Shown here: piece by piece, positions 1 through 64,000 of the stretch
How the letters are laid out: every line of letters starts with the position of its first letter
Position numbering within the stretch: position 1 is the stretch's first letter
Source: a virus
Direction: 5' to 3' (one strand)
IMG/VR virus record: IMGVR_UViG_3300034175_000022
Length of the DNA: 64,000 bases
Made by a program: the position numbers and the translations under genes
Notes under the pieces: model-generated
What the model was told of the DNA's origin: nothing
What the model saw: only the letters and a program-made list of their open reading frames with translations
Database searches by the model: none

Positions 1-217
1 CCGATTCGAGAATGGGAATAGCGCGTTTCGCGAGTCGCACTAACCTATGGCGCATGGTGATGCATTCCAGACACATTGCCAGATGCCATTCCATTCACCA
101 TTCAGAATCACACCTCTACTAGACTCTAGTGGGCATCATAGATTGGACTAGATAGGCATCTGATAACACCTTTCATATGCCATTGACTTTGCGTTTCTGA
201 CCATCACCCACCGTGAC

Positions 218-233
218 TGTCGAATACCCGACA
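218..233. promoter_or_regulatory. Operator-like palindrome copy 1 (TGTCGA-ATAC-CCGACA)
   Basis: 16-bp inverted repeat in the ORF-poor left region. It matches the pattern of copies at 254-269 and 362-377. Confidence 0.45.
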
Positions 234-253
234 TTGACTTGACAATATGCGCG

Positions 254-269
254 TGTCGGCCACCCGACA
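254..269. promoter_or_regulatory. Operator-like palindrome copy 2 (TGTCGG-CCAC-CCGACA)
   Basis: Perfect 6-bp arms with a 4-bp spacer. Confidence 0.5.
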
Positions 270-361
270 GACACACTGAGTTACGTGCAGTTACCATCTC
301 GCGGAGCCGGCCACGCCTCGTACAATGCTTGCTACATACGCCCCGCACAGGCGCCCCATTC

Positions 362-377
362 TGTCGGTATCCCGACA
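362..377. promoter_or_regulatory. Operator-like palindrome copy 3 (TGTCGG-TATC-CCGACA)
   Basis: Perfect 6-bp arms with a 4-bp spacer. A half-site TGTCGG follows at 409-414. Confidence 0.5.
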
Positions 378-723
378 CCACCTAGGGCTACCCGCCCCCG
401 AACACAACTGTCGGGTTTCTGCCACAGATATTCGGCCCTAGGCGGGTGCAATCCGGCCCACCTGTGCCATGATTGACCCATGCCCACCACCCGCCCCCCC
501 CGCATAGGAGCCGCCCGCGTCTGATCCCGCCCGTGCACACAATGCCCCCGCTGTGTGCTGCGGCGTATTACCAGGGTGCGCACTCGAGCCTTGATATCTC
601 AATAGTGGAAACTACCCTCAATCAGGGGCGGACTCTCAATCCGACCCCACACCCGGTAGCGCTGTCGTCCCCACCTGTAGGCAGCCGCTACCTGATCCGC
701 ACGCACCCTGGACAGATTCGGTG

Positions 724-748
724 GTGACCAGCCGTTAAGGCTGGTCAC
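724..748 (+). other. Perfect 10-bp stem-loop (GTGACCAGCC-gttaa-GGCTGGTCAC)
   Basis: Read directly from the sequence. It lies 60 nt upstream of the first gene. Could be a terminator or a protein-binding palindrome. Confidence 0.5.
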
Positions 749-810
749 ACGCCGTGGCCGTCCGGCCAGTCACAACCAGTCATCACCCATCACCGAAAGT
801 GAGAATCATC

Positions 811-1461
811 ATGTCTGACTCCACCACCACCGTTGTCCCCGTCGCCCGTATCGTGGCCGACGTGATCAGCGGCGACCTGTCGTCCTACCAGGCCGCAACG
901 CCGGGCGACAAGACTCGCACCCGTACCGCCCTGAACAGCGCGCTCGTGGACGCAATGACGTCTGGCTCGATGGACCTGGGCGCGACCATCGCCCAGGCGA
1001 TCCGCACCGTGACCGAGTCCGGCCCGGCTGCCAAGGCACCCGTCGAGGTCGACTACCGGACGCTCCTCTCCGGCCGCATCGCCAACCTGCGGGCCGCTGC
1101 CGACCTGCTCGAGTCGGGTCACGTCCGCCCCGAGGGCTTCCCCGTCGGTGTCGAGGTCGCCGACCTGCCCGTCGTCGAGTTCGACACCGAGGTCTCCAGC
1201 AAGATCGCGTCGGCCAAGATCAGCCGCGTGACCATGCGCAACTCGATCGAGGCCGTGATCGAGCGGGCCTTCGACGGGCTCCAGTCCGGCGACTTCCTGA
1301 CCGTCGCTCAGATCCGCAAGGCTGGCACCACGGACGACTACACTCCCGGTGACGGTGCAATCGCCGCCCGACTGTTCCCGTCGTCGGGCAACTGCACCCT
1401 CACCACCGTCGTCCCCGTGGACGCCACCTCGACGCACGCTCGTGGCGCCCGGCTGGTCTGA
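811..1461 (+). CDS. Hypothetical protein; full-length paralog of the 6848-7831 product
   Basis: ATG at 811 follows the extended SD GAAAGTGAG. High GC3. The C-terminal block (AF..G.FLTV.QIR ... GAIAARL ... GARL) is shared with the 6848 gene. Confidence 0.75.
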   Translation: MSDSTTTVVPVARIVADVISGDLSSYQAATPGDKTRTRTALNSALVDAMTSGSMDLGATIAQAIRTVTESGPAAKAPVEVDYRTLLSGRIANLRAAADLLESGHVRPEGFPVGVEVADLPVVEFDTEVSSKIASAKISRVTMRNSIEAVIERAFDGLQSGDFLTVAQIRKAGTTDDYTPGDGAIAARLFPSSGNCTLTTVVPVDATSTHARGARLV

Positions 1462-1507
1462 TCGGCCAGTCACACAGTGTCACCGCACCATCGGCTAGTC
1501 TAGTCTG

Positions 1508-1542
1508 GCCACCAGTCGTCCCAGGTCGGGGCGACTGGTGGC
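1508..1542 (+). terminator. Stem-loop terminator candidate (11-bp stem)
   Basis: GCCACCAGTCG...CGACTGGTGGC lies just after the stop at 1461. Confidence 0.5.
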
Positions 1543-1609
1543 GGGGCCAGCCCCGTCGCGTCAGCACCACTCCCTCACCCGCCCAGTCACAGAAAGTAGG
1601 CGTTCCATC

Positions 1610-1891
1610 ATGGCCGCACGCACCGTCACCTCGCCCGTCACCTCGCCCGTCACCTCGCCCCGGATCGCCGCCCCGGTCCGTCGCCAGTTCGAGGCAGTCA
1701 TGGGCTCAGTCCCCGACGCGATCCGCGCCCCCGGCGACGACTCGATCTGGTACCTGACCGGGGCGGACCTGGCCACCGAGTCGGTCACCTACACCTTGCA
1801 CGGCGAGCGAGTCACCGGCTGCTCCTTCGCAATGGTCCCCTCCGAGGCCTGGGGTATCGCCGCCGCCCTGGGCGACGACCTGGACAGCTAA
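1610..1891 (+). CDS. Hypothetical protein with a VTSP x3 repeat
   Basis: ATG after AGAAAGTAGG. Contains the 12-nt x3 tandem repeat at 1625-1660. Confidence 0.7.
   Translation: MAARTVTSPVTSPVTSPRIAAPVRRQFEAVMGSVPDAIRAPGDDSIWYLTGADLATESVTYTLHGERVTGCSFAMVPSEAWGIAAALGDDLDS
1625..1660 (+). repeat. Tandem repeat GTCACCTCGCCC x3 (in-frame VTSP x3)
   Basis: Three exact copies read in the sequence. Confidence 0.9.
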
Positions 1892-2004
1892 GTCACGGTC
1901 AGTTCCCGTTCAGTTTCAGTCAGTCACCGACACCCAAGTCGGCGACTGGCTGTGACCGTCCGGTCAGTCACACGCAGTCACTCACACAGAAAGTAGGGCC
2001 ACTC

Positions 2005-2235
2005 ATGCGTCACCTGTTGCGCCAGGAGAACGGCGTGGAGATCGCCGGAGTCATGCACCACGCGGGACACAGGCGCGCACTGCGCAACGTCCCGAAGCGT
2101 CAGGCGATCAGCGAGTCGCTCGCCCAGGTCGCCGACGAGCCGATCGCTCCCCCGTCGCGTCAGTCGTCGTGGTCAGTCACCGACTGCGAGGCGATCAGCG
2201 ACCTGCTCTACGGGAACCCGTGGGGCGAGCTGTGA
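2005..2235 (+). CDS. Hypothetical protein
   Basis: ATG after AGAAAGTAGGG. ORF track 2005..2235. Confidence 0.65.
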   Translation: MRHLLRQENGVEIAGVMHHAGHRRALRNVPKRQAISESLAQVADEPIAPPSRQSSWSVTDCEAISDLLYGNPWGEL

Positions 2236-2399
2236 GCCAGGCCAGTCTTCCCGGACCCGTCCCCGTTCCGGTCCCGCTCGAGACCCAGTGGTCCATCATG
2301 CGCCAGATCGCCGAGATCGAGGACGAGGTCCGCAGGCTGGGCGAGACTCGTCGCCAGCTGCTCAACCAGCTCGTCAAGGCCATGAAGGAGAGCTCGTGA
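2232..2399 (+). CDS. Hypothetical small protein (start uncertain; alternative ATG at 2298)
   Basis: GTG at 2232 overlaps the upstream stop (GTGA) and is in frame with ORF 2169..2399. Confidence 0.45.
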   Translation: MSQASLPGPVPVPVPLETQWSIMRQIAEIEDEVRRLGETRRQLLNQLVKAMKESS

Positions 2400-2506
2400 T
2401 GCCCTGGTACGTGTGGGCGCTCATCACCTGGCTGGTGACGCCGTTCCTGCTGATCGCCCTGTGGACGCTGCTCGCTACCCTCGTCCGGTCGCGCCACAAC
2501 CGCTAG
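2399..2506 (+). CDS. 35-aa single-pass membrane protein
   Basis: ATG overlaps the upstream TGA. Hydrophobic core WALITWLVTPFLLIALWTLLATL. Confidence 0.55.
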   Translation: MPWYVWALITWLVTPFLLIALWTLLATLVRSRHNR

Positions 2507-2519
2507 ACCGCCCCGATTC

Positions 2520-2554
2520 GGCCACCAGTGCCCACCTAACGGGCGCTGGTGGCC
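2520..2554 (+). terminator. 14-bp stem terminator candidate
   Basis: GGCCACCAGTGCCC-acctaac-GGGCGCTGGTGGCC (one G.U pair), 14 nt after the stop at 2506. Confidence 0.6.
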
Positions 2555-2633
2555 GTATGGTCCCGACACCCAACCGCACGGAGTATCGCCCCGTAGCGGC
2601 CCATCAGCCCCTCGTGAAAGTAGCGTGATCCGC

Positions 2634-2747
2634 ATGCGTTGCCCACACTTCGCCAGCGCCACTCCAGTCCCCTACTCGCCCAGGCCTGCCAACCACCCTG
2701 CTTTTCGGCTGGACGAGCCACCCACCAAGCAGGTTTCGACTCGGTAG
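2634..2747 (+). CDS. Possible 37-aa ORF
   Basis: ATG lies 8 nt after GAAAGTAGC, the same SD type as neighbouring genes. GC3 is moderately high. Too short for the ORF track. Confidence 0.25.
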   Translation: MRCPHFASATPVPYSPRPANHPAFRLDEPPTKQVSTR

Positions 2748-2764
2748 CATCTGCCAGTTCCTAG

Positions 2765-2794
2765 CCCCACAGGCTCTCACGCCAGCCTGTGGGG
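2765..2794 (+). other. 11-bp stem-loop
   Basis: CCCCACAGGCT-ctcacgcc-AGCCTGTGGGG. Confidence 0.5.
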
Positions 2795-2838
2795 CACGTA
2801 AGATACACACTCACCCGTTCACACACACGGAGGAAGTC

Positions 2839-2967
2839 ATGACCCAGCAAGAGATCGCAGCGCACGCCTCGCGCATCGTCCAGGCCCGCATCGCGGGCAA
2901 CGCGCCTGTCCAGTCCCTCGAGGTCTACGGCGTCGGCGTCGAGTACACGCCCAGGCACGCGCGATGA
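2839..2967 (+). CDS. 42-aa hypothetical protein
   Basis: ATG after GGAGGAAG. The stop overlaps the next start (ATGA at 2964). Confidence 0.45.
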   Translation: MTQQEIAAHASRIVQARIAGNAPVQSLEVYGVGVEYTPRHAR

Positions 2968-3386
2968 GTGACACCGAGCTCGCCACCGACTGGTGCTACG
3001 TCTGCAACAGGACGACGGCGTGGACACCAGCTGAAACCTGCACCGGCTGCGGGCGGCGCTGGTGCCACGACGAGGGCACCCCAGCCTGGCGCCTGATCGC
3101 ACCGATCGCCCACATCAAGGTGTACGTGTTGGTCAACTGGCCAGCACGCATCCAGGGTGACTGCCCTGTCGAGTGGCGCTTGAAGCGTCACGAGCCCGCC
3201 GAGTTCGGCCCCAGTGTTGGGTGGCGCGCCCCGTACAAGACAGACTGGTACACGCTCACCTTCCCGTACGGCACTGACCTTGCCGACGGCGACGAGGAAG
3301 ACTTCCAGCGCATCATCGAGTCCCACTACATCGACGGCGACAAGTTCCCGTATGTCGGTTGGCGATGCGACTGCCCGCAACACTAA
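2964..3386 (+). CDS. Hypothetical Zn-ribbon protein (CxxC...CxxC)
   Basis: ORF track. N-terminal CYVCN...CTGCG motif. Confidence 0.7.
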   Translation: MSDTELATDWCYVCNRTTAWTPAETCTGCGRRWCHDEGTPAWRLIAPIAHIKVYVLVNWPARIQGDCPVEWRLKRHEPAEFGPSVGWRAPYKTDWYTLTFPYGTDLADGDEEDFQRIIESHYIDGDKFPYVGWRCDCPQH

Positions 3387-3438
3387 TCGCCTGCTGATTC
3401 CGCTCTAACTATCCCTTCCTAATCTGCGCCCGCAAGCG

Positions 3439-3456
3439 TAGAGTTTAGGCTAGGAT
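3439..3456 (+). promoter_or_regulatory. Promoter candidate (TAGAGTTT-aggc-TAGGAT), degenerate member of the TACAGTCT/TAGGAT family
   Basis: -10 TAGGAT at 3451-3456, about 50 nt upstream of the 3507 gene. Confidence 0.4.
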
Positions 3457-3506
3457 CGGATCGTACGGCAACACCCGACCCTGTTTCCCCAGCTGAAAGG
3501 CAAGTC

Positions 3507-3824
3507 ATGTCCGTCATCACCCGCCTGTTCGCCGCGTTCGAGGCACCGTCCGAGCTGCCCAACTTCGTGACCACCGACGAGGGACCAGTCGTGGTCGAGG
3601 TCGACAACGAGTTCTACGACGGTCCGAGCAGTCGCTACGCGATCACGCTGCCCTCGGGCGTCGTCCTGCTCGTGGACGACCACAGCAAGGGCGCGGCCAG
3701 TGCCCTGGGCGAGCACGCAGCCGACGTCTGGGTCATCCCCAGCGAGGGCAAGGAGGTGTCCGTCGGCATCGGCGACACCCCGGCTGACGGGTTCGCCAGC
3801 TTCTACTTTCACGGCGACGAGTAG
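3507..3824 (+). CDS. Hypothetical acidic protein
   Basis: ORF track. SD GAAAGG. Confidence 0.7.
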   Translation: MSVITRLFAAFEAPSELPNFVTTDEGPVVVEVDNEFYDGPSSRYAITLPSGVVLLVDDHSKGAASALGEHAADVWVIPSEGKEVSVGIGDTPADGFASFYFHGDE

Positions 3825-4071
3825 TCGCCCCACACACCGCCTGACGCCCCTACTGGTAACGCTAACCAGCCGGGGAGACAATCAATCAAAGCGACCACGA
3901 TTAGAAAGCAGGTAACAATGAGGCTGCTGTTAGTCTAGCGGTCAGGTGCATGCAAGAGCGACTACGGTAAGACACACGCTCGCACCGACCGCGCCCCGAA
4001 GGCCTGCTAAGGGATCTTAGCGGGCAACCTACCGCGCGACTCAGCTCGTCGGAGAAGTAATCACGTACCCC

Positions 4072-4100
4072 TTCCGGTATGTGGGTCAGGTGCCTATAGA
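4072..4100 (+). promoter_or_regulatory. Promoter candidate TTCCGG-17-TATAGA
   Basis: Hexamers and spacing read in the sequence. Lies inside the ORF-free region, upstream of the hairpin at 4174-4203. Confidence 0.3.
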
Positions 4101-4173
4101 GCGTGCGCCGCTCGACAGCATGTGATGAGAATACCCTGTGTCTGATACCACACTGCGCTGCTAAACGGTATCG

Positions 4174-4203
4174 GCCCTACCAGCTGTCAAAAGCTGGTAG
4201 GGC
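4174..4203 (+). terminator. Perfect 12-bp stem-loop (GCCCTACCAGCT-gtcaaa-AGCTGGTAGGGC)
   Basis: Read in the sequence. Closes the 420-nt ORF-free region, 45 nt before the ATG at 4248. Confidence 0.55.
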
Positions 4204-4247
4204 ACCCAGTAGTCACCTGCCCACCGCATCAAATGAAAGAAGGCATC

Positions 4248-4622
4248 ATGACAAAGAACCTCGTCAAGACCGTTCGGCTGGTCGGGTTCAGTGACAACTT
4301 CCCCGACGTGGCCGAGTCGGCTCGGGCAGTCCTGTTCGGCGCGATGATCAAGCGTGCCGCACCAGTCATGAAGGAGTACCACAGCGACCTGTACCACGAC
4401 GCCAACTGGCTGCGCGAGAACCTGAACGGGCCAATGACGTTCGACTGGTTGGTGCGCTACAGTGGCACCAACCTCCAGGAAGGCGCGCGAATCAGCGTCA
4501 AGATCGGCGCTGGAGAGGGTGCTACCTTCTACCGCGTCAGGGTCTTCCACGAGAAGGGCGTCTGGTTCGCGGAGTTCACCAACGTGCCGCTCGACCAGGT
4601 TCCGCACCTGCAGGACCTCTAG
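4248..4622 (+). CDS. Hypothetical protein
   Basis: ATG after GAAAGAAGG, in frame with ORF 4233..4622. Confidence 0.75.
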   Translation: MTKNLVKTVRLVGFSDNFPDVAESARAVLFGAMIKRAAPVMKEYHSDLYHDANWLRENLNGPMTFDWLVRYSGTNLQEGARISVKIGAGEGATFYRVRVFHEKGVWFAEFTNVPLDQVPHLQDL

Positions 4623-4634
4623 GAAGGAGTAGTC

Positions 4635-4835
4635 ATGGCGCTCAGCAAGAAGAAGAAGGACAAGCTCGAGTTCGACAAGCGCCTCAAGGTTTACCTCGAG
4701 GTCTGGCCCTACGGGCTCGAGGTCAAGTACGACCGATGCTCCCAGCAAGAGAAGGATGCCGTTCAGCTTTGGCTGGACGAGGGCATCGTGAGTGACGACC
4801 TGCCGTTCGTCCTCAAGCAGCGACTCGCCCGCTAG
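4635..4835 (+). CDS. Hypothetical protein
   Basis: Strong SD GGAAGGAG. ORF track. Confidence 0.7.
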   Translation: MALSKKKKDKLEFDKRLKVYLEVWPYGLEVKYDRCSQQEKDAVQLWLDEGIVSDDLPFVLKQRLAR

Positions 4836-4862
4836 TATCTTCGATTCGACTCGATCCTAGCG

Positions 4863-4906
4863 TAGACAAGGACGTACAGTCTGCGCTAGGATCGACTCAT
4901 CGCACC
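4863..4906 (+). promoter_or_regulatory. Promoter TAGACA-18-TAGGAT with conserved TACAGTCT spacer block and ATCGCACC start region
   Basis: -35 at 4863-4868, TACAGTCT at 4875-4882, -10 at 4887-4892, ATCGCACC at 4899-4906. Confidence 0.65.
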
Positions 4907-4946
4907 ACACCTACGCCGTCCGCCAGTCTTCCGAAAGTGAGTGCTC

Positions 4947-5453
4947 ATGTCAGTCAACCCGCACAAGCCCACAGCCTTCCAGATGCTCGCCCTCGTGACC
5001 GAGATGACCGGCAAGAAGATCGAGCTGCGCGAGGGTCAGAGCCTGCTGGCGATCAAGATGACGTCTGACAGCATCGTCGTCACGATCGAGAAGCTGCGCA
5101 TCCGCGAGACGGCGCGCGAGCTGTCCTACGTCGGCCGGACGCTCCAGATGATCTCGTTCGTGAAGCCTGCGGGCACCGACAAGTGGACGTTCGCGCAGAA
5201 CATCCAGTGCGAGGACGAGTCATACAAGCCTACGACCGTCATCAAGTACGGGCGCGTTGAGACGCCCGCCGAGTACCTCGCCCGCGTCGGCTGGGAGCGC
5301 GACTGCACGGCACCGGCGCCGGGCATCGAGACCTACAGCAAGACGTACGACGACGCCTCGTACGGCCAGGCAGCGCGCGGCATGCTGCGTCACTGGGGCA
5401 TCGACCAGGCAGCGGTCCTGCGCGGCGACCTGGACGAGGTGGACGCACAGTGA
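4947..5453 (+). CDS. Hypothetical protein
   Basis: ATG after GAAAGTGAG, in frame with ORF 4941..5453. Confidence 0.75.
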   Translation: MSVNPHKPTAFQMLALVTEMTGKKIELREGQSLLAIKMTSDSIVVTIEKLRIRETARELSYVGRTLQMISFVKPAGTDKWTFAQNIQCEDESYKPTTVIKYGRVETPAEYLARVGWERDCTAPAPGIETYSKTYDDASYGQAARGMLRHWGIDQAAVLRGDLDEVDAQ

Positions 5454-5602
5454 GCGACGCGAAGGTCGAGCTCATCGGCACCATGAAGTTCATGCTCGGC
5501 TATGTGCCAGCCGGTACGAGCGACCTGCTCTCGATCATCGCGCACCCCGACGTGATCCAGCTCACCCGCGCCTACCTCGACGAGATGGAGGCTGACAAGT
5601 GA
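5450..5602 (+). CDS. 50-aa hypothetical protein
   Basis: GTG overlaps the upstream stop (GTGA). High GC3. Its stop overlaps the next GTG. Confidence 0.5.
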   Translation: MSDAKVELIGTMKFMLGYVPAGTSDLLSIIAHPDVIQLTRAYLDEMEADK

Positions 5603-5745
5603 TCGAGCTGCTGATCTTCGCCACGATCCTGTGCGCCTGCCTCAGTGCCCTTGCGCTGTGGTCTGACCGCCCGTCTCGCTGCGTGGCCTGCCACGGGTTC
5701 CTGCGCGACACCGAGTATCGAATCCACAAGGAGTGTGACTCATGA
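5599..5745 (+). CDS. 48-aa membrane protein with a CxxC motif
   Basis: GTGA coupling on the upstream side and ATGA coupling downstream. Hydrophobic N-terminus IELLIFATILCACLSALALW. Confidence 0.45.
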   Translation: MIELLIFATILCACLSALALWSDRPSRCVACHGFLRDTEYRIHKECDS

Positions 5746-6197
5746 ACACGCCAGACCAGCCCTTCTATGCCGAGACCGCACCAACCAGGCTCACCGAGTC
5801 CATCGACCTGACGTTCCACCTGTCCGGTCACCCCGTCATACTCGATCGAATGTCCGGCAACAAGGTTGCTGGCCAGTGCGAGATCACCCAGGTGCGCGTC
5901 GATGTTCGTCGCAGCTTCATCGACGGCAAGCTGGAGGGCCTGCGAGGCCTTCACGTCTTCACATACCTGGACGGCTACTGGATGGTAGGAGTCGCCCCGC
6001 AGGTGCGCGGCACTCAGTACCGCCTCGACCTCGACGTGAAAAGTCGGGCACTGCTCGAGGTGATCGTGAGCGAGCTCGCGCCTCACGTCTACGAAGCGGT
6101 CATCACCGCACGAGGCGGCGTGCCCACCGCCGAGAGTCGTGACCTCGCCAGTCACGTCCGCAACGTCTTCATCGCGCACAGGGGTCGGCCCGAGTGA
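5742..6197 (+). CDS. Hypothetical protein
   Basis: ORF track. Coupled to both neighbours. Confidence 0.7.
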   Translation: MNTPDQPFYAETAPTRLTESIDLTFHLSGHPVILDRMSGNKVAGQCEITQVRVDVRRSFIDGKLEGLRGLHVFTYLDGYWMVGVAPQVRGTQYRLDLDVKSRALLEVIVSELAPHVYEAVITARGGVPTAESRDLASHVRNVFIAHRGRPE

Positions 6198-6391
6198 AGA
6201 AGTGCATCTACTGCTTGACACCGTTCAGCGCTGAGAGGATGATGGCGCACTGCCTAGCGCAGGAGTGCCGGTCGAAGTATCACGCCGACAAGAACGACGG
6301 TCTAGCCTTCGTGCTCCTGCCGAAGCAAGGCTTCACCTACGTCTTCAAGGCTGACACAAAGTCATCCTCCGGTCGTTCATCTGGAAGGTAG
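6194..6391 (+). CDS. Hypothetical Cys-rich small protein
   Basis: GTGA coupling. CIYC...C..EC motif. Confidence 0.6.
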   Translation: MKKCIYCLTPFSAERMMAHCLAQECRSKYHADKNDGLAFVLLPKQGFTYVFKADTKSSSGRSSGR

Positions 6392-6397
6392 TCAGAC

Positions 6398-6544
6398 ATG
6401 CCCGCCACCCACAAGTTCGAGACGCACACTTTCCCTGCCGACGGGGCACCGTGCCCCAGCTGCACGGGAGACAACCACATCATGAGCGCCGAGACCAACT
6501 GGGAGTGCCGCTGCTGCGGCTACAAGGTCAACGAGCAGGTCTAG
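6398..6544 (+). CDS. 48-aa Zn-ribbon protein (CPSC...CRCC)
   Basis: ATG at 6398 after GGAAGGTAG. Four Cys arranged as two knuckles. Confidence 0.5.
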   Translation: MPATHKFETHTFPADGAPCPSCTGDNHIMSAETNWECRCCGYKVNEQV

Positions 6545-6583
6545 CCCCGCTAGATCACACTCCACATCGACTGCGTATTCTTG

Positions 6584-6626
6584 TAGCCAGCCGCTACAGT
6601 CTGCGCTAGGATGGAACTATCGCACC
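6584..6626 (+). promoter_or_regulatory. Promoter TAGCCA-17-TAGGAT with TACAGTCT block and ATCGCACC start region
   Basis: Near-identical to the 4863-4906 promoter: TACAGTCTGCGCTAGGAT, then 6 nt, then ATCGCACC. Confidence 0.65.
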
Positions 6627-6667
6627 GCGCCCATGCCCTCTATCCGCCTGATCAGTACCCTGTGACA

Positions 6668-6709
6668 CTGCCCCCGGCCAGCGAGTCTCGTGCACCTGGC
6701 CGGGGGCAG
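6668..6709 (+). terminator. Perfect 14-bp stem-loop about 50 nt downstream of the 6607 promoter (terminator/attenuator)
   Basis: CTGCCCCCGGCCAG-14 nt-CTGGCCGGGGGCAG. Confidence 0.6.
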
Positions 6710-6847
6710 ACCACACCGATAGTGCTCACCTAGATAGGTCGCCCACAGCGCTTGACAATGCTCACTAGGCACGGGATGCTTGTCCCGTACCCGGTGAAGA
6801 TTGCCAATCGGTCAATCTACCCACCCTGTTCCTGGAGGCTGAACATC

Positions 6848-7831
6848 ATGGCTCGTCGCAACAACAGCAACACCCAGTCCGACACCCAGTCCACCCCCGA
6901 GGCCCCGGAGGCCACCGTGACCAGCACCACCACCGAGGCTCCCGTCGAGCCCACCAGCACCGAGACCACCACCGAGGCGCCCGCGACCGAGGCGCCCGCC
7001 AAGCCCGAGACGGACATCACGCCGTTCCTCAGCGCTGCCGACGAGGCCCTGGCCACCGCCGACAGCTCGACCGGCGACGTGCCCGTGCCCGGCGTCGAGG
7101 CGGTCGTCAAGGCCTACAAGGGCCTCGACGGCGCGGCCAACAAGCGCGCCGCCAAGAAGCACATCGGCGAGGCGATGCTGTCCGCGATGGTCGCCAAGGA
7201 CTTCGGCCTGGCGCGCAGCTGGCTGTCGTTCCAGCAGGCGGTCGACGTGGCCCCGGCCTCGAGCGCCGCTCCCCGCACGCCGGTCGACCCGACCGAGGCC
7301 TTCGTCCAGCGCGTCGTCGGCCTGACCCTGGCAGCGGAGCTGGCCAAGGGCACCGTGCCCGAGGGCGTGGCCGAGGACTGGAGCACCAAGGCGAACGACC
7401 TCATCACGGCGGGCCGCACCGAGGCGACCGACTACCTCGCCTGGACCAACCGCGAGGCGCCCGCCGAGGGGACCGAGGACGTGGCCGAGCCCGAGGTGGC
7501 CGAGTTCGTCAAGGCTGCCGTCAAGCTGGCGCTCGGCAAGTCGGCCAAGGTCGGCACCGTTCGCAAGGCCGCGAGCACCGGCGAGCCCCGCGCCGCCTAC
7601 ACGGGCACTCGCCGTGACGTGGCCGCGCACATCAACGAGGCGTTCGCTGACAAGGAGGCCGGTGCCTTCATGACGGTCAACGAGATCCGCGCCTTCGCGT
7701 CCAGCCAGTACGAGGCGAACACCGCCTCGGCCGGTGCGATCAGCGCCCGCCTCAAGTCCGAGAAGGGCGTCGACGGCTTCGCGGCGGGCACCAACGAGGC
7801 CGGTCGCTTCGGAGCCCGCAAGCTGGGCTGA
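6848..7831 (+). CDS. Hypothetical protein with a T/E/P/A-rich N-terminal low-complexity region; paralog of the 811-1461 product
   Basis: ATG after CTGGAGG. Alignable by eye to the 811 gene over the middle and C-terminal parts. Confidence 0.8.
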   Translation: MARRNNSNTQSDTQSTPEAPEATVTSTTTEAPVEPTSTETTTEAPATEAPAKPETDITPFLSAADEALATADSSTGDVPVPGVEAVVKAYKGLDGAANKRAAKKHIGEAMLSAMVAKDFGLARSWLSFQQAVDVAPASSAAPRTPVDPTEAFVQRVVGLTLAAELAKGTVPEGVAEDWSTKANDLITAGRTEATDYLAWTNREAPAEGTEDVAEPEVAEFVKAAVKLALGKSAKVGTVRKAASTGEPRAAYTGTRRDVAAHINEAFADKEAGAFMTVNEIRAFASSQYEANTASAGAISARLKSEKGVDGFAAGTNEAGRFGARKLG

Positions 7832-7859
7832 GCAGTACCGCACCACCTGAGTCCCCCAG

Positions 7860-7892
7860 CAGTCCCCGGCTTCGTGAGCAAGCCGGGGGCTG
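7860..7892 (+). terminator. Stem-loop terminator
   Basis: CAGTCCCCGGCTT-cgtgagc-AAGCCGGGGGCTG, 29 nt after the stop. Confidence 0.65.
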
Positions 7893-8041
7893 TTGGGCTC
7901 TAACTGCCCTCACCGTGCCAATCGTCAAGCTCACCGCCAAGTGATGTACCAGCGCTTACACTTGGAGCACGGAAGTATCGAAGGCCTCGAGTCGTTTCGT
8001 TACACTTTCAACGGGACGCGCCTTTGAGCGATGAGCGAGAC

Positions 8042-8047
8042 TAGAAT
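8042..8047 (+). promoter_or_regulatory. -10 element candidate TAGAAT
   Basis: Best -10 match in the 7832-8122 intergenic region. The -35 is weak. Confidence 0.35.
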
Positions 8048-8122
8048 CATTCCGCTCCGGTGAGGGTGGCTAAAGCCCAACAGCCCATCCCACAGTATCC
8101 ACCCTGATTCAAGGAGAGTGTC

Positions 8123-8548
8123 ATGGCAGACCGCGTGATCGTCATCAAGGATGTCTTCGAGGCAGGACAAAAGGTGCTCGCCAAGGTCGGCGGTGACCAC
8201 AGCGACCCGAACACAAGAGTCGATGGCACTGGCATCAACTGCAAGTACTTCGATCTCGAGCCCGACGAGCCCTGCCCGAGCTGCTTCCTCGGCTACGTCC
8301 TGGACGAGCTGAAGCTCAAGGACCAGATCGTGAGCCTGTACCTCAACAGCGAGCCGATCAGCGAGGTGGTCGCCGCCCTCGAGGGCGAGGGCATTACCTT
8401 CGATGCCGAGGTCAAGGCCTACCTGTACAAGGCGCAGGACTTCAACGACCGGGGCGCGCCCTGGCAGGTCGTCCACCAGGAGGCCTGCGAGGCAGCCAAC
8501 TACGTCTGGGACCGCGACAACGAGGGTCCGTCCTACCCCGACGAGTAG
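8123..8548 (+). CDS. Hypothetical protein
   Basis: SD AAGGAGAG. ORF track. Confidence 0.75.
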   Translation: MADRVIVIKDVFEAGQKVLAKVGGDHSDPNTRVDGTGINCKYFDLEPDEPCPSCFLGYVLDELKLKDQIVSLYLNSEPISEVVAALEGEGITFDAEVKAYLYKAQDFNDRGAPWQVVHQEACEAANYVWDRDNEGPSYPDE

Positions 8549-8585
8549 TGCCGCCCTGTATATCGACTCACCGTTCGGCTAGCAC

Positions 8586-8623
8586 TACCTGCCAGGTATG
8601 TGCTATACTGATCTCATCGCGCC
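8586..8623 (+). promoter_or_regulatory. Promoter with extended -10 (TGcTATACT) and ATCGCGCC start region; TACCT-gcc-AGGTA palindrome in the spacer
   Basis: -10 at 8604-8609, ATCGCGCC at 8616-8623 (same 6-nt gap as the 4887 and 6607 promoters), palindrome at 8586-8598. Confidence 0.55.
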
Positions 8624-8652
8624 ACACCCATCCCGTTTACCGGAGGCCAGTC

Positions 8653-9426
8653 ATGATCTGCACCAACGGCAACAAAGCACACTCGCACGCAACGGTCATC
8701 GAGTCCAAGATCTGCTACGGACTGCTGCCCGACCCGTCCCTCGCTGCCGCCCTCGTCGGGCACGCACCCGAGCCCGTCACGCCCCGTCAGCTCGCCTACA
8801 TCATCGACCTGGGCGGCAACGAGGCCTTCGCCAAGACGCTCACGAAGAAGTCGGCGTCCGCCGAGATCGACCGCCTCAAGAAGGAGCCGAAGATGGCCGT
8901 TGCTCGCTACGTCCACGCCGAGCCCACACCTGCCTACATGGTGCCGCCCGCACCCGAGCCGCGTGACAATCGGCTGGAGATGGTCGAGATGCTCATCGAC
9001 AGCGTGCGTGACGGTCACTACGCTGTGCAGCCCGACAGCCTGACGCCCTACACGTTCCTGCGGATCAGCCGCCCCAAGAAGGGCCGCTACGCGGGCACCG
9101 TGAAGTTCCAGACGCAGCACAGCGAGGCCTACCAGACGGTCGCCGCGATCTACCCGAGCGACAAGAGGATGCGCCTCTACGGTGGCCCGGTCGTGCTCGA
9201 TCGCATCCTGCAGGTGATCGCCAACTCCACCGAGGCGGCACGCGCCTACGCTAAGGAGCTCAATCACTGCTGTCGCTGCAACAAGGAGCTCACCGACGAG
9301 CGCAGCCGCCACTACGGCATCGGCCCCGAGTGCGAGAAGGTCTGGCCGGACATGCTCGGGTCAGTCGACCTCGAGAACAACGGGTTCACCTACGAGCAGC
9401 TCCGCGCAGCGGGCCTGCACGCCTGA
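8653..9426 (+). CDS. Protein with a C-terminal CxxC-x(11)-GIGPxC zinc motif (resembles DUF6011 from memory)
   Basis: ATG after CGGAGG. C-terminus CCRCNKELTDERSRHYGIGPECEK. Confidence 0.75.
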   Translation: MICTNGNKAHSHATVIESKICYGLLPDPSLAAALVGHAPEPVTPRQLAYIIDLGGNEAFAKTLTKKSASAEIDRLKKEPKMAVARYVHAEPTPAYMVPPAPEPRDNRLEMVEMLIDSVRDGHYAVQPDSLTPYTFLRISRPKKGRYAGTVKFQTQHSEAYQTVAAIYPSDKRMRLYGGPVVLDRILQVIANSTEAARAYAKELNHCCRCNKELTDERSRHYGIGPECEKVWPDMLGSVDLENNGFTYEQLRAAGLHA

Positions 9427-9428
9427 TC

Positions 9429-9866
9429 ATGTCGGGCAAGAGCGTCATCGCAAGTTTCGTCGCGGGTGTTGCCTTCTGTGCCGTGTTCTTTGTCGGCGAT
9501 GACGGTGACACCCGCGTCGAGACGCGCGTGGTCAAGGTTCCCGTCATCAAGACTCGCACGATCGACAAGGAGGTCCGCGTAACCCTGCCATTGCCCGACT
9601 CATGCAAGCGTCTCGCTGATCTCTACACCGCAGCAGGCGAGAACGAGGACGCAATCAGCTCAGCCGCAGGCAAGATCGAAGCAGCACTGGACAACCTCAC
9701 CCGTGACGCACAGGGAAGGGATATCAAGGGTCTCAACGACGCAATGCAGGTCATCCTAGAGCAGCGTAGGCTGCTCACCACATCACAGAATGCGAGGTCG
9801 GCTTCGCTCGCGAACACTGACTACATGACCGACAAGTGCAACACTGACATCAAGGAGGCCGAGTAG
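9429..9866 (+). CDS. N-terminally membrane-anchored protein
   Basis: ATG 2 nt after the upstream stop. TM segment VIASFVAGVAFCAVFFV. Confidence 0.7.
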   Translation: MSGKSVIASFVAGVAFCAVFFVGDDGDTRVETRVVKVPVIKTRTIDKEVRVTLPLPDSCKRLADLYTAAGENEDAISSAAGKIEAALDNLTRDAQGRDIKGLNDAMQVILEQRRLLTTSQNARSASLANTDYMTDKCNTDIKEAE

Positions 9867-9867
9867 T

Positions 9868-10290
9868 ATGAAGTACGACACAGACACCTTCGACGGTGAC
9901 GCTCGACTCGAGCGCTTCACGACCTACGCCACCGAGGTTCGCCTCAAGAGAGAGCGCGACCGACTCGAGGCGCGCACTGCAGCACTCGATGCTCGCATCG
10001 CGCTGATCGAGTCGATGCCCAAGGAGCCGCTGCCCACCGAGGGTGACTCGAACCCGGTCGTCCACTGGACGAAGAACTTCGGCAACCCGAACGGCAAGAC
10101 GTACTCCTACGCAGCGATCCGCAGCAACGAGGGTGAGGGCCGCTGGTTCATCACCGGGCGCACGGCTTCCAGCGGTGATCGGAACTCACCCCGTGGCGTC
10201 ACCTGGGATGAGCTCGTCCTGTTCGCCGTCGATCGCGAGACCGAGGCGCCCGTCTTCATGGTCGCCACCACCTGGCACTACCTCGACTGA
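9868..10290 (+). CDS. Hypothetical protein
   Basis: ORF track. Tightly packed against the upstream gene. Confidence 0.7.
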   Translation: MKYDTDTFDGDARLERFTTYATEVRLKRERDRLEARTAALDARIALIESMPKEPLPTEGDSNPVVHWTKNFGNPNGKTYSYAAIRSNEGEGRWFITGRTASSGDRNSPRGVTWDELVLFAVDRETEAPVFMVATTWHYLD

Positions 10291-10333
10291 CCAGCACGGT
10301 CACCCACCCGCTCACCTCACGGAGGATCAAGAC

Positions 10334-10642
10334 ATGACAACCGAACGCACGCGCCACCCGAGGCTCTCGTCGAGCCGCGATCGACCCAAGGGCTTCATGC
10401 CCTGGTCGGAGTCACCCGTCCTGTGCAAGTACCTCGAGCAGACCGAGGACGCCGAGGTCATCAAGACAACCGAATGTACCATCACGGCTGTCGTCAGAGT
10501 CACCGTCAGGAACAACGGCATGATCTTCGACGTGCCGCTGTGTAGCGTTCACCAGCGCATCTTCAACTCACAGAAGGCCAGCCAGCGCAAGCGTCGTCAG
10601 CAGACGCCGGGCAACCTCGACAGCTCGCCCATCCAGAACTAA
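10334..10642 (+). CDS. Hypothetical protein
   Basis: ATG after ACGGAGGA. The upstream part of ORF 10043.. overlaps the previous gene and looks non-coding. Confidence 0.65.
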   Translation: MTTERTRHPRLSSSRDRPKGFMPWSESPVLCKYLEQTEDAEVIKTTECTITAVVRVTVRNNGMIFDVPLCSVHQRIFNSQKASQRKRRQQTPGNLDSSPIQN

Positions 10643-10670
10643 CCTACCCTCACCGAGGAGAGCACACAGT

Positions 10671-12248
10671 ATGCAAACAGTCAGCGGCTCGAACATGACC
10701 ATCGAGAAGAAGTCCTGCACCAGCTGCCCGTCCTACCTCCAGCGAGGGCCGGACGCGACGATGGCCTTTAAGAAGAATGTTGGCGCGCCCATGTGCGCCA
10801 AGTTCGGTCACGTCCTCGGGCGTGGCGGCGACAAGGCGAGCGCGCAGTCCGACAAGGCCATCGCCGAGGAGTTCGCCACCAACTGCAGCCAGTACGGCTA
10901 CACGCGCAGCATCGTCGACCTGCCGATGCCGAGTGTCGCGTTCCCCAATCCCGAGGTGCTGGTCAAGGGCAAGCCGGTCGGCACATCGAGGCTCGGAAGC
11001 TGCGCGATGTGCATCAACTTCATTCCCGAGAGCACCGTACACCGTGAGCTCGGCTGGAACGCTGGCATGTGCTCAGCCAAGGGTCGTCTGATCCTGGGCA
11101 ACAACCTGGCCACGGCGGCTCGAGGCTGCGAGTGGGCTGAGTTCGGGCCGCAGCGCAACAACACCTCGGGCATGACGCTGCTCCCCGCCTTCGACGAGAA
11201 CTTCGGTTCGTCGAAGTTCTCGCTGGCCAAGCAGTTCTTCGAGTCGAAGGCACACTTCGTGGAGCCGCATGAGTACCCGACCGACAAGGACGTGAGCGCC
11301 GAGGACGTTCTCGCTGGCATCCGGGCCTGGCGCAAGGTCACTGACCCCGAGGGTACCGGCAACTTCAGTTTCCTGCCGATCTTCGACCCCAACTACTTCG
11401 ACGAGATCGAGCGCAGCAAGATCCCGCGCAGCGGGGACGACGAGCACCCCGAGATGTACGTCGACCACTTCGGCGGCGTGTACCTCGCGGCGATCGTCTG
11501 GATGGAGCTCGACGAGACTCCCGCACTGTGGGGCGAGGCTGGCGTCGGAAAGACGGAGCTGTTCCGTCACCTCGCGTGGCTGATGTGCCTCCCCTTCGAG
11601 CGCATCTCGATCACCGCCACCACCGAGCTGGACGACCTCATCGGCAAGACGAAGTTCACGCCTGAGCGTGGCACGTTCTTCGAGTACGGTCGTCTGCCGA
11701 AGGCATGGAACAAGCCCTGCGTCGTAGTGCTGGACGAGCCGAACACCGGACAGCCCGAGGTCTGGCAGGTGCTGCGTCCCCTCACGGACAACAGCAAGCA
11801 GCTCGTGGTCGACACTAACGAGGGCGAGCGCATCACGCGCAACGAGTTCGCCTTCCCCGGCTTCGCCATGAATCCCGCCTGGGACCCAAAGAACGTTGGC
11901 ACTCACGAGATCGGTGACGCCGACGCATCGCGCCTGTTCCACGTCTACATCGGACTCCCGCCCGAGGAGCTCGAGCGGGAGATCATCAGCGCCCGCGTCA
12001 AGCTGGATGGCTGGGAGATCAGCCGTCAGCAGCTCGACATGGTGATGAGGGTCGCCACCGATGTTCGAGCCCTCGTCAAGCTCGGTACCCTGCCGATCAC
12101 CTGGGGCATCCGCCCGCAGATCAAGGCCGCTCGTGCGCTGCGCTGGTTCGATCCAGTCACCGCTTACAAGCGAGCCATCGGTGACTTCATGGAGCCCGAA
12201 GCACAAGAGGCTCTGCTCGACCAAGTCCGCGCTCACGCACCGTCCTGA
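10671..12248 (+). CDS. CobS/MoxR-like AAA+ ATPase with a ~190-aa N-terminal extension holding two Cys-rich modules
   Basis: Walker A GEAGVGKT, Walker B VVVLDEPN, general AAA_5/CobS-like layout. N-terminus has a duplicated CxxC...MC(A/S)K(F)G...C pattern. Confidence 0.88.
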   Translation: MQTVSGSNMTIEKKSCTSCPSYLQRGPDATMAFKKNVGAPMCAKFGHVLGRGGDKASAQSDKAIAEEFATNCSQYGYTRSIVDLPMPSVAFPNPEVLVKGKPVGTSRLGSCAMCINFIPESTVHRELGWNAGMCSAKGRLILGNNLATAARGCEWAEFGPQRNNTSGMTLLPAFDENFGSSKFSLAKQFFESKAHFVEPHEYPTDKDVSAEDVLAGIRAWRKVTDPEGTGNFSFLPIFDPNYFDEIERSKIPRSGDDEHPEMYVDHFGGVYLAAIVWMELDETPALWGEAGVGKTELFRHLAWLMCLPFERISITATTELDDLIGKTKFTPERGTFFEYGRLPKAWNKPCVVVLDEPNTGQPEVWQVLRPLTDNSKQLVVDTNEGERITRNEFAFPGFAMNPAWDPKNVGTHEIGDADASRLFHVYIGLPPEELEREIISARVKLDGWEISRQQLDMVMRVATDVRALVKLGTLPITWGIRPQIKAARALRWFDPVTAYKRAIGDFMEPEAQEALLDQVRAHAPS

Positions 12249-12262
12249 AGGGAGGTCAGACT

Positions 12263-14758
12263 ATGCCCGCAATCGTAGACGACACTGCACTCAAGGCTGC
12301 ACGCGCAGTCAAGACGTTCCGCTCGATGAACCCGACCCTGACCTCGTACGCCCGCGCCCTCTCGGGTCGCAAGGACGTGACCGTGGTGCTGGACGCTCGT
12401 AGCAACGGGGCGACGGACGGGACCAAGATCTTCTACTCCCCACCGATCAGCCTCGGCGACAACTCCCCGCACGAGTCGCGCAAGTGCAACCGTCGGGGCG
12501 AGAACAAGCAGCAGCAGTGCGCTGCGTGCGCGATCCGCGAGGAGGTGCTCGCGACGATCTACCACGAGATCGCGCACATCTGCTTCGAGTCCTTCGTTTC
12601 CAACAAGACCTGGATCGACAACAGGGACGAGGCCTTCGCGTTCATCAAGTCCACCGAGGGTGACTACGCGGACAAGATCTGGGAGCGCGTCCAGCAGAAC
12701 CGCTACTCGGTGACGACGTTCGTTCAGCTCGCGCACCTGGTCAACCCGTACATGGCCTTCCTGTGGAACGCACTGGAGGACGCCCGCGTCAACCAGGCAC
12801 TGTTCCGCGCCCGCAACGGTACGCGGGGCATGATGGAGGCCTCGGACATCAAGACCTTCACGCAGGGCGTGCAGCAGCAGGTCGACGCGGTCACCGGCGA
12901 GGCCAAGGTTCTCAAGTGGTCCGAGTACCCGCTCAACTCGCAGGTAATGGTTGGCCTGTACTGCATGGCCTGCGAGTACGATTTCACAGACTGGTTCGCA
13001 CCCGAGGTCGTCGCGGCACTGAACGACACAAAGCTGCGGATGCTGGTCAACCGGCTCGACAGCACCCGCACGGTCGAGGCCGTCTGGTCGCTAAGCTTCC
13101 CGGTCCTGGTACGGCTGCGGGAGCTGGGCTTCTGCCTGGACGAGCGCGACCCGCAGCCCGATCCGGAGCCGGAGCCGGAGCCCGAGGAGCAGGACGAGTC
13201 CGTGTTCGAGAACGACACATCCAAGTCTAACCCTCAGTCCGAGGGCGAGACTTCCGAGGACGACAGCGAGGAGTCAGGCGATGAGCAAGAGGGTACTGAC
13301 GGTGGGGAGGATTCGCCGGGAGTCGGGAGTGACTCTGGTGACGGAGACGAGCCTGGATGGGAACTGGAGGATGATGCACCTCCCGCAGAAGATGCAAGTC
13401 ACGGTGACGATGAGGATGCCTCACCCGACGACGGGGAAGCCGGTGACAGTGGCGGAGAGGGAGACGCTGCTGGTCCTGCCGGTGATGCGGGAAAGCCCGA
13501 TGGAGCAGGCGAAGCGGGCAAGTCTGTACCTGACGAGTCGGGTGATGAGGAAGACGGCGAGCCTACTGGTGGAGGCACTGACGCCCCCGCCGACGATCTC
13601 GAGTCTGACAGCGATCCTGACGGCGAAGATGCCGACGCTTCCGCCGATGCCGAGTGTGACAGTGAAGTCGGAGGCTCCGATTCTGCCGAAGAGACTGACG
13701 AAGCCTCCGACGACGAGTCCGAAGGCGAAGCCGACAAGGCAGTAACTGATCACGGCGAGTGGAAGAGCGCTGACTACGGCACCGTCGAGGAGAACCAGCA
13801 GGCACTCAAGTTCTGGGCCGGTCACGAGGAGCAGCACACTCATGACGATTCCGAGCACAGTGGCGAGACCGAGGCGATGAAGATCGCCATCCAGCAGGGG
13901 CACTACTTCGACACCAGCTCAGCGAACGTGCTGGGTGTCAACGAGGTTCGCTACAGCGATCCGCAGAGCGAGTACAGCGCATGGGTCGACTTCCAGGACC
14001 GAGGCAATACCGGCAAGCCGATCATCATCTCCGAGTCGATTCTCGGTCCGGCCCTTCAGCAGATGCGCGTTGCCTTCTCGGAGAACCAGCGCAGCAAGCA
14101 GGAGCGCAACCTCAAGTCCGGCAAGGTCCGGCCCGGGGTGCTGGGCAAGCGCGCACACTTCGGTGACGAGCGGCTCTTCCAGAAGAAGCACATCGCTGGC
14201 AAGCGCAACTACGCAGTCGAGATCGGGATGGACATCTCGGGATCGACGGCCGGGGAGAACATCGAGCTCATGCGTGAGGCCGTCACGGCTCAGGCTGAGC
14301 TGTGCAAGCGGATGGGCGTCGAGTTCTCCATCATGGCCCACTCCACGAAGGTCTCCCACGAGGACGGCATGATGATGGAGGTCTACCACATCAAGGAGGC
14401 GTTCGAGCCTTGGAGTGACTCGACCCGCCAGCGGCTGGCCGAGATCAACGCTCACAGCGGCAACCTAGACGGGCACGCGCTCGAGTACCTGCGCAAGAAG
14501 TGCGACAGGTCATCGGCTACTGACAAGATCATCCTGTACTACTCGGATGGTGCGATGCCTGCATCCAACCGCCGCGAGGAGCTCGAGATCCTCCAGCGCG
14601 AGATCGCTAACTGCAAGCGTCTCGGCTACACACTGCTCGGGGTGGGCATCAACACGTCCAGCCCCGAGAAGCACGGCTTGCCGACCGCCCGAGTGGACAG
14701 CCACGAGGACGTTAGCAAAGTCGTGAAGCACCTACAGAAGTTCCTGCTCGCCCGGTGA
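12263..14758 (+). CDS. CobT-like protein: N-terminal HExxH region, ~210-aa acidic disordered linker, C-terminal VWA domain
   Basis: SD GGGAGG. HEIAH and ALEDARVN motifs, D/E/G/S-rich stretch, MIDAS DISGST. Directly follows the AAA+ gene. Confidence 0.88.
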   Translation: MPAIVDDTALKAARAVKTFRSMNPTLTSYARALSGRKDVTVVLDARSNGATDGTKIFYSPPISLGDNSPHESRKCNRRGENKQQQCAACAIREEVLATIYHEIAHICFESFVSNKTWIDNRDEAFAFIKSTEGDYADKIWERVQQNRYSVTTFVQLAHLVNPYMAFLWNALEDARVNQALFRARNGTRGMMEASDIKTFTQGVQQQVDAVTGEAKVLKWSEYPLNSQVMVGLYCMACEYDFTDWFAPEVVAALNDTKLRMLVNRLDSTRTVEAVWSLSFPVLVRLRELGFCLDERDPQPDPEPEPEPEEQDESVFENDTSKSNPQSEGETSEDDSEESGDEQEGTDGGEDSPGVGSDSGDGDEPGWELEDDAPPAEDASHGDDEDASPDDGEAGDSGGEGDAAGPAGDAGKPDGAGEAGKSVPDESGDEEDGEPTGGGTDAPADDLESDSDPDGEDADASADAECDSEVGGSDSAEETDEASDDESEGEADKAVTDHGEWKSADYGTVEENQQALKFWAGHEEQHTHDDSEHSGETEAMKIAIQQGHYFDTSSANVLGVNEVRYSDPQSEYSAWVDFQDRGNTGKPIIISESILGPALQQMRVAFSENQRSKQERNLKSGKVRPGVLGKRAHFGDERLFQKKHIAGKRNYAVEIGMDISGSTAGENIELMREAVTAQAELCKRMGVEFSIMAHSTKVSHEDGMMMEVYHIKEAFEPWSDSTRQRLAEINAHSGNLDGHALEYLRKKCDRSSATDKIILYYSDGAMPASNRREELEILQREIANCKRLGYTLLGVGINTSSPEKHGLPTARVDSHEDVSKVVKHLQKFLLAR

Positions 14759-14791
14759 TCGCACCGATAGTGAGCCGGTGACCGTATCCCC

Positions 14792-14821
14792 TTGCGCGTG
14801 CCCCACGGGTCATGCAATGAT
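14792..14821 (+). promoter_or_regulatory. Promoter candidate TTGCGC-18-(TGc)AATGAT
   Basis: TGCAATGAT differs by 1 nt from the TGCTATGAT element at 15495-15503. Confidence 0.35.
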
Positions 14822-14848
14822 CGGACACGACACCAGCAGTACCCCCTG

Positions 14849-14882
14849 GGCGGGGCGTCCTACCCCCGTAGGACGCCCCGCC
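14849..14882 (+). terminator. Perfect 15-bp stem, 4-nt loop hairpin
   Basis: GGCGGGGCGTCCTAC-cccc-GTAGGACGCCCCGCC, after the VWA gene and before the 14917 gene. Confidence 0.65.
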
Positions 14883-14916
14883 TCCCCAGCCGCCAAGCAT
14901 GAGGAGACACAGCATC

Positions 14917-15333
14917 ATGAGCGTCGAGAACATCAGCCAGTACGAGAACCAGAAGATCATCCTGACCGTCGAGGTCGACGGCTCGAACGCCGAGCTCGAG
15001 GGCACGGCCCTGGCCGCGAACGAGATGGGCGTCCTGCTCCGCCCGAAGGGCAAGGTCAGCTCGGACCTCTACGAGGCCGCGAAGATCGAGTCCATCCGGC
15101 TCGCCCCGGTCAACAGCTCGGAGCTCAAGGCGTCCGAGCTGAAGATCGTCAAGGTCGGCAGCACCCGCAAGCACCTGCTCGACCGGCACGGCTACACGCT
15201 CGCCCAGGTCAACACGGTCGCGGAGCTGGATGCCTACGAGGCGCACAGCGAGCTCGACCACAGCGGCCTCGGTCACACGCACGTCGAGTCGACCGAGACC
15301 CCGGCAGAGGCTGCCGTCGCAGCCGAGGGCTGA
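14917..15333 (+). CDS. Hypothetical protein bracketed by two strong hairpins
   Basis: ATG after GAGGAGA, in frame with ORF 14899... Confidence 0.7.
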   Translation: MSVENISQYENQKIILTVEVDGSNAELEGTALAANEMGVLLRPKGKVSSDLYEAAKIESIRLAPVNSSELKASELKIVKVGSTRKHLLDRHGYTLAQVNTVAELDAYEAHSELDHSGLGHTHVESTETPAEAAVAAEG

Positions 15334-15436
15334 GAACCTGCGTCGGGTGCGACGAGCCCCGATGCAGTAGCGAGCGGATTACAGTCCGCTTCGCGCCTGG
15401 AAATCCTGCCCCCATCACAGGTGACTCCAGATGAAT

Positions 15437-15476
15437 CCAGCCCGGCACCTTGAGTTTAGGCTCGGTGCCGGGCTGG
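15437..15476 (+). terminator. 13-bp stem terminator
   Basis: CCAGCCCGGCACC-14 nt-GGTGCCGGGCTGG. Confidence 0.65.
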
Positions 15477-15485
15477 ACCTTTCTC

Positions 15486-15516
15486 GCTACCTAGTGCTAT
15501 GATGGAACCAGGTAGC
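15486..15516 (+). promoter_or_regulatory. Extended -10 promoter (TGcTATGAT) flanked by the inverted repeat GCTACCT/AGGTAGC
   Basis: -10 at 15498-15503. The 7-bp arms at 15486-15492 and 15510-15516 bracket it. Confidence 0.5.
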
Positions 15517-15538
15517 CCACCTATGACTGGAGGCATGT

Positions 15539-15811
15539 ATGTCGAACACTTTTCAGAACTTCCAGGAGAGTCTGGTTGCTGGCGTGGAGTCCATCCTCAC
15601 TGAGATGGTCCTCGAGGAGATTGCTCCCGCCAAGGCACTCAACTACATCGAGGCTGCAACGCTGACGCTCCAGGCCTACGAGAAGCTCGTGCGCGTCAAC
15701 TCCAATAGCAACAAGGGGTACGAGTTCCAAGACTTGCCGGTCGGCGAGAAGAAGATGTACGAGAGGTCGAAGCACCTCATCGGAGTGGCAAGCAAGATCT
15801 ACAGTTCATAA
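15539..15811 (+). CDS. Hypothetical protein
   Basis: ORF track. SD TGGAGG. Confidence 0.7.
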   Translation: MSNTFQNFQESLVAGVESILTEMVLEEIAPAKALNYIEAATLTLQAYEKLVRVNSNSNKGYEFQDLPVGEKKMYERSKHLIGVASKIYSS

Positions 15812-15819
15812 GGGGAGCG

Positions 15820-15939
15820 ATGGCCTACGACGAAAAGACAAAGAAGATGCTGCTCGCGTACACCAATGGCTATATGCACAGGGCGCCTTGTCTCACTGGG
15901 CGGACGACGAGCATAAGACACTGCCCGACCAGTACTTGA
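15820..15939 (+). CDS. Short ORF (39 aa); coding signal appears to change frame inside it
   Basis: ATG after AAGGGGAG. See finding 15820-15947. Confidence 0.3.
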   Translation: MAYDEKTKKMLLAYTNGYMHRAPCLTGRTTSIRHCPTST

Positions 15940-15943
15940 GTCG

Positions 15944-16573
15944 ATGAAGCACTGGCACGGGATCACGCCGACTGGCAACGTCGGCTCACGCAGCCAGTAC
16001 TTGTTTGCCTGTGAGGTAGACCAGTGCTGGTACCGACTGACCTGCACGACGGAAGACGAAGCGAAAAAGCTTCAGGCCGAACATCACTGCCCCTGGAACG
16101 GTGGCGAGACGAAGGTGGGACTCATGGTATCACCAACACTGCTCGAGCAGATCTGGTTCAAGCTGGACGCTCGCGTGGATGAGATCAGGTCACAGCAGGA
16201 CACAGCCTACGCTAAGGCGCAAGCAGCTGCAATCGCCGAGGTGCTCGTGCTGTTCATGTCACCTCACTTCACGACCACGGCTGAGATCAGCGCCGAGGCG
16301 CTCCGTCGCTACAAGGCTCGCATCGACGGCGACAAGGAGTACGAGACGATCGGTCTCAACAAGCGTCGGCTCGAGATGCCTCCGTCGTCGCGCACGTCAC
16401 CGACGCCTCGCACCACACAGCCGGTCAACAAGAAGATCTCCACCAAGCTCAGTGCGTCCGACCAGCAGACCATCAAGATGTACGCAGCGATGGACGGTTT
16501 CACTCACGCTGACATCGCCAAGCTCTACAAGGTCAGCGAGCAGGAGATCGCAGCCATCGCAGCTGCACCCTGA
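15944..16573 (+). CDS. Hypothetical protein with a C-terminal HTH-like segment
   Basis: ORF track. The C-terminus LSASDQQTIKMYAAMDGFTHADIAKLYKVSEQEI resembles a sigma-r4/LuxR-type HTH. Confidence 0.7.
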   Translation: MKHWHGITPTGNVGSRSQYLFACEVDQCWYRLTCTTEDEAKKLQAEHHCPWNGGETKVGLMVSPTLLEQIWFKLDARVDEIRSQQDTAYAKAQAAAIAEVLVLFMSPHFTTTAEISAEALRRYKARIDGDKEYETIGLNKRRLEMPPSSRTSPTPRTTQPVNKKISTKLSASDQQTIKMYAAMDGFTHADIAKLYKVSEQEIAAIAAAP

Positions 16574-16581
16574 AGTCCATG

Positions 16582-16610
16582 TTGCATCCCCTTACAGTCT
16601 AGTGTAGGCT
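16582..16610 (+). promoter_or_regulatory. Promoter TTGCAT-17-TAGGCT with TACAGTCT block
   Basis: -35 at 16582-16587, TACAGTCT at 16593-16600, -10 at 16605-16610. Confidence 0.65.
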
Positions 16611-16639
16611 AGACCTAGCACATCACACGGAGGCCCAAG

Positions 16640-17095
16640 TTGCAGACATTCTTGCCATACCCCGACTACGCCGAGAGCGCCAAGGTTCTCGACATGTCCC
16701 GCCTCGGCAAGCAGCGCGTCGAGGTCATCCAGATCTTCAACGTGCTCCACGAGATCGACGGGGCACACCTCAAGCCGCACGGCAGGCACCCGGCGTGTCT
16801 CATGTGGAAGGGATACGAGATCCAGCTGGCCGAGTACGGCCTGACCATCTGCGAGGAGTGGATCGGTCGCGGCTACAAGGACACCTGCTTCGACAAGATC
16901 AGCTACCACCTCGAGATGGCGTCGTCCGGTGACTCGACCATGACGCCGCCGCCCTGGTTCGGCAATCCCGACTTTCACATCGCCCACCAGAGCAACCTGC
17001 TCCGCAAAGATCCCGACTACTACCGGCCCTTCTTCGGCGAGGAAGTTCCCGACGACCTGCCGTACATCTGGCCGACCCACTCGGGACTGATGTAG
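16640..17095 (+). CDS. Pyrimidine-dimer DNA glycosylase (T4 endoV / Pyr_excise)-like protein; function tentative
   Basis: TTG start after ACGGAGG. The pattern LD..RLGKQR.E..QI ... HP...MW.GY...L..YG...C.EW..RGY.D recalls bacterial Pyr_excise members. Confidence 0.6.
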   Translation: MQTFLPYPDYAESAKVLDMSRLGKQRVEVIQIFNVLHEIDGAHLKPHGRHPACLMWKGYEIQLAEYGLTICEEWIGRGYKDTCFDKISYHLEMASSGDSTMTPPPWFGNPDFHIAHQSNLLRKDPDYYRPFFGEEVPDDLPYIWPTHSGLM

Positions 17096-17097
17096 CC

Positions 17098-17514
17098 ATG
17101 AAGTCCAGCTCGGTCGAGGAGTGCATGATCTGCGAGCAGATTCCCTGCACATGCTTCGCTAAGCCTCTAAAGGCGAAGCGGGTATCGGCACCGAAACGGA
17201 TTACTGTAGTCCCGACCGAGCCCGTGGTCCCGACCACAACAGCATCGACGCCGCCCGTCACCCGTGGATCGGCGCGGGGTGCTATGGCACGGGCGGCAGC
17301 ACGCAAGCAGCCCCCTGTAGCGCCTGAGGTAGTCGCCCCCGTTGGCGCTACCGTTGAGCGCGAGCTGGACCGCAACGATCCCGCCTTCATTACCGCAATC
17401 CGAGCACTCGCACCACTACTTCACGTCAGTGAGATAGCGCTCTATGCCTCGTCTCTTCGTGTCGAGACGCCCCGTGACCGAGCACAACAGTGGAGGATGA
17501 GGAGGTCGTCGTGA
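17098..17514 (+). CDS. Hypothetical protein
   Basis: ORF track. Confidence 0.65.
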   Translation: MKSSSVEECMICEQIPCTCFAKPLKAKRVSAPKRITVVPTEPVVPTTTASTPPVTRGSARGAMARAAARKQPPVAPEVVAPVGATVERELDRNDPAFITAIRALAPLLHVSEIALYASSLRVETPRDRAQQWRMRRSS

Positions 17515-17741
17515 ACTGGCTCAAGCCCAAGCCCAAGAAGGATATGAACCTCTACACGGAGACCTTCGAGGACATCATAAAGCCGCCGACCGTGAGTCCG
17601 AATACACGCGAGGCGATTCGCAACTGCATGAAGATGGACAACCCGCTTCGATGGAGGCGGATCACGAGCGACTACCGCTGGATGGAGCGGCAGATGAAGA
17701 AGTACAAGCTCAATCCCGAGGATGCGAGGTGGCTACTGTGA
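17511..17741 (+). CDS. Hypothetical protein
   Basis: GTGA coupling, in frame with ORF 17490... Confidence 0.6.
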   Translation: MNWLKPKPKKDMNLYTETFEDIIKPPTVSPNTREAIRNCMKMDNPLRWRRITSDYRWMERQMKKYKLNPEDARWLL

Positions 17742-18385
17742 CGGATAAGGCCAACCTCACCTTCTCCTGGTTGACGCCCTGCCCAGAGCACAACAACATG
17801 CTCTGGTGCAGTTGTGCTGCTAGCCGGATGAGAAACATGGAGGACGCTCCTTCGATATGGGCTGCCCTCCAGACCTTTGGGTCAGCTATGTCGTTGCTCA
17901 TTCCCATCGAGCCTGCAAACAGCTTTTTCATGAGAGTCGATCTCGTTCCAATCCGGGACTCCACTCTCGTGGACGTGTTCACCTCCAAGAACAGCCGACT
18001 GAATACTCGAGGTCACATTGGAACCCTCGCCCCTGGTGAGGGAGTGCTCAGTATCATGAGCATGTTCGCCGACTGGTGGGAGGGTAACCAGGAGGTGCTT
18101 CGAGCGAAGAGCCAGCTGCAGTGCAAGTCCAACAAGCACAACCTTGCCAAGATGCAAATAGAGTGGGACAGACGCGCCAAGGAAAGCGCGGAATCTAGGC
18201 AGCGCGAGATTCGCGAGATTCACATCTGGTACTACGGCTACTGCATCGACTGCAAGCCCATCCCATTCGAGATGAGCGATGACCTCGTTCCCCAAGATAC
18301 AAAGGAGAGTCCATTCAATGCAAGATCAGGAAGCGGTGGAGTCGAGCCCCCCTCACGTACTGGAGGCTGGAGCAACGTCGTCTGA
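17738..18385 (+). CDS. Hypothetical protein (lower-GC island)
   Basis: GTGA coupling, in frame with ORF 17651... Confidence 0.6.
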   Translation: MTDKANLTFSWLTPCPEHNNMLWCSCAASRMRNMEDAPSIWAALQTFGSAMSLLIPIEPANSFFMRVDLVPIRDSTLVDVFTSKNSRLNTRGHIGTLAPGEGVLSIMSMFADWWEGNQEVLRAKSQLQCKSNKHNLAKMQIEWDRRAKESAESRQREIREIHIWYYGYCIDCKPIPFEMSDDLVPQDTKESPFNARSGSGGVEPPSRTGGWSNVV

Positions 18386-18596
18386 CATCAAGTACATCTG
18401 CACCAGCTGTCACTCGTCCACGGCGCGTTCACTGCTCATGGTGAAGAAGGTCACCTTCTCCACGATGGGCGAGGGGCCGCGTGTCATCAAGAGCCGCCGC
18501 GTCGGTTGGCTGTGCCCGTCGTGCGTACGGGACGACGAGGCCTGGAACCTGCCTGACCTCAAGGGCCGGTCCCCTGAGATGGCAGTCAATGGCTGA
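18318..18596 (+). CDS. Zn-ribbon protein (CTSC...CPSC)
   Basis: ATG after AAAGGAGAG, in frame with ORF 18279... Confidence 0.6.
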   Translation: MQDQEAVESSPPHVLEAGATSSDIKYICTSCHSSTARSLLMVKKVTFSTMGEGPRVIKSRRVGWLCPSCVRDDEAWNLPDLKGRSPEMAVNG

Positions 18597-19221
18597 TCGT
18601 CTATTCCGAGCCGGTGCTCGTGAGAACAAGTACCGGCACAACCCCAACAGGATCACGCCAGCACGGTACGCCTGGGTGCGTAGCGTGCTGGGCACGTTCG
18701 TCATCATGCGTCACCCTGACTTGTCTGTCGTCGAAGGCGAAGAAGCTGAAGAGCTGGACGACGACGTGAAGGAGTACGACCCAGGCGATCCTGGCGAGAC
18801 GATCATCCTCACCCTTCCGATAAAGGGCCGAGGCCGTCCGCTTGCCTGGAACCTCAGTTCACTCACACACGCAGAGCTGGTAGCCATTCGCGAGTACTTC
18901 GACATCGCGTTCGAGCTGGCAGAGCCTGTGTGTATCGAAAGGGACAAGGCCGCCAATGAAGCATTCGACTCCGGTGACGACAGTGTCACTCGAATCTATC
19001 GAGCTCTTCCGGAGCTCATTGTACGAAACGGGGAGGTCGCAGAACACGGTGAAGGCCTACGGGTCGGATCTCAAGCAGTTTCTGCTCGACGTGTTCAATA
19101 CGAACCATCTCTCCGAGGGTTCTTGCGTTCTTCGGGACGCCTACGAGAGGACAGCGGCGCTGTGGCTGACCCAGACTCGCAACCGGACGAGCCCGAGGAC
19201 GACGGAGCGACGGCTGACTAG
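18589..19221 (+). CDS. Hypothetical protein whose last ~88 codons overlap the recombinase gene out of frame
   Basis: ATG overlaps the upstream stop. Past 18956 the frame has poor GC3 and no stop until 19221. Confidence 0.4.
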   Translation: MADRLFRAGARENKYRHNPNRITPARYAWVRSVLGTFVIMRHPDLSVVEGEEAEELDDDVKEYDPGDPGETIILTLPIKGRGRPLAWNLSSLTHAELVAIREYFDIAFELAEPVCIERDKAANEAFDSGDDSVTRIYRALPELIVRNGEVAEHGEGLRVGSQAVSARRVQYEPSLRGFLRSSGRLREDSGAVADPDSQPDEPEDDGATAD

Positions 19222-19810
19222 CCTCCGCGCCTTCGCTACCTGGGCTGAATGGGGAGCGATCCTCGAGGACTACAAGCTGCCTACCGCAGCCAAAGGGCGT
19301 CCTCACCCGATCCCCGAGGGTATGGCGGGCGTGCGTAAGCTAATCGAGCTCGCACGCAACGATCGACAGAAGGCACTCGTCGCATTCTGTGGCATGTGCG
19401 GGCTGCGCGTGGCTGAGGCTACTTCGGTCAAGCCTTCGCACATCGACCTGACCGAGATGCTCCTCACGGTTCGAGGCAAGGGCGACAAGACTCGGGTGAT
19501 CCCAATCAGCCCCGAGTGCTGGGAGATCATCCAGCAGGCAGTCGTGGTGGCCTTCGTCGAGGGCGACCGTTCAGTGGTGGGGATGCAGGAGCGGTTCGCT
19601 CGTCAGCTGATCACGAACCTAGGCAAGCGGGCGGGTCTACAGAGACCTATCGCGTCGCACGACCTTCGTGCTACGTTCGCCACGGCGGTGTACGATTCCA
19701 CGCGGGACCAGCGAGTCACGCAGGAACTTCTCGGTCACGCTTCGGGTGCGACTACCGAGCTTTATATCCAGGTGTCGATGAACAAGATGCGCGAGGCGGT
19801 GAAGCTGTGA
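18956..19810 (+). CDS. Tyrosine recombinase, XerC/D-like (284 aa; no arm-binding domain recognised)
   Basis: Core-binding-type N-terminus. Catalytic-region motifs GLRVAEA, HDLRATFAT, LLGHAS..TTELY. Confidence 0.9.
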   Translation: MKHSTPVTTVSLESIELFRSSLYETGRSQNTVKAYGSDLKQFLLDVFNTNHLSEGSCVLRDAYERTAALWLTQTRNRTSPRTTERRLTSLRAFATWAEWGAILEDYKLPTAAKGRPHPIPEGMAGVRKLIELARNDRQKALVAFCGMCGLRVAEATSVKPSHIDLTEMLLTVRGKGDKTRVIPISPECWEIIQQAVVVAFVEGDRSVVGMQERFARQLITNLGKRAGLQRPIASHDLRATFATAVYDSTRDQRVTQELLGHASGATTELYIQVSMNKMREAVKL

Positions 19811-20127
19811 CTTACACGACATCGGAGCGGCACGAGCTGCTTAAGAAGATCCCCTGGGTAACGTACGTCAAGAAGGGGGAGCGCTGCAAGTCTCTTCGTT
19901 CGGGTTCGCCCTTGAAGGCGTACTGCGGCGACAAGAACGGGCCGATCGACACCGAGAAGTATCAGTGCAGGAACATGGCCCACTGGAAGTTCAAGGCACT
20001 GAAGAAGAGTCACGCATACGACGGCTTCTACTGCAAGTCACACCTGATGTCTCGTGGCATCTACTGTGACACGGACGAGATGGAGCGAACGAACAAGTGG
20101 CTCGACGAGTGGAAGGACCTGTTGTGA
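19807..20127 (+). CDS. Hypothetical Cys/Lys-rich protein
   Basis: GTGA coupling to the recombinase stop, in frame with ORF 19516... Confidence 0.6.
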   Translation: MTYTTSERHELLKKIPWVTYVKKGERCKSLRSGSPLKAYCGDKNGPIDTEKYQCRNMAHWKFKALKKSHAYDGFYCKSHLMSRGIYCDTDEMERTNKWLDEWKDLL

Positions 20128-20285
20128 GAACCTTCTACGGCGATCCGAACGACGCAGTCGAAGACCTCCTCTCCGAAGGTATAGGCCCGCCGCAGATAGG
20201 TGACGAGCTATGCGAGGGTCATCAGATGCACTACGAGTGGAACGGCAGGGACTGGGGCCGTGGCCCACTGAAGAGTAAGCCATGA
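20124..20285 (+). CDS. Hypothetical small protein
   Basis: GTGA coupling. Confidence 0.45.
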   Translation: MRTFYGDPNDAVEDLLSEGIGPPQIGDELCEGHQMHYEWNGRDWGRGPLKSKP

Positions 20286-20380
20286 CACAGTGGTGCAAGA
20301 TAGTTCTCGCTGACCTCATCCGAGAAGTATGCGAGGCACTCGACAAGATGAACGCCGAACCCGAGAAGGAGGCAGAGTGA
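20282..20380 (+). CDS. 32-aa ORF
   Basis: ATGA coupling at both ends. Confidence 0.35.
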   Translation: MTQWCKIVLADLIREVCEALDKMNAEPEKEAE

Positions 20381-21189
20381 TGGCTGTCGCAACAACGAAG
20401 CAGAAGATCAAGGCGTGTTCGGCACGAATCAAGGGACCGAACCTCAAGGTCCGAGACTGCGGAACGCCCATGCTGGGCGAGCGGTGCGCGAACGGCGAGC
20501 AGCACATCCTGCCCTTCCCGACAGGGTTCTGCCAGATGGGGGCATGCGAGGGTCGGCGCAAGGAGTCGATGTCGGGCGTGATGATGAAGACCTGCTCGTG
20601 GTGGCAGCGGTGCCCCTGCGACTGCCACAAGATCTACGACACCCTGTTCGGTGACTCGGAGATGCAGCGCATCGTGGTCGACAACTCGGGCTACGAGCCG
20701 AGCCCCAGCCCGTTCTGGATGCCGTCTCCCGAGGAGCGCATCGCCATGCTCGCCGAGGCACACCAGCACAAGGACAATGCGCCTCGGGTGATCGAGAGCC
20801 CGATGCCCGAGGTCGTGCCGATGACACTGGAGCGCAGTTACAACGAGACGCCAACGGGCCGACTCGCGCCCGGTCAGCTGGAGGCGTGGGTCAAGTACCA
20901 CTGCGATGTGTGGCTGGTCGAGAAGGAGCGCTTCCCCTGCATCCCGACCTACCTGGCTGCCGAGATCGCCCGCAAGGAGGGCATCCCGCTTCCCTCTGTC
21001 GGTGCCATCGCAGCCGTGTTCGATCGGTGGGCAGCGATCGGCTTCGCGGTCACGGCGAAGAAGCCCGTCCGCTTCGAGCGCTACACCGAGGACGGCATCC
21101 GACTGGGGCTCGAGGGGTGCAAGGATCGCGCCAAGCGGAACAAGCGCGCCGCCGAGGCTCACGCCGGTCGACGGATCGGCAAGGGCTGA
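20380..21189 (+). CDS. Hypothetical protein (Cys-rich N-terminus)
   Basis: ATG overlaps the upstream TGA, in frame with ORF 20329... Confidence 0.75.
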   Translation: MAVATTKQKIKACSARIKGPNLKVRDCGTPMLGERCANGEQHILPFPTGFCQMGACEGRRKESMSGVMMKTCSWWQRCPCDCHKIYDTLFGDSEMQRIVVDNSGYEPSPSPFWMPSPEERIAMLAEAHQHKDNAPRVIESPMPEVVPMTLERSYNETPTGRLAPGQLEAWVKYHCDVWLVEKERFPCIPTYLAAEIARKEGIPLPSVGAIAAVFDRWAAIGFAVTAKKPVRFERYTEDGIRLGLEGCKDRAKRNKRAAEAHAGRRIGKG

Positions 21190-21311
21190 TGGCAACCGAG
21201 GACTGGCCTGTGCGTCCGAAGGGTGAGCTCAAGGTCATCAAGGTCGATGGCTCGCGACCCTACAGCTTCGCCAACGAGGACGACGAGGAGTTCAATCATG
21301 GCAAAGACTGA
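21189..21311 (+). CDS. 40-aa hypothetical protein
   Basis: ATG overlaps the upstream TGA. Confidence 0.4.
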   Translation: MATEDWPVRPKGELKVIKVDGSRPYSFANEDDEEFNHGKD

Positions 21312-21618
21312 GGGCCTCCGCGGCGAGGACAAGTTCCTCCCAACCAAGCCCGAGAAGATCGGGATGCCAGTCCGGCCTTTCCTCTTCACTATCGACCAGA
21401 TCTCAGTCATGACGCAGATGACTGAGGACAACCTCAAGCGGCACTACTTCCACTACGAGGGCCGGTCCATCGGCGCGGTCAGACGCGAGCTCATGGTGGC
21501 CCGCAACATCGCACCTCCGGACGCCCCGCCCGAGTGGCGCATCGCTGAGCGTGAGTTCATCAGATGGATGCGCTTCAAGGGCTTTCGCTACTACGACAGG
21601 GGAACCATCGTCACTTAA
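21298..21618 (+). CDS. Hypothetical protein, possible HTH
   Basis: In frame with ORF 21223... Confidence 0.6.
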   Translation: MAKTEGLRGEDKFLPTKPEKIGMPVRPFLFTIDQISVMTQMTEDNLKRHYFHYEGRSIGAVRRELMVARNIAPPDAPPEWRIAEREFIRWMRFKGFRYYDRGTIVT

Positions 21619-21646
21619 GAATCGCGCCGATAGTGCCTAGGGCTTG

Positions 21647-21672
21647 TAGGATCATCGCGCATCCTCTAGGAT
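21647..21672 (+). promoter_or_regulatory. Two TAGGAT -10-like elements 20 nt apart, with an AGGAT/ATCCT inverted repeat between them
   Basis: TAGGAT at 21647-21652 and 21667-21672, in the intergenic region before the SSB-like gene. Confidence 0.4.
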
Positions 21673-21753
21673 CATGCATGAACGACGGGGGCGTAGTCAG
21701 TCTCCTAAGAACCACAGTCAACTCATGAAGCCTGAGAGAATGGATCTGATCAA

Positions 21754-22797
21754 ATGACTGTCTCCACCACTGGCAACTCGTCGGTCGCCGGGTACGATCC
21801 CGCCTCGAACCTCGGCTTCGAGGACGTGGATGCAAGCGATCTCCAGATGCCGCGCCTGCGGATCGACGGGCCGAAGGCTCTGTTCGTCGACTCCCTGACG
21901 CAGAAGGAGTACCCCGCTCTCGACGTGGTGATCCTCGGCCTGGTCAAGGGTCGCGTCATGTGGAACAAGGTCGTGGACGACGGCGACCGCCCCATGTGCA
22001 AGTCGCCCGACACCGAGAACGGCTTTCCCAACGTCTCGGAGCAGACTCCCCGGTCCAAGCGCTTCCCGTTCAGCATCTCGAACTTCCAGCCCCAGGACTT
22101 CCCCGCCGAGCAGGGGATCAACGGCCACGTCACGCTCCCCTGTGGCAGCTGCAAGTTCAAGGAGTGGGGCAAGGACGAGGACGGTAAGTCGACGCCCCCG
22201 CCGTGCGCCGAGCAGCACATCTTCCCGCTGCTCTACCTCGATCCCGAGGACGGCAGCATGAACCCGGCGATCCTCACCCTGAAGGGGTCAGGCATCAAGC
22301 CCTCGAAGGCGTACGTCGGTGGCTTCATGCGGACGCGCCAGCCGATGTTCTCGGTGATGACGCACCTCACGCTCCAGCCGATGAACCGTGGGTCAGTCAA
22401 CTACGCCGTGCCGATCCTCCGTCGCGGCGAGGTCACCGACCAGGAGGAGTGGGGCGAGTACGCGAACCTCTACTACAGCTCGCGTGACTACCTCCGTCAG
22501 CCGCCTCGTCCCGGCGAGGACGCTGGCGACGGTTCGGGTGCGGCACAGCCCGCTGCGTCCTCGAACGTCAACGCCGCCCCGACCACGGCAGCCCCGGCAA
22601 CGGTCGCTGCTGCCCCTGTGACGGCCCCAACGGTCACCCCGGCACCCGTGGTCACCCCGGCGGCTACCGAGCCCGCAGGTGACCCGTGGGCGACCGGCCC
22701 CTCCGGTGCCCCGGCTGCATCCGCTCCTGCGCCTGCCGCCACGCCTGCTCCGGCACCCGCCGCCGCGTCTGCTCCGGACGACGACCTGCCCTTCTGA
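21754..22797 (+). CDS. Putative ssDNA-binding / recombination-associated protein with an SSB-type acidic tip (DDDLPF)
   Basis: C-terminal P/A/T-rich linker ending in DDDLPF, as in bacterial SSB (DDDIPF). The N-terminal domain is Cys-containing and not an obvious OB-fold SSB sequence. Confidence 0.75.
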   Translation: MTVSTTGNSSVAGYDPASNLGFEDVDASDLQMPRLRIDGPKALFVDSLTQKEYPALDVVILGLVKGRVMWNKVVDDGDRPMCKSPDTENGFPNVSEQTPRSKRFPFSISNFQPQDFPAEQGINGHVTLPCGSCKFKEWGKDEDGKSTPPPCAEQHIFPLLYLDPEDGSMNPAILTLKGSGIKPSKAYVGGFMRTRQPMFSVMTHLTLQPMNRGSVNYAVPILRRGEVTDQEEWGEYANLYYSSRDYLRQPPRPGEDAGDGSGAAQPAASSNVNAAPTTAAPATVAAAPVTAPTVTPAPVVTPAATEPAGDPWATGPSGAPAASAPAPAATPAPAPAAASAPDDDLPF

Positions 22798-22808
22798 TCT
22801 ACCTCATC

Positions 22809-22850
22809 GCAAGGCCCCGGCACAACTCGCACTCCGTGCCGGGGCCTTGC
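22809..22850 (+). terminator. Perfect 15-bp stem terminator
   Basis: GCAAGGCCCCGGCAC-12 nt-GTGCCGGGGCCTTGC, 12 nt after the stop. Confidence 0.7.
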
Positions 22851-22883
22851 TCCAATCAGCACACTTAGAAAGAAGGAATAAAG

Positions 22884-23468
22884 ATGTTCGGATGGGGTCC
22901 AGGCGGTACGTTCGGCGAGGTTCCAGAGGAGGTCAAGGAGATGTTCGACCGTCAGCAGATGCAGCAGGAGGATGTCGTCCACGGCGTCAAGCGGCTGATC
23001 ACCGAGCTCAACAAGGACCAGCTGGTGAGCCTGCGTCATCTGCTGCGGGCCTGCGCAGGTGGCGACGACAGCGTCAGCAGCTACTACCAGGGCATCATCT
23101 CGGCTCACCTGGAGCTGCGGTACGAGGTATGTCCTGGCTGCGGCGAGGACCACGAGCAGAACATGCTGGACGAGATGGGTACGCCCGACAAGGTGGAGCT
23201 CGCCCCGACGCCACCCGACGATGTCAAGCGGTCCACGGAGATCGACGGTCAGCTCGAGCTGGACCTGGAGACGGTCACCGAGAACAAGATCGACGAAGAG
23301 GGTGGGCCGCTCGAGCAGCTCATGAAGTACTACGGGCTCAACGCTTCACTCAACCAGCCCGGCTACGAGTGCGAGCACTGCAAGATGTTCTTCCGCTCGA
23401 TCAAGGACCGCACCTCCCTCGACCGTGACGCCTGCCCCGGCTGCCAGCACAGATCTGCATGGGGATGA
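22884..23468 (+). CDS. Hypothetical protein with Zn-ribbon motifs
   Basis: ORF track. SD AGAAAGAAGGA. CPGC...CEHC...CPGC. Confidence 0.7.
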   Translation: MFGWGPGGTFGEVPEEVKEMFDRQQMQQEDVVHGVKRLITELNKDQLVSLRHLLRACAGGDDSVSSYYQGIISAHLELRYEVCPGCGEDHEQNMLDEMGTPDKVELAPTPPDDVKRSTEIDGQLELDLETVTENKIDEEGGPLEQLMKYYGLNASLNQPGYECEHCKMFFRSIKDRTSLDRDACPGCQHRSAWG

Positions 23469-23704
23469 GCAAGCACAGCCAGAAGTCCGAGCCGAAGTAC
23501 ATGGTGTGCTCGGAGTGTGTTCGTGACTGCTGCGAGCTGTGTGTCAACGTCTCGCTCATCCTGCTGGGTCGCAACGAGATCTGCGAGTGCAAGAAGCAGG
23601 GTCACAACGGAGAGCCTCGCGACCAGCAGGTGCTCGACCCCGAGACGGGCGCAGTCCACGCGCCAGGCCTGACCATCACCGAGGAAGGGGAGGTGCAGCG
23701 ATGA
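23465..23704 (+). CDS. Hypothetical Cys-rich protein
   Basis: ATGA coupling, in frame with ORF 23459... Confidence 0.55.
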   Translation: MSKHSQKSEPKYMVCSECVRDCCELCVNVSLILLGRNEICECKKQGHNGEPRDQQVLDPETGAVHAPGLTITEEGEVQR

Positions 23705-23892
23705 AGATGAAGGTCAAGTGGAGTCGAGTGCTCAGGCGCTGGTTCATTTGCTGCCCGTTCGATTCTCACTTCCACTGTCGTGTTCTTGCGGTGTCGCTGT
23801 TCGTCTCCCTGTCGAGGGCGATGGACTCGGCCAGCAACCACAGCAGACTTCAGCACTCCAACGAGCAGGAGAGGTACGTGAGGGCGGTATGA
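23701..23892 (+). CDS. Hypothetical small protein
   Basis: ATGA coupling. Weak composition. Confidence 0.35.
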   Translation: MKMKVKWSRVLRRWFICCPFDSHFHCRVLAVSLFVSLSRAMDSASNHSRLQHSNEQERYVRAV

Positions 23893-24239
23893 TCGAGATC
23901 ATCTGCAACTACACGGACCCGCCTCACGTCCACGAGTACCCCGACGACTGGATCTTCGGCGGCGCGGACGGTCTGCACCCCGGCGCAGACCCGAGGTTCA
24001 AGCCTTCATCGTACACCTACTACGACGACAAGATCATGCCGTGCTGGGTCACCAGCGCTCCACTGTGCGACGACCAGGCCTTGGACGAGTGTACCTGGAT
24101 CGCGTCGCTGGGCAAGTCTTTCACGCCAAAGTACATCAGCGTCCGCAGGCCGGACGGCACCGAAGAGATGCTCCTCTGGGAGTATGACAAGGTCAGCGAC
24201 ACGCTGACTCCGATGGAGGCACCGAATGGCAAGGTCTAG
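23889..24239 (+). CDS. Hypothetical protein
   Basis: ATGA coupling, in frame with ORF 23718... Confidence 0.65.
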   Translation: MIEIICNYTDPPHVHEYPDDWIFGGADGLHPGADPRFKPSSYTYYDDKIMPCWVTSAPLCDDQALDECTWIASLGKSFTPKYISVRRPDGTEEMLLWEYDKVSDTLTPMEAPNGKV

Positions 24240-24495
24240 GATCACGCGGCCCGAAGGATCGCTCGCTCGCGAGAACATCCCGAAGGCCCTCCCGCGTGCT
24301 GACGGCGAGCTGTACGACCGGCCCGAGCCGGACCCCTTCACGCAGTCCTGGAACAACGGATACGACGACGCAGTCAACAGCTGGGCGAGCACTCCGACCG
24401 GCGACAAGCGCAACCAGGAGCGGTACCTGGACGGATACCAGGCTGGACTAGAGCAGAGGAAGGAGCTCGATGACACCGCAAGTAGCAACACGTAA
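24226..24495 (+). CDS. Hypothetical protein
   Basis: ORF track. Confidence 0.6.
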   Translation: MARSRITRPEGSLARENIPKALPRADGELYDRPEPDPFTQSWNNGYDDAVNSWASTPTGDKRNQERYLDGYQAGLEQRKELDDTASSNT

Positions 24496-25906
24496 GTCGC
24501 TCGAGCCCTGGATTCTCGACAGCGTCCAGTACTACGCCCACCAGATCGAGGGCATCCGCAACCTGGCCAAGATGAAGTCCTTCATCTTGGCCGACGACAT
24601 GGGCCTCGGTAAGTCACTGCAGGCGCTCACGGTGTTCGGCATCGACGTGGTGCGCGGCTGGGGCGAAACTGCGATCGTCGTCTGCCCGGTGAGTCTCAAG
24701 GCCAACTGGCAGGACGAGATCGAGAAGTTTACCCGCTTCCCCTGTGTACTCCTGGAGGGGTCACCGGCAGTTCGGCTCAAGCAGCTCGCGGAGTTCGCGG
24801 CCCTCGACGGGCCAAAGATTCTGATCGTCAACTACGAGCAGGTTGTCGCTCACCTCAAGGTGCTCAACGAGTTCAACTTCCATGTCGCCATCTTCGACGA
24901 GTGCCACTACCTGAAGAACCCCAAGAGCAACAGGACGAAGGCATCGCTTTCGCTCAAGTCCTACCGCTCCTTCCTGCTCTCGGGTACGCCGATGCTCAAC
25001 CACGTCAACGAGCTCTGGTCGCCGCTACATAAGGTGGACCCCGGTGCTTACCCGAAGTACTGGACCTTCGTTTCTCGCTACGTTGTCTTCGGCGGCTACA
25101 AGGACAAGCAGGTAGTCGGCGCAAAGAACACCGTCGAGTTGACCGAGCGCCTCAAGAGTGTCATGCTGCGTCGCCTCAAGAAGGACGTGCTCGACCTGCC
25201 GGAGGTGCAGATCATCCAGCGCCGGGTCAACCTCACCTCCGAGCAGCGGAAGCTGTACGACGAGGTGAAGGACGAGATGCGTCTGGCCACGCTGGACGGT
25301 CCCGAGGACATCGACAACGCACTCACCAAGTTCTTGCGGCTCAAGCAGATCTGCGGGACCACCTTGCCTTTCACGGGGGTAGATGTGAGCTCGAAGCTTG
25401 ACCTCGCCGTCGAGGATGACCTGGAGATCGTCTCTAACGGTCACCGGGTCGTGGTGTTCACGCAGTTCCGCTCAGTGCTGCAGGCTCACGCTGACCGCCT
25501 CGAGAAGCAAGGCGTGCCCGTCTGGCGCCTGCATGGTGACGTGAAGATGAACGAGCGTCAGCCGATGGTCAAGGAGTGGGGCATGTCCGAGAGCCCCGGC
25601 GTCATCGTCTGCATGCTGCAGGTGGCTGGTGTCGGACTGAATATGGTGCAGGCTCGTCACGGTTCTTTCCTCGACAAGCTGTTCGTGCCAGGCCTCAACC
25701 GTCAGGCCATCGACCGGCTGCACCGCATCGGCCAGAACGTCACTCAGCCTGTGCAGATTCGCGAGTACATCGCAAAGAACACGATCGAGAATCGTGTCGA
25801 GGAGATCCTCCGAACGAAGCGAAAGCTGTCGGATGACATCGTCGACACCGACCCCAACTTCACGGCGAAGCTGTTGAAGCACCTCATGGAGGACGAAGAT
25901 GGGTAG
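24470..25906 (+). CDS. SNF2-family helicase/translocase
   Basis: Motif I ADDMGLGKS, motif II DECH, and a C-terminal helicase lobe (QAIDRLHRIGQ). Confidence 0.92.
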   Translation: MTPQVATRKSLEPWILDSVQYYAHQIEGIRNLAKMKSFILADDMGLGKSLQALTVFGIDVVRGWGETAIVVCPVSLKANWQDEIEKFTRFPCVLLEGSPAVRLKQLAEFAALDGPKILIVNYEQVVAHLKVLNEFNFHVAIFDECHYLKNPKSNRTKASLSLKSYRSFLLSGTPMLNHVNELWSPLHKVDPGAYPKYWTFVSRYVVFGGYKDKQVVGAKNTVELTERLKSVMLRRLKKDVLDLPEVQIIQRRVNLTSEQRKLYDEVKDEMRLATLDGPEDIDNALTKFLRLKQICGTTLPFTGVDVSSKLDLAVEDDLEIVSNGHRVVVFTQFRSVLQAHADRLEKQGVPVWRLHGDVKMNERQPMVKEWGMSESPGVIVCMLQVAGVGLNMVQARHGSFLDKLFVPGLNRQAIDRLHRIGQNVTQPVQIREYIAKNTIENRVEEILRTKRKLSDDIVDTDPNFTAKLLKHLMEDEDG

Positions 25907-26048
25907 CGGTCCTCTTGAGCCATCCGCGGATATGCGGCTCCTAGCGAACACACTTCGCCAGATGTATGTGGCGCTCACTCTCGAAGGATTCACCGCTAAC
26001 GAAGCTCTGGTCATCATCGGTCACGCGATTACTGGGCAGGCGAAATGA
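25899..26048 (+). CDS. 49-aa hypothetical protein
   Basis: ATG overlaps the end of the helicase gene. Too short for the ORF track. Confidence 0.35.
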   Translation: MGSGPLEPSADMRLLANTLRQMYVALTLEGFTANEALVIIGHAITGQAK

Positions 26049-26072
26049 ACGACAAGAAGGAGGACAACGAAG

Positions 26073-26279
26073 ATGAGTGAGCCCTCGACCGGCGTGAGTC
26101 TGGACGATCCGTTCGTCTCAGTCGGCAACGTCGCTCTAATGTTCGATGTGACCCAGGCGACCGTTCGCCAGTGGATCAAGCAAGACCTCTTCAAGGCCGT
26201 GAAGATCAACGGCTCATGGAGGGTCCGTCAGTCGGAGCTCAATCGCTTCGCAGAGCAAAAGTTCGGAGACAACGCATGA
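26073..26279 (+). CDS. Excisionase-family / MerR-like HTH DNA-binding protein
   Basis: VALMFDVTQATVRQWIKQDLFKAVKINGSWRVRQSEL is a typical excisionase-type wHTH. Confidence 0.75.
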   Translation: MSEPSTGVSLDDPFVSVGNVALMFDVTQATVRQWIKQDLFKAVKINGSWRVRQSELNRFAEQKFGDNA

Positions 26280-26842
26280 GCATTCCCGCGTCAGCCAAGA
26301 AGCGGCTCGTCTGGCTGGATATTGAGACGACCGGACTCAATGCCGACAAGGAGGTTATCCTCGAGATTGGCTTCAAGGTCACCGACCTGGAGTTCAAGAC
26401 GCTCGACCAGCACCAGGTTCTCATCTGGGACAAGGGCTACAACTTCGCACACGACAATGCTCCGAAGTTCGTTCAGAACATGCACACGGAGTCTGACCTC
26501 TGGACTCACGCCAAGGACTGGGGCGTGTCGCTCGAGAAGGCCGAGCATGACATCATGCACTTCCTCGAGAAGCAGTGCAAGCTCGGCCAAGGAGCCGACC
26601 CTCTGTGTGGAAGCAGTGTTCACTTCGACCGCAACTTTCTCGCGGCCTACATGCCCAAGGTGAACGACTACTTCCACTACCGCAACATCGACGTCTCAAC
26701 CTTCAAGGAGGTGGCGGCACGCTACGCTCCGACTCTCGAGAGCATGCTGACCTACCCCAGCCCGACCAAGGCTCACCGCGTTATGCCAGACATCGACGAC
26801 TCCATCGCGGAGTTCAAGTTCTACTCGGAGGTTCTGTTCTGA
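26276..26842 (+). CDS. orn: Oligoribonuclease (Orn-like DEDDh 3'-5' exonuclease)
   Basis: WLDIETTGL, CGSSVHFDRNFL, YFHYRNIDVST.KE and H..M.DI.DSIAE align along the whole length with E. coli Orn as recalled. Confidence 0.88.
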   Translation: MSIPASAKKRLVWLDIETTGLNADKEVILEIGFKVTDLEFKTLDQHQVLIWDKGYNFAHDNAPKFVQNMHTESDLWTHAKDWGVSLEKAEHDIMHFLEKQCKLGQGADPLCGSSVHFDRNFLAAYMPKVNDYFHYRNIDVSTFKEVAARYAPTLESMLTYPSPTKAHRVMPDIDDSIAEFKFYSEVLF

Positions 26843-27003
26843 TGCGTACGCCAGAGGTGAACAAGGGCGTCAAGGCTGGCACACACTGCAAGTACGACGG
26901 TAAGGTGATCGAGGTCATGGCCTTCAAGGGCACCGGCTTCTGCTCCGAGAACTGTCGCAAGGACTTCCACAAGGAGACGACGACGGGAGGTGCAAGGCAC
27001 TGA
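26842..27003 (+). CDS. 53-aa hypothetical protein
   Basis: ATG overlaps the upstream TGA; its stop overlaps the next ATG. Confidence 0.45.
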   Translation: MRTPEVNKGVKAGTHCKYDGKVIEVMAFKGTGFCSENCRKDFHKETTTGGARH

Positions 27004-28133
27004 TGACACGGGTAGTGTTCGAGACTGCCACCATCGCGGCAGTCATTCGTCAGGCTGGCAAGGTCGCACCCTCGAAGGGTGAGGCCTTCGACAAGGCTGC
27101 GGGCATCGTGATCGACGTTCCCGGCGCTCTGGACGAGTGGGAAATCACAGTGCGAGCGACCAACCTCGACGTGTACCGCATGGAGTGGACGAGCGCCCTC
27201 GAGATCTCCGGCGAGCACGCTACCTCGTGGCGGGTGCCGACACCGATCTTCGCCACCTTTATCAACGGACTGTCCATCGCTTCGGGCAGCAAGGTCATCA
27301 TGGAAGACAAGGTCGAGGGACCGGCGCGCATCCTTCACGTCAGCCAGGACAAGCGCCGCGCCCGCTTCAACCTCATGGACATGACTTACTACCCGGTGTG
27401 GGAGGTGTTCGATCCGGCCGACCTCACGTCGTCTCTAGACGTGGGCGGGCGCATCTCCCAGGTGGAATGGGCCGCAGCCAAGACGGGTGCGCCGTTGTCC
27501 GGCGTTCACTTCACCGGGGACGACGTGATGGCTACCGACCGCTACAGGCTCGCACACGCCCCGCTCTCCGTGCCGGGAGTGACCACGCCGGTGACGGTAC
27601 CGGCGGGCATCCTGGGGTCGCTGCTCAACCAGACGGGCGAGGTTTCCATCGGCCTCACCGAGAGCCAGATGCTCCTCATGCCCGACGAGCACACGCAGAT
27701 TCGGTGCGTGCTCTTCGGTGATCCGTACCCCGACCTGACGAAGATCCTCAGCAACAAGACGTACCCGAACGTGGTGAAGCTCAAGAAGACCCCGACGCTC
27801 GAGGTGATGAACGCGATCATGGCTTTCGGTGGAGCGGATCGGCTCCCCGTGATGGACATCCACTTCGGCAAGGAGGCGCTAGTCATCAAGGTCGAGGAGT
27901 CCGGCAGCGCGCTCGGTGCCGACGAGATCGCGGTGCCCGGCCAGTGCCAGCACGATAGGGTGCTCATCAAGTTCACGCCGAAGAACCTCATGGACGCGAT
28001 CCAGAACTCGCCCAACGAGACCTTCGACCTGCACTACAACCCCGAGAAGATCAAGGGCTTCATCTTGATCGACGGAGGCTCGGGATACACCTGCCGAGTC
28101 ATGCCCCGCAGTGACCCACCCAAGGAGGTCTGA
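27003..28133 (+). CDS. dnaN: DNA polymerase III beta sliding clamp-like protein
   Basis: 376 aa. Has ATDRYRLA (compare ATDGHRLA in DnaN) and a three-domain length. Confidence 0.8.
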   Translation: MTRVVFETATIAAVIRQAGKVAPSKGEAFDKAAGIVIDVPGALDEWEITVRATNLDVYRMEWTSALEISGEHATSWRVPTPIFATFINGLSIASGSKVIMEDKVEGPARILHVSQDKRRARFNLMDMTYYPVWEVFDPADLTSSLDVGGRISQVEWAAAKTGAPLSGVHFTGDDVMATDRYRLAHAPLSVPGVTTPVTVPAGILGSLLNQTGEVSIGLTESQMLLMPDEHTQIRCVLFGDPYPDLTKILSNKTYPNVVKLKKTPTLEVMNAIMAFGGADRLPVMDIHFGKEALVIKVEESGSALGADEIAVPGQCQHDRVLIKFTPKNLMDAIQNSPNETFDLHYNPEKIKGFILIDGGSGYTCRVMPRSDPPKEV

Positions 28134-28134
28134 G

Positions 28135-28638
28135 ATGAGCAACTGCCTGTGCCTGCATGACCGAGAGACGCACCGCTCGCTCCTACCGAACACTTCGTCG
28201 GCTTGCCCAATCTGTGGACCAGAAGTGTGCCCAGTCTACAAGGAGCTCGAGATCGACCGGAACACCCTGTTCCGCCTCAAGGTCAGCGGGATGCTCAACT
28301 ACGACCTGACCTACTACCTTTCGGGTCCGATGAGCGGCTACGCCTACTCGAACTACGAGGCCTTCCATCGTGCATCCATGCTGCTCCGCGAGGGTGGGCT
28401 CATCATCGAGTCGCCCGCGGAGAACGGACTGCCGCCCGCCGATGTCCTCAAGGAAGACCACTGGTCGTGGTACATGGCAGAAGCACTCAATCAGCTCCAG
28501 AAGTGCGACGGCATCATCCTCATGAAGGGGTGGCCTCAGAGTCAAGGCGCCAGAATAGAGCTGAGCTCGGCTCTAGGGATGGGCATGCCCGTGTACTTCC
28601 TCAACAGCACCATCCTCTACTCGATGAACAGGACCTGA
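28135..28638 (+). CDS. DUF4406 / nucleoside 2-deoxyribosyltransferase-like protein with an N-terminal Cys cluster
   Basis: YLSGPMSG...N...F ... SPA ... CDGIILMKGW..S.GA..E pattern. Confidence 0.75.
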   Translation: MSNCLCLHDRETHRSLLPNTSSACPICGPEVCPVYKELEIDRNTLFRLKVSGMLNYDLTYYLSGPMSGYAYSNYEAFHRASMLLREGGLIIESPAENGLPPADVLKEDHWSWYMAEALNQLQKCDGIILMKGWPQSQGARIELSSALGMGMPVYFLNSTILYSMNRT

Positions 28639-28639
28639 C

Positions 28640-28762
28640 ATGGACGAGAAGCTCGGCAAGTTCCTCGCGGCGATCATCGCCATCACGCTGGCGGGAGGAG
28701 CGTTCATCATACTGGTACTGCTGCTCGCTCTCGGGATCGACTACCTGCTCGAGCAGTTCTGA
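28640..28762 (+). CDS. 40-aa membrane protein
   Basis: Hydrophobic core FLAAIIAITLAGGAFIILVLLLALGI. Its stop overlaps the next ATG. Confidence 0.45.
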   Translation: MDEKLGKFLAAIIAITLAGGAFIILVLLLALGIDYLLEQF

Positions 28763-29055
28763 TGAGGACCGTCTGGCACTTTCAGCTGCCTCTATTCGGC
28801 GCGAACATCGAGATGCCGCTGGGCACTGAGATCGTTCACGTTGGCATCGGGCCCACAACCGACGAAGATCACGTAAGCATGTGGGGACTTGTGAACCCCT
28901 CAATGGTGCTCTTGCCAATCTCCTATGTAGTCATCGGGACCGGTCATCCGGTTACGGATTATCGCTGGAAGTACGTCGGTACTGCAGTCGATCCGGCTCG
29001 CCCTCTCGTCTGGCATGTCTTTGAGACGAATCCTTCTCGGAATGAGAGTCTCTGA
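28762..29055 (+). CDS. Hypothetical protein
   Basis: ORF track. ATGA-type coupling. Confidence 0.6.
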   Translation: MRTVWHFQLPLFGANIEMPLGTEIVHVGIGPTTDEDHVSMWGLVNPSMVLLPISYVVIGTGHPVTDYRWKYVGTAVDPARPLVWHVFETNPSRNESL

Positions 29056-29597
29056 TGGACACGCTCTACCTTCCGATCGACGTGAACCCTGAACCCTGGG
29101 CGATCGGACCTGTCGGGTACGCCAGGCGAGGCGGAAAGATGAGTGCCTACGTCGGCCAGAACAAGCAGCTCGATGCCTACAAGCAGGCTGTCGCGGAGTC
29201 CGCGAAGCCTCTTCTGCCTGCCGATCACATCTTGTGGAACTGTGACATGCAACTGGAGTTCTACTTCTGGCGGCAGCGTGCGGACTACAAGACTCCACAG
29301 GCGCGCACGGCTCGCAAGCACGAAGCCGACCTCACGAACATGGTGAAGGCGACCGAGGATGCACTGCAGGGCGTCGTCTACAAGAACGACCGAGACACGA
29401 AAAGCATTATTGCCCATCTAGTTGAGCAAGGCCCCGATGTTCAAGGAAGGATTCTCGTATGCGTCCGAAGGGAATACTCGGCAAGCTTGTTGACATCGCT
29501 GCCGATCGACGTACTCGCTCGTCTGGAGTCGTTCCGTACCGTGGCACCAGCGACACCCCAGGAGGCGAGGTACCAGGAGGCGCCGGATACCTTCTAG
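29055..29597 (+). CDS. rusA: RusA-family Holliday junction resolvase with a ~43-aa C-terminal extension
   Basis: DLTNMVKATEDALQGVVYKNDRD core motif. GC3 supports this frame up to the TAG at 29595. Confidence 0.85.
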   Translation: MDTLYLPIDVNPEPWAIGPVGYARRGGKMSAYVGQNKQLDAYKQAVAESAKPLLPADHILWNCDMQLEFYFWRQRADYKTPQARTARKHEADLTNMVKATEDALQGVVYKNDRDTKSIIAHLVEQGPDVQGRILVCVRREYSASLLTSLPIDVLARLESFRTVAPATPQEARYQEAPDTF

Positions 29598-29821
29598 GAG
29601 TCACCGTCCACAGCCCGAAGGGCGAACACTGCCAGGTCAACGTTACCTTCGATCGTCACATTGACGAGTCACTCGATTCCTATATCGCAGAGATCATGGT
29701 AGACTCTGGCGATAGTTACAAGCTCGTCACGCGCACGTTCTTCGCGCGGCGTAACGCGCCGCTCCATGAGATCGCAAGTCTTGCCCTACTGAGTGTCCCA
29801 GACGAGAAGGAGCCCGAGTGA
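29459..29821 (+). CDS. ORF of uncertain start. Only 29598-29821 looks coding, and that part has no start codon before the ATG at 29693.
   Basis: GC3 is about 52% in the part overlapping rusA and about 70% after the rusA stop. See finding 29055-29821. Confidence 0.3.
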   Translation: MRPKGILGKLVDIAADRRTRSSGVVPYRGTSDTPGGEVPGGAGYLLGVTVHSPKGEHCQVNVTFDRHIDESLDSYIAEIMVDSGDSYKLVTRTFFARRNAPLHEIASLALLSVPDEKEPE

Positions 29822-30543
29822 CCAAGCCCCTGTTTCAGCAGATCTGGCACGGTGACAGCATCGACCTGTGCGCGAGGTTCAAGCCAGGGTCCGTTGACTG
29901 CATCATCACCGACCCGCCCTTCGGAGTGGACAACCAGTCGAACATGGCGGTGACCACCTCCGGCAAGGATCACGCTCGCAAGATCGCCAACGACGAGAGC
30001 CCTGAGATCGCCATCGCCACCTTCAAGTCCGTGATGGACGTGCTGCTCCCCAAGACGGCAGACGTGTGCGACCTCTACATCTTCACGTCGTACCAGGTGC
30101 TCGAGGACTGGATGCTCATGACTCGTGACTTCCTGGCGCCGCATGGGTTCAAGCGCAAGGCGCTCATCACCTGGGCGAAGGACGGTCCTGGCATGGGTGA
30201 CCTGGAGTGCCCGTGGGGGATGGGCTGCGAGTTCGTGATGTTCTACCAGAAGGGTCGTCGGCCCAAGTCTGCCAAGCGTCGCAACAGCGTGATCCACACG
30301 CCCCAGCTACGACCGGGCGAGCTCATCCACCCTCATGAGAAGCCGCTCCCGCTGCTCGAGCAGTTCATCAAGACCTCCACCGAGGAGAACGACTTTCTCG
30401 TGGACCCGTTCGGTGGCAGCGGATCGCTCGCTCGCGCTGCGCGTAATGTCAACCGCAGCTGCGTGACAATCGAGTACGACGAGCGCAACTACAAGGAGTC
30501 TATTCGCAAGTTCGATGCAACCGACTCGGGCAGTATGTTCTAG
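29818..30543 (+). CDS. DNA methyltransferase (N6-adenine/N4-cytosine, beta class)
   Basis: IITDPPFG (motif IV) precedes DPFGGSGS (motif I). GTGA coupling. Confidence 0.9.
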   Translation: MTKPLFQQIWHGDSIDLCARFKPGSVDCIITDPPFGVDNQSNMAVTTSGKDHARKIANDESPEIAIATFKSVMDVLLPKTADVCDLYIFTSYQVLEDWMLMTRDFLAPHGFKRKALITWAKDGPGMGDLECPWGMGCEFVMFYQKGRRPKSAKRRNSVIHTPQLRPGELIHPHEKPLPLLEQFIKTSTEENDFLVDPFGGSGSLARAARNVNRSCVTIEYDERNYKESIRKFDATDSGSMF

Positions 30544-30584
30544 TGCTCCGATAGGAGGCTCCTACTAGCACCCTTGACGGATAT

Positions 30585-31166
30585 GTGCAATCATGCGGCT
30601 ACGCGCAGCGACCACAACCACTCAAGGGGAACCAGTCTTATGTCGTTGAATCCCGAGTTCGATCCACTCTCCGAAGAGCCCGAGATCATCGACGATGCCG
30701 TCGAGATCTTCCCTGTCACGATGTTCGGCATCGACAACAGCGACCTGGACTTCACGCCGCTGCCCGAGGTGGAGGCAGTCCCAAAAGACTTGTCTGCAGT
30801 GGCATCTGCAGACTCCTCGCTGAAAGACGACGTAAGCCCGGAGATTCCGGTGACGAGTATCCCGTCGGTAAGCCCGGAAACACTTGCGTCTGTGGCGAAG
30901 GACAGTGGGCCGGACAAGGCACCCGAGAGCTCGCCGCCAACTTTCTAGCTCCCGAGAACCTCGACTGGCAGCGCAAGGCCGCGTGTGGCAGGGGGGAAGA
31001 CCCTGACATCTTCTTCCCTGCGAAGAACGACATAGCCGCTGCGAATGCAGCCAAGGCAGTCTGTGCAAGCTGCATCGTACGTGCAGAGTGCAGAGACTGG
31101 AAGAAGGAGTCCAACAGCCGCGATGGCATCTGGGCAGGTGAACGAAGCGTCCGAGGAGAGAAGTAA
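30585..31166 (+). CDS. whiB: WhiB-family domain (domain about 30951-31166). The only in-frame start is GTG 30585, and the stretch 30585-30948 is non-coding-like in this frame.
   Basis: WQRKAACGRGEDPDIFFP...AKAVCASCIVRAEC...GIWAG is a classic WhiB 4-Cys pattern. Confidence 0.7.
   Translation: MQSCGYAQRPQPLKGNQSYVVESRVRSTLRRARDHRRCRRDLPCHDVRHRQQRPGLHAAARGGGSPKRLVCSGICRLLAERRRKPGDSGDEYPVGKPGNTCVCGEGQWAGQGTRELAANFLAPENLDWQRKAACGRGEDPDIFFPAKNDIAAANAAKAVCASCIVRAECRDWKKESNSRDGIWAGERSVRGEK
30640..30948 (+). CDS. Acidic 102-aa protein (possible ATG at 30583 instead); may be the N-terminal part of a frameshifted WhiB fusion
   Basis: GC3 about 74% in this frame. Ends ...SSPPTF-TAG. Confidence 0.55.
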   Translation: MSLNPEFDPLSEEPEIIDDAVEIFPVTMFGIDNSDLDFTPLPEVEAVPKDLSAVASADSSLKDDVSPEIPVTSIPSVSPETLASVAKDSGPDKAPESSPPTF

Positions 31167-31167
31167 C

Positions 31168-31365
31168 ATGCCTGAAGTAAGTAACGAACTCGCGGATGCT
31201 CTTCGCCGCATCGAGAACGCACTCTCCCTGCACACCCCCGTTGACCTTGGCGTCGACGAGGACGGTGAGCCGAGACTCGTTTGCAACACCTGCGAGTGTG
31301 CCGCCCCTTGTCCAACGGCTCGAGCACTGGACGAGACCAGAACCTTCGAGGACGGAAGCCGATGA
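31168..31365 (+). CDS. Hypothetical 65-aa protein
   Basis: ATG 1 nt after the whiB stop, in frame with ORF 31045... Confidence 0.6.
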   Translation: MPEVSNELADALRRIENALSLHTPVDLGVDEDGEPRLVCNTCECAAPCPTARALDETRTFEDGSR

Positions 31366-32531
31366 AGCCATACAGTTTCAGTGCCAGCGCACTGAACACC
31401 GCCGAGTTGTGCATGTCTCGGTACCTGCACGAGAACCTCAATCGGTCCAAGGGCGCAGGCAACTCCGCGGCCAACCTGGGTACCTCGGTACACGGGGCAC
31501 TGGAGATGTATGTCAAGAACTGCATCATCGACAACAAGATCAACGCTGGCCTGCAGACGCTGCTGGACTTCTACAAGCTGTCCTACATGGAGACCTTCCG
31601 TGTCTCGGAGTGTGTCGGTCAGGACTACGAGGACGGCAAGGACATGCTGCGCAAGTGGCACGCTCGAACTGACTTCAGCCAGTTCGAGGTGATCTCCTGC
31701 GAGATCAAGGAGTCCTTCCCGATGCCGACGAGCGAGGGTGACATCCCCTTCAACTACATCTGGGATCGGTTCGACAAGATCGGCGAGAACACGTACCGAG
31801 TGGTCGACTACAAGACCAACCGCTGGGGGATCAACCCCGACGACCTGCGATCCAAGATCCAGGCCCGCTGCTACGGACTGGCTGCACAGATCAAGTATCC
31901 GAACGCTGACCGCATCTGGGTCCAGTTTGACATGCTCCGACACGACGGCCCGGTGGGAATCGGCTTCAGTCGAGAGGACAACATCGCCACCTGGAAGTTC
32001 CTCAAGGGGCTCACTCAGAAGATCATCGACACTGACCCCAAGGACGCCCAGGAGACACTAAACCCCGAGTGTGGGTTCTGCGTCAAGCTCACCACCTGCG
32101 GAGCGGCCCGCAAGAACATCGACGCTGGCGGCATCCTGTCCATCGGCTCAGCCGAGAGGGCCATCGACATCCGCGCCGAGCTCGACTACCAGATGAAGGC
32201 AGCCAAGAAGGCGATCGACGCGATCGACGCGATGATCATCGAAGAGGCGAAGGCCACCGAAATCTTCGAGTGGGAGAGCGAGAGCAACAAGATGTTCCTC
32301 GGAGTCTCTCGCAACCGAGCTGTCGATGCCGACATGGCTGAGCGCGTGGTCGGACCTGACATCTTCAACAAGTATGGCGGCAAGTCCCTCTCGATCGCCA
32401 ACGTAGACAAGCTGCTCAAGGACCCAGACCTCACGCCCGAGCAGAAGTCCCAGCTCAGTGGTTTGATCTACAAGAAGGTCGGCGAGGCCCGCGTCAAGAT
32501 CAAGCCCGCGAACCCTGTCCCTGGAGCCTAG
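31362..32531 (+). CDS. PD-(D/E)xK nuclease, Cas4/RecB-like exonuclease
   Basis: DRFDKIG...VVDYKT (D...D/ExK), QARCYGLA (QxxxY), N-terminal C plus C-terminal CGFC...C cluster. Confidence 0.82.
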   Translation: MKPYSFSASALNTAELCMSRYLHENLNRSKGAGNSAANLGTSVHGALEMYVKNCIIDNKINAGLQTLLDFYKLSYMETFRVSECVGQDYEDGKDMLRKWHARTDFSQFEVISCEIKESFPMPTSEGDIPFNYIWDRFDKIGENTYRVVDYKTNRWGINPDDLRSKIQARCYGLAAQIKYPNADRIWVQFDMLRHDGPVGIGFSREDNIATWKFLKGLTQKIIDTDPKDAQETLNPECGFCVKLTTCGAARKNIDAGGILSIGSAERAIDIRAELDYQMKAAKKAIDAIDAMIIEEAKATEIFEWESESNKMFLGVSRNRAVDADMAERVVGPDIFNKYGGKSLSIANVDKLLKDPDLTPEQKSQLSGLIYKKVGEARVKIKPANPVPGA

Positions 32532-32532
32532 C

Positions 32533-33255
32533 ATGAGCAGTGAAATCATCTTCCGTAGCGACCCGAGTGTGGACCTTGTTTCCCATGTAGGATCAGACGC
32601 AAGTGTCGTGGCCGCGGCCCGAGTCAGTGTCGTAGGAGCCGAGGCAGAGCAGTACGAGCAGGCGGATGCCGCCGAGCACACCGGCCTGATTCGATACCTG
32701 ATGAGTCACCGACACGGCACGCCCTTCGAGCACTGCAGTATGACATTCCGCATCGAGGCACCGATCTTCGTGTTTCGAGAGTGGCACCGTCACCGTGTCG
32801 GCTGGTCATACAACGAGATGAGCGGACGCTATAGCCAGCTCGAGCCAGTGTTTCATGTTCCGGCTTCTGATCGACCACTGGTGAACGTCGGAAGCTCGGC
32901 CCGGCCGGTGATGAGACCTGGTAGTCCCGAACAGTATGAGCGATTGAAGCACCGCATGGAGATGACTTACTGGCGTGCATACACTCAATACTTGAGCTCA
33001 CTGCAAGACGGCATCGCCAAGGAGGTAGCTCGTGAGGTGCTGCCGGTGGGTATCTACTCGACCATGTACGCGACGGCCAACGCCAGGTCGATTATGAACT
33101 TCCTGAGTCTGCGGGTCGAGGATGCGGACGCTGCCTACCCGTCCAAGCCACAGTACGAGATCGAACAGGCGGCACTGCTCCTGGAAGAGCACTTCGCTGA
33201 GCACTTTCCGATCACCTACGCGGCGTTCGTTACTGCTGGAAGGGTCGCACCATGA
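32533..33255 (+). CDS. thyX: Flavin-dependent thymidylate synthase ThyX
   Basis: ThyX signature HRHRVGWSYNEMSGRY (RHRxxSxxxxSxR). Confidence 0.93.
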   Translation: MSSEIIFRSDPSVDLVSHVGSDASVVAAARVSVVGAEAEQYEQADAAEHTGLIRYLMSHRHGTPFEHCSMTFRIEAPIFVFREWHRHRVGWSYNEMSGRYSQLEPVFHVPASDRPLVNVGSSARPVMRPGSPEQYERLKHRMEMTYWRAYTQYLSSLQDGIAKEVAREVLPVGIYSTMYATANARSIMNFLSLRVEDADAAYPSKPQYEIEQAALLLEEHFAEHFPITYAAFVTAGRVAP

Positions 33256-33491
33256 GTGAAGTCCCAGAGATGGTAGACCATCCCTCGCACTACAACGAAG
33301 GCCCTCGTCATACTTGTGGCGAGCTGATCGAGTGCATCGACGTTGTCGAGATCATGAGCTTCAATGTCGGAAATGCAGTCAAGTACCTTTGGCGTCAAGG
33401 CAAGAAGGGTGACGCACTCGAAGATCTGAAGAAGGCGCGCTGGTACATCGACCGAGCAATACAGGCAGCTGAACGAGCAGGCCAGTCCTAG
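33252..33491 (+). CDS. DUF3310-family protein
   Basis: HPSHY...ECIDV...GNAVKYLWR.GKK....DL.KA.WY pattern. Confidence 0.82.
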   Translation: MSEVPEMVDHPSHYNEGPRHTCGELIECIDVVEIMSFNVGNAVKYLWRQGKKGDALEDLKKARWYIDRAIQAAERAGQS

Positions 33492-33517
33492 AGCCCGCAC
33501 AGCACCCGCGCATGCCC

Positions 33518-33551
33518 GCACCCCCGGCCCGTCATGATGGGTCGGGGGTGC
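33518..33551. terminator. Hairpin at the convergence point of the two arms (13-bp stem with one G.U)
   Basis: GCACCCCCGGCCC-gtcatgat-GGGTCGGGGGTGC, between the stops at 33491 (+) and 33601 (-). Confidence 0.65.
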
Positions 33552-33600
33552 GCTGTGTGCTCGTGGGCCTATCAACCCGCATGGAACTAGAGAAAGTCCC

Positions 33601-34017
33601 CTAGGGGCGTCGGGGCTCCGGCCCGCAGTCGAACAGCGGCATGATGATGGCCCTCGTGTAGGCACTGATGCGATCACGAGCGAGGCGCGGGTTCGTGGTC
33701 TGAGTTCTCTCGATGTCGGCCAGCGCCTGGTTTGACCCATTGAAGCGATTGAGCACGATGTTCGACTGGACGCATGACTTGTACTGCGTCATCGCTATCG
33801 CTCTCTGCTGCCGCGAGATATCACGCTGCTGGATCTCGATTCTCCACGAGAGCAGCAGCATGCAGGCGACCGTGAAGATGGCGATCACGACCAGCCGCCG
33901 CGTGTTCCTGGTCGCGCCACGACGAGCAGCTTCGGCGGCTTCGGAGACCTCTTCGAAGTTGTAGAAGTACAAGTCTTGTGCGTCCCTGCGCTTCTCGTTC
34001 TCTTCGCTACTTGGCAC
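33601..34017 (-). CDS. Membrane-anchored protein; paralog of the 34007-34363 product
   Basis: One TM segment. Shared Y..C...N ... DCG pattern with its neighbour. Confidence 0.65.
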   Translation of the reverse strand: MPSSEENEKRRDAQDLYFYNFEEVSEAAEAARRGATRNTRRLVVIAIFTVACMLLLSWRIEIQQRDISRQQRAIAMTQYKSCVQSNIVLNRFNGSNQALADIERTQTTNPRLARDRISAYTRAIIMPLFDCGPEPRRP

Positions 34018-34363
34018 GAGGCATCACTCCGCAGTCCAGGACAGTCGTTCGCGAGTTCTCGTAGTTGCTCACACGAGTAGCTTTTTCTCGTGCATCCAGC
34101 ATGTCGTTCGCCTTCACGCTTCGAATGTTCTGTTCGAGCATCGCGTTGACGTTGCGAGCGTTGTTCGCATTGATTATGCACTGCTGGTAGAGCTGCAGCT
34201 CGGTCACCGTGGCGATGTGCCTGACTTCTCTCGTGTTGGCCTCTGAGCGAAAGCCCACACCAAGGAACGCCACAAGAGTGAGTCCAAACATAGCCAGCAG
34301 CTGGTGAGGCGTGAACTGATACGTGTACTGATCACGGTCGCGCCTCAATCTGTGTGGGCTCAT
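34007..34363 (-). CDS. Membrane-anchored protein; paralog of the 33601-34017 product
   Basis: ORF track. TM segment LLAMFGLTLVAFLGVGF. Confidence 0.65.
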   Translation of the reverse strand: MSPHRLRRDRDQYTYQFTPHQLLAMFGLTLVAFLGVGFRSEANTREVRHIATVTELQLYQQCIINANNARNVNAMLEQNIRSVKANDMLDAREKATRVSNYENSRTTVLDCGVMPRAK

Positions 34364-34572
34364 TTGTCACTCTTCTCGTCCAAGGCCTCTTCCTTCTTAT
34401 CCTGCTTGCTCTCGTCGCTACGCAAGAAGGCGGGGAGGCCAACCATTGCTCCGAACAGGATCAGAAGTGTCGGTCGTTCTGCTCTGCCTACAAGCGTCTC
34501 ATAGCCGATTCCAGACAGCCCCCCGAAGAACAGGATCGTGTCTCGTGGGAGCCGACGGGGTATGCGGGCCAC
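34360..34572 (-). CDS. Small two-TM membrane protein
   Basis: ORF track. ATGA coupling downstream. Confidence 0.6.
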   Translation of the reverse strand: MARIPRRLPRDTILFFGGLSGIGYETLVGRAERPTLLILFGAMVGLPAFLRSDESKQDKKEEALDEKSDK

Positions 34573-34575
34573 TGT

Positions 34576-34995
34576 TTATCCCCGTCTGATCGTGGACCTG
34601 GTCGATGCCAGTCGCATGTCCTTTGGAACCTCGACACCGGCTTCCTCGAGGGCCTTCGTCAGCTGGGTGACCCGTGCAATCAGTCTTTCTTGACTGCCTT
34701 CGAGAAGGGTATACATGAACTTCATCTGACTCGCTACCGCCACGACCAACACGGCCAGGGCGAACAGCGTCAAAGACGCTATGATGTAGATTACTCCGAA
34801 GCGTCCTTCTACTGCAAGCATGACGCACACGACCGCCGCGACATACAAGCAGGTCAGCGGACGGACGATGGCGGCGCGAGCAATCGCCTCTAGCGAGGGT
34901 GTGTGGTGCTTGGTCTTGGGCACGAACCTCGTCCTGCCTGATGGGTAATCAGTCTGTGTCATGGAGGGGAAGTGGAGTAGGACACTCATATCCAA
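34576..34995 (-). CDS. Membrane protein (start TTG 34995, or ATG 34989 after GGGGAG)
   Basis: ORF track. Two hydrophobic segments and a C-terminal coiled-coil-like tail. Confidence 0.6.
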   Translation of the reverse strand: MDMSVLLHFPSMTQTDYPSGRTRFVPKTKHHTPSLEAIARAAIVRPLTCLYVAAVVCVMLAVEGRFGVIYIIASLTLFALAVLVVAVASQMKFMYTLLEGSQERLIARVTQLTKALEEAGVEVPKDMRLASTRSTIRRG

Positions 34996-35017
34996 CGCTC
35001 CCCGACACTGGTACGCC

Positions 35018-35689
35018 TCATCCGCCGATGTGGCGTGCAGTGACCGGCCCGACGATGCCGTCTACCTTGAGCTTGTGATTGCGCTGACTCAGCTTCACGG
35101 AGGCGACCGACTTGGGTCCGTAGTGACCGTCGACGATCAGCTTCTGGCCGTACTTGTTCATCCGCAGCTGAAGCGACTTCACGTCATTGCCCCGCATGTC
35201 GGGACGGATGACTCGGACGTACCAGCGCGGAAGGACCGGGGGACGCGGAGTCGCACGCGAAGGCTTGGCTGCAGCTCGCACCAGCCATACGCCCGTCCAG
35301 TGCTCCGCGAAGTTGGAGTGGACGATGCTGACGTGGATGTGCTTGTCGTGCCTGTTGGAGCCGTTGTACTTGCGCGCAGTCCAGCCCCAGGAGCGTGACC
35401 AGATCTTGCCCTTGTGGATGACGTACTGAACGGCGGCGTGGCCGATCAGCGAGTCGAGGACTCGAGCAGCGTCGATGCCGTCGATGTCGATGTCGATGGC
35501 TCGAACGATGCCCGAGTCTGAGCCGTCGCTCCAGTCGGGATTGTGGTCAGACTTGCGAGCACTGTGAGCGGTGTCGCCGATCCAGCCATCCGAGGTGCGG
35601 TCCCTGTTCGGCCACAGGGCGTTGATCTCGTTGCGGTAGTCGACGAGGGAAGGAGCGAGGAAATACTTGCCCTCTGGTGCCTTCGCCAT
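35018..35689 (-). CDS. Endolysin: putative zinc peptidase-type catalytic domain plus C-terminal PG_binding_1 repeat
   Basis: H..RKSDHNPD, AIDID, HDKHIHVS (H/D/H metal-ligand pattern). C-terminus G.DV..LQ...N..G....VDG.YGP.S...V...Q......VDGIVGP.T. Confidence 0.8.
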   Translation of the reverse strand: MAKAPEGKYFLAPSLVDYRNEINALWPNRDRTSDGWIGDTAHSARKSDHNPDWSDGSDSGIVRAIDIDIDGIDAARVLDSLIGHAAVQYVIHKGKIWSRSWGWTARKYNGSNRHDKHIHVSIVHSNFAEHWTGVWLVRAAAKPSRATPRPPVLPRWYVRVIRPDMRGNDVKSLQLRMNKYGQKLIVDGHYGPKSVASVKLSQRNHKLKVDGIVGPVTARHIGG

Positions 35690-35781
35690 CAGTCGTCCTC
35701 CTCGTCCACCGGATCGCCCGCGAGTGACTCGGGGTCGTCGTCGATGGGCTGAGCGAACTCAGGCTTGTCGCGCTCGCTCAC
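35689..35781 (-). CDS. 30-aa highly acidic peptide between the holin and endolysin genes
   Basis: GTGA coupling to the holin stop; its TGA overlaps the endolysin ATG by 1 nt. Too short for the ORF track. Confidence 0.4.
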   Translation of the reverse strand: MSERDKPEFAQPIDDDPESLAGDPVDEEDD

Positions 35782-36206
35782 AGGTCACCACCGACCTGGC
35801 CGACGTTCTCGGCACCCTTGTCGTCGGTCTCGAGGACCGGGCGAGGCCCGATGCCGAAGTTCGAGGTTGCGACGGTCACGGAGCCAGCCACGCCGGTCGG
35901 CTTCCAGAAGCCCTTGTAGGCGACGAGGCTGACGACGAGTGCTCCGATGAGGGTGTTCACGACGGTCTGCCAGCTGACCGGCCCGTCGCCGGGGTTCACC
36001 CACAGGGCGAGGACGGCGACGAGTGCCGAGGCGATCATGTTGACGACTGAGCGCAGCCCGTCCGAGGCAGTCTGCTTCGTGACGGCGCTGACGACGAGCG
36101 GGACGAGCAGGGAGAGCAGGCCAGCGAGAGCCACGGTGTCCACCGTGGTCGAGGCTGCCGTCTCGGTCACCTGTGCGCCGAGTGTGGTGATGACAAACGC
36201 CTGCAT
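35778..36206 (-). CDS. Holin-like multi-TM membrane protein
   Basis: Several hydrophobic segments. First gene after the lysis promoter and adjacent to the endolysin. Confidence 0.65.
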   Translation of the reverse strand: MQAFVITTLGAQVTETAASTTVDTVALAGLLSLLVPLVVSAVTKQTASDGLRSVVNMIASALVAVLALWVNPGDGPVSWQTVVNTLIGALVVSLVAYKGFWKPTGVAGSVTVATSNFGIGPRPVLETDDKGAENVGQVGGDL

Positions 36207-36243
36207 TTCGGACCTCCAGAGTGTCCACTAGGGTACGCAGGGC

Positions 36244-36272
36244 ATCGTAGACCTTTTGACTCCCCGTGTCAA
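36244..36272 (-). promoter_or_regulatory. Lysis-cassette promoter TTGACA-17-TACGAT (read on the - strand)
   Basis: TGTCAA at 36267-36272 and ATCGTA at 36244-36249 on the + strand, with an exact 17-nt spacer. Confidence 0.65.
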
Positions 36273-36295
36273 GCAACCTATGAGTCATACATACG

Positions 36296-36331
36296 AACGC
36301 CCCGCAAGCTTTTATCAGCTTGCGGGGCGTT
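36296..36331 (-). terminator. Perfect 15-bp stem terminator after the tail-fibre genes
   Basis: AACGCCCCGCAAGCT-tttatc-AGCTTGCGGGGCGTT. Confidence 0.7.
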
Positions 36332-36342
36332 CAATCTAAGGC

Positions 36343-39300
36343 TTACGCCTGCGGAACGGGCTTGCCTCCGACTGCGTTCGCATGGGCGGTCAGTGCACTG
36401 ACCAGCGCGACCTCGGCTGCGTTCTCGCCGGGGTAGTGCAGCGGCACATCGTCGTTCGCGTCGGCGACTGCTGCTCCGTGCGTCTGGCCAGTCAGCACCA
36501 GAGTCCAGTGACCCATGAACAGAACGCCGGGGTGCGACTCCACCCAGGAGACGAGGGCTGCCCGCTGGCTGTTGTGCAGCGGAACCTCGGCCATGACGAA
36601 CAGCTTGTTGGCTGCCATCGCCGCGTCGTAGTCCTCCTGGAGGGTGGCGAAGTAGGCAGCATCGAACGCCTTGCCGTAGTACGGGTGAACACCCGCCACA
36701 TCCACCTCGGAGATCGTGAGGCCAGGGTCGTCTGACACCCGAGCCCCGTTCGCCATGAAGCCAGAGGCAAACCAGGAGTTGGGAGATAGCGACTTGACGT
36801 GCTTCGCCAGTGTCGTCATGAACGCCTTGCCGACCACTGCGTTGTTCCCCGGCCCGGCCAGATCGCCGAGCTCGTTACCCATCTCCCAGATCTGGCAGAT
36901 CGGGTCGTTCTTGAGCGCCAGTCCGTCGACCGTGTGATTCATCAGCAGGCTGATCCAGTCGAGCACGTCCTGGATCAGAACCGGGTTCGTGTAGAGCTGC
37001 TGCTCTGCTGACTTCTCGGCTGCGACTCGGTCCGTCCTGTTCTGCCCCGACTTGTCACTGAAGGTCGTGATCCGCAGGTCTGCATCCGTGTCACTGATGT
37101 AGTCAGTCGCAGGTGCGACCCAGGCTGCAGGCGCAGTTGCCCCTGCGTAGATCGCCCAGTCGTCGATCCACATCACGTCTCCGACGGCGGGGGAGGACGT
37201 GAGCTCGACCTGCGGGAGGGCCGTCACGGCACCAACGGGAGCCACTGCGGTGCATGTCACTGTAGTGCCCGTGGCCGAGACAGTAGTGACGGAGGTTCCG
37301 TTCACTCCCGAGATGAACTGCCCAGCCGCATTGAACCAGGTGAGGTGAGCGGACACGTTCGCAGCACCCGCAGTCCGCCTGACGGTAGCAGCGGCGGTGT
37401 AGGTCTGACCCGCCACCACGGGCGCGCCGTTCGCCCCTCCGTCGATGTAGACCCAGGCGTTGGAGGCACTGTTGTAAGTGACCTTCACCGACTTGGTGCC
37501 GTGCGCAGCCCACTCGGTACCGAGAACCACGGTGGGGGGATTCCCTACCGCAACTCCCGTGGAGTAGTACGCCGCCGAGGTCTCTGATTCTGCGGCAGAC
37601 TTCGACCGCAGGAGGTTGAGCGTGGCGGCGGGCTGCGAACCAGCTCGTGCGTGGACGAACCACCAGCGGCCACCGTGGCCCGTCTGGCGGGTTCCATCAC
37701 CCGTGGCGTAGAACCTCCACAGGTCCAGGAAGGGGATCATGAGTCGGACGCCCTTGAGGCGAGCCTGTCGGATCGCGTTGTCGATCGGAGCCCAGGCCGC
37801 CTGATTGATGATGAAGCCAGACGCATCCCGACCTGTGACGACACAGTTGGCCGAGCCGTAGTTCACCCCGAGTGTGGTGGCGCGCACCCAGCCGATTCCC
37901 ATAGCAGAAACGTCTGCGAAAGCCTCGGTCGTCTCGGCCAGAGTCGGGTAGTCCGCCATGACTGGCGAGCCGACCATGTCGTTGTCGTTGTTGCCCAGCC
38001 AGTACGCATTGATCATCGAGGAGCGGTACGTCTGGTTGTTCAGCTTGGCAGTCGAGCCCGAACGAGTCAGCCAGGTCGTGGCCGAGGACGTTGCCGTGCT
38101 TCCGACAGGGCTGAACCTGTACGCCACGGCAGCGGTCACGCCGTTGGCCGGAGCAGTGGTGAAGGTGAAGACCAGGTCGACGTTGTTCGCAGTCAGGACG
38201 AACGGTCCACCGACAGCGTTCACCGACCAGCCCTGCAGCTGGGACGGGATCACGGACCTGCCGTGAGGAACGGTGAACACCTTGGTCGCGCCGTCACCGA
38301 CGAAGTTCGCAGTGTTGTCGAACAGTCCCTCGGCTGCGGTGACGAGACGACCTCTCATCATCCTTCCGCCATCGCATGCGGAGGCGAAGTAGCCGTCCGT
38401 CGTCGGCCCGAAGATCTGCTGCTGGTTGAGCGTACGCACCCCGCCGATCAGTGGGTCACGCCACACCTGCTGGAAGGTGAAGCCGTTGTCCACCGAGACG
38501 TAGATCTCGGCACCGGCTGCCCAGTTCTGCTGCGTCTGAGTCGTCATGACGATGGGAGCGTCAGCCTGGCGACGATTACGGTGCAGGCCGTTGGCGATCA
38601 TCTGCCCTCCGGTCTGCGTGGCCGAGACAGCCACCACCTGCATTGCGCCTGAGACTCGGTAACCATCTCGGGCGATGCGGATCAGACCTGGAGCGTTGTC
38701 CGAACCGAGCAGGATGCAGTCCTTGAACACGCCGATGGGAGTTGACTGGAAGTAGTCTCCACCCTGCCACTCTGGTGCGTTGACGTGAGCCTGCCAGGTG
38801 ACTCCGTGGTCGTCCGAGTAGAGCAGCCCCAGCGAGGTGGCGACATCGGACTGCTTGTCTCCGTACGTCACCCACAGGCGATCCCACCAGGGGTCGTATG
38901 CCGAGGCGTGCAGGTGGAGCGGAGCCACACCAGGGTAGCGCAGGTTGAGGTCGAGGACGACCTGCCAGGTCTGGCCGTAGTCCTCGGTGAAGTACGCCTG
39001 GGTGGCTCTTCCCGTCGTGTTGTCTGCGTTGGCGACGGTCTGCGCCCCGTACTCGTTGGTGATCCCGTACTTGCCAGACGCAGCGCGCACCGCGTTGTCC
39101 CCGAAGGAGAAAGCGTGACCACCGCCCCAATATGCACGGAAGTACCCGGCGTGCGACACGAGACGCTGTGACCACGTCGCCGCAGTGTGCGAGGCTGCCC
39201 AGCCGCTGGAGCGGTACATGTAGCCAGGCGATGAACCTGCGTTCTGGGTCACCACGATTGCCTCGCCATCGTCCAGCTCGACGAGCCCCACCACGGGCTC

Positions 39301-39501
39301 CGCGAAGACCTCGAGGAGCGCCCAGGTCAGTCCATCGTCGGTGGACTGGTAGAGGCTCTTGTAGGCAGTACCACCCTGCGCGTACAGGATCTCCCGGTCC
39401 AGGCTGATACCCACGGGCATGTATCCAGTCGCCGCCAAGCTCACGACGTTGTACCCGAGTACGGGCATCGGGACCGGAGTGATCGGACGAACAGTAGGCA
39501 T
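36343..39501 (-). CDS. Tail fibre/spike protein: N-terminal BNR (sialidase-like) propeller, CBM-like module, clan GH-A (GH5-like) glycoside hydrolase
   Basis: Four Asp-box motifs (STDDGLTW, TEDYGQTW, SDDHGVTW, SVDNGFTF). WEMGNE acid/base-like and FVMAEV nucleophile-like motifs. Confidence 0.8.
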   Translation of the reverse strand: MPTVRPITPVPMPVLGYNVVSLAATGYMPVGISLDREILYAQGGTAYKSLYQSTDDGLTWALLEVFAEPVVGLVELDDGEAIVVTQNAGSSPGYMYRSSGWAASHTAATWSQRLVSHAGYFRAYWGGGHAFSFGDNAVRAASGKYGITNEYGAQTVANADNTTGRATQAYFTEDYGQTWQVVLDLNLRYPGVAPLHLHASAYDPWWDRLWVTYGDKQSDVATSLGLLYSDDHGVTWQAHVNAPEWQGGDYFQSTPIGVFKDCILLGSDNAPGLIRIARDGYRVSGAMQVVAVSATQTGGQMIANGLHRNRRQADAPIVMTTQTQQNWAAGAEIYVSVDNGFTFQQVWRDPLIGGVRTLNQQQIFGPTTDGYFASACDGGRMMRGRLVTAAEGLFDNTANFVGDGATKVFTVPHGRSVIPSQLQGWSVNAVGGPFVLTANNVDLVFTFTTAPANGVTAAVAYRFSPVGSTATSSATTWLTRSGSTAKLNNQTYRSSMINAYWLGNNDNDMVGSPVMADYPTLAETTEAFADVSAMGIGWVRATTLGVNYGSANCVVTGRDASGFIINQAAWAPIDNAIRQARLKGVRLMIPFLDLWRFYATGDGTRQTGHGGRWWFVHARAGSQPAATLNLLRSKSAAESETSAAYYSTGVAVGNPPTVVLGTEWAAHGTKSVKVTYNSASNAWVYIDGGANGAPVVAGQTYTAAATVRRTAGAANVSAHLTWFNAAGQFISGVNGTSVTTVSATGTTVTCTAVAPVGAVTALPQVELTSSPAVGDVMWIDDWAIYAGATAPAAWVAPATDYISDTDADLRITTFSDKSGQNRTDRVAAEKSAEQQLYTNPVLIQDVLDWISLLMNHTVDGLALKNDPICQIWEMGNELGDLAGPGNNAVVGKAFMTTLAKHVKSLSPNSWFASGFMANGARVSDDPGLTISEVDVAGVHPYYGKAFDAAYFATLQEDYDAAMAANKLFVMAEVPLHNSQRAALVSWVESHPGVLFMGHWTLVLTGQTHGAAVADANDDVPLHYPGENAAEVALVSALTAHANAVGGKPVPQA

Positions 39502-42500
39502 CAGACGATTCCCATCTCGGTGTAAACGGCGACACGGTATCCGGTGACAGTCCCCGAAGTGGCGGACCTCACGAACACCGATGCAGTGGAGTCTGACATA
39601 TCGACCTCCTGGCCAGGCTGCACTGTGGTCAGGAATGCCCCGCCGCCGGGGGCGTTGGCCGAGGCGTTTGACGAGGAACCGTTCGCAACCTGGATGGCGA
39701 GGGTACCCAGGTTACGCAGGATCAGCTTCGTTCGGGCGGGCTCGTAGGGACGGACCCTGGCCGGGAAGCTGTACGGGATGCCCTCGATGGGCCGGTCGAG
39801 AACGACGTAGGACTTGAGCGTCTTCTCGGGCGAAGCGGGCAGCGTGGCAGGGTCACCCCAGGAGCCGGGGCGTCCGTAGTGGCGAGGCAGCGCTTCCCAG
39901 TTCGCGGGGGTCCAGGGGGGCATGCCCTCGAAGACCCTGAAGCTGGGCGTCGGAACCGAGTCACCGATGTCGGTGAGAATGTTGATCCAGGGATCGACAG
40001 CCTCGTCCTTGGTGACAGTCCCCCGCTCAGCCATGACGGTGACCGTGCCAGCCTTCTCCATGAACATGAGGCCGTAGTCGTGAGCGGCCCAGGCGAACGC
40101 CTTGGAGAGGTAGTGCGCTCCCGGCATGTCGGTGTCGGGGTTGAAGTTGCGGCGCAGACGTGCTCGCTGTCCGTAGAGCACCAGGTTCCGGTACGGGGGC
40201 TCCCCGGTCTGCAGAGAAGGACCGTCTGACCGCTGGGCGGGCCAGCCGAACAAACGCCAGTACGCAGCACGCGGCCAACCGACAGCGAGTGCGTGAGGGA
40301 TCGCACCCCGCAGCGACTCGCCTGCCAGGGCACGACGCTTCGCCTCCTTGGCCTCCGCGAGGTTGATGCAGGCCGTCTCGTTGATGCAGCCGCTCGCGCT
40401 GTTACCTCCGTTGTTCGGGAAGCGCCCAGTCGTGTTGGTAGCCAGGTTCGGCTCGTAGCCAGGCATGCTGGCCATCCAGTACGCCTTGTTCGGGTCAGCG
40501 CCGACCTGCTGGGCGAACGTGATTGCAGTCGTGCCGACCGTCACCGAGTTGGTGGAGGTCATCGCCCAGACCTGACCAGCCTGCGAGCCACCGTCGACGG
40601 GGATGGGCATACCCTGAGTCCCCTTCATCTGGCAGCCCTGGTAGTCGTAGTCGTTGAACGAGCCCGTGATGCGAGTCGCAGCAGTGGCACCGACGGTGAC
40701 GCCGTTGACCGAGGTGTAGCTGGTCGGCCAGCGCCAGTACCCGTTCTCCGACGAGTCGTTCTGCCGCAGCAGAAGCACGATGCCGTTGCCGCCTGGGTCG
40801 ATGTTGTTGTCCACCCTCTGCTGAGGCTGGGCGACGTTGATGTGGAAGCTGGCGACGTTCTCGTGGTCGATTCCGTTGGGACGAGTGCGAACAGCCTTGC
40901 CGTTGCCGAGGTAGGTGTAGAACCCGTTTTCTGAAGCGACCGTCTGGTTCTTCACCAGAACGTAGCAAGGCTTCTGTGGGTTCAGGATCACACCGTCCAC
41001 GATCGCCGGGAAGTTCACCAGGTCGATGGGGCCAACCGTCGCAGCGTTCATGCGGAAGGTCTTGGTCCGCATCTTCCAGAATGACCAGAACCCGTTGGTG
41101 ACCTTGTCCCAGAAGGCAACAGCTCTGTCGGTACCGACGGAAGGCTCGTTGTTCCGAGTGATTCCGATCAGGCCGTCCTCGATGGGGACGTTCGGGAAGT
41201 CCGCGAAGCGCTGGTTCCCTCGGTGATCGAACCAGGCGACTGTGACCTTCGGGAACTCGGGCTTCGAGACGTACTGGTTGGACGTGTACTGGTAGACGTT
41301 CAGCGCAACGGAGCCGTTGTTCGAGAGTCCAGCCATCGTGGCGATCTGGTTGATGATGTCAGCGCTGTTGGCGATGTCACCCTCGGCACCAAGGGTGCCG
41401 TCCGCCTGGAGTGCCTTGGTGGCCAGCGGCCCGTCGTACTCGGCCACTCGGATGCCGTAGGCGTTCCCTGGACCCAACGGCAGGCCACCGATGGGCAGAC
41501 CGTTGAGCGACACGCCGGTCTTGACCGTGACGGCGAGCGAAGGCACGCTTCGACGTGCGCCGGGCGTGTCGGTGTCGAGTGCCGAGACGGTGTAGACGTA
41601 ACTCGTGTCAGCCGTGACGGTCGTGTCTGTGTAGGTTCTCTCGGTGACCCGATCGACCAGAACAGTCATGTTCGACGTGGTCGTGCCTCGACGAATCTGG
41701 TAGGAGGAGATCCCCGTGTCATCGGTGGACTCGGTCCAGCTCAGTGCTACCGAGTTGGGCGAGGTAGCAGTAGCGGTGAGCGTGGGGGCTGTCGGCGCGA
41801 GCGTTCCTCCGCTCGTCACAGGGGGACTCGTCCACTCCTGGCTTTCCCCGTCCATGATGCCGAACTTGTAGACCCGCACGGTGACAGCCGTTGTGCCGTT
41901 CGTGAAGCTGCCTGCCGCAGTCGGCTGAACGAGAGCGAAGGCTGCGTTGGCGGGGGCAACGGCTGTGACGAAGAGCTGCTGGGGCACGTTGGGCGAGACC
42001 GAGACAGTCGCCCCGGCAGCGTTGCTGAGGTAGACCCCAGAGGAGTTGTACCAGGAAAGCTGAGCTCGAACGTTGCCCGCCGCCTGGGAGTTGACGGTCA
42101 CCACTCCGGTGTAGGTTCCGAGCGCAACGACAGGTGCGCCGTCGTACTCGACAGAGGTGGGGTAGACGTACCAGAAGCCGTTTGTCGTGATGGTGAGGAC
42201 AACAGCCTTCGGGTTGCTCGCTATGTCCAGAGCCAGTGTTCCCTGGGCGCCTCCGAGTGTGAAGGTGCTCACGTCGTTCGTCAGCGGTACCGCCGTGGAC
42301 GCTCTCTTGAGCAGGTTCGGGGGTGCCGGGGGAACCGGATTGAGCGGCGGCGTCGTGGTGCCTGGGTTTGTGCCCACTCCTCCGGTGCCCGAGGTCGGAG
42401 GTGGAGTCGTGGTCCCCAGGGTGGCCGTCTGGTTCATCACGTCATCGACGTACCTGTCACCGCTCGTTCCGGAGATCCGCACGATCTGACCGGGAGTGGT

Positions 42501-42698
42501 CGGCTGGATCGAGCCCATCGAGACGACCGTGTCAGTGTCGTCTCCGGTGTATCGGACCGAGCACTTCGAGTTCGCCTTGTCGATCGAGTAGACGACCGCG
42601 TAGCGGCTGGGCGGTCTGTGCAGGTCAACCTGCTGGGCGATGAGTTCCGTGATGACATCTCGGAACTTGAGTGCGTAGTCGTAATCCTCGAGACTCAT
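39501..42698 (-). CDS. Minor tail / receptor-binding protein with a CBM-like module and an FN3 domain
   Basis: FN3 segment (SVALSWTESTDDTGISSYQIRRG...YVYTVSALD). The CBM-like block is similar to the one in the 36343 gene. Confidence 0.75.
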   Translation of the reverse strand: MSLEDYDYALKFRDVITELIAQQVDLHRPPSRYAVVYSIDKANSKCSVRYTGDDTDTVVSMGSIQPTTPGQIVRISGTSGDRYVDDVMNQTATLGTTTPPPTSGTGGVGTNPGTTTPPLNPVPPAPPNLLKRASTAVPLTNDVSTFTLGGAQGTLALDIASNPKAVVLTITTNGFWYVYPTSVEYDGAPVVALGTYTGVVTVNSQAAGNVRAQLSWYNSSGVYLSNAAGATVSVSPNVPQQLFVTAVAPANAAFALVQPTAAGSFTNGTTAVTVRVYKFGIMDGESQEWTSPPVTSGGTLAPTAPTLTATATSPNSVALSWTESTDDTGISSYQIRRGTTTSNMTVLVDRVTERTYTDTTVTADTSYVYTVSALDTDTPGARRSVPSLAVTVKTGVSLNGLPIGGLPLGPGNAYGIRVAEYDGPLATKALQADGTLGAEGDIANSADIINQIATMAGLSNNGSVALNVYQYTSNQYVSKPEFPKVTVAWFDHRGNQRFADFPNVPIEDGLIGITRNNEPSVGTDRAVAFWDKVTNGFWSFWKMRTKTFRMNAATVGPIDLVNFPAIVDGVILNPQKPCYVLVKNQTVASENGFYTYLGNGKAVRTRPNGIDHENVASFHINVAQPQQRVDNNIDPGGNGIVLLLRQNDSSENGYWRWPTSYTSVNGVTVGATAATRITGSFNDYDYQGCQMKGTQGMPIPVDGGSQAGQVWAMTSTNSVTVGTTAITFAQQVGADPNKAYWMASMPGYEPNLATNTTGRFPNNGGNSASGCINETACINLAEAKEAKRRALAGESLRGAIPHALAVGWPRAAYWRLFGWPAQRSDGPSLQTGEPPYRNLVLYGQRARLRRNFNPDTDMPGAHYLSKAFAWAAHDYGLMFMEKAGTVTVMAERGTVTKDEAVDPWINILTDIGDSVPTPSFRVFEGMPPWTPANWEALPRHYGRPGSWGDPATLPASPEKTLKSYVVLDRPIEGIPYSFPARVRPYEPARTKLILRNLGTLAIQVANGSSSNASANAPGGGAFLTTVQPGQEVDMSDSTASVFVRSATSGTVTGYRVAVYTEMGIV

Positions 42699-42713
42699 GT
42701 GTTTGACTTTCGG

Positions 42714-43781
42714 TTAGACGGGGTAAAGGAGCTCGAACTCCCAGAGCTCGTTCTGCAGCACATTGAAACTCATGATGCCTCCGGACATATCACCGATGAA
42801 GAAAGCGCCATCTGCGTAGATGAGACTCATCGGGTTTCGACCTCGGGCCTTGATCGTCCCGAGAGTTGTGCCGACCTGGGAGTTGTTGTTCTCACGCAGC
42901 ACTGGGTGAGGTGCAGGGAACATGGAAGTGTTACCTCCCAAGAAGACACGCTGGGCACCGGAGTTAGCGTTGACTGTTGCCGCAGCCGTGATGAATCGCA
43001 TGTAGGCCGAGAACATGCCATTGACAAGACTGGTGCGCAGGAAGGAACCGACTCGGGCAGGAGAGTCAGCGTAGGGGTTGCCCGAGGCGATCACAGGGAA
43101 GCCTGACTGATCTGTCTGGACGTTCCCGTTCGGGCCAACGATCTGGCCGTCCTTGTTCACGCTCAGAAGAAGCGTGCTGTCCTGCTTCTCCAGCCGGAAG
43201 GCATCCGCACTCTGTGTCGCAGAGTCGTACCGAATCGACAGCGGAACGACTGTTGCGTCCTTCGCGTTGCCGATCGTGACTCCGACCTTCGGCGAGTAGG
43301 AGTCTCGCGCGAAGGCGTTCTGAGAGTCACGGACACCGAGTCCAGCGTCACCACGGAAGAACGCACGCAGCGCTCCGTTGGGCGCGTAGAGCTCCATGAG
43401 GGAAGCGGTGTTGCTGATGCCCTTGAGCAGCAGTGCAGGCTTCGTCGAGTCCGTGGCGACGTGCTGGGCGTGGCTCCAGTCTTCCACTGTCGGGCCGTGA
43501 CGCCAGGTCGAGCCGCTCGGCCATCCCGAAGCGGGACGAGCACCTGACTCCGCTGTTGCCAGGATGGTCGCCGTGGTCGCATTCACGGCGTGCGAGATGA
43601 CCCGCACAATCTCGTACTCGCCAGTGGCAGAGTTGTAGAGGGTGATAGCTGCCTGGTTGTTCGAGTTGATGAGACCCATCGCAGCCAGGTTGGCCGAGTT
43701 GATGAGCGTTCCCCCAGCATTGAGCGCCTGGGTGAGTGTACCGCCGAGGTTGTTCTGACGGTACCGCAAGTCATTAGCCAT
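42714..43781 (-). CDS. Minor tail protein
   Basis: ATG 43781 after ACGGAG (alternative GTG 43811). Position in the tail module. Confidence 0.65.
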   Translation of the reverse strand: MANDLRYRQNNLGGTLTQALNAGGTLINSANLAAMGLINSNNQAAITLYNSATGEYEIVRVISHAVNATTATILATAESGARPASGWPSGSTWRHGPTVEDWSHAQHVATDSTKPALLLKGISNTASLMELYAPNGALRAFFRGDAGLGVRDSQNAFARDSYSPKVGVTIGNAKDATVVPLSIRYDSATQSADAFRLEKQDSTLLLSVNKDGQIVGPNGNVQTDQSGFPVIASGNPYADSPARVGSFLRTSLVNGMFSAYMRFITAAATVNANSGAQRVFLGGNTSMFPAPHPVLRENNNSQVGTTLGTIKARGRNPMSLIYADGAFFIGDMSGGIMSFNVLQNELWEFELLYPV

Positions 43782-44994
43782 AGGATGCTCCGTAGGTGTC
43801 GCTGTAGCCACCCAGGGAAGCTCCCTGCGGCCTGGTGCTCGGAAGGTTCAGCGGGGTGGACGAGACGCCGATGATAGCAACTCGCTTGCCGTTGCCTGAC
43901 ATCGGCCCCAGATTCAGGGGGATGGCGATCGAGCTGAGAAGAAACTTGGTAGGTGCGGTCGGGTCGTTCTTCAGGATGTCCTTGAAGGTGACGATGTCGC
44001 CCGCATCCAGCCAAGGCACCATGAGGGCACCGAAGTTGAGGTCGTACTCCTGGAGAGCGCTCACCGCCAGCAGACGGTTGGCTACGTCCTGCGCCTGGCC
44101 CTCAGAAGTGATGAACGGCGACGTGAAGATGGGAGCCAGTCGATCACCGATCTCTGCACGGTTCGCAGGGTGCATCGGGTTATCGTTGACTGCCTCTGCG
44201 AATACTGGGATGGTGTCACTCGACTCCCCTGTCACGAGGTAGTGATTGAACAGGCGCGAGTCGTTCACCGACCGCTCGAAGGAAGCGAGGTTGCCCTCGG
44301 TTCCGACAGTGAAGGTGAACGAAGAAGCAGTCAGTACCGGGTCGTTGTACTCACGCATCACGAAGTTGCCCGAGGCGTCGAAGAAGATCTCGAAGTTGTA
44401 TGCCTCACACAACTGCTTGGCTGCGTCCCACCGGGATACTCCACGCTCGAAGGGGGCGTCGGAGGTAAGCACCACAGCAGAGTTCGGGATGATCTTCTTG
44501 TTGACCGCGATGCCCGCATTCGCAGCCAGGGACGAGATGATCGTTGTGAGTCGAGCTTCCGCCGAGAAGGTAGTCGCCTGAGTGAACTTGCTCAGGAGCA
44601 TCTTCTTCGCGTAGTCGCGCCCGGTCACCTTCACGGTAGGCGGAAAGTTCGGCTCACTGATCCGGTCGATCATAAACTCACCGACCTGGCATGTCCAGGT
44701 CTTGAAGGTCAGCGTTGAGGTATCGAAGTACTTGATACCCGTGTAGACCTTGATGATCTTGTCGTACCACATCTTGTTGGGAATGGGGCTGAAGTAGCCA
44801 CCCTCGTTGTCGATCGAGAGGTCGATCGCCCTGCGCTCAGACCTGCTAAAGTCGACTGTGATGGTCCCGTCGATGATCGGGATATCAGTATCCCAGACGG
44901 TAACACCATCCTGCTCGAACACATCCACTCGACGGACGCGAGCAACTACTGGCTTGAAGAAGTACGGCAGGATGCTCTCGGGGGGTGCCGTCAT
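43774..44994 (-). CDS. Minor tail protein (baseplate/Tal-like position)
   Basis: ORF track. Position. Coupled starts and stops. Confidence 0.7.
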   Translation of the reverse strand: MTAPPESILPYFFKPVVARVRRVDVFEQDGVTVWDTDIPIIDGTITVDFSRSERRAIDLSIDNEGGYFSPIPNKMWYDKIIKVYTGIKYFDTSTLTFKTWTCQVGEFMIDRISEPNFPPTVKVTGRDYAKKMLLSKFTQATTFSAEARLTTIISSLAANAGIAVNKKIIPNSAVVLTSDAPFERGVSRWDAAKQLCEAYNFEIFFDASGNFVMREYNDPVLTASSFTFTVGTEGNLASFERSVNDSRLFNHYLVTGESSDTIPVFAEAVNDNPMHPANRAEIGDRLAPIFTSPFITSEGQAQDVANRLLAVSALQEYDLNFGALMVPWLDAGDIVTFKDILKNDPTAPTKFLLSSIAIPLNLGPMSGNGKRVAIIGVSSTPLNLPSTRPQGASLGGYSDTYGASYG

Positions 44995-45722
44995 TACGAG
45001 ACCTGGGAGTACGGCAGTGAAGTCGTGAATGCCTCGTGGCTGGGTCCGATACCAGCCACCCGTGCGATCTGGAAGTTGCCGATCGAGACCTGGATGACCT
45101 TGCTGTACGGGTCACGAAGGAAGATCGCAAGGCCTGAAGCCTTGATGTACTCCAGATCGAGACGAGCCTGGCGAGCAGTCTTGAACGCAGTGTCGAACAC
45201 CTGGATGTCCAGCGTGCCACGCTCACCCCACTCGGTTCCGGTCTCGACGTGACGACCTCGACCGATGATGTTGATCTCGGCCTGCTCCGTCTCTCCGCCA
45301 AAGCTGTGGCCGCGAACACTTCCGAGGCGCACGCTGCGGGCGGGCAGCTCGGGGGTCATCAGCCAGTAGTAGGTGCTGATCGCGCTGATCGGCTGCGCGG
45401 TGCGAGCACCCTCGACCCTGGTGCCGTTGGAGTTGACGACCTGCACGAGGGCGTACTCACTCGTGATGTTCGAGGGGGCGGTGTAGTCATTGAAGGCGTA
45501 GGTCGTCGCGCTCGTGCGAACCTCGTAGACGAGCGCCCAGCCGATGTTCCCCGAACCCTGGACTCGGCGGTAGAGACGCCAGGCGTACCAGGCTGGGTCC
45601 TGAGATCCATTCGTCCAGGTCAGGCGGACGTACCCCTGCGCGTCGTACTGGCTGGGGTCGAGAGTGAAGTTCTGCGGGCTGCCGGGAACCGTGTACGCGG
45701 TTGTGAAACTCAGCGTAGGCAT
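44994..45722 (-). CDS. Minor tail protein (distal-tail-protein position)
   Basis: ORF track. Position. Confidence 0.65.
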   Translation of the reverse strand: MPTLSFTTAYTVPGSPQNFTLDPSQYDAQGYVRLTWTNGSQDPAWYAWRLYRRVQGSGNIGWALVYEVRTSATTYAFNDYTAPSNITSEYALVQVVNSNGTRVEGARTAQPISAISTYYWLMTPELPARSVRLGSVRGHSFGGETEQAEINIIGRGRHVETGTEWGERGTLDIQVFDTAFKTARQARLDLEYIKASGLAIFLRDPYSKVIQVSIGNFQIARVAGIGPSHEAFTTSLPYSQVS

Positions 45723-45735
45723 GTGTTCGCCTTTC

Positions 45736-46974
45736 CTAGATCGAACTCAGGCCGGATGAGTCGATCACAGTTACTGTCAGGTTCCAGGTGATGCCGGTCG
45801 GTAGCCAACTCACGGTGTAAGACATCTCACCGCTCTCGACTAGGCCGCTGTCAACGAGCGTCTCGCCGGTAGAGCTGTTCTTGATGACGACACTGTAGTA
45901 CTTCTGAACCCTACCATTGGAGGCCGTTACGGTCCAGCGAACAATCGGAGCACCCGTAGCAATCGTGCTGCCAGCTGTCGGAGAGGTGATCGCCACCACG
46001 GGTCGGTCTGAGACTCGGAACATGGTGTACGCAGACCAGGGGCCTGCGACATCGTCTGCGTCCCATACGCGAACGTGCCAACGAAGTAGCTCATCTTTCG
46101 GAAGGGATATCGGAACAACGTAAGAAGTTGCTGCCCCTCCGACCTTGCTCGTGTCGAGTACAAGAGTGACCTGTTCGTTCCGCTCGATCTGAAGCTGGTA
46201 AGCGCTCTGTGTATCCGTCTCGGATGGGTCATTGAAGATCCACGGAAGTGTGATGGTCGTGCCGGAAGGAATCGTAGCGCCAGACTGCTCCCCCTGGGGG
46301 ATCGCCATCGGCTGGTGGAAGACAACGAAGATCGAAGTCTCGGTCCAGGGAGAAGTCTGAACGCCATAGTAGGCCCGAGCCCGAACATACCAGTTGCCCT
46401 GCGGTACGACGCTCTCAGCCTTGTGTGTCACGATGCCCGAGATGACATTCTCGTCAAGCGTGCTAGTGAAGGTCTTTGACTCCACGGTGAACGCTGCGTC
46501 TCGAGCAAACTGCCACTGAATCCCGGTCTTGCGCTGGTCACTGGCGGCGACCACGAGACCCGAAAGGAGTGGAGTCGAACTTGAGACGACAGCGTTGTTC
46601 GAGGGGATGATCTCGGTCGGCGTCTCAATGCCAGGCAGGATCACCATGAAGTTCACCGTAGCGCTGTAAGCGCTGGCAGCGTTCGTCGTGTCGATCGAGC
46701 GGGCACGCATGTACCAGGTTCCGTTGTCCAACGGAGTAGCACTCGGAAGGAGCTGCCTGGCCTGCCCTGACGGTCGTGCGTCGATCAGCGACTCGGTGAC
46801 CGTGATGAGGTTGGTCGTGAAGGCGGAATCCTTCGCGAGCTGCCACTGCGCCCGCACCCAGTTACCATCCGAGTCAGGTCCGAGCGTGGCCGTGATAGTC
46901 GGAGTCGCAGTATTGACTCCGACTCCGAACTCTCCGTTCGGTCCCAGCGAGGTAGGGACCGGCGGGTTAGCCAT
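45736..46974 (-). CDS. Minor tail protein made of four FN3-like repeats
   Basis: A recurring ...W.(V/M)RARA....SPW(S/T)... module about every 100 aa. Confidence 0.7.
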   Translation of the reverse strand: MANPPVPTSLGPNGEFGVGVNTATPTITATLGPDSDGNWVRAQWQLAKDSAFTTNLITVTESLIDARPSGQARQLLPSATPLDNGTWYMRARSIDTTNAASAYSATVNFMVILPGIETPTEIIPSNNAVVSSSTPLLSGLVVAASDQRKTGIQWQFARDAAFTVESKTFTSTLDENVISGIVTHKAESVVPQGNWYVRARAYYGVQTSPWTETSIFVVFHQPMAIPQGEQSGATIPSGTTITLPWIFNDPSETDTQSAYQLQIERNEQVTLVLDTSKVGGAATSYVVPISLPKDELLRWHVRVWDADDVAGPWSAYTMFRVSDRPVVAITSPTAGSTIATGAPIVRWTVTASNGRVQKYYSVVIKNSSTGETLVDSGLVESGEMSYTVSWLPTGITWNLTVTVIDSSGLSSI

Positions 46975-49900
46975 TACGTCACGGCCAGTGCGGTGAGGTT
47001 ACGCAGGAACTCGTTGGCGTCGTCGCCGTTCTTGATGTTCGGCAGGCTGATGTCTCCGTGGAAGTGCAGGGTCACGTTGTTCGGTGCGGCTGGCGTGGTA
47101 ACCTCGGCAGTGGTGACGTTCACCCATGCGCGCTCGACCGTGATGGTGGCCGATGCCATGCGCTGCGTGCCCGCCACGCCATTCTGCCCCATGCGACCCA
47201 CACCCGTGATGACATCCTTCAAGATTCCCCATTGCGCGGGATTGAAGACCGCCTCGGGCTGACCTGTACGGTTCACGGTCTGCGTGACACCGGGCTGGAG
47301 CCACCCGCCCTGGTCGTAAGCCCAGTGAACGTGGTCGTAGTGGTCGGCCTTTACCGCGCCTGAGTAGACGTGCGGTGAACCGTTGTGAATCTGGCGACCG
47401 CCCGCCGGGCTGAAGATGAGCTCCTTCGAGGTCTTGCCGAAGTTGCGGAGAATCCAGTCGAAGTACTCCATGCGGGGCGGGATGTCGACTGCCCGTCCGA
47501 GCGCGTGGTAGGACTGGTTGCCCGAGGATGTGATCGAGCCGGGACGGAAGCCGCTGTTCATCGAGATGCCGGGGAACTCGGCCCGAAGGATAGCCATCTG
47601 GCGCGTGAAGCCCATGCCGCCGAGCTCTCGGTCACCGGCCTGCGTCTCGCCGTTCTGGACGAAGCTGACCAGGTTGTCCTTGACCTGCCGCAGGAAGCCA
47701 GCTCCGACTCGACCAACGATGTTGCCACCGAGGTTGCGGTCGGCCATGTCCACGAGCGGCACCATGAGCTTGTTCATGGCGGACCCGAGACCATCGCGCA
47801 TCCAGTTGGTGACATCGCCTGCAAGGTTGCCGACACCTTCGAAGGCACCCTTGAACCTGTCCACGAGACCGTTGCCGTCACCGATGCCTGCGTTACGAGC
47901 GACCGGCTCCTTGTAGCCACTGGCGACCCGACCGCGCTCCGCGTTCCGGTTAAGGTTCTCGAGTCCCCGTGCGCCACCGATAGCCCTGACGGCCTCGGGG
48001 ACGAGGACACCCTCACCCGAGCGTGCCCCGATGACCATGTTGTCGTGCTTGCTGTGACCGCCAGGGACGATGCCGCCTCGCTTGAACGTAGGCAGGTCAC
48101 CCATCTCGAAGTTCAGCTTTGAGGTGATACGGTTGATGTTCTTGATGCCGTTAGTGTTGATCCAGTTGGCCGCGCCGTTCCAGGCTCCCTTGGTCGCGTT
48201 GGCAACGCTGGAGCCGATGTTCGAGAGGGCACTCGCCACGCGGTCGGGCAGCTCACGGACCCAGGACATGAAGCCGCCCTTGCCGTCCACGATGTTCGAC
48301 GCCTTGGTCTTGAGTGCATTGAAGGCGTCCTCAGCTGCGTCGGCGATCTTCGCCCCCATGCCGTTCTTGCCGGTGATCTGGGCAACAATGCGACCGGGGA
48401 GGAGTGCGAGCCAATCCTTAAATCCACTCCATCCATTACCGAAGGCATCCTCGAGCTCGCCCCAGGCAGACTTGGCGATGTCCTTGATCTTGGCAGAAAC
48501 ACCGGACTTGCCAGACAGGTTGTCCCAAATCCGCTGACCGAGTGCCTGCAGCCAGGCGACAGTAGTGACCCATCCCGCGGCCCAGGCATCCTCGAGAGCG
48601 TTCCATGCGCTGACGGCAACATCCTTGATCTTCGCGAGGATACCCGTCTTGCCGGACAAGTTGTCCCACACGCGCTGACCGATGCCCTGGAGCCAGAGAA
48701 CGGTCGCGGCCCACCCGGTACCCCATGCAGACTCTAGTGCGTCCCAGGCAGTCGTAGCGACGTTCTTGATCTTCTCCAGAATGCCAGCCTTGCCGGACAG
48801 GTTGTCCCACACGCGCTGACCGATACCCTGCAGCCACAGGACGGTGCCAGCCCAGCCCTTCGCCCATGCGGCTTCCAGCATGTCCCAGGCCTGGGTGGCG
48901 ATGTTGCCGACGCGCTCCTTGAGGGCGACGAGGGCGTCCCACACCTTCTGCGGGCGACCGCCCAGCCAGGTGTTGAGTGCTGTCCAGCCGATAGACCAGG
49001 CCGACTCTAGTGCATCCCAGGCGGCGGTTGCGATGTTGCCGAGGCGCTCCCGAAGGTTCCCGAGCGCGTTCCAGGCCTTCTGTGGCAGGCTCGTGAGCCA
49101 GGTGAGGATGACGGTCCAGCCCGCAACCTGGCTGTTGTAGAACCAGGTGAAAGCCGTGGTCGCAACGTCAACGAGCTTGTCCTTCAGGCCCTTGAGTGCA
49201 TTCCATGCGTCACCCGGCAGGTCTGAGACGAAGTCGATAACCTTCTTGTTGCCGCGAACCACACGATCGGAGAACCAGTCCCATGCAGTCTGTGCTGCAC
49301 TGGAAACCTTGTCCTTGAGGCTGCCGAGCGCCTTGGCAACGTCGCCCGGCAGGTCCTTCATGAAGTCGATGACACCGTCCACGAAGGACTTGATGGCACC
49401 CTTGACCTTACCCCACAGGCCCTTGAACCAGGCCACGATCCCGTCGATGAGGTCGGGGATAATGCTGTGGCCGATGATGACATCGTAGAGCCACTTGAAC
49501 CAGTCAACAACTCCATTGACAAGACCCTTTACGAGTCCGACAACGAGCCAGAATCCGTCCTTGAGGATGTTCCCAATACCCTTGACGAGACCGAGGAAGA
49601 TGTTCTTTGCTGCCTCGCCAATCTCCGAACCGTCGCGGTTGAAGATACCAAGGATTAGTCTGATTGTCTCGCGTACCGTGATGACGACTACCTTCATCAC
49701 GTCGATAACGATGTCGAGTGCCGGGCCGAGTGTGCCAGCCAGAACACTGCTCACGATCTTGAATGCACCTACGAGGACGCCGCCGACGATCGCAGCCAGA
49801 ATCTTGACGCCCGACCACAGCATGCCGAGTACGTCCATGAGCGGCGCACCGAGCTCACTGAACTTCGCAAGCTCGGGTCCGATCTCCTTCCAGACCCGCT

Positions 49901-52900
49901 TCCCCGCGCCGACGACTGCGTCGATGATCTTCTTGATGTCGGGCGCGAACATGGCGAAGATGGGCTTGAGTGCATCGAACGCATCCTGAGCGAAGCCAAC
50001 AAAGCTGTTCCAGGCATTGATAACGAAGTCAGGCATCTTGAAGGAACCGAACAGGCCCGAGCCGCCCCTGAAGTAACCCTTGACCTTGTCGACGATCGGC
50101 GAGATGTAGGTGTCGACCTTGCCCTGAATCCAGGTCCAGGTCTTGTTCCACATGTCGCGGATCGGCGCGAACATATCGAACTCAGCAAACTTCTTGCCGA
50201 GGTCATCCGCGTACGACTTCGTGAGTGCGTCGATCTCTGCTGACTGGTCGCCAGCCTTACCCTCGCGACCGATCTTCGCGTTGCCGCCTACCTCGGGGAA
50301 GTTGCCACCCGCGGCGTCCTTGAAGTTCTGAGCACCAGGAGTGAGGTAAGGGTCCTTTGCCTTCTTGGCCTCCTTCGCTCGCTTCGCCTTGTCCTTGATG
50401 TCGATCTCGATGCCACCAGCGCTACCGAGCTGACGAAGGGCGTTCTCGAGCTCGCGCACAGTGTCGGTCGTGTCACTGTACGCCTTCTGAAGGATGTCGA
50501 GCTTCTCGACCTCCTTGTCGTACTGTCCGCTAACCCTGTCGCGGGTTCCAGTGGCAGCGTCAACGACTGCCTTCTGCTGCTCGACAGCCTTGTTGGCTGC
50601 GTCGATCTGCGGAGTGAGCGCAGCCATCGCGCTCTTCTCCTTGTTGATCCCGTTGACGATCTCCTGGAACGACAGCTCCTTCATGCCGTTCGCCAGCTCG
50701 TCGATCTGGCGCAGGAGGGGATCGAAGTCGATGCTGAACTTGAGGTCGAGGGCCTGCCCCTCGGTCTCCAGCTTTGCGAGCTCTTCCTTCATCTTGTCGA
50801 CGGGCGAGGCGTCTGCAGTCTTAGCGATCGCCTTGTACTGCTTCTGCATCGCGTCGATCTGCCCGCTGATCGGCCCGAGGATGTCCGAACCGGCACCGGC
50901 CATGCGGAGGTCGCTGCGCTGCCCACTCAGGGTCTCGATGCTCCCCTGGAGCTTTGCCATCTTGTCGCGCAGACCGTCGACGGTACCGTTAGCCTGCTCC
51001 CAGTTCAGGATACCCAGGCGCAGCTTCTTCTGCGCCATGTCGTTCTTGAAGATCTGATCCTGCATCGCCTTCATGCCCTTGATGGGCGCACTGGCGAAGT
51101 CGGTCAGCCTTGACTGGTGGGCATCGTAGGCACCGTTGAGCTTCTCGAGCTTCTTTTCCAGCCCGTCGAGCTTGAACTGCTGCGCGTCCAGGGCCTTGTT
51201 GGCGGCATCGAGCTTCGTCTTCCAGCCGGAGACGACACCCTCCTGGCGCTTGACTGCAGACTCCTGTGACGCAAGGACGGTGTTCATGCCCTTGAGGTCA
51301 GTAATCATCCGGTCGAACAAGGCGAGCTGTGCAGGGATGCCCTTGGCGACGTTAGAACGCTCCTCGCTGAAGCCGCCACCGACGAGCGAGGACGCGATCC
51401 GCTTGAAGGCTGCCAGGTCTGCCGCTGCCCGCCCGAAGACGCCACCGACATTGGAGACGGATGCGTAGGACTTCTTGACCGCCTCCATACCCGAGGCGAC
51501 ACTCTCCACCAGCGAGGGGCTGTGGTGTGCCCAAGGGTTCAGGTACGAGAACAGCTCGTAGACCTGCATAGCTGCGGATCGCACAATCTCCACGACAGTG
51601 AGGAGTGCGTCACGCACGCCAGCGGGCATGCGCCAGAAGGCATCCGTGACGTAGTCGACTGCCGTGTTGAAGAAGTTGACGAGGGGGTTGAACGCTCGCG
51701 CTGCACCCTCTGCGACGACACCCATGTCCTCGGTGACCCCGCGCCAGACATCCGCGATCTGCTTGCGGAAAGCGTACGCGACACCAAGTGCAGCCGCAAC
51801 CGCAAGGCCGATCCAGCTCGTCATTCCAGCGACGAGGATGCGCCCACCCATGAGCATCCCGGCCCACAGCTTCGGGCCGAGAAGCAGGAGGGCGGCGGGA
51901 AGCGCACGGAACGCCACGAGGATGCGACCAGGCACTGCAAGCAGCAGGAGGGCGGCTCGACCGCCTGCTGCGTACATGGCCGTCATCACGCCGATCATCG
52001 TTCGCTGTGCGGCGAGGATACCGGCCCAGATTGTGGTGAGTGCTCCACCGGCTGCACCCGTGATGGTGACCATGCCCCAAGACGCTGCAGCCCAGGCGGC
52101 AGTAAGTCCAGCGCTTCCTGCGGCGATGGCTGCCTGGATGCCGAGAATCATTCCCGTCCAGGCCATCCGCATTGCAACGCTGAAGTAGCCGAAGGCGCGG
52201 TAGAGCGCGTCAGTCATGAAGCGCCACCCGGCCATGACCACAGCGCTACCGGCTGCGACCACCGCCCCAATGCCTGCCATGAGCGCTGCCCACATAGCCA
52301 TCATGGAAGCACCAAAGGCTGCGGTGATGACCCTCAAGTTCATCAGCATCATCGACCAGATGCCTGCGAGCTGGACTCGAGCGACTGCGATGATCGGAGC
52401 CAGGCCAGCCATGATGACCGTGCGCAGCATGCCCATGAGGTTGCGGAAGCCGCCGACAAGGGCGCTTCCGCCCGCAGCCGCAGCGCCGCCGAGCTTGCCA
52501 AGGAGCCCGGCGATAGCGCCAAGGCCAGCATAGAGGGCCTGGAAAGGCGCTCCGACGATCATCAAGATCTTCTTGCCCAGCAAACCGGCCTGTACTCCGG
52601 CCCACGCGAAGCCCATGCCCATCATGCCGACAAGCGTGGCTACCGATCCGATGTAGCGCGCCAGGGGACCGATGGCGGCGAGCAGGACCAGCGCAGTGAG
52701 CGCCAGCTTCTGCATCTCGGGACTCAGCTCCTGGAAGCGCTGAACAAGGGCGCGAACTCCGTTGGCGAGTGCGATCATGTAGGGGATCAGGGGGATGATG
52801 ACATCGGCAGCAGTGTTCTGGATGATCGTCCAGACCTGCTTGAGCTTCTGCGGGCTCGAACTCAGGACCGCGTTCAGCTCTTCGGTACGCTGTGCGAAGT

Positions 52901-53948
52901 TGTCGGAAGCCGTCGCACTGCTGTCGAGCGCCTTGCGGTAGTACCCGTTCGTGTTTATCATGTCACGCATGAGAACGTCGAACTTGTTGATCTGCCAGCG
53001 GCTGGCGACGACGGACGAGACGACAGCCTTCTGTGCGTCATCGAGGTTGTTGAACGACTTTGCCATCGCCTCGAGCCGCTGCGAGCCGTTCAGGCTCTGC
53101 CAGCCGAGCTCCTTGACGTTGATCCCCATCTGACCCATGACCTGTGCGGCCTCGCGGGTGGGGGCGAGCAGTCGAGAAACGATCGTCTTGATCGCGTTGC
53201 CAGCCTGGGCCGCAGTACCGGCAGCGGGCGACATGGCCGCGATCATCGCAGCGAGGTGCTCCACGTCGATGCCAGCGGATCGCGCCACACCGGCTGCTCG
53301 CGCGAAGCCCTCGACGAGTCCGCCCAGGGACACGCCTGTCTGGTTCTCCACCATGTTGAGCACGTCGATGGTAGCCGACAGCTCTTCGACCGTCTGGCCG
53401 TACTGCGCCTGGATTGCGATCAGCGACTCAGTAGCCTTGACGGCCTCGAGCTCACCGAGAACCATCGTCTCCATCGTGAGCTTCGTGCTCTTGGCGAGCG
53501 CGACACCCGAGGCACCGGCTGCTGCCCAGTCGGCTGCGATGTTGATCGTGGCAGCCTGGTTGACGCCGAAGGTATCTGACAGGACTCGGAACGATCGGCC
53601 GAGTGCGTCAGTCTCGCTCTTGACCTGCTCGGCAGACATCGAAGTGTCGCCGTACACCTTCGATACGCGCACCATCGCCTTCTCGTTATCGAGGGCGAAC
53701 TTGGTGGCGGCTGCACCGGCCAGGACGATCGGGAGCGTGAAGTTGTACTGAAGCTGGCGACCGGCCCACTGGACCTGGTTTCCCCACTTGCTGATCCCCG
53801 CGATGCCGCCGCCACCGAAGCCATTGGCCCGTGCGTTCGCAGAAGAAGTCTGTCGCTCCAGCTCGGCCATCTCGCGCTTGAGCTGACGAATCTCCTTAGC
53901 GGCAGAAGCAGTAGCAACTCGCACCATGATGTTCATAAGCGCGTTCAC
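46974..53948 (-). CDS. Tape measure protein (2324 aa)
   Basis: Size, position after the G/T chaperones, TM-rich central part, coiled coils, internal repeats, embedded peptidase motif. Confidence 0.93.
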   Translation of the reverse strand: MNALMNIMVRVATASAAKEIRQLKREMAELERQTSSANARANGFGGGGIAGISKWGNQVQWAGRQLQYNFTLPIVLAGAAATKFALDNEKAMVRVSKVYGDTSMSAEQVKSETDALGRSFRVLSDTFGVNQAATINIAADWAAAGASGVALAKSTKLTMETMVLGELEAVKATESLIAIQAQYGQTVEELSATIDVLNMVENQTGVSLGGLVEGFARAAGVARSAGIDVEHLAAMIAAMSPAAGTAAQAGNAIKTIVSRLLAPTREAAQVMGQMGINVKELGWQSLNGSQRLEAMAKSFNNLDDAQKAVVSSVVASRWQINKFDVLMRDMINTNGYYRKALDSSATASDNFAQRTEELNAVLSSSPQKLKQVWTIIQNTAADVIIPLIPYMIALANGVRALVQRFQELSPEMQKLALTALVLLAAIGPLARYIGSVATLVGMMGMGFAWAGVQAGLLGKKILMIVGAPFQALYAGLGAIAGLLGKLGGAAAAGGSALVGGFRNLMGMLRTVIMAGLAPIIAVARVQLAGIWSMMLMNLRVITAAFGASMMAMWAALMAGIGAVVAAGSAVVMAGWRFMTDALYRAFGYFSVAMRMAWTGMILGIQAAIAAGSAGLTAAWAAASWGMVTITGAAGGALTTIWAGILAAQRTMIGVMTAMYAAGGRAALLLLAVPGRILVAFRALPAALLLLGPKLWAGMLMGGRILVAGMTSWIGLAVAAALGVAYAFRKQIADVWRGVTEDMGVVAEGAARAFNPLVNFFNTAVDYVTDAFWRMPAGVRDALLTVVEIVRSAAMQVYELFSYLNPWAHHSPSLVESVASGMEAVKKSYASVSNVGGVFGRAAADLAAFKRIASSLVGGGFSEERSNVAKGIPAQLALFDRMITDLKGMNTVLASQESAVKRQEGVVSGWKTKLDAANKALDAQQFKLDGLEKKLEKLNGAYDAHQSRLTDFASAPIKGMKAMQDQIFKNDMAQKKLRLGILNWEQANGTVDGLRDKMAKLQGSIETLSGQRSDLRMAGAGSDILGPISGQIDAMQKQYKAIAKTADASPVDKMKEELAKLETEGQALDLKFSIDFDPLLRQIDELANGMKELSFQEIVNGINKEKSAMAALTPQIDAANKAVEQQKAVVDAATGTRDRVSGQYDKEVEKLDILQKAYSDTTDTVRELENALRQLGSAGGIEIDIKDKAKRAKEAKKAKDPYLTPGAQNFKDAAGGNFPEVGGNAKIGREGKAGDQSAEIDALTKSYADDLGKKFAEFDMFAPIRDMWNKTWTWIQGKVDTYISPIVDKVKGYFRGGSGLFGSFKMPDFVINAWNSFVGFAQDAFDALKPIFAMFAPDIKKIIDAVVGAGKRVWKEIGPELAKFSELGAPLMDVLGMLWSGVKILAAIVGGVLVGAFKIVSSVLAGTLGPALDIVIDVMKVVVITVRETIRLILGIFNRDGSEIGEAAKNIFLGLVKGIGNILKDGFWLVVGLVKGLVNGVVDWFKWLYDVIIGHSIIPDLIDGIVAWFKGLWGKVKGAIKSFVDGVIDFMKDLPGDVAKALGSLKDKVSSAAQTAWDWFSDRVVRGNKKVIDFVSDLPGDAWNALKGLKDKLVDVATTAFTWFYNSQVAGWTVILTWLTSLPQKAWNALGNLRERLGNIATAAWDALESAWSIGWTALNTWLGGRPQKVWDALVALKERVGNIATQAWDMLEAAWAKGWAGTVLWLQGIGQRVWDNLSGKAGILEKIKNVATTAWDALESAWGTGWAATVLWLQGIGQRVWDNLSGKTGILAKIKDVAVSAWNALEDAWAAGWVTTVAWLQALGQRIWDNLSGKSGVSAKIKDIAKSAWGELEDAFGNGWSGFKDWLALLPGRIVAQITGKNGMGAKIADAAEDAFNALKTKASNIVDGKGGFMSWVRELPDRVASALSNIGSSVANATKGAWNGAANWINTNGIKNINRITSKLNFEMGDLPTFKRGGIVPGGHSKHDNMVIGARSGEGVLVPEAVRAIGGARGLENLNRNAERGRVASGYKEPVARNAGIGDGNGLVDRFKGAFEGVGNLAGDVTNWMRDGLGSAMNKLMVPLVDMADRNLGGNIVGRVGAGFLRQVKDNLVSFVQNGETQAGDRELGGMGFTRQMAILRAEFPGISMNSGFRPGSITSSGNQSYHALGRAVDIPPRMEYFDWILRNFGKTSKELIFSPAGGRQIHNGSPHVYSGAVKADHYDHVHWAYDQGGWLQPGVTQTVNRTGQPEAVFNPAQWGILKDVITGVGRMGQNGVAGTQRMASATITVERAWVNVTTAEVTTPAAPNNVTLHFHGDISLPNIKNGDDANEFLRNLTALAVT
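48290..49310 (-). repeat. About 8 tandem 126-nt (42-aa) repeats inside the tape measure gene (approximate bounds)
   Basis: The unit AW(D/N)ALE(S/D)AW..GW...V.WLQ..GQR(V/I)WDNLSGK.G...KIK recurs. Near-identical DNA sits at about 48650-48710 and 48780-48840. Confidence 0.8.
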
Positions 53949-54057
53949 GCGAGTTGGCCCTCCAGACCTAAAAGTCTAAGATGAGCCTCGTGTGCTCGAC
54001 TCGCACACAGTAACGGCTGGCACCCCTCGCTGTCAAGCATGGGGGCCAGCCGTTACT

Positions 54058-54839
54058 CTATCGACTCCTGGAAGCACCGCCAGGGGACTTGCCGCGCTTC
54101 CCCTTGCCCTCTTCCTTCTTTCGCTCTGCGGCTTCGTACTCCGCTTGAGCTCCAAAGATGTACTGAAAGCCATCCAGCAAGTCAGGATGCTGATCGTACA
54201 AGCCGCCGGCCTCAGGCAGGTGATTCCACTTCATACTCGCACACATCGAGAACATCTTGATGATCGGGTGTGCGTTTATGACCTGCTTGCCAGCGACGTA
54301 GTCAGCTACCTGCCGCTGGAAGAGGCTTCCCCCCGCTCACGCTCCACGGCGGCGGTGTACTGCTCCTCGAGCTCCTCGATGCCCTTGCGGATCTCGGCAG
54401 AGGGGATCTGGTCCGTGAGCCAGGGGTTCTCGCGACGGATCGCGTTCTCCAGGTCCTCGACCAGCTTCGGGTTGCCCAGCTCGAGGAAGTCGCGCAGTGC
54501 ACGCTCACCGAAGGGAAGCGGCGCGCCGCCCCGAGTGAGGTTCCAGCTGGTGACGGACTGCAGGATGAGCTGGTGGCGAGCCTCGGCCTGGTCGACTCGC
54601 AGGCGGGACTCGTTGCCGTTCTTGGCGATGATGAGGTCACTCGACGTGGCCTTCTGGTACTTCTTCTTCTTGCCCTCGTTCATGGTCACGAAGGCGATGT
54701 AGGTCACCCCGTCGGGGAAGTAGAACTTCTTCTCGGCCGAGAAGCCGAAGTAGTCGTCCTGCTTGGGGGGCGCCTGGACAGGCTCGTCAGCGACGGGAAA
54801 GCTCTGGTGAAACTGCGGCTCGGTGCTGGGAACGGACAT
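54058..54839 (-). CDS. Tail assembly chaperone, -1 frameshift product (gpGT-like)
   Basis: The -1 frame stays open from the G-run (C-run 54329-54334 on +) to the stop at 54058. The extension contains PEAGGLYDQHP. Confidence 0.6.
54306..54839 (-). CDS. Tail assembly chaperone (gpG-like)
   Basis: Sits between the major tail and tape measure genes. ORF track. Confidence 0.8.
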   Translation of the reverse strand: MSVPSTEPQFHQSFPVADEPVQAPPKQDDYFGFSAEKKFYFPDGVTYIAFVTMNEGKKKKYQKATSSDLIIAKNGNESRLRVDQAEARHQLILQSVTSWNLTRGGAPLPFGERALRDFLELGNPKLVEDLENAIRRENPWLTDQIPSAEIRKGIEELEEQYTAAVERERGEASSSGR

Positions 54840-54881
54840 AGCCTGTGACCCTCCAAGGTCTAGTTGGCTCTGAGGTGAATC

Positions 54882-54920
54882 CCGTTGGCCCGGCTGTGAT
54901 TAGCTCAGCCGGGCCAACGG
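54882..54920 (-). terminator. Perfect 15-bp stem hairpin after the major tail gene
   Basis: CCGTTGGCCCGGCTG-9 nt-CAGCCGGGCCAACGG. Confidence 0.65.
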
Positions 54921-54932
54921 TATCTGAGGGTG

Positions 54933-55946
54933 TTACTTGATCGTCGCGCCGGTCGCGCCGGTCTTGATCGTGGCGGTGAGGAGCGGGGTGCCGATGGCCG
55001 GGCGGAGCGCCTGGCCAGCGATGTCGTCCTCGATGATGTCGTCGCCCGAGACGGACAGGGCGAACGGCGTCAGCGTGTACTTCGGGATGTTGATCCCGAT
55101 CTGGTACTTCGTGCCAGCGCCACCGACGATGTCCTCGTAGGTCGAGGCCGTGATGACCAGTGCCTGCTTGGTCGTGACGCCACCGGCCTGAGTCGCAGCC
55201 GAGGTGCCGTAGACCGCCTGGCGCCACAGGGCGCTGTTGGCCTCGCGGATGTTGAAGCTCGCCGTGACCTCGCGACGCTTGGGGGTGAGGTCACCGATGT
55301 AGAACGAGCCGAGCCGGAAGTCGTCGTCCTCGAAGTTGTTGTTGATGTCGAGGGAGAACGACTTGGCGGGCAGGGTGACGCCGTTGTACTGGACGGCGAT
55401 GTTCGTGCCGACCATGAGCGGCAGCTCGTCCACGTAGGTCGGCGTGCTGGCCGTGCCGCCAGCGACCTGGCGAGCGGCGATGAGGCCCACGGTACCCATG
55501 AGGTACCCGTTGGCGTCCGCCTCCAGGTGGAGGGTGTTCACCACGCAGTCGGTGTACTGGAAGACCTCGAGCCCCGAGCTGATCCGCTCCTCGATGGAGA
55601 GGTACGGCAGCGAGGAGTCGGAGGGAGTGATCGTGTGCGTGGTCACGCCAGCCGTGGTGGCCGGGGCACCTGCGGTTCCGAGGGCCGCACGCAGCAGCGT
55701 GGCGAGCGAGTCGGGACGGGCGTAGAACTCGTAGTCACCCGCCCACGAGACGGCACCGAGGAGCGCGTCGGTCACGTCACGACCGCCGCCGATCTCGGGG
55801 TCGGGGATGAGCAGCTCACGCGACGGCCCGAGGGTACCGGACCTGGTCTTCATCGCCACGCCGCCAGTGGCGACGTCTGCGTTGTAGGTGCCCTGAGCCG
55901 TCTGGGTGCGAAGGATCAGCTGGCCCGACTGACTGGAGAAGCCCAT
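54933..55946 (-). CDS. Major tail protein
   Basis: Sits immediately upstream of the chaperones. Followed by a strong hairpin. Confidence 0.75.
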   Translation of the reverse strand: MGFSSQSGQLILRTQTAQGTYNADVATGGVAMKTRSGTLGPSRELLIPDPEIGGGRDVTDALLGAVSWAGDYEFYARPDSLATLLRAALGTAGAPATTAGVTTHTITPSDSSLPYLSIEERISSGLEVFQYTDCVVNTLHLEADANGYLMGTVGLIAARQVAGGTASTPTYVDELPLMVGTNIAVQYNGVTLPAKSFSLDINNNFEDDDFRLGSFYIGDLTPKRREVTASFNIREANSALWRQAVYGTSAATQAGGVTTKQALVITASTYEDIVGGAGTKYQIGINIPKYTLTPFALSVSGDDIIEDDIAGQALRPAIGTPLLTATIKTGATGATIK

Positions 55947-56254
55947 CAGCTGTTACCACCGTTCTTGGCTGCGTCCTGGGCGGCTGCGTAGGCGTTCGCC
56001 GAAGCGAGATCCTCGCGGGCCGCGTCGAGGGGACCGGATGCCCCCTCCTTCACTGCACTCACGGTCGCGAGGCGCTTGGCCTCGGCGAGCTGAGCCTCGA
56101 GGCGAGCGGCCTCGGCGTCGAGCTGAACGGCAACGATCTCGTTGCCCCTCTCGTTCTCCCGCGCCATGCGGGTGCTCTCTGCAGTCGCGAGCTGCTCGCG
56201 CAGCTTCTCGACGTGCTGCTGCTTCTGCAGCAGCTCCTTGTCGCTGATCGCCAT
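55946..56254 (-). CDS. Coiled-coil protein in the head-tail region
   Basis: ORF track. Heptad-like, A/E/Q/L-rich. Confidence 0.6.
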   Translation of the reverse strand: MAISDKELLQKQQHVEKLREQLATAESTRMARENERGNEIVAVQLDAEAARLEAQLAEAKRLATVSAVKEGASGPLDAAREDLASANAYAAAQDAAKNGGNS

Positions 56255-56748
56255 TAGATCGTCTCCGTCTCTATCCAGAACTCGAGGGTGCTGAGGTACA
56301 GGAAGTCCTCGTCGATCTCACTGCTGATGTATCGAACCGTGCCGACCCCGTACCTCTGAGTACGCTCGGTACTGCCGTTCATCACGACTGCCAGCGCCCG
56401 CAACGATACGGCTAGGGACGCATCCCTGTAAAGCATGGATCGCAACCGCTTCGACAGCACTGAGTGGACGGCAAGGCCGCGGGTCTCGTCGAAGTCACGA
56501 ACGAAGGCCTGGACAGATACGTTGTACCTGCCCATGAGGGGCTCAGAGGCCCCTGCGATTCTTCCCTTCATCTCGTAACTGTCCTCGACCGGATTCCAGG
56601 TCGAGGGGAATACGCCGACTGACTGACGAGGATCAGTAGGACGAAGGGGGCGCTTGAGAATGCGAAGGTCGTCGTCGATGAGTCCCGCACGGATCGCAAT
56701 GAGCTCGATCACGTTGTTGGGAAAGACAGGAACGCCGCCGTCGATCAC
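56254..56748 (-). CDS. Tail terminator / neck protein (by position)
   Basis: ORF track. Coupled. Confidence 0.6.
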   Translation of the reverse strand: MIDGGVPVFPNNVIELIAIRAGLIDDDLRILKRPLRPTDPRQSVGVFPSTWNPVEDSYEMKGRIAGASEPLMGRYNVSVQAFVRDFDETRGLAVHSVLSKRLRSMLYRDASLAVSLRALAVVMNGSTERTQRYGVGTVRYISSEIDEDFLYLSTLEFWIETETI

Positions 56749-57236
56749 TTGAGCGCCTGAGTGAACATCGTGTCGAGCGCAGCCACGGCGAAGATCAGGT
56801 CAGCCTCGTTCACACCAAGGACCGGACGCGCCACCGTGCGCTGGTCGCCCTGCTGTGCGCGCTTGACCTTGTCCTTCAGTCCTCGTCCCGAGGGCGGATT
56901 GCCTGGGTACGTGAGCGTCGCGCTGTTCGCTGTCGGGATGACTGCTCCGGCTGTCCCGACGATGTAGTTCTCGAGCTCGCCGGTTCGATGATTGATCGGG
57001 TGAGCACGACCGAAACCTTGCGCATCACGGAACTGCTCGGTAGCAGGCTTGAGAGGCTCCCACGGACCAGTGACATCGTCACCCTCACTTGAGAATCGAC
57101 TTGCAGCGCGCTGCTGCAGGTACGGAAGAAGAACTGCCTGGAGGACGCCGCCGATGGCGATGCCACTCGTTGCAATCTCGAGCTTGGCGATCACCTCGTC
57201 GAGCGTGTTGTCGATCTCGTAGTGGAGCGTCACCAT
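56745..57236 (-). CDS. Head-tail joining / virion morphogenesis protein
   Basis: ATG at 57236, 1 nt after the upstream stop. The upstream part of ORF ..57491 overlaps the preceding gene. Confidence 0.6.
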   Translation of the reverse strand: MVTLHYEIDNTLDEVIAKLEIATSGIAIGGVLQAVLLPYLQQRAASRFSSEGDDVTGPWEPLKPATEQFRDAQGFGRAHPINHRTGELENYIVGTAGAVIPTANSATLTYPGNPPSGRGLKDKVKRAQQGDQRTVARPVLGVNEADLIFAVAALDTMFTQALK

Positions 57237-57237
57237 G

Positions 57238-57762
57238 CTAACCACGGTAAGGCCACCTCCCTGCCGGGTTGGCCGGGTTGAAGTATCCGTAGAACGCTTC
57301 GACCTGTGAGTAAGCGTCGATGTTGTTGATGCCAGCACCGATGGGAGTAACGTACTCGCCATCCCCTGCGCCAGGAAGCGGCGTAGATGAGGCGGGCACG
57401 CCGGGGAGGGGAAGCTCTCCGGAGATGATCGCAGCGATGGTGGCATCGACCTCATCGACAAGGCTCTGCCCGTAGGCGTTGAGCCTTGCATCCTCCTGTG
57501 CGCTGTACGCCGCCATGATGAGGCGACCCGTTGCGAGGTGGGAGGTGAGGCGCTTGAGAAGGAGCGTGACCGGGCGCGGCGTGGGCGTGATGCCGTCAGC
57601 CTGGTAGGCAGGGATCGGAGTCTCGTAAGTGAAACCGATCTTGCTGTCGATCTCGTCTGCAGCGTCGTTGACGTACTTCTGGGGACTCAGAGCCGCAGAG
57701 GCCTGGATGTCACCCAGCATGAGGTCATCGACTGTGCAATACACTGCAGACGGCATGGTCAC
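57238..57762 (-). CDS. Head-tail adaptor (Mu gp36/DUF1320-like, tentative)
   Basis: N-terminus YCTVDDLMLGDI... resembles DUF1320 proteins. Position. Confidence 0.55.
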   Translation of the reverse strand: MTMPSAVYCTVDDLMLGDIQASAALSPQKYVNDAADEIDSKIGFTYETPIPAYQADGITPTPRPVTLLLKRLTSHLATGRLIMAAYSAQEDARLNAYGQSLVDEVDATIAAIISGELPLPGVPASSTPLPGAGDGEYVTPIGAGINNIDAYSQVEAFYGYFNPANPAGRWPYRG

Positions 57763-57777
57763 GCTCCTTCGTCAAGC

Positions 57778-58215
57778 TCAGAACTTGGTGGGGGTACCGC
57801 CGCTGACGGACGAGCCCTCGGTGTCGGCGGGCTCCTCCGACGTGGTGTGAGCCTGGCCACCGGCGACCGAGGTGTTGTCGCCAGCGGGAGCCTCGCTCAC
57901 GTCGTCCTGTCGCGTGATGATCTTGTAGTTGTCCTGGTACGCCTGCGGGCCGGGCTGCGGCTCGCCCTTGATGGCGTCCGAGAACAGCTGCTCGAGGTCC
58001 TTGTCGACACCCTCGTCAGCGGTCAGGGGCTTGTCGGTCTCGTTGGCGAAGTTCTGGTACTCGAAGCCGACGCCGACGAAACCCTCCTCGGCCTTCGGGT
58101 TCGGGTTCTCGGCCACGAGCGGGCCGGTGACGGCGTTGTCGACGGCGAGGCGAGCCTCGTTGTCGAGCTGACTGGAGGGCCGCGTGTAGCTGACGCCCTC
58201 GGCAGGCTTTGCCAT
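57778..58215 (-). CDS. Acidic head-associated hypothetical protein
   Basis: ORF track. Lies directly after the capsid terminator. Confidence 0.6.
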   Translation of the reverse strand: MAKPAEGVSYTRPSSQLDNEARLAVDNAVTGPLVAENPNPKAEEGFVGVGFEYQNFANETDKPLTADEGVDKDLEQLFSDAIKGEPQPGPQAYQDNYKIITRQDDVSEAPAGDNTSVAGGQAHTTSEEPADTEGSSVSGGTPTKF

Positions 58216-58252
58216 GCTGATCTCCTTCTGGTTGCGAAGCTTGAGCGGCTTC

Positions 58253-58286
58253 GCCGGTGCCTGAGTATCTCTACTCAGGCACCGGC
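58253..58286 (-). terminator. Perfect 15-bp stem, 4-nt loop hairpin after the major capsid gene
   Basis: GCCGGTGCCTGAGTA-tctc-TACTCAGGCACCGGC. Confidence 0.7.
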
Positions 58287-58298
58287 GTCGTCAGTGGA

Positions 58299-59453
58299 TC
58301 AGGGCAGGACCGTCATGGTCGACGTGTACTGCATGTAGGGGAAGACGGGGAAGGCCTTGATGCCCGAGCCGCGGACGTGCAGCCACGGGTCCACCTTCTC
58401 CTGCTCCCACTCGTAGTACCCCGACTGCCAGTTGCCCTCGGGGTGCGGCGAGGTCAGCGTCTTGGCGAAGCCGATCTGGGTGTCGTCGATCTCGCCCAGG
58501 TCGCCGTCACCCGGCATGAAGATGACCTTGTTCTCCGAGGTGAACCGGGTGTTGGTCGAGGTCGTCGAGCCGACCGGACGGGTCCGCAGGACCGCGTCGT
58601 AGATCGTGAAGGTCACGCCGGTCGCCGCACTCAGGACGGCGAGCGCACCCGAGGGGGTGTAGCCGCTGAGGCCCAGGTAGTTCGGGTCGAGCGGGACGTT
58701 CAGGCTGCCGCCGACGACGGGCATTCCGAGGGCCGAGAGGAAGCGGTTGGACTTCCACAGGTTGTTGACGATCTTCGTCGACAGAAAGGCCTTCTTGAAG
58801 GTGAAGCCGTAGCGGTCATACATCGTCTGGTTCATCGCCAGCACGTCACCCACGGGGTCGCAGGTCGTGCTGTTCCAGAGCCCGCCAGCCGGGGCCATGT
58901 TCGACTGATCGCCAGGACGCCCGTAGTCGACGGTCCACTTGATCTTGCCGTCGTTGTAGCTGATCACGCTGGTCTCGAGACCGGTCATGATCAGCTGCTC
59001 GATCCGGTTGTCCAGCCGACGGCGACGCGAGGCGTCGTCGCGAGCCATGCGGGCCTCGAAGTCGGCCGTCGTGCGACCCGTGAAGACGAGCGGCGTGGCA
59101 CCCGCCTGCACCTGGCCGCGAACGGCCTTGGCGACGAACTGGTCCTCGCGGTACCGGCTCACGTCGGAGGCGGTGTACTTGTCCTTGAGTGCCCAGTCGA
59201 TCACGGAAGCGCGGCCCTGCCCGAAGGCCAGGCTGTCCTTCTGTGCCAGCTCGGCCTCGGCGTCCTCGGCGCGTGCCGGGGCCAGACCCTCCTGGTACTG
59301 GTTCTTGATGTAGTCGAAGATCACGTCGTCCGTGTCCACGTCGAGGAAGGGGGCCACCTGGGCCAGGCCCACGAAGTTGTTGGGCACCTCCTTCTCGCGG
59401 ATGGTCCCGAGCGAGACCTCCTTGCGGATCAGTCGATCCAGGCTGTCAGCCAT
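58299..59453 (-). CDS. Major capsid protein (lambda gpE-like family)
   Basis: ATG 59453 (MADSLDRL...). About 384 aa. Follows a decoration protein and a protease, as in lambda. Confidence 0.85.
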   Translation of the reverse strand: MADSLDRLIRKEVSLGTIREKEVPNNFVGLAQVAPFLDVDTDDVIFDYIKNQYQEGLAPARAEDAEAELAQKDSLAFGQGRASVIDWALKDKYTASDVSRYREDQFVAKAVRGQVQAGATPLVFTGRTTADFEARMARDDASRRRRLDNRIEQLIMTGLETSVISYNDGKIKWTVDYGRPGDQSNMAPAGGLWNSTTCDPVGDVLAMNQTMYDRYGFTFKKAFLSTKIVNNLWKSNRFLSALGMPVVGGSLNVPLDPNYLGLSGYTPSGALAVLSAATGVTFTIYDAVLRTRPVGSTTSTNTRFTSENKVIFMPGDGDLGEIDDTQIGFAKTLTSPHPEGNWQSGYYEWEQEKVDPWLHVRGSGIKAFPVFPYMQYTSTMTVLP

Positions 59454-59470
59454 GATGTAGTTCGCCCTTC

Positions 59471-59920
59471 TCAGCTGAAGTTGACGTGGAGGCGCTTGCC
59501 GCCGCGCATGGCGTCGGCAGTCGCGTCGGTGAGGGTGATCTCGAGACCACCCGCGTTGAGCTCCTTGCACCACGCCTGGACGGCGGTGGCCTGCACGACA
59601 GCCGAGACCTCGGTGTCGTGCTCGAGGAGCGTCCAGGGAAGGAAGGTCAGGCACAGGCCGACGATGTTCGCGAGGGTCTGCCGCCCGTCGGTCACACCAG
59701 CCTGGAAGGGGCCGACCTTGCCAGCCTCGGCGCCCGAGGTGATCTTGGCCAGGACGGTGCCCGGCTGGACGATCTTCTGCGCGAAGCCGTCGATGGTCCG
59801 CGCCGGGACCGAGGCCGCGGAGATGGTGTAGGACTCGGTCTTGACATCCTGCGTGGAACGCAGGAACTCGTTGCGACCGAAGGGGGTGACGGTGCTCCCA
59901 CCCTTGGTAAAGGAAGGCAT
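59471..59920 (-). CDS. Head decoration protein (gpD-like position)
   Basis: ATG 59920 (MPSFTKGG...). The upstream part of ORF ..60334 is an Arg/Ser-rich off-frame artefact. Confidence 0.65.
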   Translation of the reverse strand: MPSFTKGGSTVTPFGRNEFLRSTQDVKTESYTISAASVPARTIDGFAQKIVQPGTVLAKITSGAEAGKVGPFQAGVTDGRQTLANIVGLCLTFLPWTLLEHDTEVSAVVQATAVQAWCKELNAGGLEITLTDATADAMRGGKRLHVNFS

Positions 59921-59936
59921 GTGAAGACCTGCTCTC

Positions 59937-61322
59937 TCAGAGAACGAAGTTGGGGTTTGCGGCGATGAGCGACTTGTAGCTCGTCGTGTTCTTGATCTTG
60001 TCGACGGGCATCCCGCCCATCTTGTGACGCTTGACGATGTCGGTCCAGGTCTCGATCTGCTCCGCCTGGGCGTCGACCTCGGCGCGAACCTGGACCGGCT
60101 CGTTCGTGCTGCCGTGCTGGGCGAACATCGGCTGAGCCGGGACGAGGTCGTACGTCGCCTTCCAGGCGAGGTACTGCTCGGGGCTGAGCTCGTTCGAGAA
60201 CTGGGTGATGCCCTCGATCTGCGAGGCCATGATCTTGCCGGACTCGGAGAGGCTGTCGATGAAGGCCTTGCGGTTGGCCTCCTGCGTCTCCCGCTGGAAG
60301 CCCTCCAGCGCCATGATGTGCTTGTTGATCGCACTCATGTCGCTGACCGGGACGCCGTTGATGAGCACGCGGTCGGTCGGAGGAGTCACGACGACCGGCT
60401 GACCAGTGGCGGGAGTGACCTCGACGGAAGCGGGAGCCTGCTCCGTGCCCTCGTCCTCCTTCTCCTCCTCGTCGGGAGTGGGGGGATCGGTGACGGGAGC
60501 CGGGGAAGTGACCTCCGTGACCTTCGGCTCGTCCTCGGCGGTGTTCTGGAATCCCACTGCGATCTCCTTGGCTCGGTTCTTCAGCACGGTGGCCCGCACT
60601 GCGCTGGGCGGCGGGGCCTCGCCCCGATTGCTGTAGTGGAAGCCCGCCATGTCCCACAGGTTGAGACGGTTCTGAGCTTCCTCGTCGTCCACGTCTGTGA
60701 CGACATCGGCAAGGCCAGAAGCCTTCGCCTCCTTGCCGTTGTACCAGGTCTCGGCGCGCATGAGGCCACGCCACTCGTCCTGAGTACCACCGGCGCGCTG
60801 CGAGTAGATGTCAGCGATGTTGTCGCTGAGCGAGCCGAGAACCTCGGCCTGCTTGAGCATGTCCGCCTCGTTGCCGAAGACGATGCCCATGCCGTCATGG
60901 ATCATCATCTGGGCGTTGCGAGCGATGATGATCTCGTCCCCAGCCATTGCGATAAAGCTCGCAGCCGAGGCGGCGATCCCGTCGATGTGTACCGTGACCT
61001 TCGCCTTGTGGCTGCGGATCGAGTTGTAGATCGCGAGACCGTCGAAGATCTCTCCGCCGGGGGAGTTGATGTGAAGGTCGAACGAGTCGGCGTCGATGTC
61101 GTTGATCTCGGAGACGAAGTCGGAGGCCGTGGTTCCCCAGAAGCCGATCTCGTCGTAGATGTAAACCGAGGTCTTCGCCGGGGTCTTCTCGTCGGCCTTC
61201 TTGTTCTCGATACGGAACCAGTTACCGCTCTTCGGCGGCTCCTTGCGCATCGTGAGAGCAGAGCGCATCATCGACAGACCAGCGCGCTGGTGTGCCGTGT
61301 TGACGAGCTGGTTCTTGTTCAT
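59937..61322 (-). CDS. ClpP/S14-like head maturation protease fused to a scaffold-like C-terminal half
   Basis: INSPGGEIFDGLAIYN...IDGIAASAASFIAMAG...MIHDG protease motifs. Confidence 0.85.
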   Translation of the reverse strand: MNKNQLVNTAHQRAGLSMMRSALTMRKEPPKSGNWFRIENKKADEKTPAKTSVYIYDEIGFWGTTASDFVSEINDIDADSFDLHINSPGGEIFDGLAIYNSIRSHKAKVTVHIDGIAASAASFIAMAGDEIIIARNAQMMIHDGMGIVFGNEADMLKQAEVLGSLSDNIADIYSQRAGGTQDEWRGLMRAETWYNGKEAKASGLADVVTDVDDEEAQNRLNLWDMAGFHYSNRGEAPPPSAVRATVLKNRAKEIAVGFQNTAEDEPKVTEVTSPAPVTDPPTPDEEEKEDEGTEQAPASVEVTPATGQPVVVTPPTDRVLINGVPVSDMSAINKHIMALEGFQRETQEANRKAFIDSLSESGKIMASQIEGITQFSNELSPEQYLAWKATYDLVPAQPMFAQHGSTNEPVQVRAEVDAQAEQIETWTDIVKRHKMGGMPVDKIKNTTSYKSLIAANPNFVL

Positions 61323-61642
61323 GTTGGGGACACCTTATCCGTAGTCGGTTCCGGTACGCAAGCATGGTCGGCGGTCGTGATGGCTCCGACCTCCGAGGGC
61401 GCACTTGCTTCTGTCAACTCAGCTGTCTTCGGCTGTCGCATGATGACCGTGTGCCATCTGAGGCACTCGCGGCAGTGCAACTTCACAGTGCCGCCCTTGA
61501 TGACTGCCTCGCCGTAGATGCGAGACTGCTTGTAGACTCGGATGTGAACGAAGAGCTCGCCCTTGTCGATCCCGTAGGTCGCAAGGAGAGGCTTGCGGCC
61601 ACAGAAGCACCGAAGCTCTTGCCCCTTCGTGCTACCGGACAT
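61319..61642 (-). CDS. Zn-ribbon protein (Mu Com-like arrangement CxC...CxxC)
   Basis: CFCGRK...HCRECLRWH. Lies between the portal and protease genes. Confidence 0.55.
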   Translation of the reverse strand: MSGSTKGQELRCFCGRKPLLATYGIDKGELFVHIRVYKQSRIYGEAVIKGGTVKLHCRECLRWHTVIMRQPKTAELTEASAPSEVGAITTADHACVPEPTTDKVSPT

Positions 61643-63356
61643 TCGAGATCATCTCGAGCTCACGATCCATCACGTTCTCGAAGATGACCATGAACTCGTC
61701 CACGGAGAGGCTCGAGTCGATCACCATCGGCAGCGTGTCCTCGAGCCATGCGTCCATTCTGGCGTACATCATGGTCGTGAGGTTCTTGGCTCCACGGAAG
61801 CCGTCAGCGTTGAGTGACTTCTCGAAACTCCGCATGTAGCCCATGTTGACCTTGAGGTCGATGGGCTTTGCGTTGCGCTTGAAGGCCGCATCGAGCTGAG
61901 CGCGCACGCGATCCCCGATTGCTTTCACTGTCGCCGTCGTGGCACCCATGCGGGCCGAAGGATCGGGCGTGACCGGGGCGTCGTCGCCCGTATCGGTGTC
62001 GTCCCCGTCACCCGTCCCGCTCCCGTCGTCGGGCGCAGCGGGCGAGGCAGCCTTGGGCGTGGCCTTGGTGATCGTGATGCCCGAAAGCTTCCCGAGCTCG
62101 ATCGGGTCGATGTTCGCAGTGCCGTTGGAGACGCTGGCCTGAATCAGTGCGCTCAGCATCTCGGTGTTCGTGTTGCCGAGCTTGCGGAACTTGATCTTGG
62201 CGTCAGGCGCCTTCTCGGAGAACTGGTAGTTGACCATCTTCCGGAGGATGTACTTGTCGAGGTACATCGCCCGGTCGTCGTTCATCGCGTTCAGCATCCA
62301 GAGGTACATCTGCATGTGACCGACGCCGAGGTTGTACGAGCCAACGTCGGCGGTGCGAAGGAGGAGGATGGGCGTGAAGAGGCCGATCGAGATCTCTTCG
62401 TCCAGCCGAGTAAGGTAGGCACCGAAGTCCGTGCCGCGCATCTGCGACTCGAGGTACTCGATGTCGTAGTCGAAGCTGGACTGGCCGTTCGCGTTCTCGC
62501 TGCGCTGGCTCGGGAGCGTCACGACCGAACGGCTCCGAAGACTCTGAAGAACGCCCAGCATGTAGTCGCGTCCGTTGACGCTCTCCGTCTCCGAGATCTC
62601 GATCGGCTCGTCGAAGGGTGCTCGACCGATGGGAGTGGGCTCACCGAAGCGCTCGTAGTAGCGGTTGGCGAAAAGGTGGATGAGTAGCGAGAAGAACCAG
62701 CTCGTGAACGCCGGGCGAAGCAGCTTGCGCCCCTGGTAGTCACCGTTCTCCATGAGGAGCGGGTACCAAAAGCTGTTCTCGACAGGGATGTTGTACGGCT
62801 GTCCGTACTGCTTGATGCCGTCGTAGATCTTGTACTTGGGGGGTGTCCTGTCGGGCGGTGCCCACCCGTCCACGAGCTTCCAGACGACCTCACACTCCTC
62901 GGGAATGAGGTCCTTCACCTTGTCAAGGACGACTGCACGGTTGTCCGTGTCGTTCTCCCAGTTGAGCGCGGCAGGCGAGTACCCAGCCCAGTTCGCCGTG
63001 CTCATCATCCGGTTGAGCATCGTCCAGTTGCTCTGAATCTGCTCGGTGCAGAAGTCAGCGATCTTCTTGTCCTTGCACTCGATCGTCCAGTCGCTCTGGT
63101 GCTGCATGAACGAGAGCACAGCGAGAGAGGCGTTGACCTGGTAGTGGTCACGCATGGCTCGGAAGTCAGCGACGGTCAGCCTGCTGAGATCGAACTGGAC
63201 GACGCCCCCGCCGGGGAGTGTCATGAACTCGGTGTCTCGTCCGGCCCACGCACCGAAGGCTTCGCCGAACTTCGGCGGGGGTGCCTTCTTGTTGACGATG
63301 GAGCGGACGGACTGAGAACTGATCGGATTGCCCTTGTGATCCAGCAGACCTGGCAC
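61632..63356 (-). CDS. Portal protein
   Basis: 574 aa. Sits between the terminase and protease genes. GTG start. Confidence 0.85.
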   Translation of the reverse strand: MPGLLDHKGNPISSQSVRSIVNKKAPPPKFGEAFGAWAGRDTEFMTLPGGGVVQFDLSRLTVADFRAMRDHYQVNASLAVLSFMQHQSDWTIECKDKKIADFCTEQIQSNWTMLNRMMSTANWAGYSPAALNWENDTDNRAVVLDKVKDLIPEECEVVWKLVDGWAPPDRTPPKYKIYDGIKQYGQPYNIPVENSFWYPLLMENGDYQGRKLLRPAFTSWFFSLLIHLFANRYYERFGEPTPIGRAPFDEPIEISETESVNGRDYMLGVLQSLRSRSVVTLPSQRSENANGQSSFDYDIEYLESQMRGTDFGAYLTRLDEEISIGLFTPILLLRTADVGSYNLGVGHMQMYLWMLNAMNDDRAMYLDKYILRKMVNYQFSEKAPDAKIKFRKLGNTNTEMLSALIQASVSNGTANIDPIELGKLSGITITKATPKAASPAAPDDGSGTGDGDDTDTGDDAPVTPDPSARMGATTATVKAIGDRVRAQLDAAFKRNAKPIDLKVNMGYMRSFEKSLNADGFRGAKNLTTMMYARMDAWLEDTLPMVIDSSLSVDEFMVIFENVMDRELEMISNVR

Positions 63357-63369
63357 AACTCACCTGTTT

Positions 63370-64000
63370 CTATCGCGGAAGAAGATGGCTCGGAATCGAC
63401 AGTCCACTCATTCCGCCGACACTCGGAGGGATCGGAGCCTGTGCGGCGCCTCTGCCTCTGCCGGGAATCTGGAGTACGTTTCCGTTCCACTCGTCCGTGC
63501 CTGTTGTTGCCTGTTGTCCTTCGCTTTCAGATGTACTCGCGATAGATGCTACACCCCGGCGGTAACTCCTGTCACCCATGAGCGTAGAGACCACCCCGGC
63601 CATCGCATCGGCAAGATCCTTCGAGCCTTTCTCGGGGTGATCCACCTTCTTTCCAGTGAACTGAAGCTCCTGCAGCTCCTGGATTGCGACCTCCACCAGC
63701 TTCACGTCACCGGTCTTGAGGTAGGTCTTGTAGGGCGGGAACTCGAGTCGCTCCTCGTAGATCGCCTCCCGCAAGTCCTCGTAGGGCAGCGTGTTCTTGT
63801 CGACAGAAAGGTACTCGACGTGGTATCGCTTCTTGCGAAGCTGCTGCATCGTGTCCGTGCTCTGGAAGCCGTCCATCGAGACCGACACCACGCGGAACTT
63901 GCGATCTTCTTTGAGGTCGTAGATCACGCGGCGAACGTCCGAGAGCATGATCTCTGTGCCGGGCATCGCCTTGATGCGGATCAAGCAGTCGATGATGATG
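63370..64000 (-). CDS. Terminase large subunit, C-terminal (nuclease) part; gene continues beyond the window
   Basis: The frame is open to position 64000. Sits upstream of the portal gene. Typical C-terminal segment ...VDHP.KGSKDLADA.AG. Confidence 0.8.
   Translation of the reverse strand, partial: IIIDCLIRIKAMPGTEIMLSDVRRVIYDLKEDRKFRVVSVSMDGFQSTDTMQQLRKKRYHVEYLSVDKNTLPYEDLREAIYEERLEFPPYKTYLKTGDVKLVEVAIQELQELQFTGKKVDHPEKGSKDLADAMAGVVSTLMGDRSYRRGVASIASTSESEGQQATTGTDEWNGNVLQIPGRGRGAAQAPIPPSVGGMSGLSIPSHLLPR

Follow-up and report, generated by a model that had tools for sequence, protein, structure and literature searches.

Why does a virus carry, in the early arm of its genome, two adjacent genes that resemble the CobS and CobT subunits of cobaltochelatase? 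The window analysed here, a 64,000-nt stretch of viral DNA (IMG/VR record IMGVR_UViG_3300034175_000022), holds such a pair on the + strand, as are all features located below. Gene 1 (10671-12248) encodes 525 aa and gene 2 (12263-14758) encodes 831 aa; both ORFs lie side by side, exactly where a preliminary description made from the sequence had placed them. That description took the pair for a host-takeover or anti-defence machine. We propose, tentatively and as something close to an even call, that it is a divergent, phage-specific CobS/CobT motor-adaptor pair which acts early in infection as an ATP-gated, MIDAS-targeted metalloprotease or remodeller.

The genes form an operon. The 14-nt gap between them has no promoter-like or + strand terminator-like site, and each gene has a strong Shine-Dalgarno sequence: GAGGAG (10655-10660), 10 nt 5′ of the ATG at 10671, and AGGGAGG (12249-12255), directly 3′ of the gene 1 stop codon. 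The operon lies ∼10 kb into the + strand early/replication arm, surrounded by small ORFs; the genes for helicase, clamp, exonuclease and thymidylate synthase follow downstream. A part in host takeover is plausible because of this early-arm position, from which it can at most be inferred. Nor is the pair an oddity of this window. Both proteins belong to full-length PHROG families: gene 1 matches phrog_5424 'ATPase' over its full length (2e-174) and gene 2 matches phrog_5298 'cobalamin biosynthesis protein' (3e-160). The pair occurs in ∼116 cultured Gordonia, Tsukamurella and Rhodococcus phages, annotated as "AAA-ATPase" and "CobT-like", is syntenic across at least 5 genera, and has relatives in hundreds of metagenomic proteins. 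In eight of nine IMG/VR loci the Cys-module ATPase and its HCCC-HExxH partner, both described below, occur together; the ninth locus is truncated.

Gene 1 encodes a MoxR/CobS-class AAA+ ATPase, as first described, with an N-terminal extension. Pfam AAA_5 matches at E=5.6e-14, and the PDB sequence matches include midasin, CbbQ, CobS 9ujv and NorQ. The whole of canonical CobS is collinear with the core and lid (11466-12245), including the H2 and PS1 inserts. Walker A (GEAGVGKT, aa 288-295, 11532-11555), Walker B (VVVLDEPN, aa 351-358, 11721-11744) and the family motif RPLTDNSKQL (11775-11804) are ∼93-100% conserved, and the arginines of the Arg finger DADASR (11916-11933) and sensor-2 GIRPQ (12105-12119) are conserved in an 8-sequence alignment. 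No catalytic AAA+ motif is missing.

The Cys-rich region ahead of this core has no counterpart in housekeeping CobS: the median length of 44 sampled proteins is 331 aa, their Walker A stands at position 72 and no Cys precedes it, in agreement with the preliminary description. Alignment to Sinorhizobium CobS gives gene 1 an extension of ∼215 aa rather than the 190 first claimed. It contains two Cys4 modules, C16-x2-C19-x22-C42-x29-C72 (10716-10886) and C111-x2-C114-x19-C134-x18-C153 (11001-11129); the two copies reported earlier are thus real and conserved, their 'x17-GxxMC' spacing being approximate (GAPMC in copy 1, AGMC in copy 2). All eight cysteines are 91-100% conserved among 120 homologs, gaps being the only exceptions (91-99% in module 1, 100% in module 2), and none of them varies across five divergent genera of cultured phages. 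AF2 confidence is moderate for module 1; module 2 is modelled at pLDDT ∼90 and has no PDB fold match. The modules align in register (hhalign E=2.3e-4, 35 columns, probability 44%), and there is modest support for their having arisen by duplication. They are followed by a conserved β-rich connector (aa ∼200-265, 11268-11465; GIRAWRKVTDP…LPIFDP…IPRSGDDEHPEMYVD; pLDDT 91-96), the C-terminal end of which can be aligned to the start of Sinorhizobium CobS. The other viral CobS-like proteins sampled also lack the Cys module; the pair of Cys4 modules in the ATPase is specific to this family.

Gene 2 has the tripartite plan of CobT: an N-domain (aa 1-∼295, 12263-13147), a disordered, acidic, low-complexity linker (aa ∼296-545, 13148-13897), and a shaft-like segment plus VWA domain with a complete MIDAS (13898-14755). 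Alignment of the C-terminal part with canonical CobT_C takes in the shaft segment (Pfam CobT_C, 1.5e-4 with the whole protein and 7.4e-6 with the domain alone); shaft and MIDAS are used here as defined by the CobSTN preprint (bioRxiv 10.64898/2026.07.21.739949). D657, S659 and S661 of the DISGST motif noted at the outset (aa 657-662, 14231-14248) are 100% conserved in 120 homologs, and N734 and D736 of N734-L-D736-G (14462-14473) and D762 of S-D762-G (14543-14551) occur in 120/120.

The N-domain is modelled by AF2 (pLDDT 91.7, pTM 0.88) as a helix α1, a small β-sheet and a helical bundle. In BFVD, Foldseek listed 16 viral CobT/VWFA proteins in succession, with probabilities of 0.95-1.0, so that by Foldseek this is a viral CobT_N-type domain, and its predicted topology matches the published description of CobT_N. 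By sequence, the domain has no match in Pfam or the PDB. Its alignment with CobT_N has an hhalign probability of 1.2%, Pfam CobT is found in 1 of 31 family members (E=0.13), and similarity to other viral CobT-like pairs lies below HMMER detection; an exhaustive profile search of 1.84e9 proteins yielded a closed family of 490 representatives and never reached canonical CobT. Foldseek found no zincin or M48 match in the PDB, with none at E<1, and an M48 match in BFVD only at E=0.78. The label 'zincin' is therefore based on three things: the order of the motifs, the topology and the statement in the CobSTN preprint that the CobT N-domain is M48C peptidase-like. On that account a zincin-like N-domain is standard CobT anatomy and not the added decoration for which it had been taken.

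What sets this domain apart is its candidate metal sites. HEIAH (H101, E102 and H105; aa 101-105, 12563-12577), present in 120/120 homologs, belongs to the first helix that follows the β-sheet. ALEDARVN (aa 170-177, 12770-12793), on helix 164-183, was rightly called CobT-like: it is collinear with viral N.VED..IE and canonical FDAVEQARVE, and its E172 (119/120 homologs) is a candidate third metal ligand, flanked by N169, D173 and R175 (all 120/120). The N-domain thus retains a complete gluzincin-type signature, HExxH followed on a later helix by an invariant Glu, with a spacing of 67 aa and a family-specific insert. The preliminary description had staked its reading on conservation of the HExxH and Cys residues among homologs, and these were invariant (120 homologs, five genera); the metal-site residues of gene 2 are kept in five genera at 31-37% identity. 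Of 19 other viral CobT-like proteins sampled, 17 combine an HExxH at the corresponding position with a long acidic linker, and together with a VWA domain this is their common state. Canonical CobT has GDSMA in its place, and because HExxH occurs in none of 46 housekeeping CobT proteins, the cellular N-domain looks like an inactivated zincin.

The β3-α2 loop, immediately ahead of the HExxH-bearing helix, holds a putative structural zinc site, H70-x4-C75-x10-C86-x2-C89 (12470-12529), conserved in 119-120 of 120 homologs and invariant in divergent genera. The preliminary description had passed over it. The HCCC site is absent from the other viral and canonical CobT proteins sampled and is, to judge by these comparisons, a distinctive feature of the family. 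The earlier view that the features of the pair are non-standard for housekeeping CobS/CobT is accordingly true of the Cys4 modules and the HExxH and untrue of the acidic linker and the zincin-like fold.

The adaptor's intact metalloprotease-type metal site, together with the extra zinc modules in both proteins, raises the possibility that the pair remodels or cuts a protein instead of helping to make vitamin B12. By analogy with the CobSTN cryo-EM structures, gene 1 would assemble into a hexameric ring whose pore receives the pre-VWA shaft of gene 2, the N-domain would dock on the ATPase lid, and the MIDAS face and N-domain would jointly grip a third, client protein. MoxR-vWA systems in general capture a peptide at the MIDAS and then undergo an ATP-driven conformational change (Kaur et al. 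2020). A specific host (or phage) protein could in this way be captured and then cut or unfolded early in infection, and the family-specific zinc modules might supply target or partner recognition. Gene 2 may be a protease; its invariant HExxH could also bind metal without proteolysis.

Two other readings are live rivals. The first, which we consider unlikely though well worth weighing, is that the pair is a genuine cobaltochelatase motor that docks on host CobN and raises cobalamin synthesis during infection. Conservation of the CobT-type shaft and MIDAS is equally compatible with such a role, and collinearity with CobS, the Sinorhizobium-like gene order and an HExxH site that could in principle bind Co2+ speak for it. 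Mycobacteria possess CobN; Mycobacteriales are thought to use ChlI/ChlD-type partners with it, not CobST. A chelatase-motor role was proposed for cobST clusters, which are widespread in tailed viruses, by Liu et al. 2021 (PMC8651126). Against this, gene 1 scores 20.5 bits with TIGR01650, where the cutoff is 558.55, and is therefore not a chelatase equivalog; as the preliminary description held, the pair is CobS/CobT-like without being an ortholog of the housekeeping chelatase, and its N-domain, which has no Pfam family, cannot be recognised as CobT_N from sequence. The early-arm ORFs showed neither CobN nor a B12-dependent enzyme nor any further cob gene. CobT of the cellular enzyme contacts CobN domain V through its β3-α2 loop (bioRxiv 10.64898/2026.07.21.739949), and in gene 2 this loop is replaced by the insert with the putative HCCC zinc site. 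Since housekeeping CobT works without HExxH, a chelatase role does not explain why HExxH is invariant here or why three more zinc modules are present.

It is somewhat less likely again that the pair is a virion-assembly chaperone, in which the ATPase and its VWA co-chaperone help to assemble and proteolytically process structural proteins such as those of a very long tail. Iyer et al. 2021 (PMC7824862), who had already described phage metallopeptidase-vWA/MoxR pairs, proposed this role in jumbo phages, and the MoxR protein p618 of ATV binds the VWA protein p892 and tail proteins. One ORF of this genome, at 2324 aa, is as large as a tape-measure gene, and tails 500 nm long and TMP genes of 9 kb occur in relatives, but this correlation is phylogenetic and not independent evidence. 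The structural genes, moreover, lie on the opposite strand at least 20 kb from the operon, and the early-arm placement recurs in all relatives examined. Least probable is an anti-defence device in which the linker is a nucleic-acid mimic or decoy while the ATPase/VWA unit neutralises a host immune protein: the early-arm operon, the linker's net charge of ∼ −80 (36% D+E, 3% K+R) and the use of MoxR-vWA couples in bacterial conflict systems (Kaur et al. 2020) speak for it, but linkers that are acidic and disordered are a general trait of cellular CobT and of other viral CobT-like proteins and hence no special 'acidic-mimic' decoration, this one (∼240-260 aa, from aa ∼279/295 to 538/545, and longer than the 210 first given) is unconserved in sequence, unaligned to relatives by tblastn and free to vary in length from 63 aa (Amore2) to 480 aa, PADLOC gave no match, neighbouring genes are uninformative as to such a role, no result points to anti-defence in particular, and conservation of the pair across phages of many unrelated hosts favours a generic client over a lineage-specific defence protein.

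How, then, does a motor-adaptor pair of the kind we favour compare with known systems? It shares with cobaltochelatase CobS/CobT (EC 6.6.1.2; PF11775/PF06213, TIGR01650) adjacent genes in the order S then T, as in Sinorhizobium, an AAA_5 ATPase collinear with CobS, and an adaptor with the same α1, β-sheet and helical-bundle topology, disordered acidic linker, shaft-like segment and VWA domain, down to the MIDAS motifs D-x-S-x-S, N-x-D-G and S-D-G and the motif E-[DQ]-A-R-V. It differs in the ∼215-aa extension with two Cys4 modules, in an N-domain that keeps HExxH and adds the HCCC site, in a linker of ∼250 aa against ∼90 disordered residues in canonical CobT (bioRxiv 10.64898/2026.07.21.739949; acidic span 107-186 aa by the metric of this analysis), and in lacking a cobN or B12 context. 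In M48-type gluzincins too, HExxH sits on the helix that directly follows a small β-sheet, and a later helix bears an invariant Glu, although neither sequence comparison nor Foldseek gives the N-domain a significant match to M48 or any other peptidase. ATV p618/p892 and the cellular MoxR-vWA chaperone couples RavA-ViaA, CbbQ-CbbO and NorQ-NorD also join a MoxR-clade AAA+ ATPase to a VWA-MIDAS protein by which a client is delivered; the partners in ATV and the cellular couples are without a peptidase-like N-domain, and ATV p618 is a virion component, whereas the pair described here is encoded in the early arm.

Other viral cobST or MoxR plus metallopeptidase-vWA pairs (PMC8651126, PMC7824862) are ordered T then S; their CobS proteins are 400-435 aa long, place Walker A at 150-197 and lack paired CxxC modules, and their N-domains are without the HCCC insert; in hairong-type viral CobT, from phage-plasmid-like replicons, HExxH has been lost. 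They nevertheless share with our pair the two-gene AAA+/VWA cluster in tailed viruses, a VWA protein with an HExxH domain at the homologous position and a long acidic linker, and a structurally similar N-domain.

The gene 1/gene 2 element is a phage early operon. Its two genes are adjacent and co-oriented across 10671-14758, exactly where the preliminary description had placed them: gene 1 (10671-12248, + strand) encodes a CobS-like AAA+ ATPase of 525 aa, and gene 2 (12263-14758, + strand) a CobT-like protein of 831 aa. A gap of 14 nt lies between the genes, both of which have a strong Shine-Dalgarno site upstream, and because no promoter-like or + strand terminator-like site was found between them, we regard them as an operon that belongs to a long early transcription unit on the + strand. 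Two arms make up the window, a + strand arm of ~34 kb and a − strand structural arm; the former holds small ORFs and the gene pair, along with genes for an SNF2-type helicase, a clamp-like protein, an exonuclease and a thymidylate synthase. Just 3′ of the pair, a 151-aa ORF (16640-17095, +) carries Pyr_excise (PF03013), a T4 endonuclease V-like pyrimidine-dimer glycosylase, and two genes upstream an ORF at 8548-9426 (+) combines DUF6011 (PF19474) with a Cys-rich C-terminal motif (…HCCRCNKELTDERSRHYGIGPECEK…) and matches phrog_6032, a family of no known function. The early arm also contains a 284-aa tyrosine-recombinase-like ORF (18956-19810, +; phrog_1 integrase, 4e-34; PF00589), although the phage had been termed 'lytic-type'; this ORF may be what is left of an integrase, or it may encode a Xer-like resolvase. 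The many antisense ORFs in the 10.6-14.8 kb interval were rejected as lacking support and typical of DNA of 63% GC.

Both proteins have full-length PHROG matches (gene 1, phrog_5424, 2e-174; gene 2, phrog_5298, 3e-160), and by tblastn the pair occurs in ~116 cultured phages of Gordonia, Tsukamurella and Rhodococcus, where the genes are annotated 'AAA-ATPase' and 'CobT-like cobalamin biosynthesis protein'. In print we found only the remark that Katyusha and Benczkowski14 'encode a CobT-like protein'. At the DNA level the window phage is without a close cultured relative, since megablast of the locus gave only 17% coverage at ~72% identity. The gene 2 protein is matched at 100% identity by a database entry (P0121), with an identical copy on assembled contigs of ~80 kb. 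In the databases, gene 1 is matched best by P0001, which comes from a 22.6-kb ENA contig and departs from the window protein at one residue only (N93 versus T; codon 93, 10947-10949).

Judged by its motifs, gene 1 encodes a catalytically intact ATPase of the MoxR/CobS class, yet it is not a CobS equivalog. It matches Pfam AAA_5 at 5.6e-14, and its nearest solved relatives in a PDB sequence search are midasin AAA modules, CbbQ, CobS (9ujv; 4e-6 over aa 254-478) and NorQ. The core is of the MoxR-clade AAA_5 type and collinear with CobS, helix-2 and pre-sensor-1 inserts included: alignment with Sinorhizobium CobS extends from ~residue 215 to the C-terminus, and the two proteins have in common Walker A (G288-T295), Walker B (D355-E356), the helix-2 and pre-sensor-1 hairpin regions, and the Arg-finger and sensor-2 arginines. 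All 120 homologs keep the residues of Walker A and Walker B, together with most of those in a family-specific motif, RPLTDNSKQL. Against TIGR01650, the CobS equivalog model, gene 1 scores 20.5 bits (E=2.2e-4) versus a cutoff of 558.55, with the match confined to aa 287-400, and its 525 aa compare with a median of 331 aa for canonical CobS (44 genomes).

The first ~215 residues of gene 1 have no counterpart in canonical CobS, which in the same 44 genomes is free of Cys upstream of a Walker A located at position 72. This extension holds two Cys4 modules, C16-x2-C19-x22-C42-x29-C72 and C111-x2-C114-x19-C134-x18-C153, whose eight cysteines are essentially invariant in 120 metagenomic homologs and five divergent cultured-phage genera. 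Profile-profile comparison aligned CxxC…C of the two modules in register (E=2.3e-4), lending modest support to an origin by duplication. The AF2 model of the extension has a pLDDT of 79 (~90 in module 2); a Foldseek search of aa 1-265 against the PDB returned nothing at E<1, and the extension has no match in Pfam. Other viral CobS-like proteins differ in being 400-435 aa long, with Walker A at 150-197 and without paired CxxC. Their N-terminal extensions, judged from this position of Walker A relative to 72, are ~80-125 aa long and cysteine-poor; the 415-aa CobS of Pseudomonas phage hairong (6910-8157) has its own, different zinc-finger-like motif at the N-terminus (KCEICGEETHAIAKHLKDAH). The gene 1 homolog of IMGVR_UViG_3300021603_000010 is an 893-aa ORF (4941-7619) with a ~330-aa insertion exactly inside Walker A, reading GAAGTGK/GHPV…LLAALLDCDGS…IVTHN/TEFF (slashes mark its borders); its last two residues are HN, the Walker A Thr comes next, and it resembles an intein that bears a LAGLIDADG-type motif. 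The blastp match of this ORF to gene 1 is split into aa 15-294 and aa 294-525.

In gene 2, the N-domain has, at the level of motifs, an invariant gluzincin-type (M48-like) signature, a HExxH helix with a downstream Glu on a later helix, and the family to which the pair belongs holds three additional invariant Cys/His clusters. The AF2 model of the N-domain (aa 1-295; pLDDT 91.7, pTM 0.88) predicts a helix, α1, followed by a small β-sheet and a helical bundle, with HEIAH on the first helix after the sheet (87-107) and ALEDARVN on helix 164-183. H101, E102, H105, N169, D173 and R175 are kept in 120/120 homologs and E172 in 119. Directly upstream of the HExxH helix lies a putative zinc site that the preliminary description did not list, the invariant H70-x4-C75-x10-C86-x2-C89 (HCCC). 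Foldseek placed nothing from the PDB at E<1, in a copy that is evidently without the CobT_N crystal structure of the CobSTN preprint; in the BFVD set of viral predicted structures it returned an M48 protein at E=0.78.

Homology between this N-domain and that of CobT is argued from structure and motif order because sequence methods gave nothing significant. The window protein has no match to PF06213, the CobT N-domain family; 31 N-domain homologs yielded one such match, at E=0.13, with no Pfam family significant, and as an isolated domain the N-domain was likewise without a match in Pfam. By hhalign, the N-domain profile reached a probability of 1.2% against a single canonical CobT_N and was not significant against the hairong N-domain. 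Searched against PDB sequences, the single gene 2 sequence found no match and the profile only noise (GCM, DEPDC5, antibodies). When the profile was run exhaustively with HMMER against 1.84 billion representatives, it recovered a family with sharp limits, which comprises 490 proteins (416 at E≤1e-30), nearly all of 700-1100 aa; it found neither canonical CobT nor a bridge to other families. Foldseek against BFVD retrieved the protein's own family first (E ~1e-13) and then, in unbroken succession, 16 viral proteins labelled 'CobT/VWFA' (570-810 aa; probabilities of 0.95-1.0); matches include haloarchaeal viruses and a 355-aa HHTV-2 protein, the split-off N-part of CobT (Liu et al. 2021, PMC8651126). 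In a multiple alignment, YHEIAH…NALEDARVN…G of the gene 2 family corresponds to DHEVAH…N(I/L)(V/L)ED..IE…G..RNL in most other viral CobT-like proteins, DSEISK…NPLESFFCE in the hairong type and GD–SMA…FDAVEQARVE…G..GNL in canonical CobT. As these motifs are collinear across all classes, the preliminary description was right to read ALEDARVN as a CobT motif.

HExxH is ordinary for viral CobT-like proteins and absent from the cellular ones sampled. In a viral sample of 25 loci found with a CobT_C alignment, 17/19 full-length non-actinophage proteins have it at the homologous position. It is found in none of 46 housekeeping CobT proteins, parsed from 80 bacterial cobT loci, a phylogenetically narrow sample that, coming from a single-protein query, contains only alphaproteobacterial CobT at 62-92% identity, mostly from Hyphomicrobiales; here the position reads RGLGDSMALR. 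The literature already hints at such a viral-present, cellular-absent pattern. The earlier observation of the pair is confirmed and extended, and its interpretation is supported in part: the metal motifs are conserved and the pair is no housekeeping chelatase, but the acidic linker, the zincin-like domain and HExxH are not special to this phage. More than 1000 plasmids of ~105-115 kb encode the hairong-type CobT with its degenerate 'DSEISK' for HExxH; most (884) are non-mobilizable, their hosts include Klebsiella, E. coli, Acinetobacter, Salmonella and Yersinia pestis, and the distribution suggests phage-plasmid-like replicons.

The C-terminal half of gene 2 contains a CobT-type VWA domain with a complete MIDAS, after a shaft segment. 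The match to PF11775 (CobT_C) is marginal, at 22 bits for the whole protein (GA 21) and 26.2 bits for the domain alone; in alignment with canonical CobT, the DxSxS, NxDG, SDG and shaft-like motifs are in common, and the MIDAS residues (D657, S659, S661; N734-x-D736-G; S-D762-G) are present in all of the 120 homologs. The pre-VWA segment aligns with that of canonical CobT, which is the 'shaft' inserted into the CobS ring in the CobSTN cryo-EM work (bioRxiv 10.64898/2026.07.21.739949). Residues ~296-545 form an acidic low-complexity linker (36% D+E, net charge ~-80). This is an ordinary feature: canonical CobT has a disordered linker of ~90 residues according to the same preprint and an acidic span of 107-186 aa by our metric, and in other viral CobT-like proteins the linker is likewise long and acidic. 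Within the family it can be as short as 63 aa (Amore2) or as long as 480 aa, and because neither its length nor its sequence is constrained, we rejected a specific role as a conserved functional mimic. In IMGVR_UViG_3300048850_000064, the CobT-like ORF (901 aa) has a non-acidic insert (…ILAITPKLDPGVYDVEVVTDAGRGVLPAAFTFV…) after the HExxH N-domain, where others have the acidic linker only; the insert looks like an Ig/IPT-type β-domain.

Following the CobSTN structures and the general MoxR-vWA model, the gene 1 ATPase would be hexameric, with the gene 2 shaft in its pore and the N-domain docked on its lid, and the MIDAS face and N-domain would together clamp a third protein. CobN takes the place of this third protein in the cellular enzyme, where its domain V is touched by the β3-α2 loop of CobT_N (bioRxiv 10.64898/2026.07.21.739949). 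We doubt that CobN is the client here, because that loop carries the HCCC insert in the gene 2 family and because cellular CobT works without the HExxH that viral proteins hold invariant. These doubts lead us to favor, at slightly less than even odds, a pair that would act early in infection as an ATP-gated, MIDAS-targeted metalloprotease or remodeller, against which it counts that Foldseek gave no zincin fold match. Hijacking of host CobN, with the pair serving as a chelatase, would retain the cellular client and is unlikely; a search of the window ORFs for cobN saw none. A chaperone of virion or tail assembly is a weaker candidate still. Relatives with the same pair have 9-kb TMP genes and 500-nm tails, and the structural arm of the window contains a tape-measure-gene-sized ORF of 2324 aa (46974-53948, −). 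In every relative examined the two genes of the pair lie in the early arm, separated by 0-4 small ORFs. Least probable is a dedicated anti-defence device; a PADLOC defence-system search returned no match.

The metalloprotease or remodeller reading has a broader form, which we consider doubtful: viral 'CobT' as a class may comprise AAA+-gated active metalloproteases, and cellular CobT may be a pseudo-protease relative that lost HExxH. If so, the cobS/cobT 'auxiliary metabolic genes' that are so widespread in phages, and have long been a puzzle, would not be B12 genes at all and would form a generic ATP-driven machine for host-protein processing. The actinophages would then have a specialised form of this machine, to which three further zinc modules (two Cys4, one HCCC) were added for client recognition.

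Few 'auxiliary metabolic genes' of tailed viruses are as widespread as pairs of this kind. Cyanophages have them as core genes, and they are also known from haloarchaeal viruses, pelagiphages, >100 actinophages, and phage-plasmid-like replicons of Enterobacteriaceae and Yersinia pestis. To our knowledge, the viruses that carry them lack cobN, and no function has been demonstrated. Sampled housekeeping CobT has uniformly lost HExxH, whereas most viral versions, including the actinophage family, keep a complete and invariant zincin signature, and this split reduces the choice between chelatase and protease or remodeller to a simple mutational test. Several hosts of the actinophage family, such as Gordonia terrae 3612, are culturable, and its extra zinc modules offer additional handles for finding the client protein.

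Among known systems, the MoxR-vWA ternary conflict systems of Kaur et al. 2020 (VMAP/iSTAND/FtsH types) differ in having a conserved third component; the neighbors of gene 1 and gene 2 are small ORFs without matching domains. The pair corresponds to the viral cobST, or MoxR plus metallopeptidase-vWA, arrangement of adjacent genes with an N-terminal HExxH in a tailed-virus genome, and the idea of such a phage pair has already been published (Iyer et al. 2021, PMC7824862). What is specific to the actinophage family is the HCCC insert, the two Cys4 modules on the ATPase and the gene order, S then T, in contrast to T then S in other viral cobST pairs. The Cys-module ATPase and its HCCC-HExxH partner are co-inherited, both being present in 8/9 IMG/VR loci, the ninth of which is truncated.

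Follow-up and report, generated by a model that had tools for sequence, protein, structure and literature searches.

A WhiB domain one base back from an acidic open reading frame

The window, by which we mean the whole 64,000-nt stretch of viral DNA analysed here (IMG/VR record IMGVR_UViG_3300034175_000022), carries an acidic open reading frame (ORF) with a WhiB domain behind it in another frame. The locus lies in the early/replication arm, with a DNA methyltransferase on one side and a Cas4-like exonuclease on the other. We call the frame of the acidic ORF the 0 frame; the WhiB-bearing frame, 30585-31166, lies one base back from it and is called the -1 frame. The following features define the locus.

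30624-30631, + strand: Shine-Dalgarno-like (SD-like) element AAGGGGAA, 8 nt 5' of ATG 30640
30640-30948, + strand: acidic 0-frame ORF, 102 aa plus TAG (ATG 30640, TAG 30946-30948)
30942-30948, + strand: T_TTC_TAG, the 0-frame stop, overlapping the -1-frame codons F-L(CTA)-A
30966-31139, + strand: WhiB (Wbl) domain, Pfam PF02467 (E 6.1e-15, 56 bits against a cut-off of 23.6)

Judged from the sequence, ATG 30640 with its SD-like element AAGGGGAA is likely the true start of the 0-frame ORF, and the 0-frame ORFs of relatives likewise open with MS[DEL]... A promoter scan over 30300-31500 found none. The 0-frame protein ends in SSPPTF and its GC3, recomputed here, is 0.735, in agreement with a previous sequence-only reading of this DNA, which had given the same end and a GC3 of about 74%. 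Residues 1-49 bear the family motif D-F-[RST]-P (DLDFTPLP in the window) and would be common to the trans-frame product proposed below, and residues 50-102 form a Ser/Pro/acidic tail in which purifying selection is not seen in relatives. The N-terminal domain has no Pfam match. In PHROGs, the sole match is phrog_6890 'endonuclease', obtained for the CS-type upstream ORF and lacking Pfam support; the RefSeq name of the upstream ORF is also 'endonuclease', and domain support for it is absent.

By profile and cysteine pattern, the downstream domain is a member of the WhiB-like (Wbl) family PF02467. Its cysteines are arranged as AAC(GRGEDPDIFFPAKNDIAAANAAKAV)CASCIVRAEC ... GIWAG, with the spacing C-x25-C-x2-C-x5-C and a G-I-W-A-G turn, and the four cluster-ligand cysteines and the G-[IV]-W-G-G-type turn residues are invariant across 17 relatives. 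Profile matches in the PDB are to WhiB, WhiB1, WhiB3, WhiB4 and WhiB7, the best solved relatives being Streptomyces WhiB (8DY7_H, E 5e-17) and WhiB1 (5OAY/6ONO).

Between the upstream stop (30552-54) and 31164, the sole ATG, GTG or TTG in the WhiB frame is GTG 30585, and the further near-cognate codons are ATC and ATA only. The GC3 of this frame is 0.46 over 30585-30947. Our frame scan and the Pfam match thus bear out the sequence-only reading on two points, that a WhiB domain without a usable start codon sits in the -1 frame behind the 102-aa acidic ORF and that GTG 30585 is the lone start codon of that frame. Four metagenome samples each yielded a contig with the same DNA, without indel or mismatch (ENA ERZ27253126, JGI 3300034236, ENA ERZ27253098 and Logan SRR10953936, one of which may be the window's own record), and the frame break is therefore not an assembly artefact.

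A slippery heptamer conserved in related phages

Three features mark the proposed change of frame in the window.

30780-30786, + strand: slippery heptamer C_CCA_AAA, proposed -1 frameshift site, in X_XXY_YYZ register with the 0-frame ORF
30786-31166, + strand: predicted -1-frame coding part of the trans-frame product, 126 aa plus TAA (31164-66)
30795-30902, + strand: 4-Cys module C-S-G-I-C ... C-V-C-G-E-G, conserved and outside known families

CCA and AAA of the heptamer are 0-frame codons, and CCCAAAA occurs once in the 64-kb window, both strands included, at 30780-86. The frame break itself is kept in all 28 related loci, and 28 of the 28 (about 14 phage lineages: Gordonia cluster CS, the GordDuk1 group, TIN2-4, ReqiDocB7, Perlina and metagenomic contigs) have C_CCA_AAA or C_CCT_TTA at the homologous, in-register position, both variants retaining the X_XXY_YYZ form. 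Across these loci, the heptamer lies about 150-310 nt 5' of the 0-frame stop; in the window, it is about 160 nt upstream of T_TTC_TAG. After the heptamer, the -1 frame reads P-[KF]-R..C-x-G-[IV]-C...C-x-C-G-E-G...WhiB in the 28 loci, at identities among the lineages of mostly 38-67%. The A-site codons are very rare: AAA accounts for 2 of the 212 Lys codons (0.9%) in the window's genes and UUA/TTA for 0 of 74 Leu codons in the Gorko locus. The codon preceding AAA in the window, CCA, makes up 17 of 240 Pro codons (7%).

The module between the heptamer and the WhiB domain is marked by the invariant residues P, R, C, G, C, C, C, G and G in 17 aligned sequences (38-95% identical). It has no Pfam match, and AlphaFold2 models of the post-slip protein, made with 11- and 17-sequence alignments, gave the extension a pLDDT below 50 without a confident fold.

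Purifying selection switches frames at the heptamer

In ten CS2/CS3 Gordonia phages, which formed the dN/dS set, purifying selection marks the 0 frame up to the heptamer and the -1 frame beyond it. On the 5' side, the 0 frame has a dN/dS of 0.19 and the -1 frame one of 2.35; across the overlap, the values are 1.05 for the 0 frame and 0.41 for the -1 frame; and in WhiB, the -1 frame has a value of 0.09. Variable columns favour 0-frame third positions before the heptamer (37/50) and, exactly from the heptamer on, -1-frame third positions (10/26 columns versus 4/26 and 2/27). Codon periodicity was seen in neither frame in the second half of the overlap. In the window, the GC3 of the 0-frame ORF goes from 0.85 on the 5' side of the heptamer to 0.66 on the 3' side. 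The -1 peptide, earlier described as Arg-rich and off-frame-like, contains the conserved 4-Cys module, and its frame has a dN/dS of 0.41 in the CS2/3 overlap.

We also considered dual coding, in which selection would keep the 0-frame tail open. In simulations, the -1 peptide was synonymously recoded and an open 0 frame was scored, giving P(sim >= obs) from 0.08 to 0.998. An open 0 frame is therefore unsurprising and, because the 0-frame dN/dS in the overlap is also about 1, we rejected dual coding.

Candidate stimulators around the heptamer

Two elements flank the heptamer in the window.

30766-30775, + strand: internal SD-like element GAGGTGGAGG, possible frameshift stimulator, 4 nt 5' of the heptamer
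30792-30813, + strand: hairpin with an 8-bp stem (GTCTGCAG / CTGCAGAC) and a 6-nt loop, possible local stimulator, 5 nt past the heptamer

The predicted duplex of GAGGTGGAGG with the anti-SD has an energy of -10.4 kcal/mol, which places it among the strongest 3% of the 24-nt windows nearby. SD-like elements are also found in relatives at a variable spacing of 3-15 nt 5' of the heptamer, and in 12 of 15 lineages they rank within the best 10% of local windows. The hairpin has a centroid energy of -13.8 kcal/mol (z = -1.68), and 11 of 200 shuffled sequences fold equally well; it is neither kept in relatives nor supported by covariation there. With RNAalifold, neither heptamer group revealed a conserved downstream RNA structure (-1.4 and -2.0 kcal/mol, covariation essentially nil), and the per-sequence MFE z-scores downstream of the heptamer are mostly unremarkable.

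A programmed -1 frameshift as the probable route to the WhiB domain

We propose, with a probability of about 85%, that the WhiB-like gene is expressed via a programmed -1 ribosomal frameshift at C_CCA_AAA. The proposal is supported by a conserved heptamer in register, by -1 frames that, in several lineages, offer no other point of entry, by the switch in selection and by the rare A-site codons. That slippage occurs, and with what efficiency, is inferred. The WhiB gene has no start codon most likely because its product is made by this conserved slip.

In the proposed mechanism, ribosomes would start at ATG 30640 and read 49 codons of the acidic ORF until C_CCA_AAA is reached, with the very rare Lys codon AAA in the A site. 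A fraction of them would then slip by -1, tRNA-Pro moving from CCA to CCC and tRNA-Lys from AAA to AAA, or, alternatively, the P-site tRNA alone may slip while the A site is empty, and the slipped ribosomes would read the -1 frame through to TAA 31164-66. One mRNA would thereby give a 102-aa 0-frame protein, consisting of the N-terminal domain and an unconstrained tail, and a predicted 175-aa trans-frame protein, consisting of residues 1-49, the invariant 4-Cys module and WhiB. The SD-like element upstream and the local hairpin may assist the slip, and each of the two products may have a role of its own. By its family membership, the long form would carry a [4Fe-4S]-type WhiB domain, and by analogy with other Wbl proteins it probably binds sigma-A region 4 of the host RNA polymerase.

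Independent initiation of the WhiB frame, with no frameshift, at GTG 30585 or elsewhere, from a non-canonical codon or from an internal one of the kind that GenBank annotators have chosen (ATG, giving a 33-66-aa 'WhiB'), seems to us quite unlikely. The -1 frame of the window is indeed open from GTG 30585, which would give 193 aa, but this codon has no SD, and the GC3 of the -1 frame 5' of the heptamer is 0.30-0.38 versus about 0.84 for the window's genes, so that GTG 30585 stands in a stretch of non-coding composition. In relatives, moreover, a stop closes the -1 frame 0-90 nt 5' of the heptamer, with no ATG, GTG or TTG between there and WhiB. In six lineages it opens just 0-30 nt 5' of the heptamer; a stop stands directly at the heptamer in GordDuk1, Gmala1 and L178, 3 nt before it in L015 and L184, 9 nt in L187 and 30 nt in L182. 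Internal ATGs are present just past the conserved Trp in ReqiDocB7, Perlina and L181, and the CS phages have one that yields a 33-aa product, but this product is without two of the four cluster cysteines, and both short forms lose the conserved Trp and the 4-Cys module that is under purifying selection.

Transcriptional slippage, in which a base added or dropped by RNA polymerase within A4 or T3 would bring the fusion into one frame of the mRNA, could draw on the short homopolymers at the sites (AAAA; TTT). In the known cases, however, productive slippage of this kind requires A or T runs of roughly at least 7, and the runs here are just 4 and 3. The conserved feature is also a codon-register X_XXY_YYZ, which is relevant to tRNAs and not to RNA polymerase, and we regard this explanation as very improbable.

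The sequence-only reading had itself proposed a -1 frameshift, with the P-site tRNA-Phe slipping at U_UUC while UAG occupies the A site (30942-30948) and the full 102-aa protein being fused to WhiB. Our analysis supports a -1 frameshift from the upstream ORF, and does not support this site or product: a slip at the heptamer would join the frames after residue 49, not residue 102, and would add the conserved 4-Cys module. In the window, TTT does overlap TTC right before TAG (the -1-frame codon CTA there accounts for 9 of 282 Leu codons in the window's genes), and a 0-frame stop over -1-frame F-L codons recurs in ReqiDocB7, Perlina and GMA7. In the alignment, however, relatives do not share this context: ReqiDocB7 has T_TCT_TAG at the homologous positions, Perlina has T_TCC_TAG and GMA7 has T_TCT_TAA, and with TCT or TCC as the last sense codon, -1 re-pairing is impossible. 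The 0-frame stop lies inside the WhiB domain, past its first Cys, in the CS2/3 and TIN phages, and 5' of the invariant C-x-C-G-E-G motif of the -1 frame in GordDuk1. In addition, purifying selection on the -1 frame begins about 160 nt farther upstream, and the four invariant cysteines of the extension would stay untranslated. We therefore hold a slip at T_TTC_TAG to be highly implausible. A second TTC-TAG, at the rusA junction (29595), is without an in-register heptamer and does not appear to work in the way proposed for C_CCA_AAA.

A sequencing or assembly error or a decaying pseudogene had been offered as an alternative, and a 1-nt error would resemble a frame break without a start codon. 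This reading is effectively refuted by the four identical assemblies from four samples, by the same break in 28 loci that include about 90 finished isolate genomes, and by the WhiB dN/dS of 0.09, which reflects strong purifying selection.

Searches for homologues

A naturally in-frame fused homologue was found neither among 5.8 billion clusters by word-based search nor among 1.84 billion representatives by profile search. With the 175-aa fusion as the query, the word-based search returned just the window's 102-aa ORF and generic WhiBs, and the profile search matched the WhiB part alone, except for two relative fragments, P0011 and P0012, which led to the loci L178 and L181, frameshifted as well. 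A metagenome scan with the alignment as the query gave no new full-length member, its matches being swamped by ordinary WhiB genes. In bacterial genomes, the site-specific DNA pattern for C_CCA_AAA had 0 matches in 596 Gb and that for C_CCT_TTA had 51 chance matches, 0 of them in Actinobacteria, and no prophage copies were found by these heptamer patterns. Three pattern matches in viral contigs (L193, L195 and L197) were set aside as chance matches.

The WhiB match is present in 92 phage records, a dozen of which were inspected. In these, WhiB is a 33-aa 'WhiB', or has no gene, or is cut past the conserved Trp, and none of the GenBank records examined joins the two frames. Our literature search found no published description of the frameshift proposed here.

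Discussion

The proposed frameshift resembles that of the phage tail assembly chaperones G/GT (lambda G_GGA_AAG and its actinophage equivalents), likewise a conserved -1 frameshift at X_XXY_YYZ in siphophages. As in G/GT, the longer functional fusion would be the frameshift product, and the two products would share an N-terminus and be made in a fixed ratio from a single mRNA. The WhiB gene, however, lies in the early/replication arm and encodes a transcription-factor domain rather than a structural chaperone, and its slippery site, C_CCA_AAA or C_CCU_UUA, places a rare codon in the A site. The window appears to have a separate G/GT-type site at about 54327-54335 on the - strand.

Escherichia coli dnaX (tau/gamma) and the IS3-family OrfA/OrfAB use a heptamer -1 slip with an upstream internal SD-like aid on the bacterial ribosome, as may the WhiB loci, and in IS3 elements overlapping frames give a short N-terminal protein and an N-terminal-plus-effector fusion, as proposed here. 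Their sites, however, combine A_AAA_AAG with a strong conserved downstream hairpin or pseudoknot, whereas none that is conserved was found at the WhiB sites, where the SD-like spacing is variable. In dnaX, the shifted product is the shorter one.

The Wbl proteins of PF02467 include Streptomyces WhiB, Mycobacterium WhiB1-7 and the WhiB of mycobacteriophage TM4. The C-terminal 58 residues of the predicted fusion fit this family in their C-x25-C-x2-C-x5-C spacing and their G-[IV]-W-[GA]-G turn, and they score well above the Pfam cut-off. Ordinary Wbl proteins, however, have about 80-130 aa and are encoded by a single ORF with its own start codon, whereas the WhiB domain of the window follows an N-terminal domain with the DF[RST]P motif and the 4-Cys module, neither of which belongs to a known family, and would be reachable by recoding only.

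In the public records examined, a transcription-factor gene is absent or cut short throughout an actinophage group that comprises Gordonia cluster CS, GordDuk1-like phages, Tsukamurella TIN2-4, Rhodococcus ReqiDocB7 and Perlina and several uncultured phages. With the proposed frameshift, a regulatory protein would join the few phage genes in which -1 frameshifting is known, and the Wbl family would gain a new architecture, N-terminal domain plus 4-Cys module plus WhiB. The natural set of C_CCA_AAA and C_CCU_UUA sites, with rare A-site codons and no obvious conserved downstream structure, is suited to the study of slippage on actinobacterial ribosomes, and Monty, Woes and GTE7, which grow on Gordonia terrae, are cultivable members in which the frameshift is directly testable.

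The short and long forms could act differently on the host RNA polymerase. A further idea, which we consider doubtful, is that the frameshift is a sensor beyond a fixed-ratio device, with the invariant 4-Cys module as a second metal or redox centre for the Wbl domain. Both heptamer variants have one of the rarest codons of these high-GC systems (AAA, or the bldA-type UUA) in the A site. If the idea were true, the share of ribosomes making the 8-Cys WhiB fusion would vary with how abundant or how well charged a rare host tRNA is, and the output of a phage transcription factor would be coupled to the growth or developmental state of the host.

A WhiB domain in the -1 frame of an acidic ORF

The sequence-only reading had described an acidic ORF of high GC3, followed by a WhiB domain without a usable start codon in a -1 frame of about 50% GC3. 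All of this was confirmed: the domain is detected by Pfam at E 6.1e-15 (56 bits vs a cut-off of 23.6), the GTG at 30585 is the only ATG, GTG or TTG in the WhiB frame, and GC3 is 0.46 in this frame versus 0.735 in the acidic frame. The gene order is DNA methyltransferase, acidic ORF, WhiB and Cas4-type exonuclease.

Features of the locus in the window
29818-30543, DNA methyltransferase gene, upstream neighbour
30585-31166, + strand, WhiB-carrying -1 frame, open one base back from the acidic ORF
30640 (ATG) to 30946-48 (TAG), + strand, acidic 0-frame ORF of 102 aa
30766-75, + strand, SD-like element GAGGTGGAGG with a predicted anti-SD duplex
30780-30786, + strand, proposed slip heptamer C_CCA_AAA
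30966-31139, + strand, WhiB domain (PF02467)
31281-32531, Cas4-type exonuclease gene, downstream neighbour

The alternative of a 1-nt assembly error is excluded because four contigs from four metagenome samples carry the locus DNA without a single difference. A DNA-level search of the phage collection returned no close relative of the window. At the protein level, tblastn with the WhiB part matched 92 phage records (Gordonia, Tsukamurella and Rhodococcus phages and three Mycobacterium phages). The three Mycobacterium phages have an ordinary annotated WhiB, and in most of the remaining records the match spans two annotated genes or falls in no gene. Gorko, John316, MrWormie and Diabla list a 140-aa 'hypothetical protein' and, behind it, a 33-aa 'WhiB family transcription factor' whose start lies 3' of the second cluster Cys; in PokyPuppy, RoyalG, HayZem, GMA7, TIN2 and TIN3 the WhiB gene is absent from the annotation; and in ReqiDocB7 and Perlina it starts at an ATG directly after the conserved Trp. 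None of these twelve records contains a joined CDS, and our literature search found no paper mentioning a frameshift at the WhiB locus. Public annotation of the locus is inconsistent across this dozen (L001 2106-2704; L002; L003 1073-1701; L004 1115-1719; L005 1184-1704; L007 1199-1710; L168-L173). RefSeq calls the upstream ORF 'endonuclease' (phrog_6890), and Pfam detects no domain there. The frame break itself is conserved in the related phages, and three-frame translation places the WhiB frame at -1 relative to the upstream ORF in every inspected record.

A conserved heptamer marks the probable entry into the WhiB frame

Conservation in the -1 frame reaches far 5' of the WhiB domain (P-[KF]-R-(LV)-C-x-G-[IV]-C ... 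C-x-C-G-E-G ... F ... W..C), and a canonical heptamer sits where it starts. Every locus has C_CCA_AAA (window, ReqiDocB7, Perlina, GordDuk1/Gmala1, L015) or C_CCT_TTA (cluster CS1-CS4, TIN2/3), with both triplets as 0-frame codons. Two fragments from a profile search led to lineages L178 and L181, and L182, L184 and L187 were recovered with a site-specific DNA pattern, giving 28 loci in about 14 lineages, with -1 product identity mostly 38-67%. The heptamer is preceded by a -1-frame stop at a distance of 0 nt in GordDuk1, Gmala1 and L178, 3 nt in L015 and L184, 9 nt in L187 and 30 nt in L182, and these phages have no other entry into the frame; in most lineages, stops interrupt the -1 frame ≤120 nt upstream. 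The 64-kb window contains a single CCCAAAA. The 30-nt site pattern of the C_CCA_AAA form, CCCAAAAGRCTNNTNTGYNNNGGNNTNTGY, matched nothing in 596 Gb of bacterial and archaeal genomes, and its 8 viral-contig matches are all true members. By these data, the module is phage-only, without prophage copies.

An acidic::WhiB fusion by -1 frameshifting is still probable, but the site and product first predicted do not hold. The slip had been placed at T_TTC_TAG, at the stop of the acidic ORF, which is not conserved as a slippery sequence (equivalents are T_TCT_TAG, T_TCC_TAG and T_TCT_TAA); moreover, the CS and TIN phages have the stop inside WhiB, and that of GordDuk1 precedes CxCGEG. A rare -1-frame Leu codon, CTA or TTA, creates the 0-frame stop in four lineages (window 30945-30947; L005, L007 and L003 at homologous F-L codons); among Leu codons in the window's genes, CTA accounts for 3% and TTA for 0%. 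This arrangement may have been selected because it closes the 0 frame shortly ahead of the WhiB domain.

Selection switches frame at the heptamer

Pairwise Nei-Gojobori dN/dS on a gap-free alignment of ten CS2/CS3 phages, one subgroup with non-independent pairs (other pairs being too similar or too divergent to inform), was 0.19 in the 0 frame versus 2.35 in the -1 frame over the 150 nt upstream of the heptamer, 1.05 versus 0.41 in the overlap, where both frames run, and 4.82 versus 0.09 in the WhiB region. Selection thus switches frame at the heptamer. In the same phages, variable columns upstream fall at 0-frame third positions (37/50 vs 14/50 and 12/50), and in the first 80 nt past the heptamer at -1-frame third positions (10/26 vs 4/26 and 2/27); the latter half of the overlap is a variable linker and lacks periodicity. 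In the window, 0-frame GC3 is 0.85 before the heptamer, as is usual for its genes, and 0.66 after it, and across lineages the mean BLOSUM62 global score of the overlap is 50.7 in the -1 frame versus 31.8 in the 0 frame. Dual coding does not follow from the long open 0-frame tail: when synonymous recodings of the -1 peptide were simulated, the tail stayed open at about the observed frequency.

Rare codons and candidate stimulators

CCA-AAA is anomalous in a genome with GC3 of ~0.84. AAA makes up 2/212 Lys codons and CCA 17/240 Pro codons in the window's genes, and TTA 0/74 Leu codons at the Gorko locus; therefore, both heptamer variants have a very rare A-site codon, next to a P-site tRNA-Pro that is able to re-pair on CCC. 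The heptamer is preceded, at 3-15 nt, by SD-like elements whose anti-SD duplexes are predicted at -6 to -10 kcal/mol; these elements rank among the best 10% of local windows in 12/15 lineages. In the window, an 8-bp hairpin (-13.8 kcal/mol, z = -1.68) follows 5 nt after the heptamer; no conserved or covarying downstream RNA structure was found in the relatives. Both elements are candidate stimulators only. Transcriptional slippage in the A4 or T3 run could also yield a fusion, but it is very improbable, as such runs are too short for it and the conserved feature is a codon-register pattern.

Other sites in the window

A second TTC-TAG junction, in the region 29055-29821, follows rusA (stop 29595-97), and a small ORF continues there in the -1 frame. 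The whole overlap contains no X_XXY_YYZ heptamer in register, so the junction does not resemble the WhiB case. The ORF 5' of the 2324-aa tape-measure gene (54306-54839, - strand) reads ...CGG GGG GAA GCC... just before its TAG (around 54327-54335), past which the -1 frame is open; this is probably the tail-assembly-chaperone G/GT frameshift, on a G6 run rather than a canonical heptamer. ARAGORN called an 83-nt tRNA-Cys (GCA) at 12001-12083 (+ strand) within a long ORF (10671-12248); the call may be spurious or mark an embedded tRNA-like element.

Predicted products

The 0-frame product has 102 aa, and the predicted trans-frame product has 175 aa, reading MSLNPEF...EVEAVPK followed by RLVCSGIC...CVCGEG...DWQRKAAC...GIWAGERSVRGEK. 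A D-F-[RST]-P-type motif, present across the family, lies in their common N-terminal part. N-terminal domains of the cluster CS and TIN phages (L001 2106-2360; L003, L004, L016) are ~40 aa longer than that of the window and contain T-A-F-[EQ] repeats (QTAFEQH..QTAFQSE..KTAFELE), absent from the C_CCA_AAA group. Four invariant Cys in the extension and the four ligands of WhiB make eight invariant Cys. The nearest matches to the WhiB part are Streptomyces WhiB (8DY7) and WhiB1; nothing in Pfam or PHROGs accounts for the N-terminal domain or the 4-Cys module, and AlphaFold2 gave no confident model for either. While -1 frameshifting is a classical mechanism, the 4-Cys-WhiB architecture and the rare-codon heptamers are less ordinary. 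The long form would act as a Wbl-type factor docking on sigma-A region 4, and the short N-domain-only form, which would be made in excess, may be a competitor, a regulator or a mere by-product of the long form.
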